NCBI GenBank assembly: GCA_047459275.1
Contig: VSDC01000001.1
Location: 1-38,679, forward strand
Origin: Gemmatimonadota bacterium
GTDB taxonomy: Bacteria > Gemmatimonadota > Gemmatimonadetes > Longimicrobiales > RSA9
Length of the DNA: 38,679 bases
Direction: 5' to 3'
Positions within the stretch are counted from its first letter, which is position 1. Each line of letters starts with the position of its first letter. This document shows positions 1 to 38,679 of this stretch, piece by piece. Both the position numbers and the translations under genes were made by a program. A model generated the notes under the pieces. The model made no database searches. It was not told the origin of the DNA and worked only from the letters and a program-made list of their open reading frames with translations.

Positions 1-156
1 TCCGGAAACCGGGTCGGTGTCCTGCTGATCCCGTACCTCGTGCTCGATGAGGGCAGGGGGATGGAAGAGGCAGTGGCAACGGCGTTGGAGGTCGGGCTGC
101 GGAGCCAGGAGCTGGCCGAGCGGGCTATGGATTACGTGCGACGGCACGCCGACTGA
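1..156 (+). CDS. 3' end of an unidentified protein-coding gene (5' part outside window)
   Basis: Frame 1 is open from the window edge to TGA 154-156 (...GNRVGVLLIPYLVLDEGRGMEEAVATALEVGLRSQELAERAMDYVRRHAD*). Family not recognised. Confidence 0.3.
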   Translation, partial: SGNRVGVLLIPYLVLDEGRGMEEAVATALEVGLRSQELAERAMDYVRRHAD

Positions 157-179
157 CGACGGATTCCGGTTCCGTCGTC
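155..179. terminator. GC-rich hairpin at a convergent gene junction (no U tract)
   Basis: GACGACGGA-ttccggt-TCCGTCGTC, a 9-bp perfect stem. It overlaps the stop codons of both convergent genes (TGA 154-156 and rho TGA 178-180). Confidence 0.4.
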
Positions 180-1320
180 ACGCGCGGGCGAGCAGCTTTC
201 CGACGAACGCCTCGTTCGACTCCGTCTGGCGCATCAGGGCGAGGAGCGTGTTCATCGCGTCGGCAGGGGTCGAGCCCGCGAACTCTTTCCGCAGCTTGGT
301 GGACACCGCGAGCGCTTCCTCGGAAAGGAGGAGCTCCTCGCGCCGCGTCGCGCTCGCGACCAGGTCGATCGCGGGGAAGATCCGCCGGTCGGCCAGCTCG
401 CGGCTGAGCACCAGCTCGCTGTTCCCCGTCCCCTTGAATTCCTCGAAGATCACCTGGTCCATCCGGGAGCCAGTGTCTACGAGAGCCGTCGCGATGATCG
501 TGAGAGAGCCGCCGCCCTGCTTCGGGTCCACGTTACGGGCGCTGCCCAGGAAGCGTTTCGGCTTCTCGAGCGAGTTCGCGTCGAGTCCGCCGGTCAGCGT
601 GCGGCCGCTCCCCGTCTCGATGGCGTTGTACGCGCGGGCGAGACGTGTGATCGAGTCCAGGATCAGCACCACGTCCTTCCCGAGCTCGACCTGGCGACGC
701 GCGCGCTCGAGGGTGATCTCGGCCACCGCCACGTGGTGTTCCGGCGGGCAATCGAAGCTCGAAGCGACCACCTCGCCGAAACCGCTCGCCTCCATCTCGG
801 TCACCTCCTCGGGCCGTTCGTCCACGAGGAGCAGGATCAACCGGCACTCCGGGTGGTTCGTCGCGATCCCTTCGGCGATTCGCTGGAGCACCGTGGTCTT
901 CCCGGCCTTGGCGGGCGCGACGATCAACGCGCGCTGGCCTTTGCCGAACGGGCAGAAGAGGTCGATCACCCGGTTCGTGTGATCCGGCTGCCCGCGCCGC
1001 CGGATGTCGCACTCGAGCACGAGCTGCTCCTGCGGGTGCAGCGCGCTCAGGCGAGTGAAGTCCGGGCGGTTTCGCATCTCCTCCGGCGGCCGGCCGTTCA
1101 CGGCCTCGAGCCGCGCCAGCGGCGGGTTCTTCCCACGCCCCGGGGAGCGACCGACCTCGCCGCTGATCTCGTCGCCCGTCCGCAGGCCGAACTGCTGGAT
1201 CAGCTTCTGCGGGACGTAGATGTCGTTGGCCCCGGGCGCATAGCCCGATTCCCGGCGTCGGATGAAACCCGACCCGCCTCCCATCACCTCTAGGACTCCG
1301 AGGTACTTGTCTCCTGTCAC
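178..1320 (-). CDS. rho: Transcription termination factor Rho (short form, no Rho_N helical subdomain)
   Basis: 380 aa. GVLEVMGGGSGFIRR cold-shock-like RNA-binding region, Walker A APAKAGKT, LLVDERPEEVTEM, SITRLARAYN, IATALVDTGSRMD and FKGTGNSE are collinear with E. coli Rho from about residue 50. GTG start with GGAG 7 nt upstream. Confidence 0.95.
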   Translation of the reverse strand: MTGDKYLGVLEVMGGGSGFIRRRESGYAPGANDIYVPQKLIQQFGLRTGDEISGEVGRSPGRGKNPPLARLEAVNGRPPEEMRNRPDFTRLSALHPQEQLVLECDIRRRGQPDHTNRVIDLFCPFGKGQRALIVAPAKAGKTTVLQRIAEGIATNHPECRLILLLVDERPEEVTEMEASGFGEVVASSFDCPPEHHVAVAEITLERARRQVELGKDVVLILDSITRLARAYNAIETGSGRTLTGGLDANSLEKPKRFLGSARNVDPKQGGGSLTIIATALVDTGSRMDQVIFEEFKGTGNSELVLSRELADRRIFPAIDLVASATRREELLLSEEALAVSTKLRKEFAGSTPADAMNTLLALMRQTESNEAFVGKLLARA

Positions 1321-1815
1321 GCTACACTCCGCTCGGTCTCACTCGTGTATTGGAGATCGCGGCCGTGGCTGCCTAAGGGGTCCGGACACGCCTCCGGGCC
1401 CTGGACCGCGATCACGCGGGATTCCCCCGTGGTGGATTTCGACGAACCGGGCGGCGCCGTGGAGGCGGCGCCGAAACGGACGCGTGCATCGCGGCCGTAG
1501 GCGAACTCCGTCGCGGTCGACGGAGTGGTTCCGGCGAGTCGCGCGGCGTCGCTCTCTCGCACGGCGATTTCTATGCCGCGATGATCGCCACCCGGCCTGT
1601 AACGCCTTCGTCGGCGTTGCGTGTTACACCACCGAAGAAGATGTCGACCGCCTGCTCACGGCCGTGTGGTCCATCCGGCGCCGGACGTCGTGTGTGATTC
1701 GGAGTTTCGGTGCGTCGGTCCGTGGGGTCGCTCGTCTCGGCGGCAAAGCGGATCAGGCCGCAGGGCAGGATGGCGGGATAGCTACGTCCCCGAATCAGTG
1801 TGCACGTCAGCCGGG

Positions 1816-1844
1816 TTGTGATCTACACAAAATTGTGGTAAATT
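1816..1844 (+). promoter_or_regulatory. Candidate sigma70-type promoter of the helicase gene
   Basis: TTGTGA (1816-1821), 17-nt spacer, TAAATT (1839-1844) with TG at 1836-1837. It lies in the only AT-rich patch of the 660-nt rho/helicase divergent region. Arms CACAA/TTGTG (1826-1837) lie in the spacer. Confidence 0.35.
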
Positions 1845-1983
1845 TGGAAGTGCGACAAGAGGCCGGCGGCACCGATGGCACAGGGACCCGCGCGACGACG
1901 CTTCGCCGGTCCCGTCGTCGGTCGTCCGGCCTCGAGGTTTTTCCGGGCGCGCGTGCGCCCGTTTGTTGTAGTCGGGAGAGGAA

Positions 1984-3225
1984 ATGCGATTCGAAGAGCT
2001 GACGTCGGCTCCTGCGCTTCTCGCCGGGATCCGCGACCTGGGCTGGGAGGCGCCGACGCCGATCCAGGCCAAGGCGATCCCGCCGGCGCGCGAGGGGAGG
2101 GACGTGGTCGGAATCGCCCAGACGGGAACCGGCAAGACCGGGGCGTTCCTGATCCCCGCGCTGGAGAGGCAGATCGATCGCGAAGGGCTGTACACCCTGG
2201 TGATCTGTCCCACGCGCGAGCTCGCCCAGCAGGTCGCCGAGGATGCCCGCGCGCTCTTGAAGCACACGGAACTGTGGGTCGGCGAGATCTACGGCGGCGT
2301 GCCGATCGGCCCCCAGATTCGCGACCTGCGCGCCGGCTTCGACGTGCTGGTGGCGACGCCCGGTCGGCTGATCGACCACATCGAGCGGGGGACGATCGAT
2401 CTGTCCACGGTCGAGGTGCTGATCCTGGACGAGGCCGACCGCATGCTGGACATGGGGTTCCGGCCGCAGATCGAGGCGATCCTCGAGGTGCTCCCCGCAA
2501 CGCGCCAGACGATGATGTTCTCGGCGACGATGCCGCCCGGCGTGCACGCCCTCGCGCTGCGTATCCTCCGGGATCCGGTGTGGGTCGAGGCGACGCCGCA
2601 GTCGACGGCGTCCGAGAAGGTGGAGCAGGTGGTCTACCCGGTGCGGCCCGATCAGAAGATCCCGCTCCTCCTGGAGCTGCTGCGCCGGGACGGGATGCAG
2701 CAGGTGCTGGTGTTCACCCGGACCAAGATCGGCGCGGACATGCTGCACTCGCGGCTCAAGGCCGCCGGGATCGATGTGACGGTGCTCCACGGCGACCGCG
2801 ACATGCGCCAGCGTGAGAAGGCGCTGGATGCGTTCGCGGACGGCGACGTGCGCGTCCTCGTCGCCACCGATGTGGCGCAGCGGGGCCTCGACATCGAAGG
2901 GATCAGCCACGTCGTCAACTTCGACGTGCCGCAGAATCCCGAGGACTACATCCACCGGATCGGCCGGACCGGTCGCGCGGGAGCGACGGGGATCGCGATC
3001 ACGTTCCTCACGCCGGCCGAGATCCCCTACCTCCACGCCATCGAACGCGTGCTCGGACAGCCGATCCCGCGTGGAACGGTGCCGGGCCTCACGGCGAGCT
3101 TCATGGGCACCGGCGCGGCGACGCGTTCCGCCCTGCGTCTCAACCGTGCGGGCGGTCGGTTGGGCAGCCGCCGGGGCGAGGGCCTCACGCCGGAGCAGTT
3201 GAAGGAGCTGCTCAAGGTCGGGTGA
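1984..3225 (+). CDS. rhlE: DEAD-box ATP-dependent RNA helicase (RhlE-like)
   Basis: 413 aa. Motifs AQTGTGKT (I), PTRELA (Ia), DEAD (II), SAT (III), HRIGRTGRAG (VI). SD GGGAGAGGAA precedes the ATG. Confidence 0.93.
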   Translation: MRFEELTSAPALLAGIRDLGWEAPTPIQAKAIPPAREGRDVVGIAQTGTGKTGAFLIPALERQIDREGLYTLVICPTRELAQQVAEDARALLKHTELWVGEIYGGVPIGPQIRDLRAGFDVLVATPGRLIDHIERGTIDLSTVEVLILDEADRMLDMGFRPQIEAILEVLPATRQTMMFSATMPPGVHALALRILRDPVWVEATPQSTASEKVEQVVYPVRPDQKIPLLLELLRRDGMQQVLVFTRTKIGADMLHSRLKAAGIDVTVLHGDRDMRQREKALDAFADGDVRVLVATDVAQRGLDIEGISHVVNFDVPQNPEDYIHRIGRTGRAGATGIAITFLTPAEIPYLHAIERVLGQPIPRGTVPGLTASFMGTGAATRSALRLNRAGGRLGSRRGEGLTPEQLKELLKVG

Positions 3226-3320
3226 GGCGGGCGCCGGCCCGGCCCTTTAGCCGGGGGCTGGCTGTGCCCTGTGAGCCGGGCGCCGGCCCCTCGAACCGGC
3301 CGCATGCCCGGCCGCCCGCA

Positions 3321-4007
3321 TCACCGCGGCGCCACGGTGACGTAGACGGCGATGTAATGGCACGCGCTCCCTCCCAGCACGAAGAGGTGCCAGATCGCGT
3401 GATTGAAGCGCGCCCTCTCGTCCCTCACGTAGAACCACACCCCGCCCGTGTAGAGCACTCCCCCGGCCAGGAGCCAGATCAGCCCCGTGTCGGGGATCGC
3501 CGGCAGGAACGGCAACAGCGTCGCCAACAGGAGCCAGCTCATGGCGAGGTAGAGGATCGTCGACAGGCGCGGGTAGCGCCCCACGCAATGGATCTTGAAG
3601 GCGATCCCTCCCAACGCCAGCAGCCAGACCACGGCCAGGAGCAGCCGCGCCGTCTCGCTCTGCTCTACGTTGACGAGCAGGAAGGGCGTGTACGTCCCCG
3701 CGATCAGCAGGAAGATCGCGCAATGGTCGATGATGCGGAGAAGGTGCTTGAGACGCGGGTCACGGAAGCTGTGGTACAGCGTCGAGGCCGCGTAGAGTCC
3801 GACCAGGCTTCCCCCGTACACGCCGCACCCCACCACCTGGCGGGTGCTGCCATGATCGGCGACCAGGCTCAGGAGCACGGCGAATCCGGCCAGGCTCAAG
3901 CCCAATCCCACGCCGTGCGTCACGCTGTTGGCGATGTCTTCCGCGACGCGTCGGAGATCTTCACTGTACTCCTTCACAGCTATGACCAGCCGACGGCACA
4001 CGCGCAC
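3321..4007 (-). CDS. Hemolysin III / PAQR family membrane protein
   Basis: 228 aa, about 7 TM segments. Family motifs ANSVTHGVG, STLYHS, DHCAIFLLIAGTYTPF, HLFVLGGSACHY. The GTG start at 4007 is uncertain; an internal GTG is possible. Confidence 0.85.
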   Translation of the reverse strand: MRVCRRLVIAVKEYSEDLRRVAEDIANSVTHGVGLGLSLAGFAVLLSLVADHGSTRQVVGCGVYGGSLVGLYAASTLYHSFRDPRLKHLLRIIDHCAIFLLIAGTYTPFLLVNVEQSETARLLLAVVWLLALGGIAFKIHCVGRYPRLSTILYLAMSWLLLATLLPFLPAIPDTGLIWLLAGGVLYTGGVWFYVRDERARFNHAIWHLFVLGGSACHYIAVYVTVAPR

Positions 4008-4181
4008 GCCGTCCGACCGCCTCTCGCGATCTCATGTCACTCCATCACCCACCGCCTCATGAAAATTTCGGACCGCGCCGTTGCGTTCGGCCGGCGATTC
4101 GAGAGTGTTGTTGGTAGCCGTTCCAACCTTTCGCGATCCGGGTCCATCCAATGAACCGGGATCCGATTCGGGACCGAGGTT

Positions 4182-4736
4182 GTGACCACCCTGACGGGAA
4201 CGCGAACCCAGGCGACCACGGCGGTCGATGCCGCCGACGTGCAACGGGCGGTGGCCGGAGATGCGCGGGCGTTCGAGAGCCTGTACCGGCGCTACGTCCC
4301 GCGCATCCATTCGCTCGCGCGACGCATGCTCGGCGCCGACGAGGCCGACGAAGCGACGCAGGAAGTCTTCGTCCGCGCCTGGCGGAGGCTCGCCAGCTTC
4401 CGCGGCGATGCGGCGTTCTCCACGTGGTTGCACCGGGTTGCGATCAACGTGATCCTCGCGCACCGCAAGTCGACGTCGCGGCGGGCCGCGCGCTTCGCGC
4501 AGGACGAGCATGCGTTCTCGGTGGCGGCGGTTCGCCCCGTTCGCACGGACCTCCGCGTCGACTTCGAGGCGGCGATCGAGACCCTGCCCGATGGAGCCCG
4601 CGAGGTGTTCGTGCTCCACGACATCGAAGGCTACAAGCACCAAGAGATCGCTCGACGGCTCGGCATCAGCGTCGGAACATCCAAGTCACAGCTCCACCGC
4701 GCGCGGATGCTCTTGCGTAGCCACCTGAAGGAGTAG
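4182..4736 (+). CDS. ECF (sigma-70 family group 4) RNA polymerase sigma factor
   Basis: 184 aa. Region 2 (EATQEVFVRAWRRLASFRGDAAFSTWLHRVAINV) and region 4 HTH (LPDGAREVFVLHDIEGYKHQEIARRLGISVGTSKSQLHRAR). GTG start. Confidence 0.9.
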   Translation: MTTLTGTRTQATTAVDAADVQRAVAGDARAFESLYRRYVPRIHSLARRMLGADEADEATQEVFVRAWRRLASFRGDAAFSTWLHRVAINVILAHRKSTSRRAARFAQDEHAFSVAAVRPVRTDLRVDFEAAIETLPDGAREVFVLHDIEGYKHQEIARRLGISVGTSKSQLHRARMLLRSHLKE

Positions 4737-4741
4737 GGGAG

Positions 4742-5440
4742 ATGGACGTCGTACACCCCTGGCAGGACCGGCTGTCCGAGTACCTGGACGGCGAGCTGGA
4801 CGAGGCCGAGCGTTCGGCTCTCGAGGCGCACCTCGAGGTGTGCGGCGAGTGCCGTGAGACGCTCCAGGAGCTGCGCGCCGTAGTCGCCCTCGCGCGATCG
4901 CTCGAGGACCGCCCGCCCGCTGTCGACCTGTGGCCGGGGATCGCCGAGCGGATCGGCGGTGGGGCGCGGGGTGCGAGGGTCATTGATGCGTCGGCCTGGC
5001 GCCCCATGCGGACACGGCGCGTGACGCTGTCGATCCCGCAGCTCGCCGCAGCCGCGATCGCGATCATGCTCCTCTCGGGCGCCACTGTGTGGCTGGCCAT
5101 GTCGTGGAGCGGCGTCGGGTCAGCGGAGCCCGTCGTAGCGTCGTCCGGGCCGGCGGCGGGGCCGGTTTCCCTGACCGCTCACGGCCTCGGGCCCGGTTAC
5201 GACCAGGCGGTCGCCGAGCTCGAGCGGATCCTGGAGGAAGGGCGCGACAGCCTCGATCCCGCGACCGTCGAGGTGCTCGAGACGAATCTGCGCATCATCG
5301 ACCAGGCCATCGAGGAGGCGCGCCTCGCCCTCGAGCGTGACCCGATGAACGTGTACCTCAATCGCCACCTGGCGGACAACATGATACGCAAGCTCCAGCT
5401 CCTGCGTCGGGCCAGCGAGATCGTCCGCGCCCAGACCTGA
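4742..5440 (+). CDS. Anti-sigma factor, zf-HC2 (H-x3-C-x2-C) type, single-pass membrane
   Basis: 232 aa. ATG lies 5 nt after the sigma stop. N-terminal HLEVCGEC motif and TM segment LSIPQLAAAAIAIMLLSGATVWLAM. Confidence 0.85.
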   Translation: MDVVHPWQDRLSEYLDGELDEAERSALEAHLEVCGECRETLQELRAVVALARSLEDRPPAVDLWPGIAERIGGGARGARVIDASAWRPMRTRRVTLSIPQLAAAAIAIMLLSGATVWLAMSWSGVGSAEPVVASSGPAAGPVSLTAHGLGPGYDQAVAELERILEEGRDSLDPATVEVLETNLRIIDQAIEEARLALERDPMNVYLNRHLADNMIRKLQLLRRASEIVRAQT

Positions 5441-5455
5441 TGTGAGGGTGAAGTC

Positions 5456-6313
5456 ATGTTGAGCGCATACCTGGTCGTGGTCCTGGCCCTCGCCGCCCCG
5501 ACCGCTACGTTCGATACGACGTTCGCGGTGCCCCGCGACGCACGCATCCACCTCGAGGATCTCGACGGTTCCATCGAGATCCGCGCCTGGGATCGCAACG
5601 AGGTTCGCATCGAACCGAGCCGCGGCACGTCCAGGCGGATCGACATTCGGACCGCCGGCTCCTACGTCCACATCAGGGGCGCCGGCCCGCACAGCCGGGC
5701 CCGGGCCGCATCGTACGTCGTGAGCGTGCCGGTGCGGGCCGCGCTCCGCATCACCGGACCGTTCGGCGATGTCTCGGTCAGCGGCACGGAGGGCGAGGTC
5801 GTCGTCGACGTCGTTCAGGGCGATGTCCGCGTTCGCGGCGGCTCCGGCATCATCGACCTCCGGTCGGTGCACGGCGATGTAGCCCTCGAGGACGGGCACG
5901 GCCGTATCACCCTTGCCACCGTGAACAGCGGCATCCGGGCCACGCGGGTATCGGGCTCCATCCGTGCCGAGACGGTGAACGGCGCTATCCGGCTCGACGA
6001 CGTCGACTCCGACGACGTCGTAGCCTCCGCGGTGAACGGCCAGATCTCCTTCCGGGGCGTGATCCACGACGACGGCCGATACAGTCTGTCGACCCACAAC
6101 GGGAGCGTGGTCATGGAGATCCCCGAGGGCACCAATGCGAACATCGCCGTATCCACCGTCACCGGCGCCGTGGATTTCGGAATTCCGGTCACCCTCACGG
6201 AGGTTCGCCGCGGCGAGCGGTTCAACGTGACGCTCGGACGCGGCACCGCCCGTATCGACCTCGAGTCGTTCAACGGAACCATCCAGATCCGTCGCCTTGC
6301 GGATCGCCGATAG
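5456..6313 (+). CDS. DUF4097-type beta-helical protein (putative adhesin), secreted
   Basis: 285 aa. N-terminal signal-like segment and repeated strand units ending in VNG.I (TVNGAIRLD, AVNGQISF, THNGSVVM). SD GAGGG lies 7 nt upstream. Confidence 0.75.
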   Translation: MLSAYLVVVLALAAPTATFDTTFAVPRDARIHLEDLDGSIEIRAWDRNEVRIEPSRGTSRRIDIRTAGSYVHIRGAGPHSRARAASYVVSVPVRAALRITGPFGDVSVSGTEGEVVVDVVQGDVRVRGGSGIIDLRSVHGDVALEDGHGRITLATVNSGIRATRVSGSIRAETVNGAIRLDDVDSDDVVASAVNGQISFRGVIHDDGRYSLSTHNGSVVMEIPEGTNANIAVSTVTGAVDFGIPVTLTEVRRGERFNVTLGRGTARIDLESFNGTIQIRRLADRR

Positions 6314-6324
6314 GAGGAAAGGAC

Positions 6325-7131
6325 ATGAGGATCACCTCGAAGGGCCGGTTGTCCGGCGGGATCGCGCTCGCCCTGGCCGCCGCGGCCCTCACCGCCGCGC
6401 CCGCGTATGCGCAGGACTTCGCCTGGAACGGCCGCATCGCGCCCGGCCAGACGGTCGAGATCAAAGGCGTCAACGGCTCGATCCGCGCCGTCCGGGCGGA
6501 CGGGGACGCCGTCATGGTCGACGCCGTCAAGCGCGCCCGACGCAGCAATCCCGACGAGGTCGAGATCGTGGTGGTCGAGCACGCGGGGGGTGTCACCATT
6601 TGCGCGGTGTATCCGACACCCGCGGGCGCGCGGCCGAACGAGTGCGCCCCGGGTGACGGCGGGCGCCTCAGCTCACGCGACAACGACGTCCGGGTCGAGT
6701 TCACCGTACGCGTCCCGGACGACATTCACCTGGTCGCGAGGACGGTCAACGGGGAGGTCGATGCCCGGGGGCTCGGCGGCGACGTCGTCGCCCGCACCGT
6801 GAACGGCGACGTGACGATCGAGACCGCCGGCACGGCGGAGGCGCAGACCGTGAACGGTTCGATCGAGGCCGCCCTTGGCCGCGCGGACTGGTCGGGCAGG
6901 ATCGACTTCAAGACCGTCAACGGCTCGATCACGCTGGAGCTGCCGGTGGACCTGCACACGGATCTCCGCGCGCGGACGGTGAATGGCGGGATCGAGACGG
7001 ACTTCCCGCTCCAGATCCAGGGACGGCTGATCCGGACGCGCGTGAACGGGCGGATCGGCAATGGCGGCCGCGAGCTGTCGCTGGAGACCGTGAACGGCTC
7101 GATCCGGCTTCGCAAGGCCGCCGCCACCTGA
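6325..7131 (+). CDS. DUF4097-type beta-helical protein (putative adhesin), secreted paralog
   Basis: 268 aa. Signal peptide ending AYAQD and seven (T)VNG(S/D/E/G)(I/V) repeat units. SD GGAGGAAAGG. Confidence 0.8.
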   Translation: MRITSKGRLSGGIALALAAAALTAAPAYAQDFAWNGRIAPGQTVEIKGVNGSIRAVRADGDAVMVDAVKRARRSNPDEVEIVVVEHAGGVTICAVYPTPAGARPNECAPGDGGRLSSRDNDVRVEFTVRVPDDIHLVARTVNGEVDARGLGGDVVARTVNGDVTIETAGTAEAQTVNGSIEAALGRADWSGRIDFKTVNGSITLELPVDLHTDLRARTVNGGIETDFPLQIQGRLIRTRVNGRIGNGGRELSLETVNGSIRLRKAAAT

Positions 7132-7233
7132 CGCGTCTCCATCGCCTACGGGGGAGTCGTTCCGGCGGGCCTCGGAGCGGGATGGCGTGTGGGGCGGCGC
7201 CGCCGGCCTCGGACCGGGAGGGCGTGCGAAGCG

Positions 7234-7263
7234 GCGCCGCGGGCGCTCGAGCGCCCGCGGCGC
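7234..7263. terminator. Perfect 30-nt GC palindrome between convergent genes (U-tract-less hairpin)
   Basis: GCGCCGCGGGCGC-TCGA-GCGCCCGCGGCGC. All 15 nested pairs were checked by hand. It lies between stop 7129-7131 (+) and stop 7275-7277 (-). Confidence 0.45.
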
Positions 7264-7274
7264 AGCCCCACCGG

Positions 7275-8054
7275 CTAGGCGCTGCGGGCGATCCCGGTCC
7301 CGCCGTCCGGCCGCGCCAGCACCTCGCGCAGGAAGGCGAGCACCACGCGGTCGAAGTCTTCCGGCCGGTCGAATGTGATCCCGTGGCCGGCGCCGTGAAT
7401 CCGGGCCAGCTTCGCGCCCGGGATGCGCCGGATCAACATATCGACGAAGTGGTTCGGCACGACGGGATCGCGCTTGCCGGCCACCACGAGCGTGGGACAG
7501 CGTACGCGGGGGGCGGTGCGGGAGGGTCGGTGTCGCGCCGCGCGAATCCAGGTGCCGAGGAACGCCGTGGGCGAGCCGTGGATGTAGTGCCTGGCCACCA
7601 CTGGCGCCAGCGCGATCGGTTCCCGCCACATGTCCCGGACGAAGCTCCGGAACTGCCTCAGTAGCCGGCACCGGCCGGGCGCGCCGGTGGGCGTGACCAG
7701 CACGAGCGCGCGGGTCCTGGAAGGCGCGAGGACCGCCGCCTCGAGCGTCGCCTGCGCCGCGAGCGAGTGACCCACCCACACCACGCGACCGAGGCCGAGC
7801 TCCGACGCGAGCGCCACGAGCCACTCGGCCGTTTCCGCCACCGACAGCCCGAACCGCGGGCCGGGACTCCGCCCGAAACCGGGCAGGTCGGGCGCCACCG
7901 CCAGGAAGCCCGCTCGCGCGAACGCCTTGCAGTGGCTCCGGAAGAAACCGCCCGACAGCCCGAGCCCGTGCACGAACACGACCGCCGGGCCCGCGCCCGC
8001 CGCGATGTAGCGCGCCGGCCGGCCCGCCACCTCGACCGTTGCCCTACGCAGCAC
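7275..8054 (-). CDS. Alpha/beta-fold hydrolase
   Basis: 259 aa. HGLGLSG oxyanion region, nucleophile elbow GHSLAA, C-terminal GAGHG. GTG start overlaps the upstream paralog by 11 nt. Confidence 0.8.
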   Translation of the reverse strand: MLRRATVEVAGRPARYIAAGAGPAVVFVHGLGLSGGFFRSHCKAFARAGFLAVAPDLPGFGRSPGPRFGLSVAETAEWLVALASELGLGRVVWVGHSLAAQATLEAAVLAPSRTRALVLVTPTGAPGRCRLLRQFRSFVRDMWREPIALAPVVARHYIHGSPTAFLGTWIRAARHRPSRTAPRVRCPTLVVAGKRDPVVPNHFVDMLIRRIPGAKLARIHGAGHGITFDRPEDFDRVVLAFLREVLARPDGGTGIARSA

Positions 8055-8808
8055 CGACCGGCGCTCCCTTCAGGAACGAATCCACGAGAAGGTTGAACAC
8101 CCGCGGCTGGTCGATCATCGGATTGTGAGCGGCATCCGGGATCACGCGCAGGATCGCGCCCGGGATCGCGTCGGCCATGATCCAGGCGTGGGCGAGCGGC
8201 GTGAGCGGATCGAGTCTGCCCCACACGACGAGGGTCGGGCTCCGGATCCGGCTCAGGTAGGGACGCACGTCGTCGGCCAGGATGTGCGCGAGAGTCCGCA
8301 GGATCGTGCGCGGGCCCGCGCGCAAGGCGTCGCGCACCACCGTCGGCAGGAAGTCGGGGCGACCCCAAGAGCGCGGAGGCGTCGCCTCGATGAGGAAGCG
8401 GAGCAGTTCTCCGACGGATCGTTCCCTCGGAATGCCGGCTGCACTCGCCAGCACCAGCCGGGACACCCGTTCCGGACGTTTCGCCGCCAGGTGGATCGAG
8501 ATCTGTCCGCCCATCGAATGCCCGACCACGTGGGGCCGCTCGATCTCGAGCGCGTCAAGCCACTCCACCAGCAACTCCATCATGCCGGCGATACCTCCGG
8601 GCGGCACCGGCGCACCCCGGCTTTCGCCGAACCCGATCAGCTCCGGCACGTGCAACCGGAAGTCGCTCATCAATGCCGGCACGGTGAACCGCCACCACCG
8701 GTGGGATCCGGCGAGGCCGTGCAGGAGCAGCACCGGCGGCCCCGTGCCCGCGTGCACGGAATGGAACCGGTACCCCGCCACCTCCGTGTACCGCTGAACC
8801 AGACTCAT
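8044..8808 (-). CDS. Alpha/beta-fold hydrolase (paralog)
   Basis: HGLAGS, nucleophile elbow GHSMGG, C-terminal DAAHNP. Start placed at ATG 8808 (MSLVQRY...), not at the longest-ORF start 8907. Confidence 0.8.
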   Translation of the reverse strand: MSLVQRYTEVAGYRFHSVHAGTGPPVLLLHGLAGSHRWWRFTVPALMSDFRLHVPELIGFGESRGAPVPPGGIAGMMELLVEWLDALEIERPHVVGHSMGGQISIHLAAKRPERVSRLVLASAAGIPRERSVGELLRFLIEATPPRSWGRPDFLPTVVRDALRAGPRTILRTLAHILADDVRPYLSRIRSPTLVVWGRLDPLTPLAHAWIMADAIPGAILRVIPDAAHNPMIDQPRVFNLLVDSFLKGAPVGAA

Positions 8809-9145
8809 CGCGTCACTCCAGGGCGGCCCGTCGCTCCGGTCCGCGCCGCAACGCGCCCGCATCCCGTCGTGCAGGCGCTCTGTTTCCAGCGGGGTCGTGC
8901 AACACACGCGCCTGGACCCACGAGGCGTCCCGGGCCCGATTCTTCCAGTGCGCGCCGCCTCCGGAGGCGCGGCCGGACGTTCCGCCCCCGTGGCATCTCG
9001 CGGCTCTCGCGGGCCCTGGCACCCCGGAAACCCGCCCGCGCGCCGGCCAACGGCCGACGCCCCTGGCGCCTCAGTGGTCGCTCGCTATATTTGCCGCCGT
9101 TTTTTGCGGTACTCCGGGCGCCGCCCGCGGACGTACCGTCGGTAG

Positions 9146-9460
9146 TTGCCCACGAACGACGATCAGGAGGTTCGATTGGCTCGGAAGAAACACGATAGAT
9201 TCGCTACGAAATCGCTGTTCGATCGGGCGCGCGACGAGCTCTTCAGCCATATCCACCGGTGCGGCGTCATCGGCGCCACCGAGGAGCAGCAGATCGAGTG
9301 GATGGACGATACATTGAACTTCATGGCGGAACGCTACCCGGATCTCACCAAGCAGGAGCTCGAGGAGCTTCGCGTTCTGGGGCTGCGGTTCTGCCAGCCT
9401 GTCATCCCGCACGGCCGGCAGCGGGCCCCGGAGAAGGAGGACGAAGCGAACGCTGCCTGA
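9146..9460 (+). CDS. Hypothetical small cytoplasmic protein
   Basis: 104-codon ORF. The more likely start is TTG 9176, 5 nt after AGGAGG (9165-9170), giving (M)ARKKHDRFATKSLFDRARDELF... No family recognised. Confidence 0.5.
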   Translation: MPTNDDQEVRLARKKHDRFATKSLFDRARDELFSHIHRCGVIGATEEQQIEWMDDTLNFMAERYPDLTKQELEELRVLGLRFCQPVIPHGRQRAPEKEDEANAA

Positions 9461-9673
9461 TGCCGACCCCTGGCCGCCGCTTCCGTCGCGGAGCGGTGGC
9501 GCTGCTGAAGCCGGGGACGCACGGTCGCTGATGTGCGATCCTGCGTCCCGATCTGTTTTGTCCGCGGTGCTTTCCGGCCTGGCGCTCCCGTCAGCCGTCC
9601 CATCGCCCTCCGCCCCCAAACATCCGTTTCCCCGGAACGACAATTGCGCTCGGCTCCAGGGGCGGAGGTGTCT

Positions 9674-10042
9674 ATGGTTACCAGATTCGGGACCGAGGTC
9701 GGGGCCGGCCCCATGCCGGGGCCCGTCGATCCCCGCTTCATCCAGGCGTTCTACGCGGGCGCGCAGGTGCCATGTCACGTGGGGTGCGGCGGCCGCGCCG
9801 AGGTCGTGCGCGTCGGCACCACGCCCGACGGGTGCGGCGAGCTCTGGTTCGAGTGCGGAAGCTGCGCGCAGCGCGTGCGGCTCGAGGTGCCCAAGGCGTC
9901 CGACGAAGAAGTCCAGGCGGTGCGCCGGGCCCTGGAGGACGGCGGTGAGGCGGTGTGCCCGCGGCACGCGAGGCGCACGCCCCTCTATCCGAGGGGGCGT
10001 CAGCTCGTCTGCCCCGAGTGTGGCGTTCTCTTTGGCGCATGA
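9674..10042 (+). CDS. Double zinc-ribbon protein (four CxxC/CxxH-type pairs)
   Basis: 122 aa from ATG 9674, with GGAGG 6 nt upstream. CHVGC...CGSC and CPRH...CPEC pairs. Stop TGA 10040-10042 overlaps the PBP2 ATG (ATGA). Confidence 0.6.
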   Translation: MVTRFGTEVGAGPMPGPVDPRFIQAFYAGAQVPCHVGCGGRAEVVRVGTTPDGCGELWFECGSCAQRVRLEVPKASDEEVQAVRRALEDGGEAVCPRHARRTPLYPRGRQLVCPECGVLFGA

Positions 10043-11958
10043 CGCGTGGAATGGTCAGGAGCGGGCGGATCGAGCATCCGCGTACGCTTCGACGACGGCG
10101 CAGCCAGGGGGCGCGGGCGGCGATCGCGATCAGCGCCGCCGCGCTCACGTTCGCGCTGGCCAAGATCCAGCTCTTCACCTCCGAGCATTACGCACTGATC
10201 GCGAAGGAGAACCGCTTGCGCCCGGTCGTGGTGCCCGCGCCGCGGGGGACCATCTACGACCGGCACGGGCGCATCGTGGCCGAGAACGACGTCGGCTACC
10301 AGGTGCTCGTCATGCCGGCGCCGATGGATTCGATCCTGGCCGTCGTGGAGCGGCTCAGGCCGATCCTGGGGCTGTCGGACGACGAGATCGAGAGGGCGCT
10401 CCGGAAGTATCGGCGTGAGAGCCATCTCCCGATGGTGCTGGACCACGATGCGTCGTACACCGCGGTCTCCCGGCTGCAGGAGCGGCGCTTCCTGTTCCCG
10501 GGCGTGTTGATCCACGAGTACCCGAAGCGTCGTTATCCGGCGGGCTCGGAGGTGGCGCACCTGGTCGGCTACGTGTCCGAGATCAGCGAGGCGGAGCTCT
10601 CGCTCCCGGAGTTCGCGGGCTACAGACAGGGCCGCTGGATCGGAAAGTCCGGCCTGGAACGGTCGTACGAGAGGGTGTTAGGCGGCGAGCCCGGGATGCG
10701 TTACCTAGAGGTGGACGCGCTCGGCCGGATCAAGCGCTGGCTCCCCGAAGAAGCGGGCGTGCCGCCGATCCCCGGCCAGGACCTGCGGCTCTATCTGGAC
10801 CTGGACCTTCAGCGCTACGTGGCCGAGCTCTTCCGTTCGATGGCCGCGGAAGCCGGGATCTCCGATTTCCAGGCGGCGTTCGTGGCCATCGAGCCGGAGA
10901 CCGGTGGCGTCCTCGCCCTGTACGCGACCCCGAACTTCGATCCGAACGCCTTCGTCGGCGGCATCCGTCCGGAACTCTGGCGGCAACTGAACGAGGATCC
11001 GCTTGTTCCTCTCCTGAACCGCGCCAGTGGGGCCGCGCAGCCGCCGGGATCCACGTTCAAGATGGCGACCGCGGCGATGGCCATGCAGCTCGGCCTCCTC
11101 AAGCCCGGTGACCGGATGCCGATCGCGTGCTCGGGAGGGCTGCGCTACGAGGGTCGATACGCGCGCTGCTGGCTCGGGTCGGGGCACGGATCCCTCGACC
11201 TCGTGGGCGCGATCAAGAACTCGTGCAACGTCTACTTCTACCAGGTCGGCATCAAGATCGGGCTAGACCGGTTCCTGGAGATGGGCACCCGGATGGGGTT
11301 CGGCGCGCCGACCGGGATCGACCTTCCGGACGAGCTGTCCAGCATCTTCCCCACGAGCAGGGACTGGTGGATGAAGCGTTGGGGCTATCGGCCGAACGAG
11401 AACGAGATCATGTCGCTCTCGATCGGGCAGGGCGCGGTGAATCTGACGCCCCTCAAGCTGGCGCAGCTCTACGTGGCCGTCGCGCGGCGCGACGGCAAGG
11501 CGCCGGTGCCGCGCATCGTCCGCACGAACGAGCCGCCGAAGGTGGGGCTCGATCTCGGGATCCGGGACGAGCAGATCATGGTGCTGCGCAAGGGGTTGCG
11601 CCGCGTGGTCGGCCCCGGCGGCACCGCGGCGCTGAGCAGGCTGCCGGTCTGGGATTTCCTCGGCAAGACCGGAACGGCACAGAACCCGCATGGCGAAGAT
11701 CACGCGTGGTTCGTCGGGATCGCAGGCCCGTGGGGCAGGGAGCCCGAGATCGTCGCTGCCATGCTCCTCGCCCACGGTGAACACGGGTACGTTGCGTCCG
11801 GCGTCGTCGCCAACGCGGTCAACTTCTACCTGAATCGGAAGTACGGCCTGCCATTCGACCGGTATCCGACCGTGCGCGACCGGTTGCCGCGCAACCTCCC
11901 GGTCGACTGGCGGTGGTACATGTCCGAGGTCGTCGATCCACCCGACCCGGAACCCTGA
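10039..11958 (+). CDS. mrdA: Penicillin-binding protein 2 (class B elongation transpeptidase)
   Basis: N-terminal TM segment, PBP dimerisation region (PRGTIYDRHGRIVAEN), transpeptidase motifs STFK, SCN (KNSCNVYF), KTGTA. Start at ATG 10039, not at 9955. Confidence 0.9.
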   Translation: MTRGMVRSGRIEHPRTLRRRRSQGARAAIAISAAALTFALAKIQLFTSEHYALIAKENRLRPVVVPAPRGTIYDRHGRIVAENDVGYQVLVMPAPMDSILAVVERLRPILGLSDDEIERALRKYRRESHLPMVLDHDASYTAVSRLQERRFLFPGVLIHEYPKRRYPAGSEVAHLVGYVSEISEAELSLPEFAGYRQGRWIGKSGLERSYERVLGGEPGMRYLEVDALGRIKRWLPEEAGVPPIPGQDLRLYLDLDLQRYVAELFRSMAAEAGISDFQAAFVAIEPETGGVLALYATPNFDPNAFVGGIRPELWRQLNEDPLVPLLNRASGAAQPPGSTFKMATAAMAMQLGLLKPGDRMPIACSGGLRYEGRYARCWLGSGHGSLDLVGAIKNSCNVYFYQVGIKIGLDRFLEMGTRMGFGAPTGIDLPDELSSIFPTSRDWWMKRWGYRPNENEIMSLSIGQGAVNLTPLKLAQLYVAVARRDGKAPVPRIVRTNEPPKVGLDLGIRDEQIMVLRKGLRRVVGPGGTAALSRLPVWDFLGKTGTAQNPHGEDHAWFVGIAGPWGREPEIVAAMLLAHGEHGYVASGVVANAVNFYLNRKYGLPFDRYPTVRDRLPRNLPVDWRWYMSEVVDPPDPEP

Positions 11959-12081
11959 TCCGCGTCGTCCGTAGTATCAGCAACTACACGCGGCCGACGG
12001 GGATCGGCGCTCGGGACGCGGGCCGGGTCCGCGCCCGTCCCCGGGTCGGCCCATGGCGTGCCGGCCGAAAGGAGGCAGACC

Positions 12082-12438
12082 ATGTCTCTGCGGCGGTTCT
12101 CAACGGCTCTCCCCCTCCTCCTGCTCGCTGCGGCGGGCTTCACGCTGCCAGAGGAGTTCCCGGCGGCGGCACCGGCGCGAGTCGTGGTTCAGAACGACAC
12201 CTACTCCTCCCTCCTGATCTCCATCATGGATGAGGCGGGCAGGGAATCGTCGCTCGGCCAGGCGCCGCCGGAGTTCTCCAACACGTTGCTGATCCGGGAG
12301 CCGCTCCCGGAGGGCGATGTCCGATTTCTCGCCCGGCTCGTGGGCGAGACGGACGTGCTCTACCGATCGGCCCCGGTCCGCCTTCGCCCCGGCGCACGCC
12401 TGGTCTGGCGGTTACCGGAGAATCGGCTCGAACAGTGA
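12082..12438 (+). CDS. Small secreted hypothetical protein
   Basis: 118 aa from ATG 12082, with GGAGG 7 nt upstream. Signal peptide MSLRRFSTALPLLLLAAAGF. No family recognised. Confidence 0.55.
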   Translation: MSLRRFSTALPLLLLAAAGFTLPEEFPAAAPARVVVQNDTYSSLLISIMDEAGRESSLGQAPPEFSNTLLIREPLPEGDVRFLARLVGETDVLYRSAPVRLRPGARLVWRLPENRLEQ

Positions 12439-12562
12439 CCCAACACGGGGGTGGCAGCCGCTCACACCCGTGAGTAAATTGTGAGCCGTTGCCCCGACGG
12501 CATCCTCTTCCCGGTCCCCACACCTGACACAGCGGTCTCGACGCAGAGAGGAGGCGCAGAGC

Positions 12563-13627
12563 ATGGCCACACCGTTCCTCAGCTCGGAGGAGTACGATGA
12601 GCGCGCGCATCGTCTGTACAACGCCGGCGATTACGACCGGGCGCTCGAGATGCTGAAGGAAGGGTTGGTCCTCTACCCTCATTGCGCCGACCTCCACGTG
12701 GGCCTCGGCTACACGCGCTTGGCGCGCGAGGAGTTCGCCTGGGCCCGGCAGTCTTTCGAGACGGCGATCGCGCTGGAGCCCGATCACGAGGACGCTCTGG
12801 TCGGGCTCGGCGAGGTGCTGCTGCGACTGGGTCGAAGGGAGGAAGCGCTCGAGCTGTTCGAGCGCGTGCGGCGGGGAGCCGGCGCGGATGACCTCGATCT
12901 GCTCCTTTCGATGGGGCGCGCGCTCTACCGGGCCGGTCTCTTCGAGGACGCGTGCAGCGTCTTCGTCGAGGCCACGGAGCTGCACCCGGACAGCGCCGAT
13001 GCCCACGCGGCGCTCGGCTACACGCTCCACCGCCTCGGACGGATGGGCGCCGCGCGTCGGGAGCTGCGTCGCGCACTGCGGCTCGACCCGCACCTCCACG
13101 AGGCGCGGATCTACCTCGGCCACCTCCTCTACGAGAAGGGCGAGTTCGAAGCCGCGCTCCGGCAGTTCGAGCGAGTTCCGACGTCCGAGCACTGGGATCC
13201 GATGGCGCTCTGGCGCCTCGTGGAGCTGAAGCAGTCGCTCGATGGGCTGCGTCCCGACCATCCGCTCCTGGCCGAGTGGGAGGCGCGGCGAGTGGAGCTC
13301 GAGACTCCGCTCGATCCGATCGACGCGCTCCTGGCCGAGATCGAGAGGGGCGTGCTCGAGGCCGAGGAAGACGAGGCGTGGGCCAAGGGCGACGGCCGGA
13401 TCCACCGCGTCCGCCTCCCCGATGGCCAGACCTATCACGGGAGCTGGTTCGACATCGTGCGCCAGCTCCGGGATGCGATCGGGTCCCCCGGCGAGTCGGT
13501 TGCACAGTTCATGCGGCGCCAGGCCGACGAGCAGCGTGCACGGACGGGGATCGGCATTCCGTCGGACGATCCCGAGGCGTTCCTCCGTGCCAGTGCGCGC
13601 GCGGGACTGCTGTGGATCGAGTGCTGA
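12563..13627 (+). CDS. TPR-repeat protein
   Basis: 354 aa. At least five TPR-like units (AGDYDRALEMLKEGL, FAWARQSFETAIALEPDH, EEALELFERV, FEDACSVFVEATELHPD, GEFEAALRQFERV). SD GGAGG. Confidence 0.75.
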   Translation: MATPFLSSEEYDERAHRLYNAGDYDRALEMLKEGLVLYPHCADLHVGLGYTRLAREEFAWARQSFETAIALEPDHEDALVGLGEVLLRLGRREEALELFERVRRGAGADDLDLLLSMGRALYRAGLFEDACSVFVEATELHPDSADAHAALGYTLHRLGRMGAARRELRRALRLDPHLHEARIYLGHLLYEKGEFEAALRQFERVPTSEHWDPMALWRLVELKQSLDGLRPDHPLLAEWEARRVELETPLDPIDALLAEIERGVLEAEEDEAWAKGDGRIHRVRLPDGQTYHGSWFDIVRQLRDAIGSPGESVAQFMRRQADEQRARTGIGIPSDDPEAFLRASARAGLLWIEC

Positions 13628-13631
13628 ACGG

Positions 13632-14627
13632 ATGACCGATCCCTCGCGCGTGCTTCGCCCTCTTGACGAGGCGGAGCACGCGATCCACATGCTGGAGGAG
13701 TACCGCACCGCCGACGAGCTCGGGCGCGCGGTCGTGGATTCGTGGCGCGCCGTCGATCACTCGTTGCGGTTGCTCCTGCGCTCGGATCCGGAGGTACCCG
13801 ACGAGCTACGCCTCGCAGCGCTCTCCCCGGATGAGCTGCCCCTCGAGCGGCTCTTGAATGCACTGCGCCATCGTGGTCTGATCTCGCTCGAGCTGGCCGG
13901 CTCCGCCCACGAACTCGGGCGCGCCGCCGAGCGCGCGCAGCACGGCGACGTGCGTGCTGTGGACGGCGACCTCGCGCTTCGCGTCGTCGCTCGTCTGCGC
14001 GAAGAGGTGACGGCACCGCGGCCGTCCGAGCCCGAGAAGGAGCCACTCGTGCTCGTGAGAGAGGAACGGGAGGAGGGTGCGGAGCCCGAGACGGGCGTGA
14101 CGCTCCCCCCGGAACGTTGGTCCGGCGCGCGACGCCTCACGATCGCGGCCGCCGTCGTTTCCGTACTCGTCCTCGTCGCGTTCCTTTTCGTGCTCGTGCG
14201 GTGGTTCGACGACAGGATGGAGACCGCGATCGCGGCGTTCGCCGCCGGCCGTCTGGACGAGGCCGAGACCACGTTCCAGGACGTTCTCGAGGACGCACCG
14301 GAGGACGTGACCGTGCTCCTCTATCTCGGCCGGATCAACCGCCGGCAGGGCGACCACGCCGCGGCGGCCGACTACCTGCGCCGTGCCGTGCGGCTCGCGC
14401 CCGACGATCCGGCGGTGCGCAGGGAACTCGGCCACCTGTTCATGGAGCTTGATCGGCCGACCTCGGCGGCCACACAATACCAGCGGGCCCTCGAGGCGGA
14501 TCCCGGTGATGAACGTGCCTGGATCGGCCTGATCCTGGCCCTCCGCGCCGCGGGCGATCCCAGGGCCGAGGAACTTCTGCGTCAGGCGCCGCCTTCGGTG
14601 CGCGCCGTCCTCACGACAGGGGAATGA
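13632..14627 (+). CDS. Membrane-anchored TPR protein (helical N-domain, one TM, C-terminal TPRs)
   Basis: ATG 13632 lies 4 nt after the previous stop. TM segment LTIAAAVVSVLVLVAFLFVLV. TPR units GRLDEAETTFQDVLEDAP, GDHAAAADYLRRAVRLAPDD, SAATQYQRALEADPGD. Confidence 0.7.
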   Translation: MTDPSRVLRPLDEAEHAIHMLEEYRTADELGRAVVDSWRAVDHSLRLLLRSDPEVPDELRLAALSPDELPLERLLNALRHRGLISLELAGSAHELGRAAERAQHGDVRAVDGDLALRVVARLREEVTAPRPSEPEKEPLVLVREEREEGAEPETGVTLPPERWSGARRLTIAAAVVSVLVLVAFLFVLVRWFDDRMETAIAAFAAGRLDEAETTFQDVLEDAPEDVTVLLYLGRINRRQGDHAAAADYLRRAVRLAPDDPAVRRELGHLFMELDRPTSAATQYQRALEADPGDERAWIGLILALRAAGDPRAEELLRQAPPSVRAVLTTGE

Positions 14628-14631
14628 AGCA

Positions 14632-15606
14632 ATGACCAACGACATTGTCGCCCGCCTGCACCTCGCTCTGGTGCAGGCGCTGCGGAACCGTGGTCCGGAC
14701 GCGCTGGACCGCCCGGTGACCGTTGCCGAGATCTACCAGGACCTGATCCCCTACCGCGTCGCGCGAGCGGTGGCCGGGGTCGAGCTCAACGCGGATTACG
14801 AGCACGCGCTCCTGCGGTTGTTCGCGGGCGAGGGTGGCCGGGTGCGGCTGGAGCCGGCGACGGCGCGCGAAGAACTGCTCCGCGAGCTCGACTCGCCCAA
14901 CCCGAACGTATCGCTGTACAGGAAGTTCGCCGCGTGCGACGCGTGGATCACCGTGCCGCCTGAACTTGGGCGCCAGCCGCAGGCTTCCCCTGCGAGCGGC
15001 GCGGAGTCCAACGCGCGGCCGGCCGCGTCCGCCGGCTCCCCGGCGGCGTCGGCCGGTTCCCCGGCCGGGTCCGCCGGATCCCCGGCTGCGCCGGCTACGG
15101 GTCCCGCGGCGGGGAAGGGCGCGGGCTCGGATTCCGGCGCGGGATCGAGCGCGGCGTCGGGGCAGGGCACGACTTCCGGATCGGGGCAGGGCTCGAGTCC
15201 CGCTGCCGGGCCGACGGCGAGCGCCGGAGCCGGGTCGGCGGCGAGCGCCGGAGCCGGGTCGGCGGCGAGCGCCGTCGGGGGGGCTGCGTCGCTTTCCGCG
15301 GCCCTTCGAGCGTCCAATGGTCCCGATGCATCCGGGACCGCCGCGGCGCCCGGGGCCGGCGGGGCGAAGGATCGCGCGCCGGCCTCACCCGTCGCGACTG
15401 CCACGTCTGGCGCGACGGCAGGCACCTGCGCCTTCTGCAAAGAGCGCTTGCCCGCGGGGCGTCCCGCGCGCTTCTGCCCGTACTGCGGCACGGACCAGAG
15501 CAAGGTCCCGTGTGCCCGCTGCGGCGAGGTGTTGGAGGTCGGTTGGCGGTTCTGCATCCAATGCGGCGCGCCGGCGGGCACGCCGGTGCGGGCTGGCGCC
15601 TCCTGA
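14632..15606 (+). CDS. Protein with N-domain, Ala/Ser/Gly/Pro low-complexity linker and C-terminal double zinc ribbon
   Basis: 324 aa. ATG lies 4 nt after the previous stop. C-terminus is CAFCKERL...FCPYCG...PCARCG...FCIQCG. The linker contains in-frame tandem DNA repeats. Confidence 0.7.
   Translation: MTNDIVARLHLALVQALRNRGPDALDRPVTVAEIYQDLIPYRVARAVAGVELNADYEHALLRLFAGEGGRVRLEPATAREELLRELDSPNPNVSLYRKFAACDAWITVPPELGRQPQASPASGAESNARPAASAGSPAASAGSPAGSAGSPAAPATGPAAGKGAGSDSGAGSSAASGQGTTSGSGQGSSPAAGPTASAGAGSAASAGAGSAASAVGGAASLSAALRASNGPDASGTAAAPGAGGAKDRAPASPVATATSGATAGTCAFCKERLPAGRPARFCPYCGTDQSKVPCARCGEVLEVGWRFCIQCGAPAGTPVRAGAS
15025..15087 (+). repeat. 3 x 21-nt in-frame tandem repeat (ASAGSPA units)
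   Basis: gcgtccgccggctccccggcg / gcgtcggccggttccccggcc / gggtccgccggatccccggct. In phase with the CDS that starts at 14632. Confidence 0.9.
15217..15274 (+). repeat. 2 perfect copies plus a partial third copy of a 24-nt in-frame tandem repeat (ASAGAGSA units)
   Basis: gcgagcgccggagccgggtcggcg occurs at 15217-15240 and identically at 15241-15264. The first 10 nt repeat again at 15265-15274. Confidence 0.95.
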
Positions 15607-15693
15607 CCGGCTGAGCCGAGCCGACGCGCCGGCGCGCCCCATCGCGGAGGACGGCGCGCGCCTTGCATCGCGCGCCCCGCGATTCTCGGACGG

Positions 15694-15722
15694 TTGACGT
15701 CCTCTCCGGCCGCCCTTATCTT
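15694..15722 (+). promoter_or_regulatory. Candidate promoter of the cytochrome c / cupredoxin-like pair
   Basis: TTGACG (15694-15699), 17-nt spacer, TATCTT (15717-15722), 95 nt upstream of ATG 15818. The same hexamer pair recurs at 30636-30665. Confidence 0.45.
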
Positions 15723-15817
15723 CGGCCCCCGGTCCGGCGCCTGGCAGTGCCGGATCGCCCATACGACGTCACGAGCGGGCAGAGCCCGCGAGCTGAATCC
15801 AAGCGAGGAGGACGCCC

Positions 15818-16288
15818 ATGCGCTGGACGAAGAGGACCGCGGGCTTCGCCGCGGTGATGGTGATGGGGATGGGCATGGCTGCGTGCCAGCCGTCCGGGGA
15901 GCAGCCGGCTGCGGAGCAGCAGCAGCAGCCGGCGGCGCAGGCTCCGGCGGCCCAGCCCGCTGCGCCTGCCGAGCTGCCGGCCGGTGTGACGCAGGAGATG
16001 TATGCTCAGGGCCAGGCGCTCTTCACCGGGCAGGGGATCTGCTACACCTGCCACGGGATGAACGCCGAGGGCTCGCAGCTCGCGCCGAACCTGCGCGACG
16101 ACGAGTGGCTGTGGGTCGACCCGGCGCAGGGGAATCTGCAGCAGCAGATCGCCCAGATCATCCGGACGGGCGTCCCGCAGCCGAAGCAGTACCCGGCGCC
16201 GATGCCGCCCATGGCCGGCGTGCAGCTCTCGGACGATCAGATCCAGGCGCTTTCCGCGTACGTGGCCTCGATCGCCGGCACGCAGTGA
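15818..16288 (+). CDS. c-type monoheme cytochrome, lipoprotein
   Basis: 156 aa. Signal/lipobox MGMGMAAC, Gln/Ala/Pro linker, heme motif CYTCH, downstream Met-rich PMPPM (candidate axial ligand). Confidence 0.85.
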   Translation: MRWTKRTAGFAAVMVMGMGMAACQPSGEQPAAEQQQQPAAQAPAAQPAAPAELPAGVTQEMYAQGQALFTGQGICYTCHGMNAEGSQLAPNLRDDEWLWVDPAQGNLQQQIAQIIRTGVPQPKQYPAPMPPMAGVQLSDDQIQALSAYVASIAGTQ

Positions 16289-16291
16289 GTC

Positions 16292-16798
16292 GTGGGCAGC
16301 GGAAGACGGACTCTCGCGTCGGGGCGCTCGCTGCGCGAGCGCCCCGACGTCGTTTGGGCGTTCCTCTGGGCGCTCCTCCTCGCGCTTCCGGCCGCGGCCT
16401 GCAAGGCGCCGCCCCTCGGCGACGGCGGTGAGGTCCTCGAGCTCGAGTCCAGCACCGTGCGGCTCGAGCCGGGCGTCGTCGTGGCGGACGTGGAGCTCGG
16501 CGGGGAGGGCGTGCTCACCCCGGACACGACCCGGATCCGCGTGGGCGACGTCGTGCGCTTCACCGCCGGCGACAGCCGCGCCCACACCGTCGTGTTCGAG
16601 CGGGACCAGATCGACTCCGTCGCCGTCGCATACCTCGACCGTACCGCCCAGCTCCGGAGCCCGCCCCTCCTGACGACCGGCTCGCAGTGGATCGTGAGCT
16701 TCGAGGGCGCGCCGCCCGGGGTCTACCCCTTCGTCGACATCGCGACCGGGGCTCGGGGAGTCGTCCTCGTGGTCGCTCCCGCCACACCCAACCCCTGA
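16292..16798 (+). CDS. Cupredoxin-like domain protein lacking the type-1 Cu ligand loop
   Basis: 168 aa. GTG lies 3 nt after the cytochrome stop. Signal LLLALPAAAC. GDVVRFTAGDSRAHTVVF and PGVYPFVDIATGARGVVLVV resemble the plastocyanin-like strands, but D/T/R replace the C/H/M ligands. Confidence 0.55.
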   Translation: MGSGRRTLASGRSLRERPDVVWAFLWALLLALPAAACKAPPLGDGGEVLELESSTVRLEPGVVVADVELGGEGVLTPDTTRIRVGDVVRFTAGDSRAHTVVFERDQIDSVAVAYLDRTAQLRSPPLLTTGSQWIVSFEGAPPGVYPFVDIATGARGVVLVVAPATPNP

Positions 16799-16855
16799 GC
16801 TCGCCCGGGGCCCGCCCGCTGGCGCCGACTCCGCCGGGCGCCTATACTCCCCGAC

Positions 16856-17911
16856 ATGGCGAGGATCGCAATCATTCCCGGTGACGGCATCGGCATCGAG
16901 GTCACGCGCCAGGCCACCAAGGTGCTCCGCTGCGTCGCGGAGGAATCGGAAATCGAGCTCGAGCTCGTGGAATGGGACCACGGCGCGGATCGCTACCTGC
17001 GCACGGGGGTCGCGATCACGCCCGAGGAGATGGCGGACCTCGAGACGAACTACGACGCCATCCTCCTCGGCGCGCTGGGCGATCCGAGGGTCCCGGACCA
17101 CGCCCACGCGCGTGAGATCCTGCTCGGGCTGAGGTTCCGGCTCGACCTCTACATCAACCTTAGGCCGGTCCGCCTCTACGATCCCCGGTTCTCGCCGCTC
17201 AGGGACGTGCGTCCCGAGGATGTCGACCTCGTGATCTTCCGCGAGAACACCGAGGGACCCTACGTCGGGATGGGCGGCACCTTCAAGAAAGGCACACCCG
17301 ACGAGGTCGCCATCGAGGAGGACATCAACACACGCAAGGGGGTCGAGCGGATCATCCGCGCCGCATTCGAGTTCGCGCACGCCAACGGCCGCCGCCGTGT
17401 CACCCTTGCCGACAAGGCGAACGCAATGCGGCACGTGGGAGGGCTCTGGCGCCGCGTCTTCGAGGAGGTCGGCGCGGAGTACCCGGACGTCGCCCGGGAC
17501 GCCTGGTACATCGACGCCCTCGCCCTCGACCTGGTCCTGCACCCCGCGCGCTACGACGTCATCGTCGCATCGAACCTCTTCGGCGACATCCTGAGCGACC
17601 TCGCGGCCGCGCTCGTCGGCGGGCTCGGGCTCGCCCCCTCGGCGAATCTGCACCCGGGCAAGCCCGGGCTCTTCGAGCCCGTCCACGGCTCGGCGCCCGA
17701 CCTCGCGGGGAAGGACCGCGCGAATCCGCTCGCCGCGATCCTGACCGCGGCGCTCATGCTCGAGCAGCTCGGCTACCCACGCGAGGCGGAGCGCATCGAG
17801 GCGGCAGTCAGGGAATCCATCGCGCAGGGTCGAACCACGCCGGATCTGGGCGGCACGCTCGGCACCGAAGCCGTCGGCGACTGGATCTGCCAGAGGCTCC
17901 GCCAGGCCTAG
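16856..17911 (+). CDS. leuB: 3-isopropylmalate dehydrogenase family (LeuB / tartrate-dehydrogenase-like) oxidative decarboxylase
   Basis: 351 aa. IIPGDGIG, FRENTEGPY, NLFGDILSD and HGSAPDLAGKDRANP are typical of the isocitrate/isopropylmalate dehydrogenase family. No leuCD nearby. Confidence 0.85.
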   Translation: MARIAIIPGDGIGIEVTRQATKVLRCVAEESEIELELVEWDHGADRYLRTGVAITPEEMADLETNYDAILLGALGDPRVPDHAHAREILLGLRFRLDLYINLRPVRLYDPRFSPLRDVRPEDVDLVIFRENTEGPYVGMGGTFKKGTPDEVAIEEDINTRKGVERIIRAAFEFAHANGRRRVTLADKANAMRHVGGLWRRVFEEVGAEYPDVARDAWYIDALALDLVLHPARYDVIVASNLFGDILSDLAAALVGGLGLAPSANLHPGKPGLFEPVHGSAPDLAGKDRANPLAAILTAALMLEQLGYPREAERIEAAVRESIAQGRTTPDLGGTLGTEAVGDWICQRLRQA

Positions 17912-17970
17912 CCGCCCGGCCATTCAACGGGAATCCGCGACGCATGGAGGTGATCGCCGTTCGGTCTAAT

Positions 17971-18005
17971 CGCGTGCGCCCGAGAATTCAATTTCGGCGC
18001 ACGCG
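17971..18005 (+). terminator. Hairpin downstream of the leuB-like gene (no U tract)
   Basis: CGCGTGCGCC(C)GA ... TCGGCGCACGCG, a 12-bp stem with one bulged C and an AT-rich loop, 60 nt after the stop at 17909-17911. Confidence 0.35.
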
Positions 18006-18114
18006 CGGGCGAAACTACGTCCGGGGCCAGTCAGTGCCCGATGGTTCGCCCGCCCGGGTCGACCCGGGTTCCGGCCGAACGCGTCGACCACTCTCACAGC
18101 ATCGCATCGCGGTT

Positions 18115-19212
18115 ATGGCTTTGATCGATCAACTCCTGCGCGTGATGCATCAGCAGAAGGCGTCCGACCTCCACCTGGTGGTCGGAAGCCCGCCGATCTT
18201 CCGCCTGCACGGGGAGCTGGTGCGGACCAACTACCGGGAGCTCACCGCGGACAACATGCGGGCGCTCTTCTACGAGATCATGACCGAGGAGCAGCGGCGG
18301 CAGTTCGAGGAACGGATGGACCTCGACTTCGCCTACGAGGTGCCGGGCGTCGCGCGGTTCCGGGTCAATCTCTTCATGCAGCGCAAGGGCATGGGCGCCG
18401 TGTTGAGGACGATCCCCAGCGAGATCCTCTCCGCCGACCAGCTCGGCCTGCCGGAGGCGATCCGCCGCTTCTGCGATCTGAACAAGGGGCTCGTCCTCGT
18501 GACTGGACCCACGGGCTCCGGGAAGAGTACTACTCTCGCGGCGATGATCGACCTGATCAACGAGACGAAGGCCCACCACATCCTGACGATCGAGGATCCG
18601 GTCGAGTTCGTCCACAAGAGCAAGAAGTCGTTGATCAACCATCGCGAGGTCGGCACGCACACGTTGTCGTTCGCGGCGGCGCTCAAGGCGGCGCTTCGTG
18701 AGGACCCGGACGTGATCCTGGTGGGCGAGATGCGCGACCTCGAGACCATCTCGCTCGGGATCACCGCCGCGGAGACCGGGCACCTCGTCTTCGGGACGCT
18801 GCACACCAACTCCGCGGCGAAGACGGTGGACCGCCTCCTGGACGTGTTCCCGCCGGAGCAGCAACCGCAGATTCGGGCGATGCTGGCCGAGTCGCTGCGC
18901 GGCGTCGTCTCGCAGCAACTCCTGCGGCGGGCGGATGGGAAGGGTCGGGTCGCCGCCCACGAGATCCTGGTGTGCACACCGGCGATCAGCAACCTGATCC
19001 GGGAAGGCAAGACGCACCTGATCCCGGGGGCGATCCAGACGGGGAGGAAAGAGGGCATGATCCTGATGGACCAATCGATCAAGGATCTGCTCTCGGCGGG
19101 AGTGATCACGGCCGAGGAGGCGTACGCCAAGGCGCACAACAAAGCGGAATTCCTTCCCTACCTGCAGGGTAGCATGAATAGTGGCCGACCGGCGGCCGCT
19201 TCGGTCGCCTGA
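18115..19212 (+). CDS. pilT: Type IV pilus retraction (twitching motility) ATPase PilT
   Basis: 365 aa from ATG 18115 (MALIDQLLRVMHQQKASDLHL). Walker A GPTGSGKST, HILTIEDPVEF, ILVGEMRD, GHLVFGTLHTNSA. Confidence 0.9.
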   Translation: MALIDQLLRVMHQQKASDLHLVVGSPPIFRLHGELVRTNYRELTADNMRALFYEIMTEEQRRQFEERMDLDFAYEVPGVARFRVNLFMQRKGMGAVLRTIPSEILSADQLGLPEAIRRFCDLNKGLVLVTGPTGSGKSTTLAAMIDLINETKAHHILTIEDPVEFVHKSKKSLINHREVGTHTLSFAAALKAALREDPDVILVGEMRDLETISLGITAAETGHLVFGTLHTNSAAKTVDRLLDVFPPEQQPQIRAMLAESLRGVVSQQLLRRADGKGRVAAHEILVCTPAISNLIREGKTHLIPGAIQTGRKEGMILMDQSIKDLLSAGVITAEEAYAKAHNKAEFLPYLQGSMNSGRPAAASVA

Positions 19213-19249
19213 GCGGCCGACCCGTGGCGAACCTACTCAGGAGAGCGAG

Positions 19250-20455
19250 ATGGCAACCCAGCGGCACCCCACCGATGTGGTGTTCCTTTCCGGCCGGCGC
19301 ACGCCGTTCGGCTCTTTCGGCGGCACGCTGAAGGATTTCACCGCCACCGACCTCGGCGTGCATGCGGCGAAGGCGGCGCTCGAGAGCGCGGGCATCCCGG
19401 CGGAAGCCGTCGACCACGTCATCTTCGGCAATGCGCTCCAGACTTCGTCGGACGCGATCTACCTGGCAAGGCACGTCGGGTTGCGGGCCGGCGTGCCGCA
19501 GGACGTGCCGGCGGTCACCGTCAATCGCCTGTGCGGATCTGGGTTCCAGGCGATCGTGAACGGCGCGCAGGAGATCCTGCTCGGCGAGGCGGAGGTCTGC
19601 CTGTGCGGCGGGACCGAGTCGATGAGCCAGGCGCCGCACGTCGTGCGCGGGGCGCGCTGGGGCTCGCTGCGCCTCGGCGAGTCGGGCCAGTACTTCGAGG
19701 ACCTGCTCTGGTCGGCGCTCAAGGACACGCAGTGCGGCCTCTCCATGGCCGAGACGGCCGAAAAGCTCGCGGAGAAGTACGGCGTGACGCGGGAGGAGGC
19801 CGACGAGGTCGCGTATCGCTCGCAGCAGCGCGCCAAGCGGGCGTGGGACGAGGGGCGCTTCGCCGCCGAGGTCGCTCCGATCCCGATCCGGACCCGGAAG
19901 GGCGAGGTCCTGTACAACACGGACGAGCACATGCGCCCCGAGACGACCATGGAGGGGCTGGCCGCCCTCAAGCCGTACTTCAAGGCCGACGGCCTCGTGA
20001 CCGCGGGGAACGCGAGCGGAATTGGCGACGGCGCGGCGGCGGTGGTCATCTCGAGTGCGGCCTGGGCGGAGCGGAACGGCATCAAGCCGATCGGCCGCCT
20101 CGTGTCCTGGGGGATCGCCGGCGTGGACCCGTCGATCATGGGGATCGGCCCGGCGCCCGCGGCCCGCAAGGCCCTGGAGAAGGCGGGCCTGACCCTCGAC
20201 GACATGGACCTCGTCGAGGTGAACGAAGCGTTCGCTCCTCAATTCGCCGCCGTCGCGAGGGAGCTCGGGCTCGATCCGGAGAAGACGAACGTTAACGGGG
20301 GTGCGATCGCGATCACCCACCCCCTCGCCGCTTCGGGCGCGCGCATCACCGTGCACCTGCTCCACGAGCTGCGACGCCGTGGTGCGCGTTACGGGCTCGG
20401 CAGCGCTTGCATCGGCGGCGGACAGGGGATCGCGGTGATCGTCGAGGCGCTCTGA
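19250..20455 (+). CDS. Acetyl-CoA C-acetyltransferase (thiolase II)
   Basis: 401 aa from ATG 19250 (SD AGGAGAG). Active-site region [27 protein letters not shown]-terminal [12 protein letters not shown]. Confidence 0.92.
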
Positions 20456-20466
20456 GGGAGGATCCA

Positions 20467-21369
20467 ATGGTCGAAGTGTTGGTCCCTATTGGAATCGGAT
20501 TGATCGCGCTCCTCTGGTCGAGCCTGAAGGTGCTCCGGGAGTACGAGCGCGGCGTCGTCTTTCGCCTGGGCCGACTCAAGGGCGCGAAGGGGCCGGGGCT
20601 GATCTTCCTGGTCCCCCTCGGCATCGACCGCATGGTCAAGGTCCCGCTGCGGATCGTGGCGCTCGACATCCCGCCGCAGGACGTGATCACGAGGGACAAC
20701 GTCTCGGTCAAGGTGAACGCCGTGGTCTACTTCCGGGTCAGCGACCCGGTCCGGGCGGTCATGGAGATCGAGGACTACCTCTTCGCCACGAGCCAGCTCG
20801 CCCAGACGACGCTCCGTAGCGTGATCGGCCAGGCGGAGCTGGACCAGCTCCTCGCGGAGCGTGAGCGCTTCAACGAGTTGCTCCGGAAGATCATCGACGA
20901 AGGGACCCACGCCTGGGGGATCGAAGTCACCGCCGTGGAGGTCAAGGACATCGACCTGCCGCAGGAGATGAAGCGGGCGATGGCGCGCCAGGCAGAGGCG
21001 GAACGGGAGCGGCGGGCGAAGGTGATCGCGGCGGAGGGCGAGTTGCAGGCTTCGGAAAAGCTGGCCGAGGCGGCGGCCGTGATCGGCCGGGAGCCTGCCG
21101 CGCTCCAGCTCCGCTTCCTGCAGACGGTGGGGGAGATCGCGACGGAGAACAACTCGACCACGATCTTGCCGGTCCCGATCGATCTGTTTGCGCCTTACGT
21201 GCGTCAGATCGTGGGCGGCGCGGGCGCGGCGGAAGGTTCGGCGACCAAATCGTCTTCCGCCGAGGGGCGCGCGCTCCTCGGCGCCCCGCCGGCCATCCCC
21301 GGGGCGCCTGGCACGAACCTTGACCCCCAGAGGGTGGAAGCTGCGCGGGAGAAGCCCCAACCCAGGTAG
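20467..21369 (+). CDS. SPFH / band-7 (stomatin-like) membrane protein
   Basis: 300 aa. N-terminal TM segment, [16 protein letters not shown], coiled-coil [27 protein letters not shown]. Confidence 0.88.
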
Positions 21370-21372
21370 TCC

Positions 21373-22596
21373 ATGCGACCCGCCGGAACGATCGCGACTC
21401 CTTGCTCCGTGGGCCTGGCGGCTTCCGCCGGGCCCACGTTCGTATCGGCACCCGCACCCACCGCCCGTTGTCCCAACGGGCGTTTCCTCGGAGTACGGTT
21501 GCGGTCGTGGACCGTATCGATCCTCGCAGGCCTGGCGGCGGCGTGCGGCGGTGTTCTCCCCGGCGCCGAGGAGACCGCACCCGCGGAGGAGAGACCCGTC
21601 GGCTGGCGCGTCGGCGTCGCCGAGCACGTGTCCCTCTGGTTCCACGGCCTCGCCTACGTGCGGGGCCGGGACGCGGGCGAGCGCCGCATTCCGGTGCCTC
21701 GTTTCGCCCCTGGCTATGTCGACGAGATGAACGAGGTCAAGCGGCGGCGCGGCGTCTACCCGACGCCGCTCGACACCGCGGCCGCGCGCATGGCCGGCGC
21801 GCTCTCGGGCGAGGAATTCGACGGACTCGAGTTCCTGCCCCTCTACTTCGAGGACGCGAGCGCGCTCTTCTCCTCCTTCGAGGCGTGGGCGGAGGCGGGC
21901 GGCGATCCGCGCCGCGCCGGGTCCGCTCAGGCCGCCCGCGTCGTCGCATTCCTGTCCTCGCTCTTCCCGCGGCCCCAGCAGCGCCAGGCCGTGCTGCAGT
22001 TCGTCCGCCTCCTGCGGCAGGAGCAGGAGACGTTCTTCGCGAGCTACTGGCAGGAACAGCTCCCCGCCCTCCAGGCCCGCGCCGCGGATGTGCAGCGGGA
22101 GTGGGACGCCCTCGCGCCCTCGCTGGCCGTCTACCTCGACTACGCCCAGCTCGAGAACGGCGAGCTGCTCATCGTGCCGGCGCTCGGCGCTGAAGGGCGC
22201 CTCGTGCGGGGCGGACTCCCTTACCCGCGCGCGGCGGTCCTCGCCCCGCCCGCGCGTCGCCCGCGCGACGCCGTGCTCGCCTTCGTCCACGAGACGACCT
22301 ACCCCATCGCCGGCGACGCCGTCCGCGACTACGTCGCCCCCGCCCAGATCCGCGAGCTGGGTGAGGAGCGGCTCATCTCCCTCGCCGCGGTGCGGGCCGG
22401 CGCCATGATCCTCGAGGAAACGGCGCCGCGCCTCGCTCCGGATTACTACCGGCTCTACCTCGAGGCCATCGGGCGCGACGTCGGCCGCGCGGCCGATGAG
22501 GAGCTCCGTCGGGAGTTCCGCACCGCGTTCGCACTCCCCGAGGCGCTCGAGGCCGGCCTGGTCCGGGTCGTGGAGAGGGCACTCGCCGGGATCTGA
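21373..22596 (+). CDS. Hypothetical exported/lipoprotein-like protein
   Basis: ATG lies 3 nt after the SPFH stop. A later TTG (21499) would give signal RLRSWTVSILAGLAAACGG. No family recognised. Confidence 0.5.
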   Translation: MRPAGTIATPCSVGLAASAGPTFVSAPAPTARCPNGRFLGVRLRSWTVSILAGLAAACGGVLPGAEETAPAEERPVGWRVGVAEHVSLWFHGLAYVRGRDAGERRIPVPRFAPGYVDEMNEVKRRRGVYPTPLDTAAARMAGALSGEEFDGLEFLPLYFEDASALFSSFEAWAEAGGDPRRAGSAQAARVVAFLSSLFPRPQQRQAVLQFVRLLRQEQETFFASYWQEQLPALQARAADVQREWDALAPSLAVYLDYAQLENGELLIVPALGAEGRLVRGGLPYPRAAVLAPPARRPRDAVLAFVHETTYPIAGDAVRDYVAPAQIRELGEERLISLAAVRAGAMILEETAPRLAPDYYRLYLEAIGRDVGRAADEELRREFRTAFALPEALEAGLVRVVERALAGI

Positions 22597-22618
22597 AGAT
22601 TTGCATAAATTTACGGGC

Positions 22619-23491
22619 GTGGAGACGAAACCGCCGACCCGAGCTTCGGAGCGCGGCATCACTCGCCGTGAGTTCGAGGCAGTCATACGACGAGCCGCCG
22701 AGCTGTACGCGGCGGATGCGGAAGCAGACGAGCGGATCTCGGAAGAGGAGCTGTTCCGCATCGCTTCCGAGCTCGGTCTGCCTACCCGGCACGTCCGGCA
22801 GGCGCTCCTCGAGCTGGCCGATGCGCCTGCCGGGGATTCGCTCCTGGACCGCATCTGCGGCCCTGCCACTGTCCGCGCAACGCGCGTCGTCGCACGCGAC
22901 GCCGACCTGGTCTACAGAACCCTCGACCAGTACCTCACGACCCGGGAGTACCTGCACCCGCTGCGCAGGAAGGAGCGTGGCGGCTGGTATGCTCCTGCCG
23001 AAGACTTCGTCTCCCAGGTCGCCCGGGCGTTCACCCGCCACAAGGGTCGCTTCAAGCTGGCCAGTGCCCACGGTGTTTCGCTCGCCGTAGAGCCGCTCGA
23101 CGCTCAGTCGGCACACGTCCGCATGACGGTGGACCTTTCCAACCAGCGGCGGGACGCCGTGGCTGGCGGCGCGATAACGGGCGGGATCTTCGGCGCCCTG
23201 GTCGGCGGTGGGCTCGCGGCCGTGGCCGGCGGGGCCGCGGTCGATCTGGTCGGTACCTACGGCTCGGTCGCGGCCGGCGTGGTCGCGTTCGGCGGAATGC
23301 TGAGCAGCGGCGTCACCGCCGGTATCGCGATCGCACGCGCCCATTTCCGCAAGAAGGCGACCTGGGCCCGCGTCGAGGTCGAAGGGCTCCTCGATCGGCT
23401 GGAGCACGGGGAGCCGCTCGTCCCGCCTCCCAAGGACTGGCGCCGCCGGCTCTTCGGCGGGCTCGAAGAGTGGTTCCCCGGCTGGCGTTGA
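22619..23491 (+). CDS. Hypothetical membrane protein with a glycine-zipper segment
   Basis: Start uncertain (TTG 22601 or GTG 22619; the longest ORF overlaps the previous gene). Soluble N-domain followed by GGAITGGIFGALVGGGLAAVAGGAAVDLVG...GVVAFGGMLSSGVTAGIAIA. Confidence 0.5.
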   Translation: METKPPTRASERGITRREFEAVIRRAAELYAADAEADERISEEELFRIASELGLPTRHVRQALLELADAPAGDSLLDRICGPATVRATRVVARDADLVYRTLDQYLTTREYLHPLRRKERGGWYAPAEDFVSQVARAFTRHKGRFKLASAHGVSLAVEPLDAQSAHVRMTVDLSNQRRDAVAGGAITGGIFGALVGGGLAAVAGGAAVDLVGTYGSVAAGVVAFGGMLSSGVTAGIAIARAHFRKKATWARVEVEGLLDRLEHGEPLVPPPKDWRRRLFGGLEEWFPGWR

Positions 23492-23561
23492 TCCGGCCAG
23501 GACTCGCCCCCATATTCCCGCCGGTTTCATCTGGAGAACTCGAAAATCCGGGGGAGGAGAT

Positions 23562-24449
23562 ATGGCCGAGATCCGTAGGGTTGCCGTGCTTGGATGCGGA
23601 CTCATGGGGAGCGGGATCGCGGAGGTGTCCGCGCGCGCCGGGTACGAGACCCGGGTCCGCGAGGTGAGCGACGAGCTCTGCCAGAAGGGTAGGAGCGCGA
23701 TCGAGAAGAGCCTCGGCCGGGCGGTGGAAAAGGGGAAGCTGGCCGCGGAGGAGCGCGACGCCGCGCTCGGGCGCCTCCACTTCACCACCTCCCTCGAGGA
23801 GCTGAAGGACGTCGACATCGTGATCGAGGCCGTGACGGAGGATCTCGACCTCAAGAACGAGATGTTCCGCGCCCTCGATCAGATCTGCGGGCCGTCGACG
23901 ATCTTCGCGAGCAACACCAGTTCCCTCACGATCGCCGACATGGCCGCCGCGACAAGGCGTCCTGATCGCATGGTCGGCCTCCATTTCTTCAATCCCGTCC
24001 CTGTGATGAAGCTGGTCGAGGTCGTCCGCACCATCGCCACCAGCGAGGAGACGTTCCGGACGGCGTTCGAGTTCGCGAAATCCCTCGGGAAGGAGCCGAT
24101 CGTCGCGAAGGACACTTCGGGCTTCATCGTCAACCGGCTGCTCGTCCCGTACATGCTCGATGCGATCCGGGCCCTCGAGCAGGGGCTCGGGACCATCGAG
24201 GACATCGACAAAGGGATGGTGCTCGGAACCGGTTACCCGATGGGCCCGTTCACCCTGAGCGACTTCGTCGGCGTGGACACGCTCTACCGGATCGCGGAGA
24301 TCATGTTCGAGGAGTACCGCGAGACGCGTTTCGCGCCGCCGCCGCTCCTCAAGCGGATGGTCAGCATGGGGTACTTCGGCCGCAAGTCCGGGCGCGGCTT
24401 CTACGACTACTCCGGGGAGAAGCCGGTGCCGGTGGACTTCGGTCTCTGA
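23562..24449 (+). CDS. hbd: 3-hydroxybutyryl-CoA dehydrogenase
   Basis: 295 aa. Rossmann VAVLGCGLMGSGIA, GFIVNRLLVPY, C-terminal GRKSGRGFYDY. SD GGAGGAG. Confidence 0.92.
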   Translation: MAEIRRVAVLGCGLMGSGIAEVSARAGYETRVREVSDELCQKGRSAIEKSLGRAVEKGKLAAEERDAALGRLHFTTSLEELKDVDIVIEAVTEDLDLKNEMFRALDQICGPSTIFASNTSSLTIADMAAATRRPDRMVGLHFFNPVPVMKLVEVVRTIATSEETFRTAFEFAKSLGKEPIVAKDTSGFIVNRLLVPYMLDAIRALEQGLGTIEDIDKGMVLGTGYPMGPFTLSDFVGVDTLYRIAEIMFEEYRETRFAPPPLLKRMVSMGYFGRKSGRGFYDYSGEKPVPVDFGL

Positions 24450-24530
24450 GGCGACGCCGCGCGGACGCCGACGCTGGGTGGGTCGTCGAGGCCGGCCGCC
24501 GCGTCGAAGCCGCGCGCCGCAGGGGCGACC

Positions 24531-24577
24531 GGGGCCGCCGACTCCGCCGCTGTGCGAGCGGCCGGAGCGGTGGCCCC
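24531..24577. terminator. Long imperfect GC hairpin between convergent genes
   Basis: GGGGCCGCCGACTCCGCCGCT-gtgcg-AGCGGCCGGAGCGGTGGCCCC, about 19 pairs with one mismatch and offset bulges. It lies between stops 24447-24449 (+) and 24585-24587 (-). Confidence 0.35.
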
Positions 24578-24584
24578 GCACCGT

Positions 24585-24989
24585 TCACGGGCTGTTCTCC
24601 GAGATCACCGTTTCGGCGGCCTCGAGCGGCTGCCAGAGCTCGTTGCCGAGGGGGAAGAAGAGAGTGTCGTACGGCGGCGAGTCCTCCCGGGCCGCGTAGA
24701 GCGCCATCCCCTCGAACTCCCCGACTTTCTGGAACGCGTCCGCCGGCGCGGGGAGCGGCCGTCCGACGGGCCGCCACTCCCGCGCCTCGAAGACGACGGG
24801 GCGCCCCTCGCGGAACCACGCGAGCGACTCCGGATCGTACCCTTCGACCTCAGGCCGTTCGGGGAACGGCGTCTCGGCCGCGGCCGGCGCCGGCTCCGCC
24901 TCCTCGCCCGCTTCGCGCCCGCACGCGCCCGCGACCAGCGGCACGCTGGCGAGGGCAAGAAACGCGGCAGTCTTTCGGAAAGTGCGCAT
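24585..24989 (-). CDS. Hypothetical lipoprotein
   Basis: 134 aa from ATG 24989 (GAGGAGG upstream). Lipobox in MRTFRKTAAFLALASVPLVAGAC. No family recognised. Confidence 0.6.
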   Translation of the reverse strand: MRTFRKTAAFLALASVPLVAGACGREAGEEAEPAPAAAETPFPERPEVEGYDPESLAWFREGRPVVFEAREWRPVGRPLPAPADAFQKVGEFEGMALYAAREDSPPYDTLFFPLGNELWQPLEAAETVISENSP

Positions 24990-25112
24990 GCAGCCTCCTC
25001 TCCGAGCACGAATGCGCACGTCCCATGCCCTCCCGCGGCGCTCACGTCGACGGCGCAGACGCCGTCGGCGCGCCGTTGCCGCCGCGCATGACCCTCATGG
25101 CGGGAAAGCCGC

Positions 25113-26198
25113 TCACGCCGGCAGGAAGTAGAACGCGATCCCGAGGATGACGTAGACCGCCAGGAGCTGCACGCCCTCCATCCAGTGAGACTCGCCGTCC
25201 TGAGAGATCAGCGCCATGATCGCCACCGCGATGGCCACGGCGACGACCTCGAGCGTGGTGAAGATCAGGTCCATCGGCTGCGGGCCCATGACGTAGCTCA
25301 GGAAGACGAGGAGCGGGGCCACGAAAAGCGCGATCTGGATCGACGACCCGACCGCGATGTTGATCGCCGCATCCATCTTGTTCTTTCCGGCCATGAGGAC
25401 CGCGGTCGAGTGCTCTGCCGCGTTGCCGATCAGCGCGACCAGGATCACGCCCACGAAGACCTCGGACATCCCGAACGCCTCGGCTGCCTCCTCGACGGCA
25501 CCCACGAGCAGCTCGCTCATGAGGGCCACGCCGGCGGTCGAGGCGAGGAGCAGCAGGAGCGCCTGCTTGGTCGAGCCGAGCTCCGCATCGATCTCGTGCA
25601 ACCCGTGGGGCCCGGCGTCGCCTACGTAGAGGTGCCGGTGCGTGCGGAGCGTGAAGACCAGACTCAACAGGTAGGTCGCCATGAGGACCAGCGCGATCTC
25701 GAAGCTCAGCTCCCGTTCCAGGATGACCGCGCCCGCGCCGGCGAGGTGATGGAAGATCGCGGGGACCACCAGCCCGATCGCGCTGAGCACCAGGAGCGTC
25801 GCCCCCAGGCTCGCCGCCGTCCTGTTGAAGGTCTGGCTCTCGTACTTCAAACCGCCCCAGAGCGTGCCCAGGCCGAACACCAGCAGGATGTTGCCGATGA
25901 TCGAGCCGGTGATCGACGCCTTGACCAGGTCGTGGAACCCGGCCCGGAGCGCCATGATCGCGATGATCAGCTCGGCGGCGTTGCCGAAGGTCGCGTTCAG
26001 CAGCCCGCCGACGCCTTCGCCCAGCCGCTCCGCGAGCTGCTCCGTCGCCCGGCCCATCAGGCCCGCGAGCGGGATGATCGCCAGCGAGGACGCAATGAAG
26101 ATCGCGATCCCGCTCGAGTGGAAGACGTACTCCAACGCCAGGGCGACGGGAACGAAGACCAGCAGGAGCAGCAGCCAGTTCTTGCGAAGCCACGCCAT
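25113..26198 (-). CDS. Ca2+/H+ antiporter (CaCA family, CAX/ChaA-like)
   Basis: 361 aa from ATG 26198 (MAWLRKNW...). Two alpha-repeat signatures GNAAE ([12 protein letters not shown] and [12 protein letters not shown]), about 11 TM segments. The longer 892-codon ORF is a GC artefact. Confidence 0.88.
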
Positions 26199-26330
26199 GG
26201 GCACCTCTGTGTTCGTGTCGGGTATTTGGCCGCTTTCGGTCAGGGCGGAACGCAAACAGCTTGCGTCCGTATACCAGTTTCGCACAAATTCGGCGGGTTG
26301 CGCCAGATCCTTCAACACAAGCGAGGTGGC

Positions 26331-27746
26331 ATGAACGGAGATCTTCACAGCGGGGGCGCGGTCGATCACGCGGCGGTAGCGAACGCACACTCCGAGCACG
26401 CCGACGCGCCGGAGTTCGCGCGCGAGATGTGGAAGACCCGGCTCGGCTTCGTCCTCGCCGCGGTCGGGTCCGCCGTCGGGCTCGGGAACATGTGGCGGTT
26501 TCCGTACATCACCGCCGAGTACGGCGGCGCGGCGTTCGTCGTGCTCTACATCATCATGACGCTCGCCGTCGGGATTCCGGTCATGCTCGCGGAGTTCACC
26601 ATTGGGCGTGGCACTCGCAAGAGCTCGATCTCCGCGCTGCGCCTCGCCGGCGGCAAGGGGTGGGTCCCGCTGGGGTTCCTCTTCGTGCTGACCGGGTTCC
26701 TGATCCTCTCGTACTACTCGGTCATCGCTGGCTGGGTCACCCGCTATGCGCTGGCCGGCATCTTCGGCGGCTTCCCCGAGGACACAGGCGCTTACTTCGG
26801 CCTGATCGCGAGCGGAGTGCCCGCCATGGGGTTCCACCTGTTCGTCATGGCCGTCACGATCGCGATCGTGATGGGAGGTGTCGAGAAGGGAATCGAGCGG
26901 GCGAGCGTCATCATGATCCCGGCGCTGTTCCTGATCGTGCTCGGGCTCGCGATCTGGGCTTCGACCCTCAGCGGGAGCGGGGCCGGGTACGCGTTCTATC
27001 TCACACCGAAGTTCCCCGAGCTGCTCAGCGGCGAGACACTCGCCGCGGCGGCGAGCCAGGCGTTCTTCTCGCTCTCGCTCGGGATGGGCGCCATGCTCAC
27101 CTTCTCGAGCTATCTGTCGCGCGAGGAGAGTCTGCCGAGGGAAGCGGGTGTGATCGCCTTCTCGGATTTCTCCGTCGCGTTCCTCGCGGGTCTCGTCGTC
27201 TTCCCCGTGATCTTCGCCCTCGGACTCCAGGGCGCGGTTGGAGAGAGTACGCTGGGCGCGCTCTTCATCGCGATCCCTGGCGCGTTCAATGAAATGGGTG
27301 GGATCGGCAGGGTCGTCGGGACGTTCTTCTTCATCGCCCTGTTCATCGGCGCCATCACGTCGGCCATTTCGCTGCTCGAGGTGGTCGTGTCCGCGATGAT
27401 CGACGAGTGGAACATGCCGCGAAAGAAGGCGGCGGTAATCGCCGGCTCGTTGATCGCGTTGCTCGGCCTCTGGCCGGCTTCGAACCTGAACGCACTCGGC
27501 GCGTTGGATGCCGTGACGAATTACATCTTCCTCCCCGTGGGCGGCCTCGCCATGGCCATCCTCGTCGGCTGGCTCTACAAGAACCCGCTGGAGGAGGTGT
27601 CCCGGAGCGTGAGCGAGCGATTCCAGCCGCTCCTCAAGGGTTGGCTTTGGACATTGCGCGTCGTCGTGCCGATCCTGCTGGTGGTCGTCCTGTATTCGGC
27701 GCTCGGCGAGGCGGTGGACGCCGTGAAGGCGCTCTTCGGCGGCTGA
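26331..27746 (+). CDS. Sodium-dependent transporter, neurotransmitter:sodium symporter (NSS/SNF) family
   Basis: 471 aa from ATG 26331 (SD GAGGTGG). Hallmark [12 protein letters not shown], about 11-12 TM segments. Confidence 0.88.
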
Positions 27747-27769
27747 TAGGGAACGCGGCGTAATGCGAA

Positions 27770-27811
27770 GCGGCCACCGGGACGCAGGCATCCCGGTGGC
27801 CGCTCCTTTTT
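27770..27811 (+). terminator. Rho-independent terminator of the NSS gene
   Basis: 13-bp perfect stem GCGGCCACCGGGA/TCCCGGTGGCCGC, 8-nt loop, then TCCTTTTT. Confidence 0.8.
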
Positions 27812-27893
27812 CGCTCCCGGCTCGGCTTCTCGCGCGAGCGCCGTCACGATATTCGGCGATGCCCGCCGGCAGCTCCGTGAACCGGCAGCCTCT

Positions 27894-28622
27894 TCAGGGC
27901 AGCTCGCCGCCCCGGTGGAGCTGGTGGCTGTAGAAGTAGTACTCCTCGCGGTGCGCGAGGAAATCCTGGATCCAGACCTCGAGGGGCGGAAGCGGGAGCA
28001 GCCTCTCCAGCTCCTGGACCACGATCATGGCGAGCTGGAAGCGGTCGCGGGCCCGGAAGTCGATCGAGCGGCCATCGAGCAGCCGCTCGACGAGCACCCG
28101 GAAGTCCTCGGGGTCGATCAGCGCGATCAGGTGTGCCACCTGGTCCAGGCGGTACGAGTCGTACAGCGATCGCAGGTGGGCGAGCGTCAGCTCCTCCGAC
28201 GGCGTGCCGATGTCCGGAATGCGTTCGCCCGCGTGCTCCGCGAGCAGGTTGCGGAACCATCTCCGCGTGTCCTCGGAGACTCCCTTCCTGCGCTCGTACG
28301 TGTCCAACGCGGACTCGAGGAGGGCGTGGATCAGAGGACGCCCAAGCCCCCGCGCCCGGGCGTCCACCTCGGCTTCGGTCGGCTCGAGGAAGAGGTCCGC
28401 GGTCCGGATCTCGGGCCCATCCACTCCCGTGGACGCCGACCGGAACAAGAAGTAGCCCCGCCAGCCCCGGTCGTCCGGGTACGTGACCAGGAACACGGTC
28501 CACCGCTCGCCCTCCCGCTCCAGGAAGCAGAACGAGCGACACCGCGTCCGGGGAGGCAGCCCCCGGATCGGAGCCGGTTCCGTTTCCACGGCAGGCGCGT
28601 CGGGCTTCGAGGGTGTGCGCAT
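27894..28622 (-). CDS. Hypothetical protein
   Basis: 242 aa from ATG 28622 (MRTPSKPDAP...). The ORF could extend to GTG 28808, but the extension is low-complexity. No family recognised. Confidence 0.5.
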   Translation of the reverse strand: MRTPSKPDAPAVETEPAPIRGLPPRTRCRSFCFLEREGERWTVFLVTYPDDRGWRGYFLFRSASTGVDGPEIRTADLFLEPTEAEVDARARGLGRPLIHALLESALDTYERRKGVSEDTRRWFRNLLAEHAGERIPDIGTPSEELTLAHLRSLYDSYRLDQVAHLIALIDPEDFRVLVERLLDGRSIDFRARDRFQLAMIVVQELERLLPLPPLEVWIQDFLAHREEYYFYSHQLHRGGELP

Positions 28623-28966
28623 GAATCCGTCGTCGGGCGCTTCAGGCGTGGGAGAACCGTTTCCGTCTGGTGCGGGACGCAGGGCCACGGCTAGCAGACG
28701 ATCGCCGTTCCCCGACTCACGCCCAAGCTGGCGTCCGGGCCGATCCGTGTCAAGCGACGCGGCATCGGTGGAGAGCCCCTCACAGGGCCGTCCTTGACCC
28801 CCGCGCACCCCCGCGTTATGGTAGGGTCACACCGCCGACCACCGGGTGGCGCCGGCGTCGGCGGCACGGCCGACCGCGGCTCCGCGGTCGAGACATAGGA
28901 GATCGCCCCGTGGTTCGCAGCCGCGGGGCGTTCGCGGCCTTGGGGCCCTGTGTCGCCCCGAGCGCC

Positions 28967-29004
28967 AAGAAAAAAGGACTCTCGGCTGGCAACCGAGAGT
29001 CCTT
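28967..29004 (-). terminator. Rho-independent terminator (minus strand)
   Basis: Minus-strand AAGGACUCUCGG-uugccag-CCGAGAGUCCUU, a 12-bp perfect stem. The U tract UUUUUU, whose first two U are the closing stem bases, is followed by CUU. Confidence 0.8.
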
Positions 29005-29044
29005 GTGGTCGATGCGGGTGGCGGCCCGCGGACCTCCGTGGCTG
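28967..29044 (-). ncRNA. Candidate ~77-nt small RNA or terminated leader (promoter-to-terminator unit)
   Basis: Bounded by the TTGACA-N17-TAAACT promoter and a strong intrinsic terminator. It has no start codon or ORF. It contains the GC hairpin GCGGG-CCGCCA-CCCGC and the linker AUCGACCAC. Confidence 0.45.
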
Positions 29045-29050
29045 GAGTCC

Positions 29051-29079
29051 AGTTTATTCGCGAGCCGCCCTCGTGTCAA
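29051..29079 (-). promoter_or_regulatory. Near-consensus sigma70-type promoter (minus strand)
   Basis: Minus-strand TTGACA (29079-29074), exact 17-nt spacer, TAAACT (29056-29051). Predicted TSS about 29043-29044. Confidence 0.5.
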
Positions 29080-29533
29080 GGGAGTCGTGTGCCCTCGACG
29101 CGCGGGCGGCTTCGTTTGTCCGGTCACGGACGCCGCGAACCGCACGCCCCCGACTCCGGACCGGGCTCGCCCGGCCGATAATAAAACGAAGAACCCCGAG
29201 AGTGGCAGCTCCCGGGGTCCACGTGCCGCGCCGCAGGCGGCTCCGGCTTCGGTGGGTGGCACCGCGAAGCTTAGCAAAAACGGGCCTGCGGCGCAAGGGA
29301 TACGTACGTCCTGACAACGCGCCGGGGCCCGATTTCGTTGTCGGGCCCGCGCCCTTGCGCAAAGAGCGCGAGCCCTCCGCCGCATTGCACACCCGGGGCG
29401 ATGATTGCCGGCCGGGGTCTCGAGGTGGAGATCATCGGCTGCCCGCGTGACGTGGCGGCGGGCGCGGGCGCGACGACCGCGATCGCGGCGGAGGGCTCGC
29501 GTGAGGCGCTCACCAGCACACAGGAGGGGAGGA

Positions 29534-30415
29534 ATGGGTACCGCGGCCCGTGCACGGCTCGATGCGTTGATGGAGTTCCCCGGAACCGGGGACCTCTCCC
29601 TCACCCGCGCAATCGTTCGCTACCAAGAAGGGCAGGTGGTGGATGGATCGCACCCGAGCGCCGACGACCTGGGCATCGCCCTCGTCATCGACGGCGAGTA
29701 CGCAGCGGCCGCGGAGGCCATCGAGCTCGGGAGCGGACGGCTGCTGCATCTCGACCTCTCGACCGGCGTCGTGATCCTCGACTGGGTCTATCCCTCCACC
29801 CTGGACTACGTCCGCCTCCTGCTCCGCGCGGTGCGCGACGTCGATTTCGAGGCATCGGCCGACGACACACCGGGAACCTTGCGCGCTTACTGCGAGACGA
29901 TCACCCTCGGCGTGCTCGGGCGGTCCGATTTCGGCTCTCTGGCGCGATCCACCATCCTGCGCCTCGGTTTCCGTGACATCCTGCGCGACCTGGACCCGCA
30001 CGAGGAAGCTGCGGTACGGATTCAGGCCGCGTCGGGCGACCGCATCGAGGTGCGCTTCGATTGCGATGCGAACGCGCTGGTCGTGGTGCGGCGCAGCGGG
30101 GCCGGCGACTCGTATCAGCGCCTTCTGGCTTCCTTGTTTCCCGGGGCTCACCTGCGCGGTGTCCCGATGGTCGGGGGCGTGTGCCACCAGCTCCGCTATC
30201 CGGCCCCCTTCACCCTGGACGATGCGAGGGAGCAGCTCCGCGAGGTGCGCGATGGGCTGCTCGGGCTGGTGGCCACGTACGAGCCGGAACGCTACCGGGC
30301 CATCCGTCAGGCGCTGGACATCTTCGGGCCGCGGGACACGCTCGCCTGGTTGGAACGGGACGTGGTTCCGGCGGTCGACGCGTACCTGACGCAAGCGCCG
30401 GCGGTCGTCGCGTAA
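29534..30415 (+). CDS. Hypothetical protein
   Basis: 293 aa from ATG 29534, preceded by GGAGGGGAGG. Protein-like composition. No family recognised. Confidence 0.55.
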   Translation: MGTAARARLDALMEFPGTGDLSLTRAIVRYQEGQVVDGSHPSADDLGIALVIDGEYAAAAEAIELGSGRLLHLDLSTGVVILDWVYPSTLDYVRLLLRAVRDVDFEASADDTPGTLRAYCETITLGVLGRSDFGSLARSTILRLGFRDILRDLDPHEEAAVRIQAASGDRIEVRFDCDANALVVVRRSGAGDSYQRLLASLFPGAHLRGVPMVGGVCHQLRYPAPFTLDDAREQLREVRDGLLGLVATYEPERYRAIRQALDIFGPRDTLAWLERDVVPAVDAYLTQAPAVVA

Positions 30416-30635
30416 ACATATGATTTTGGTCGAGAGGGAAGGGTGGCGGAGGGCGGCCCGGACGGCTTCACAAGTGGCGGGTGGCAAGGCGGTTCCGCCG
30501 CCCCGGCCCGCCCCCGGCCGCGGGCCTCACACCCGTCTGAAAAGCGCGAAACCTTCCGACTCGACGATCGCGTATATCATTGATTGGCAATAACTTACGC
30601 CTAAGCGATTGCCGCTGCGCCGCTTACGAAAATAC

Positions 30636-30665
30636 TTGACGACCGAGGGGCGCGCACCCTATCTT
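30636..30665 (+). promoter_or_regulatory. Candidate promoter of the small RHH-like gene
   Basis: TTGACG (30636-30641), 18-nt spacer, TATCTT (30660-30665), in an AT-enriched stretch. Confidence 0.4.
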
Positions 30666-30750
30666 GCGCGTCACCCGCAGGTCGGAGCGCAAGCGGTCGG
30701 CTTGCACCGCGGAAGCGACGAACCCCATCCAGAAACTTCCAAATTTTTTC

Positions 30751-30948
30751 ATGCTCGGGGCCGAACGTATGTGGGATACCTGTGCCGTGGAGTTGCGTGT
30801 CCGGCTGCCTCGTGCCGTGGCGGCGGAGGTCGAAGAGGTGCAGCGTAGGGACCCGGAAGTGCTCAGCCGGATCCTGATGTACGGCCTTACGCGGCGGGCG
30901 ATCTTCGAGGAGCTGGCGCGCTCGGATGGGGTCCTCGGCGAGCGGTGA
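30751..30948 (+). CDS. Small ribbon-helix-helix (CopG/Arc-like) DNA-binding protein (predicted)
   Basis: 65 aa from ATG 30751 (alternative ATG 30769). VELRVRLPRAVAAEVEEVQRRDPEVLSRILMYGLTRRAIFEEL fits the beta-strand/helix/turn/helix RHH pattern. No clear SD. Confidence 0.45.
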   Translation: MLGAERMWDTCAVELRVRLPRAVAAEVEEVQRRDPEVLSRILMYGLTRRAIFEELARSDGVLGER

Positions 30949-30957
30949 ACTGTGGGC

Positions 30958-30986
30958 TTGACGCGGGGGTGAGGCGGTCGTAGGGT
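30958..30986 (+). promoter_or_regulatory. Candidate promoter upstream of gene 31078..31542
   Basis: TTGACG (30958-30963), 17-nt spacer, TAGGGT (30981-30986). It is followed by the 7-bp hairpin ACGTGCG-N8-CGCACGT. Confidence 0.3.
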
Positions 30987-31077
30987 AGGAAGCGTGCACG
31001 TGCGTGAGGGTGCGCACGTTGCCATGCTCTGAGGAAGGAGCGGGCGAGCTGTTCATGCGGCGTCGGGTTTGGCGCCG

Positions 31078-31542
31078 ATGAAGGCGTCCTATCCCCCTCA
31101 CCCGGTTCGAGCGATGTCGATTGAACCCGCGGACGAGCGGATTCTGCGGGCCAAGTATCTGGACTGGTGCTCGGCGCGGGTTGCGGATCGGTTCCTGGCG
31201 ATGACGCCGGACCAGATCTACGACCTGGCGCAGGAGTCTCTTCGACGTGATTCCGGCCCCGCGGTCGAAGCGGAGGGCGAAGCTGCAGGGGCGGGGCAAG
31301 CGGCCATGGGCGCCGGAGAGGGCGGCCCCACGCCGTCGCAGGGACAGGACCCCGGTTCGCCGAGCAGAGGCGACGGGGGGGCCTACGGGACCGTGAGCTA
31401 CCGCGAGCTGGTGGCCCGGGTCACGGAGATCCTCGCGGCGCGAGTGGGGTTGCCGACGTTCGAGGCGTGGCTGGCTGAATACGAACGTTCGCCCGAGCAG
31501 TTCGAAGCGGAACTGCTCGGGCTCTGGAAGAAGCGAGCGTGA
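31078..31542 (+). CDS. Hypothetical protein with a central Gly/Ala/Pro-rich linker
   Basis: 154 aa from ATG 31078 (TTG 31069 or ATG 31114 also possible). Structured N- and C-terminal segments. No family recognised. Confidence 0.5.
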   Translation: MKASYPPHPVRAMSIEPADERILRAKYLDWCSARVADRFLAMTPDQIYDLAQESLRRDSGPAVEAEGEAAGAGQAAMGAGEGGPTPSQGQDPGSPSRGDGGAYGTVSYRELVARVTEILAARVGLPTFEAWLAEYERSPEQFEAELLGLWKKRA

Positions 31543-31549
31543 TTCGTGG

Positions 31550-31581
31550 AGCCGTCTCCTTCCTCGAGGAAGGAGACGGCT
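31550..31581. terminator. Perfect 32-nt palindrome filling a convergent gene gap
   Basis: AGCCGTCTCCTTCC-TCGA-GGAAGGAGACGGCT. All 16 nested pairs verified. It lies between stop 31540-31542 (+) and stop 31582-31584 (-). Confidence 0.5.
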
Positions 31582-31806
31582 TCAAGCGTTGTGTCGCCCC
31601 TTGACGCGGGTCTGGTGCCACCAGGTGCCGACAATGGCGACGCAGCCGCCCACGAGGAGCAGAATCCCCACGAGCCCCCAGGCAACGCCCCAGTCGGAAC
31701 GATTGTCGATGAATCCCTGAGCGGCGGACCTGAGGGCCATGATGGCGAGAGCGATCCAGGCCACGCCGATCCCCAGTCCGGCCGCGAAAGCGAGCTTGGT
31801 GATCAT
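31582..31806 (-). CDS. Small two-TM membrane protein
   Basis: 74 aa. Hydrophobic helices LAFAAGLGIGVAWIALAIMAL and VAWGLVGILLLVGGCVAIVGTWW. No family recognised. Confidence 0.5.
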   Translation of the reverse strand: MITKLAFAAGLGIGVAWIALAIMALRSAAQGFIDNRSDWGVAWGLVGILLLVGGCVAIVGTWWHQTRVKGRHNA

Positions 31807-31923
31807 CTCGTCGGCTTTTCCGTGTATCCGGGCATCCCAAACGATCGTGAAACGACCAGCACGGGCAATATAGCCGGTCTCCGGGGTGCGGCAAGGGATT
31901 GCGCCCCGGGACGAAAGCCGCCA

Positions 31924-31951
31924 TTGTAACCAATGGGCCTTAGTGTAGTAA
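31924..31951 (+). promoter_or_regulatory. Candidate promoter with overlapping palindrome
   Basis: TTGTAA (31924-31929), 16-nt spacer, TAGTAA (31946-31951). The palindrome CCATTG-taac-CAATGG (31921-31936) overlaps the -35. ATG 31971 lies 20 nt downstream. Confidence 0.3.
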
Positions 31952-31970
31952 CCTCAACCCGGAGGCGAAG

Positions 31971-32228
31971 ATGGCGGTTACCGGCGCGTTGCTCCCCGAG
32001 GGGACGCGCGTGAGGATCCGGCGCGGGCCGTTGCCCCTGGATCCTGCCGCGATCGGACGGGAAGGGACGATAGTGGAGTCGAGCGAATACCACGCGCACC
32101 GGTACGGGGTGCTGCTGGATGGGGATGCGGAGGCGCGGTTCTTTACGCCGGAAGAACTCGAGGTGATCGATGCGCCGGCGCTTTCACCAGCTCGGGAGGA
32201 GGCCAAGCAGCGGCGGGCGCTTCCATAG
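31971..32228 (+). CDS. Small hypothetical protein (beta-rich, SH3/KOW-like pattern)
   Basis: 85 aa. GGAGG lies 5 nt upstream of the ATG. No family recognised. Confidence 0.55.
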   Translation: MAVTGALLPEGTRVRIRRGPLPLDPAAIGREGTIVESSEYHAHRYGVLLDGDAEARFFTPEELEVIDAPALSPAREEAKQRRALP

Positions 32229-32390
32229 GTGTTCGTCTGGACGGAGATGGGGCTTCGGGCGGGCCGGTCGCTGCAGCGACCGGCCCGCCTTCTTCATCTT
32301 CGTGTCGGCATCTTCGTTTCGGCCGCCGGGCGTCCTGGCGGAACGGATAGTGCAATAGTGGGTCGGGGGACCGTGGCGGGAGGAGAGAAC

Positions 32391-32939
32391 ATGGCGCAAG
32401 AGAGCAGGGCCGAGTCGGTGACCGGGCGCCCGGATGCCGAGCGGGTGCGCACGGCCGAACCGGCGACCACGGACGAGGCCCGGCGGGCGATCGAGGAAAC
32501 GAGGGGGCGCATCTCGGCTACCCTGGACGAGATCGAGGGCCGAATCGAGGAAGCTCGCGAGAACATCCGGGAGAAGGTGGATGTGACGCGACCCATCCGG
32601 AACCGGTTGCGGGAGCATCCGCTGCCGGGGATCGGGATCGTGTTCGGCGCAGGTCTCGTGCTCGGGTTGCTGACGGGCGGCAAGGAAAAGGAAGGGAAGC
32701 ATCGCGAGATGCCCGGCAAGGAGGAGCGCGAAGAGCTCCGCCGGTGGCGTGCGGAGCGCCGCGAACGCCTGCGCGAGCACGGCCGCCGGCGGGAGCGGGG
32801 TGCCAGAGGGCCATCCTTCATTCGCCAAACGGCCGGTCTGGTGGCGAGCGCGGCCCTCGCCGGGTTGATGACGCGGGTGCGCCGGAGGATCACGGGCGAG
32901 GGCCGTCCTGAGTCGCGTGAACTCCGGGCCGCCGCGTAA
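32391..32939 (+). CDS. DUF3618/YqjD-like membrane-anchored protein (predicted)
   Basis: 182 aa from ATG 32391 (SD GGAGGAGAG). N-terminal TRGRISATLDEIEGRIEEARENI helix, TM segment LPGIGIVFGAGLVLGLLTG, Arg/Glu-rich tail. Confidence 0.55.
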   Translation: MAQESRAESVTGRPDAERVRTAEPATTDEARRAIEETRGRISATLDEIEGRIEEARENIREKVDVTRPIRNRLREHPLPGIGIVFGAGLVLGLLTGGKEKEGKHREMPGKEEREELRRWRAERRERLREHGRRRERGARGPSFIRQTAGLVASAALAGLMTRVRRRITGEGRPESRELRAAA

Positions 32940-32957
32940 GAGCGATACCACACATCC

Positions 32958-32986
32958 GGCGCGTCGGGGTCGATCCTCGACGCGCC
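32958..32986 (+). terminator. Hairpin downstream of gene 32391..32939
   Basis: GGCGCGTCG-N11-CGACGCGCC, a 9-bp stem extendable to 12 bp. It starts 19 nt after the stop. The tail GTTCCTCGTT is only weakly U-rich. Confidence 0.4.
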
Positions 32987-33003
32987 GTTCCTCGTTGCAG
33001 CGT

Positions 33004-33054
33004 CGACAACGGACCCGACCGCCTCTTGCTCGGAGAGGGCCGGGTCCGTTGTCG
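33004..33054. repeat. Long inverted repeat (14-bp perfect arms)
   Basis: CGACAACGGACCCG ... CGGGTCCGTTGTCG, with inner CCTCT/AGAGG pairing. It sits in a 395-nt ORF-free gap. Confidence 0.6.
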
Positions 33055-33334
33055 AAGCGGGGCCGCGATGCAGCCTCGGAGCGGCGAGAACGGAACGGCG
33101 TCGTCTGACGGATCTCCGCGTCGCTCTACCTTCTTGCCGTCGTACGACCGCTGCCGCGCCGCCCGGTGACGGTTCCGCTGTCGGAGAGGCGCGGGTGGAC
33201 TTCCGACCAGGTCGGCGGGCGACTACGTTGTTTCCCGTGTGCGAGTTTCTCCATCTCGGACGTTGGCTCTACGACGTCACGCCGTCCGCCGAAGACCGGC
33301 GGACATCCGTCGAAGACAGAACGAGACCGGTCGT

Positions 33335-34219
33335 ATGGGCCACAACCCCTTCCTGGAACCCGCGCGCCGCGCCTCGCCGCGTAGCGGCGCGAGGGCTGCG
33401 AGATCGATCGCGGCGTCGGTAGCCCTCCTTCTCGTCTTTGTGTTCGCCTCGCCGCACGAGGCCGCGGCGCAGGGCAAGGGTCACGGGCATCCCGCCTGGG
33501 TCTCCGACATCGCGGTGGCGAGCGCCAACATCGTGGTCGGCGGTGTGACCGCCGCAGTCACGGCGCTGATCCGCGGTGAGGATGTATCGGAAGCGTTCCT
33601 GAAGGGAGCCGCGGGTGGCGGAGTGGTGTTCGCCGGGAAACGGGTCGCCGCCGAGCGGTTCGACGGGGCGGGTTTGCTCGGCCGCCAGATCGCGAGCGTC
33701 GGATCCAGCATGGTCGCGGACGCCGGGCTGGGCCGCGACCTGTTCACGGAAATCTGGCTTCCGTTGGGGCCGGTGTGGGTCCAGGTGAGACCGGAGGCGC
33801 GCTGGCGCGCACGGGTGAACCTCCACGACGTGGGCAGCGTCATCTGGGCGGCCACGAGGCCCGAGCTGAGATTCGATCTCGGCCGATCGTTGTCCAACGG
33901 AGCGCCGGTGTTCGTGGCCGACCAGCACCTGATCCTCGTAGATGGAGAAGTCGCATTCGGCTTCGCCGTCGGCGGCACCGTGGTGATCGGCGGGACCGCC
34001 AGGGATGCCGAGCGCGTTCAGCGCCACGAGAACATCCACGTGCTACAGCACGATTATTTCGTGATGACCGTGACCAGGCGGGTGGAGCGTTGGGTGTGGC
34101 GCCGGCTGACGACTCGAGAGATCCCGCTCGACTTCGGCTTTCCCGCGGCTCTCATCTCATTGGTGTCCTGGGACAATACCCTGCTGCAAAGTGAGGCGGA
34201 GGTATTCGAGTCGCGATGA
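33335..34219 (+). CDS. Secreted protein with an HExxH motif (possible metallopeptidase-like)
   Basis: 294 aa from ATG 33335. Signal peptide IAASVALLLVFVFASPHEAAAQ and HENIH near the C-terminus. No family recognised. Confidence 0.5.
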   Translation: MGHNPFLEPARRASPRSGARAARSIAASVALLLVFVFASPHEAAAQGKGHGHPAWVSDIAVASANIVVGGVTAAVTALIRGEDVSEAFLKGAAGGGVVFAGKRVAAERFDGAGLLGRQIASVGSSMVADAGLGRDLFTEIWLPLGPVWVQVRPEARWRARVNLHDVGSVIWAATRPELRFDLGRSLSNGAPVFVADQHLILVDGEVAFGFAVGGTVVIGGTARDAERVQRHENIHVLQHDYFVMTVTRRVERWVWRRLTTREIPLDFGFPAALISLVSWDNTLLQSEAEVFESR

Positions 34220-34866
34220 GAACGAGGTTCTGGTTGGCCCTCCCGATCGCAGCCCTCGCCGCATGCAACATCGATTTCGTGGCCGTGGAGGGCGATTCCG
34301 GATCGGGGGATGAGGGTGCGTCGGCGGTACTTCACGTCGACAATAGGAACGGCCTGGTGGCCATCCTGCAGGTCGTACTTCCGGGGACCTCGGAACCTCC
34401 GGTCGTGTTCGTCGGGGGAGCCGCTCTGCAAGGAGTCGCGCGGGATGACGGCCGTTGGGCCTTCGACACGGTGGTTGCCGTGGACACGCTCGACCCGCGC
34501 CTCGAGCTGGAGATTCGGACCGACGAAGTGGTGGTGGTGCCTTTCGTCTTTTTCGCCCGCAACGGGCCCGCGACCCGGAGAGAGAACGGCGATCTCGAGG
34601 TCCCGTTGGTGTACGGGGGCGACCGGCCCGACTCCAACCTGTGGTGGCAGGTGCACCTGCTGGACTCGAACGAGAGGCCGTTGCTCACCGTGCATTCCCT
34701 AACGGCCGAGTTGCCCGACCCGCTTGTGATCAGCGGAGCCCTCGTTCCTCCGACCGCCGTCGCCGCGCTGGTCGAGTCAGTCCGATCCGAGAGAATCGCA
34801 GGGGCCCCATACGTGATCCACGCTCATTCGCAGAGCACCATCAGGGTTCCGATCGAGGGAGAATAG
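34216..34866 (+). CDS. Hypothetical lipoprotein, translationally coupled (ATGA)
   Basis: 216 aa. Lipobox LPIAALAAC. Its ATG overlaps the stop of the previous gene. Confidence 0.55.
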   Translation: MRTRFWLALPIAALAACNIDFVAVEGDSGSGDEGASAVLHVDNRNGLVAILQVVLPGTSEPPVVFVGGAALQGVARDDGRWAFDTVVAVDTLDPRLELEIRTDEVVVVPFVFFARNGPATRRENGDLEVPLVYGGDRPDSNLWWQVHLLDSNERPLLTVHSLTAELPDPLVISGALVPPTAVAALVESVRSERIAGAPYVIHAHSQSTIRVPIEGE

Positions 34867-34915
34867 TGCCTTCGCTCCGGGAATGGTGCCCTCACTCTGC
34901 GAGACGGCACGATCG

Positions 34916-36229
34916 TCACCGGTTCGGCCCGGCCGCGGCTCCGTGGCGCTTGAGGGGCATGGGCGAGCCCGCGGGTTTCGGGAGCCGGATCACGTCGTCG
35001 ATCGCGCCGCTCGCCACATCGATCACGACCAGCGTCATCGATGTCCCGTCATGCCAATCGCGCGGGGAAAAGCCGCTGGCGAAGAGGCAATTGGCGTAAC
35101 CGAACAGGGCGGTCACGGTGGGAACGCAGCGCGGGAAGGGGGTGTTTCGCGCGTCTTCCCGCATCCCTTCTTCGATGTCCTTCGGGCTCGCGCTTTCGAG
35201 GAGCTTCCGCGCAGCCTCACCTGCACTCACCACGTAACTGGCGTTGAACCATTTCGCACCGTGGATCCGGTCCTCCAGCGTGATCTCGACACGGTCTCCG
35301 GGCAAGCGGATAACGAGATCAGGGGCGCCGGAGAACCAGCGAACGGTAATGCTGCTCAAGTCTCGGTGGCCGATGGCGGACCACCCGTCGCCGGTGGTCC
35401 AGACCGGGCGACCGGAGTACAGCGGCTGGGCGTATAGCGGATATCCGCCCGGCACCGGGGCCGGCATCCACACGTCCGTCGCGGTTCCGGACACCGCCGC
35501 GAGGGTGTCCCGGACCGTTGCGTCCAGGCCGTACCGGATCAGATGGGCGGGCGGTGACGGAAAGCTTGTGGGCTGCCGAAGGTCTAGGCTGTCCAGCTCG
35601 TTGAACTGAATGAGATGGACGAACCCGCTGTCGCCGAGGGCCACGAGTCTGCGGGTGACGTCTTTCGGGCCGTGCTAATCGCGTGGGCCGTAGACGCTCG
35701 TGGTCGGTTGCCGATAAGGAATTCGAGGCCAATCTCCGGGTACCTGCGCGCCGCTCGTCGCGAGCACCTTGTCGGTCGTGTCGAACACGGTGAACGTCAG
35801 GCTCGGCGAGTCCTGCCGCGCCACCAGCACCCCGCCCACCGCCTCGAGCGCCCAGGGGGCCCTGAACTCGCCCGGGCCGTCGCCTTCGCGGCCAATGCGG
35901 CGAACCAGGGATCCGGCGGCGTCGAACAGCAGGATCTGCTTCTCCATGCGGTCGAAAACGGCGAACCGGCCGTCCGGGAGGACCGCGACGTCGGTCACGG
36001 ATCCGAACCACAAAGTGTCTTCACCGCCGATCCGCTGGTCCGATCGCAGCGATGTTGCCTCGACCGCGCCGGCCGCTACGTCTACGAGCGAGTGCGACAA
36101 CGTGAGGACCCGGGTGCCGTTCAGCTCCTCCACAAACCCGGTCAGCTCCCCGGTCCGGCGAGGCTCGCCCGAGCCGCAACCCGCAAGGACGCCGATCGCA
36201 AGGAGCCCTATCGCGCCATGCTTTCTCAT
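34916..36229 (-). pseudogene. 6-bladed beta-propeller family lipoprotein interrupted by one in-frame TAG
   Basis: ORFs 35675..36229 and 34916..35644 share one frame. They are separated only by TAG (35675-35677) plus 10 sense codons (HGPKDVTRRL). Lipobox GVLAGC, family-like GDGPGEF motif. No SD precedes the second part. Confidence 0.6.
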
Positions 36230-36861
36230 CGGCTTCGGTTTTCGAGTGCGTATTGGGTGACGTTCGGAAAGAGAGGGGCAGGGTACAGAGTCGTCGCCCC
36301 CTGTATGCTGCCCCCGAGAAAGTTACTCCGGTTCCGTTGCCGTCACAGTGAGCGGTCCGAGTCAACAAAGAGTTACCCGGTGTCGGAGCGCCTCCATATG
36401 TCCATAAATGAATGGAAGTTCAGGGTCTGTGGCTAGTAGGGAATGGTGGAATCAATACTACGGGGCTGCCATGCGACGCCATCGGAACGAATGATTGGCG
36501 CTGCGGCATCGAAGAACGAGCACCTCCATCATTGCTGCGCCACCCAGAGGCCGGCATGACGCACACCGGCAGCGCTGATCCGCTTGGTGAGACACTCTGC
36601 TTAAGCTTAACCGGCTCCTTACCAAATTGAGAATGGCGAGCACTAACTTGCTTCTCGGCGAAATCACAAGGGAGCCCTTTGGCGGAAAAATCGCCGGTCT
36701 CTCAAGAATGGATCGCGCGATCGGCGTCGACGGACGCCGAGGGCCGCTCGGAGTTGTCCGCGGTGGTAATCGGCACCGCAAGCAAGCGCAGAAAGAACAT
36801 CGCGTAAACCAACGCATCAGAGGAGGGAAGAGAGGTTGCTACAACGGGTTGCAGAAAAGTC

Positions 36862-36890
36862 TTGACGACTTTTTCAAGCCACATTATCCA
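36862..36890 (+). promoter_or_regulatory. Candidate promoter of the small peptide gene
   Basis: TTGACG (36862-36867), 17-nt spacer, TATCCA (36885-36890), about 88 nt upstream of ATG 36978. Confidence 0.35.
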
Positions 36891-36977
36891 TGGCCAAGCT
36901 CCGGCACCGGGCACAGCCCTTCATTTGGAGCAGTCCTCTTGTCCCATGTCCCTTTTCACCAGAAAGGAGGCAATGGT

Positions 36978-37115
36978 ATGAGAAGGACGAAGATGTTGCT
37001 CGGTGGGCTGGCAGCAGCCTCTGTCCTCGCCGTCCTCCCATTCACCACCACTTCTACGGCCCCCGTGGGTGTCAATGATGCATGTGCGCAGAGTGGTGCC
37101 TCCTGCTGTCCCTAG
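36978..37115 (+). CDS. Small secreted Cys-containing peptide (45 aa as written; 75 aa if TAG 37113 is read through)
   Basis: AAGGAGG (36964-36970) lies 7 nt before the ATG. Sequence MRRTKMLLGGLAAASVLAVLPFTTTSTAPVGVNDACAQSGASCCP*. The in-frame continuation is AGATCFYQGECSGWGPWKKCPDPIEKTNSY, ending at TAA 37206-37208. Confidence 0.55.
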   Translation: MRRTKMLLGGLAAASVLAVLPFTTTSTAPVGVNDACAQSGASCCP

Positions 37116-37249
37116 GCTGGGGCCACCTGCTTCTACCAGGGTGAGTGTTCCGGATGGGGACCGTGGAAGAAATGCCCTGACCCGATTGAGAAGACTAATT
37201 CGTACTAAGCGGGCAGTGGGGGGTGTGAAATCAAGCCCGAGTGATGTTG

Positions 37250-37286
37250 ATGGCTGCCAGGCTGGCGTACCTAGCCTGGCAGCCAT
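37250..37286 (+). terminator. Hairpin downstream of the peptide gene
   Basis: ATGGCTGCCAGGCT-N9-AGCCTGGCAGCCAT, a 14-bp perfect stem followed by TCTT. It lies 41 nt after the extended-frame TAA. Confidence 0.5.
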
Positions 37287-37455
37287 TCTTGCCCAATGTA
37301 TGCCCTCGGGTTTCGACGGCCCCGCGGGTAATATTATCAGCCTCCGTCAAAGTAGCGCAGCTCACTGGTAGGGGAGACTGATTGTCGATCCCCCTGGGGA
37401 TCGGCTGCGCTGTTATCACGAGATAGGCAGCTCGACCGCCAGATACGGGTGTGCT

Positions 37456-38568
37456 ATGTCAACGGGACGGTGGACTCTTCTATTGGCTTTGTTATTCTTC
37501 TTGGGGTGCAACGCCGATGCGTCGTCGACCCACTTCCCCGGCTACGGCCCGCCCCCTGACCAGGACCTGAGCTATGACGCCTTCCGGGTCGATACCGTCA
37601 CGGGCACCACCATCCTCGATTCGACCCATGTTGAAAATCCATATGACCTCGCCGTCTCGGCCGGCCGCCTATTCGTCCTCGAGCAGTACCCGCCACCTGT
37701 GCTACGGGTTGTAGAGATCGGGACGTGGAGAGTCGAGAGCCAGGCAGGCCGACAAGGCCAAGGTCCCGGTGAGGTGATGGTGCCTTGGCGGGTGTTTGTC
37801 GGACCGAACGGCGCTCCCTGGATATACGATTCAGGGCAACGTCGCATCGTCAGGCTTTATCAGATAGACACGACGGGGGCGCTTCGGCCGGATGAGGAGA
37901 CGATAAACCTGGAGTCCCCTTTCCCAATCAAATCCATAAGGTGGCTCACCGACACCACTCTGGTAGCCAACGGTTTCTTCGACGACGAGCGATTCGGCCT
38001 CTTCCGGGCGGATGGCAAGCTTCTCAAGCATTTTGGCGGAGTTCCCGAGTGGCCCGGACCGGTCGCGCTTCCCTTCCGCAACCACTTCAATGAGGTCGAG
38101 ATCGCGGTCCATCCGTCTCGTGAACTCTTCGTGGCTGCAAAGCGGCACACGAGCGAGATCGAAATCTTGGATTTCGACGGGAAGCTCAAGGTTCTCGTCA
38201 AGACACCCTTCGATTTCAGATCCAGTGTCAATATCACCTCGACCGGGCAGGGCTATGGTCTCAGCTGGGATTCAAGTTGGCGACAGGGGTACATCGACGT
38301 TGCCGCGACCGAGGATCGCATCTTCGCGCTCTTCTCGGGAAGGACGCTCGGACGGTACGGCAGCGATGCCGCGTACGGCGAGTACGTGCATGTTTTCGAC
38401 TGGGAGGGGGAATTACATCGCATCTTGCGGCTCGACATGGACGCCTTCGCACTCGCTGTAGAGAAGAATAACTCGGTATTCTACACGGTCAGCTATGACG
38501 ACGCTCGGCCTGTCGTCAGACGCTACGAACTCACTTCGTCGGGATCCCTGATTGTGCTGTCTCAGTAG
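37456..38568 (+). CDS. 6-bladed beta-propeller family lipoprotein (BF3164/DUF5128-like)
   Basis: 370 aa. Signal/lipobox LLLALLFFLGC, GQGPGEV motif, repeated blade-like strands (RLFVLEQ, RIVRLYQID, EIEILDFDG, RIFALFSG, VHVFDWEG, VFYTVSYDD). G+C is clearly lower than in the core genes. Confidence 0.7.
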   Translation: MSTGRWTLLLALLFFLGCNADASSTHFPGYGPPPDQDLSYDAFRVDTVTGTTILDSTHVENPYDLAVSAGRLFVLEQYPPPVLRVVEIGTWRVESQAGRQGQGPGEVMVPWRVFVGPNGAPWIYDSGQRRIVRLYQIDTTGALRPDEETINLESPFPIKSIRWLTDTTLVANGFFDDERFGLFRADGKLLKHFGGVPEWPGPVALPFRNHFNEVEIAVHPSRELFVAAKRHTSEIEILDFDGKLKVLVKTPFDFRSSVNITSTGQGYGLSWDSSWRQGYIDVAATEDRIFALFSGRTLGRYGSDAAYGEYVHVFDWEGELHRILRLDMDAFALAVEKNNSVFYTVSYDDARPVVRRYELTSSGSLIVLSQ

Positions 38569-38679
38569 GCGAATTCACGTACACACTGCGTTGTCCGTGC
38601 TTGCACCGGATATCAGCGTATCCCGGTGGAACATGTACACCTGGCAAACCTAGGCTGATATTTCACAAGGAGAGGACAT

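Follow-up and report, generated by a model that had tools for sequence, protein, structure and literature searches.

A small cysteine-rich peptide gene paired with a beta-propeller lipoprotein gene carries loss-of-function alleles in Gemmatimonadota

The closest described counterparts of the locus analysed here are the NVEALA cassettes of the Bacteroidales, in which a gene for a small peptide (Pfam family PF14055), which we take from the Pfam description to be roughly 75–88 amino acids long, is found next to genes for six-bladed beta-propeller lipoproteins. This adjacency, pointed out when the locus was first annotated, can be seen on the Phocaeicola massiliensis plasmid OY726023.1, where a single locus contains six ORFs encoding NVEALA peptides of 74–84 amino acids, all of which match PF14055. 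Five of the six lie directly upstream of a lipoprotein gene, and four of these lipoproteins are of the propeller type. A search of the literature on NVEALA, BF3164, PF15869 and DUF5128 yielded nothing useful, no paper in the library searched making mention of NVEALA or characterising BF3164.

The locus described here lies on a MAG contig from a Gemmatimonadota (Longimicrobiales-like) host. The window (the whole 38,679-nucleotide stretch of DNA that was analysed) carries a small peptide gene on a low-GC accessory stretch and, in agreement with the adjacency proposed in the initial annotation, propeller lipoprotein genes are found on both sides of it, matching PF17170 upstream and PF15869 downstream. 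The features of the locus are as follows.

34916–36229, minus strand: gene for a DUF5128/NHL-repeat propeller lipoprotein, 437 codons, divergent, with an amber stop at codon 185 (35675–35677, CAG to TAG)
36862–36890, plus strand: candidate sigma70-like promoter, TTGACG-N17-TATCCA, as read from the sequence
36909–36923, plus strand: sigma54-like element GGGCACAGCCCTTCA, with a good -24 element (GGCAC) and a non-canonical -12 element (TTCA for TTGC)
36964–36970, plus strand: Shine-Dalgarno sequence AAGGAGG, 7 nt before the ATG
36978–37244, plus strand: peptide gene, 88 codons plus TGA, with Tyr46 changed to amber (TAG 37113–37115) and Tyr77 to ochre (TAA 37206–37208)
37218–37223, plus strand: run of six G residues in codons 81–82 of the peptide gene
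37250–37286, plus strand: 14-bp perfect hairpin (arms 37250–37263 and 37273–37286), candidate terminator or attenuator
37456–38568, plus strand: intact gene for a BF3164-family/TolB-like six-bladed NHL-type propeller lipoprotein (PF15869)

Direct reading of the sequence confirms a 45-codon ORF running from ATG 36978 to the TAG at 37113–37115, followed by 30 open codons up to the TAA at 37206–37208. Past this TAA the frame is open for 11 more codons, as far as TGA 37242–37244, giving a full unit of 88 codons. The proposal that the frame was ancestrally coding beyond the TAG is borne out by orthologues that have TAC (Tyr) at this position, but the ancestral form is 88 amino acids long rather than the 75 that were suggested, the TAA being a derived nonsense mutation at Tyr77 with the invariant Cys83 located beyond it. 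Intact 88-amino acid orthologues continue through the TAG position rather than ending there, and it is because homologues share the frame beyond the TAG, not because of its length, that this frame can be considered more than chance. An even total of six cysteines had been put forward in support of the 75-residue form, an argument that fails because the full 88-residue product has seven. Comparison of the window gene with its P0003 orthologue gives a dN/dS of 0.35 at a dS of 0.88. In the window, the 88-codon gene for this small, putatively exported Cys-rich peptide (36978–37244) is present as a loss-of-function allele, rather than as an instance of recoding, with two third-position transversions, TAC (Tyr46) to TAG and TAT (Tyr77) to TAA. 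The window strain would be able to make only a 45-residue stub without the invariant Cys51 and Cys83, with the downstream propeller gene intact, and peptide function would therefore be lost. No paralogues of the peptide were found within the window, and an antisense ORF (36921–37286) was rejected as a real gene, being interrupted in three homologous loci and not conserved.

Intact alleles are much the commoner in public assemblies. The protein cluster includes intact 88-amino acid forms on more than 190 contigs; P0001 (88 amino acids) and ten Logan contigs, at 99.2–99.5% nucleotide identity, have TAC and TAT at the two stop positions, whilst P0086, found on 86 contigs, is the intact form on the window's own G9/V16 background. 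Across 36243–38424, the window differs from all three of the contigs L001, L011 and L012 at the two stops and nowhere else. Many Logan contigs break around the peptide gene, which points to mixed strains within single samples. These breaks and the greater abundance of intact alleles would sit comfortably with the stops being assembly or sequencing errors in an organism that in reality has an intact 88-codon gene, but we find this scarcely credible. An independently assembled JGI contig (Ga0079224_100023513, here L111), which is of the R9 background and 99.7% identical to the window over 8.8 kb with 22 mismatches elsewhere, has the identical TAG and TAA together with the amber codon in the DUF5128 gene, and its 45-amino acid product is on record as P0085. 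Because this contig has both the TAG and the TAA, the two stops can be taken as real alleles.

Other lesions are found in the same gene. In L011 and L012, TGC is changed to TGA at codon 43, whilst P0091 and P0098, which represent two different backgrounds, are 83-amino acid alleles that both end in SGGV immediately before a stop and ahead of the invariant Cys83. Judging from their protein sequences and the DNA of the window, these probably result from a frameshift, and insertion of a single G (+1) in the six-G run at codons 81–82 would explain them. At least four independent disruptive alleles are therefore present in this 267-nt gene among contigs that are at least 97.6% identical, and nonsense changes account for three of the seven substitutions in the gene where 4.4% would be expected (P = 0.0026). 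Like the ordinary nonsense pseudogenes and segregating loss-of-function alleles of bacterial populations, these alleles are derived, arose by changes of one base (at Tyr, Cys and Gln codons), are at minority frequency and differ in their lesions between sister lineages; what sets them apart is their unusually high density in the peptide gene. The internal amber codon alone is an ordinary segregating nonsense allele. That the disrupted alleles are in the minority can be accounted for by weak purifying selection, acting on an accessory gene, just as well as by selected loss.

The occurrence of three premature stops (TAG, TAA and TAG) in two adjacent genes might also be explained by programmed read-through or suppression, in which an ochre/amber suppressor tRNA inserting Tyr, or else a leaky context, allows synthesis of the 88-residue peptide and the full DUF5128 protein, with the stops serving as a translational throttle. 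Both stops in the peptide gene replace Tyr codons, such that the wild-type sequence would be recovered with a supC-like tRNA-Tyr, and two diverged contigs, one of the R9 and one of the G9 background, both retain the double-stop allele. Tyr codons, however, offer the commonest one-step path to TAA or TAG; the stops are derived, in the minority and conserved in no homologue; and the sister lineage has a TGA and a frameshift instead. Neither a credible suppressor tRNA nor an Rfam recoding element was found in the window: Rfam identified no tRNA there and the single ARAGORN call ('tRNA-???' at 7190–7285) is doubtful and lacks Rfam support. Genome-wide reassignment of TAG was rejected, TAG being the terminator of the accepted ORFs at 4151–4720 and 7182–7664, and the window's coding frames otherwise showed no in-frame stop. 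Nothing thus favours the initial suggestion that an extended form is the real product by way of read-through, the TAG and TAA being derived minority alleles, and we regard programmed recoding as highly improbable.

Nor do we think it at all likely that the truncated product itself, with a mature form of ~16–17 residues (PVGVNDACAQSGASCCP, 3 Cys), has gained a function of its own as a short peptide. Such a peptide would be in keeping with the untouched promoter, Shine-Dalgarno sequence and start codon and with the presence of the allele in two diverged contigs, but it would lack the invariant Cys51, Tyr76/77 and Cys83 and the whole of the CSGWGPW block. The second stop, the TGA that lies three codons earlier in the sister lineage and the frameshift alleles all point to decay, not to a selected end point, and the partner DUF5128 gene is broken as well.

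The 88-residue product belongs to a new peptide family that has no Pfam or NCBIfam model. Scans of all forms of the peptide against Pfam, NCBIfam and PADLOC gave no match, and a profile search of the PDB with the family gave nothing. Only five clusters of the family turn up among 1.8 billion representatives, and synteny adds two distant members; peptides of 80 and 82 amino acids encoded at Longimicrobium BF3164 loci align with the family in hhalign with probabilities of 83% and 96.8%. Its members are 80–96 amino acids long and follow a common pattern, with a signal-like N-terminus, the motif (V/I/L)N(D/E/V)ACA, CC-x6-C, an optional CSGWGPWxxC insert and YY..GG.C. Cys36, 43, 44, 51 and 83 are invariant in the family alignment (A1), although the most distant member, included in a second alignment (A5), is without Cys36. 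The cysteine count is odd, with seven in the window-type product and five in shorter members. The signal-like N-terminus noted initially consists of MRRTK followed by a 15-residue hydrophobic stretch, and the putative n-, h- and c-regions, delineated by eye, are MRRTK, MLLGGLAAASVLAVL and PFTTTSTA/PV (the slash marking the predicted cleavage site). A lipobox at the conserved Cys36 (context NDAC) does not fit. An AlphaFold model of the peptide, built from a 5-sequence alignment, had a pLDDT of 53.5 and was not used. Scanning GTDB species genomes with the peptide profile revealed no relatives, so that the cassette appears to be missing from GTDB representative genomes, including those of relatives with PBP2 proteins 86–93% identical. 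Matches in viral contigs were confined to the 10-residue CSGWGPWxxC segment, in giant-virus proteins resembling thrombospondin-type repeats, and were judged coincidental.

How does this family relate to NVEALA? The initial annotation loosely likened the stretch VNDACAQ to the NVEALA motif of small Bacteroidota peptides; the host is a member of the Gemmatimonadota, not of the Bacteroidota. In both kinds of cassette the gene just ahead of that for a PF15869/PF17170 propeller lipoprotein specifies a peptide of ~75–95 amino acids; its N-terminus is hydrophobic, a short conserved motif lies some 35–45 residues along the chain, and the C-terminal portion is variable and contains Cys. The window family falls within the NVEALA description as far as length and hydrophobic N-terminus are concerned. 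The proximity to BF3164/six-bladed propeller genes, which is a habit of NVEALA genes and not part of the Pfam definition, is likewise seen in the window. The propellers are homologous across phyla, that of the window matching a Phocaeicola propeller encoded after an NVEALA gene with an E-value of 9e-10. Thiol-redox-type genes also recur, as a DsbA-like gene in one distant Longimicrobium locus (L113) and a 'redoxin domain-containing protein' gene in Chondrinema (L119). The FCB group takes in both Gemmatimonadota and Bacteroidota, and with this relationship, the equal position of the peptide genes ahead of homologous PF15869 lipoproteins, the similar peptide lengths (74–84 versus 80–96 amino acids) and a motif at a similar distance from the N-terminus, one might view the window peptide as a highly diverged but true member of PF14055, with VN(D/E)ACA as the cognate of NVEALA.

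Profile searches argue against this. None of nine family sequences (the 45-residue form, the read-through form, P0001, P0003–P0006 and the two members found by synteny) matches PF14055 (gathering score 27 bits) at E ≤ 10, whereas all six Phocaeicola peptides used as positive controls do so, with values of 1e-13 to 3e-15. Comparing the family profile (A5) with that of NVEALA (A4) in hhalign gives a probability of 23.9%, confined to 14 N-terminal columns and leaving the motif unaligned. The two groups thus have no detectable sequence or profile similarity, and they differ too in that the window family has the motif VN(D/E)ACA followed by CC-x6-C...C, and in that the window contains a single cassette in a high-GC Gemmatimonadota host in place of the tandem arrays of Phocaeicola. 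The assignment of VNDACAQ to NVEALA does not survive these comparisons and true membership of PF14055 is, in our view, improbable.

The downstream propeller lipoprotein matches PF15869 with an E-value of 5.5e-19 (69.1 bits against a cutoff of 29.2) and is named by NCBI as a BF3164 family lipoprotein (MFS8636470.1). Its sequence includes the lipobox FFLGC and no other cysteine beyond it. The AlphaFold model (pLDDT 92.7) has a propeller fold and its best matches by TM-score in a Foldseek search of the PDB are six-bladed NHL domains; that search returned only generic NHL and WD40 propellers and no functional clue. The N-terminal fragment of the divergent DUF5128 gene product scores 33 bits against PF17170 (cutoff 22.9), and the gene has NHL-repeat matches in the PDB with E-values down to 2.9e-15. 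L011 and L012 retain CAG at the position of the amber codon seen in the window and in L111, but have a +1 frameshift near window position 35435.

A PF15869 gene is located directly downstream of the peptide gene at the P0001, P0003, P0004 and P0005 loci; the peptide gene opens a conserved cassette of two genes, the second encoding the BF3164/TolB-like propeller lipoprotein. Not every BF3164 homologue has a peptide partner, because there is no peptide upstream at the P0083 locus and the 170-amino acid ORF upstream at the P0012 locus is unrelated. The propeller is full length in all 15 of the cluster members listed. Strong purifying selection on the propeller within the population was rejected, as its variable sites comprise 12 non-synonymous and four synonymous, and its retention alongside loss of the peptide and DUF5128 genes is not statistically secure (the probability that none of five hits falls in the propeller is 0.07 by target size).

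The regulatory elements identified initially, namely TTGACG at 36862–36867, TATCCA at 36885–36890 after a 17-nt spacer and AAGGAGG at 36964–36970, are all present. A consensus promoter scan made no call for TTGACG-N17-TATCCA because TATCCA lacks the final T. At the P0003 locus (L019), which is 63% identical to that of the window, the -35 block GTCTTGAC (with TCTTGAC), the first two bases of the -10 element (TA) and the Shine-Dalgarno sequence are kept whilst the flanks of the promoter have diverged. The sigma54-like element GGGCACAGCCCTTCA also sits in a conserved block common to L019, but it is not a canonical sigma54 promoter (GGGCAC-N5-TTCA, that is GG-N10-CA) and there is no bEBP gene nearby. 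Canonical elements (TGGCAC-N5-TTGC) are found 72 and 98 nt before the ATG in the distant members L025 and L013/L014, each with a sigma54 activator (bEBP) gene upstream. The 14-bp hairpin is a perfect inverted repeat, as first described, but begins only 6 nt after the true stop (TGA 37242–37244), and not 41 nt after the gene end as had been thought. Its RNA has a dG of -33.2 kcal/mol (z = -5.2 against shuffles), and in L019 the P0003 gene is followed at the corresponding place by a hairpin of different sequence. A scan for intrinsic terminators did not call the hairpin, because it is not followed by a T-run (the tail in the window is TCTTGCCC), and Rfam gave no match in or around the peptide locus.

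Taken together, these results lead us to a joint reading that we consider likely: a loss-of-function allele within a peptide–propeller cassette that encodes a putatively exported disulfide peptide with its cognate binder. The precursor would be exported by Sec and cleaved near TSTA/PV (a site placed by eye), and the ~59-residue product would be oxidised in the periplasm. The mature peptide would then act outside the cytoplasm together with the cognate propeller lipoprotein, which would bind it. Transcription may be under sigma54/bEBP control in some lineages, and in the window clade the hairpin after the peptide gene would set the ratio of peptide to propeller transcripts. Our best guess is of a bacteriocin-like or signalling peptide with a cognate binder/immunity lipoprotein, the role of the propeller being one that we only infer.

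A RiPP-type system would assign the components differently. In this scheme, the N-terminus up to VNDACA would be a leader, and the propeller, possibly with its DUF5128 paralogue, would not be a binder or immunity protein but a maturation or scaffold enzyme acting on a Cys/Trp-rich core to modify or process it. Hairpins after the precursor gene are typical of RiPP operons, the cysteine count is odd, and in NVEALA peptides a conserved half resembling a leader, at the N-terminus, is followed by a Cys-rich C-terminus that is hypervariable. The fold matches include a peptide-processing enzyme with a six-bladed NHL domain, peptidyl-alpha-hydroxyglycine lyase (3fvz). The N-terminus of the window peptide looks, however, like an ordinary Sec-type signal (basic n-region and 15-residue hydrophobic core), not a cytoplasmic leader, and export is expected for both partners. 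The loci looked at contain no radical-SAM enzyme, cyclase, protease or ABC exporter; the immediate neighbours of family members are limited to propeller lipoproteins, a DsbA-like protein or a bEBP. A maturase left without its substrate should decay too, and the propeller is intact in every allele listed. We therefore view a RiPP system as unlikely, if worth keeping in mind, and retain the reading of an exported peptide with a cognate binder.

Two further types of system bear comparison. Class II bacteriocin and toxin–immunity pairs similarly place an envelope protein gene directly after that of a small exported disulfide peptide, and the location in an accessory low-GC region, the polymorphic peptide alleles and the repeated loss of the peptide with the partner intact recall bacteriocin loci with 'orphan immunity'. 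The window family differs in having no double-glycine leader, ABC exporter or known immunity fold, and an immunity role for the 370-amino acid propeller lipoprotein would be pure inference. In QHNDH (gamma/beta) and MADH (light/heavy), a small periplasmic Cys/Trp polypeptide is encoded beside a beta-propeller protein, but those propellers are seven-bladed and are not lipoproteins, and a radical-SAM enzyme, MauG or haem partners are required in those systems. A small subunit of this type was rejected, cofactor-maturation genes being absent from every locus seen and a PDB profile search revealing no sequence similarity.

The strict synteny that ties this peptide family to BF3164 propellers offers a second, independent entry to the role of propeller lipoproteins. 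Searching by genomic position uncovers small-ORF partners of PF15869 genes that sequence searches overlook, and the occurrence of knock-out and intact alleles in near-identical strains constitutes a natural test set. The cassette architecture is common to NVEALA loci, with repeated cassettes in one Bacteroidales locus that we looked at. It is possible, and we suggest it only tentatively, that cassettes of peptide followed by BF3164 propeller belong to one widespread extracytoplasmic peptide system of the FCB superphylum, in which a disulfide peptide is secreted and the propeller binds it specifically as an immunity protein or receptor; NVEALA may be the Bacteroidales version and the VN(D/E)ACA...CC...C family the Gemmatimonadota version. 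If this is so, the repeated, independent knock-out of the peptide and DUF5128 genes with BF3164 kept would represent a social loss in which production is given up while protection or sensing is retained.

The peptide gene lies on the forward strand between genes for two propeller lipoproteins. The features of the locus are listed below, the signals and reading frames as read in the sequence and the DUF5128/NHL gene as assigned by family and PDB matches.

36229→34916 (-), DUF5128/NHL lipoprotein gene, 437 codons
36862-67 and 36885-90 (+), promoter candidate, TTGACG and TATCCA separated by 17 nt
36964-70 (+), Shine-Dalgarno sequence AAGGAGG
36978 (ATG) to TAG 37113-15 (+), 45-codon ORF, MRRTK...SCCP
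from TAG to TAA 37206-08 (+), 30 further open codons
from TAA to TGA 37242-44 (+), 11 further open codons, AGSGGCEIKPE
37218-37223 (+), G6 homopolymer, codons 81-82 of the peptide gene
37250-63/37273-86 (+), perfect 14-bp inverted repeat, 6 bases after the TGA
37456-38568 (+), BF3164-type lipoprotein gene, lipobox FFLGC, PF15869 TolB_like (69 bits)

The promoter, Shine-Dalgarno sequence, ATG, TAG, 30 open codons, TAA and hairpin reported in the initial annotation are all present, as is the propeller context it proposed (PF15869 gene downstream, DUF5128 gene upstream). It had the product end at the TAA, giving 75 amino acids whose even cysteine count (six) was taken as an argument for this form; the same frame stays open for 11 codons more, to the TGA, and the complete 88 amino acid product has seven cysteines, an odd number. 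As RNA, the hairpin has a folding energy of -33.2 kcal/mol (z = -5.2 against shuffles). A consensus scanner called neither the promoter at 36862-90 nor a terminator at the hairpin, and there are no Rfam matches in the window, the peptide locus included.

A search of the read-through product against 5.8 billion proteins identified P0001, an 88 amino acid protein that is 96% identical across the whole query and has tyrosine at both stop positions. Ten Logan contigs that encode P0001 share 99.2-99.5% DNA identity with window 35808/36815-38679, with TAC at 37113-15 and TAT at 37206-08; with tyrosine codons at both sites in the orthologues, the proposal that the extension beyond TAG is ancestral holds. 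Intact 88 amino acid alleles occur on >190 contigs in the protein cluster, 86 of which carry P0086, which is intact on the Gly9/Val16 background that the window also has. Scanning JGI metagenomes for an exact pattern identified a further contig, L111 (Ga0079224_100023513), that is 99.7% identical to window 28937-37741 (22 mismatches) and has the same TAG and TAA together with Arg9 in place of Gly9. The allele with both stops is thus genuine and long-standing, old enough to occupy two backgrounds.

Other lesions are found in the same gene. Two contigs (L011, and L012 = JGI Ga0131851_1001339), 97.7-97.8% identical to the window, retain TAC and TAT but carry TGC→TGA at codon 43; across window 36243-38424, the two stops are the sole positions differing from all of these and a third near-identical contig, L001. 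Two 83 amino acid alleles in the cluster (P0091 and P0098, on two haplotype backgrounds) end in ...SGGV, removing the invariant Cys83. These would be explained by one additional G (G7) in the G6 run at 37218-23, which would mean slippage-prone inactivation or possibly a homopolymer assembly error. The cluster also includes a 57 amino acid form. Across 20 sequences of the 267-nt gene, the seven variable sites comprise four missense, three nonsense and no synonymous changes; because just 4.4% of possible substitutions are nonsense, finding at least three in seven has P = 0.0026. Many independent Logan contigs begin or end at ~36815 and 37176-37245, at the polymorphic peptide gene edges and hairpin, which suggests that alleles co-exist within single samples.

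An in-frame amber codon might instead point to a recoded gene. Elsewhere in the window, however, TAG serves as a normal stop; it ends other ORFs, and apparent same-frame ORF chains are separate genes. The one tRNA call made there by ARAGORN (7190-7285, -, a 96-nt 'tRNA-???' whose anticodon has two bases) has no Rfam tRNA at gathering score and most likely represents a false call within the region occupied by ORF 7182-7664. Recoding was rejected on these grounds: since the stops derive from tyrosine codons, TAG is an ordinary stop and no tRNA has Rfam backing, the gene in the window is a loss-of-function allele and the hint of a real read-through product was mistaken. The amber codon is in itself ordinary. 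At 15818-17911 (+), three ORFs share one reading frame with a single TGA between each; by sequence appearance they resemble a lipoprotein of cytochrome c type, a second small protein with an exported look and an enzyme of the isocitrate/isopropylmalate dehydrogenase family, and look like separate genes rather than one recoded gene. The long antisense ORF at 15716-17923 (735 amino acids) has no Pfam hit and is unlikely to be a true gene.

When 1.84 billion representatives were scanned with HMMER, only four relatives beyond P0001 emerged: P0003 (96 amino acids, 63% identity), P0004 (86 amino acids), P0005 (92 amino acids) and P0006 (80 amino acids). A profile search added none to these, and a pattern scan identified none in GTDB species representatives. 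All five members have a basic and hydrophobic N-terminus, and Cys36, Cys43, Cys44, Cys51, a tyrosine at 76/77 and Cys83 are invariant in their alignment, with CSGWGPWxxC in three or four of the five. With residues such as Cys51 and Cys83 invariant, TAG removes three invariant cysteines; TAA, which Cys83 lies beyond, removes one. Comparison of the P0001 and P0003 genes gives dN/dS of 0.35 at dS 0.88 (0.21 for their propellers). Judged from these sequences, the peptide gene is real and its ancestral product is 88 amino acids long. An antisense ORF at 36921-37286 was rejected as a gene because three homologous loci do not keep it open. Just upstream of the P0006 gene, at two contig starts (L016 1-176, L017 ~100-115), are long tracts that are poly-G or G-rich; sequencing or assembly artefact is the probable cause, with a phase-variable tract a lesser possibility. 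The CSGWGPWRRC seen in giant-virus proteins (L121-L123, position 3001-3030, in a thrombospondin-repeat-like context, WRSCSGWGPWRRCSVNC) was judged coincidental in its likeness to the peptide's CSGWGPWKKC.

The peptide gene is accompanied by a propeller gene in its relatives also. At the P0003, P0004 and P0005 loci a PF15869 homologue (with 67%, 34% and 39% identity, respectively, to the one in the window) lies directly downstream. The P0005 and P0004 loci each encode a sigma54 activator (with, at P0005, a DUF5128-like gene), and in both the canonical sequence TGGCAC-N5-TTGC occurs ahead of the ATG, at distances of 72 and 98 nt. The window and the P0003 locus have in common a conserved block, GGGCACAGC-NN-TTCA, in which the -24 element is good and the -12 non-canonical, a conserved TCTTGAC -35 block and a strong hairpin of differing sequence directly after the stop codon. 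Small ORFs are also found upstream of distant Longimicrobium BF3164 homologues (31-34% identity). Chosen by position alone, these include unannotated peptides of 82 amino acids (locus L115 5768-7152; ...LNVACAQ...GTCCPEPRSLC...NYYYRRAGGC) and 80 amino acids (locus L113/L114 1981-4012; followed by the propeller and then a DsbA-like thioredoxin gene), which were not found by HMMER and score hhalign probabilities of 96.8% and 83%, respectively, against the family profile. Two other BF3164-homologue loci examined have no such upstream peptide.

The initial annotation had also suggested kinship with the NVEALA peptides (PF14055), stating that these neighbour propeller genes. In a tblastn search of plasmids, the window propeller matched an unannotated Phocaeicola massiliensis record (OY726023.1; 23.5% identity, E 9e-10) in which six small ORFs at 111322-128173 all match PF14055 (1e-13 to 3e-15), in five cases with a lipoprotein gene directly downstream (four PF15869/PF17170/DUF4221-type, one DUF1573). 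The adjacency stated in the annotation is thus accurate, and the two phyla have homologous propellers. The N-terminal halves of these NVEALA peptides are nearly identical and their cysteine-rich C-termini hypervariable. The proposed membership, however, did not stand: no member of the peptide family matches PF14055, and profile-profile comparison with the NVEALA set was negative (24% probability over 14 N-terminal columns). The cassettes share an architecture, whereas the peptides belong to separate families.

The window spans the whole of a 38,679-nt contig from a Gemmatimonadota MAG at NCBI, and MAGs of Gemmatimonadaceae and Longimicrobiales encode PBP2 proteins 86-93% identical to its own. 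Because GC content is low in the last 2.7 kb (0.58-0.60 at 36000-38679 versus 0.65-0.77 elsewhere), and the pattern scan of GTDB species representatives returned no peptide relatives though close PBP2 relatives are present, this region resembles an accessory or acquired island. The 37456-38568 product, named 'BF3164 family lipoprotein' at NCBI, gives a confident propeller model (pLDDT 92.7) that, ranked by TM-score, is matched best in the PDB by six-bladed NHL domains. In both the window and L111, codon 185 of the DUF5128 gene has become an in-frame amber (CAG→TAG, 35675-77); L011 and L012 keep CAG and have a +1 frameshift near window 35435. As the two pairs carry different lesions in both genes, the peptide and DUF5128 genes have been broken independently in two lineages. 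The BF3164 alleles listed are all full length, with 12 non-synonymous and four synonymous variable sites within the population; the contrast with the two broken genes is suggestive only (zero of five hits by target size, P = 0.07). Adjoining the propeller locus, L011 has ~1.1 kb of other DNA in place of the strain-variable 2 kb at window 32939-34929, encoding a 326 amino acid ORF and a 216 amino acid lipoprotein-like ORF, neither with a Pfam hit.

The intact peptide would be exported by Sec, cleaved near TSTA|PV and given its disulfides in the periplasm; it may then act jointly with the propeller, which would bind it specifically. The favoured reading, at rather low confidence, pairs a bacteriocin-like or signalling peptide with an immunity or receptor lipoprotein; its main functional rival gives the propeller a role in RiPP-style maturation. 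In the window strain, to go by the gene sequence, the 45 amino acid stub would be the only product possible. More widely, a small, exported-looking cysteine peptide gene under purifying selection is linked with one for a propeller lipoprotein, in a cassette that is in some loci under sigma54 control and in some joined by a DsbA-like gene; the family, and its synteny-defined tie to BF3164 lipoproteins, is a new but modest finding.
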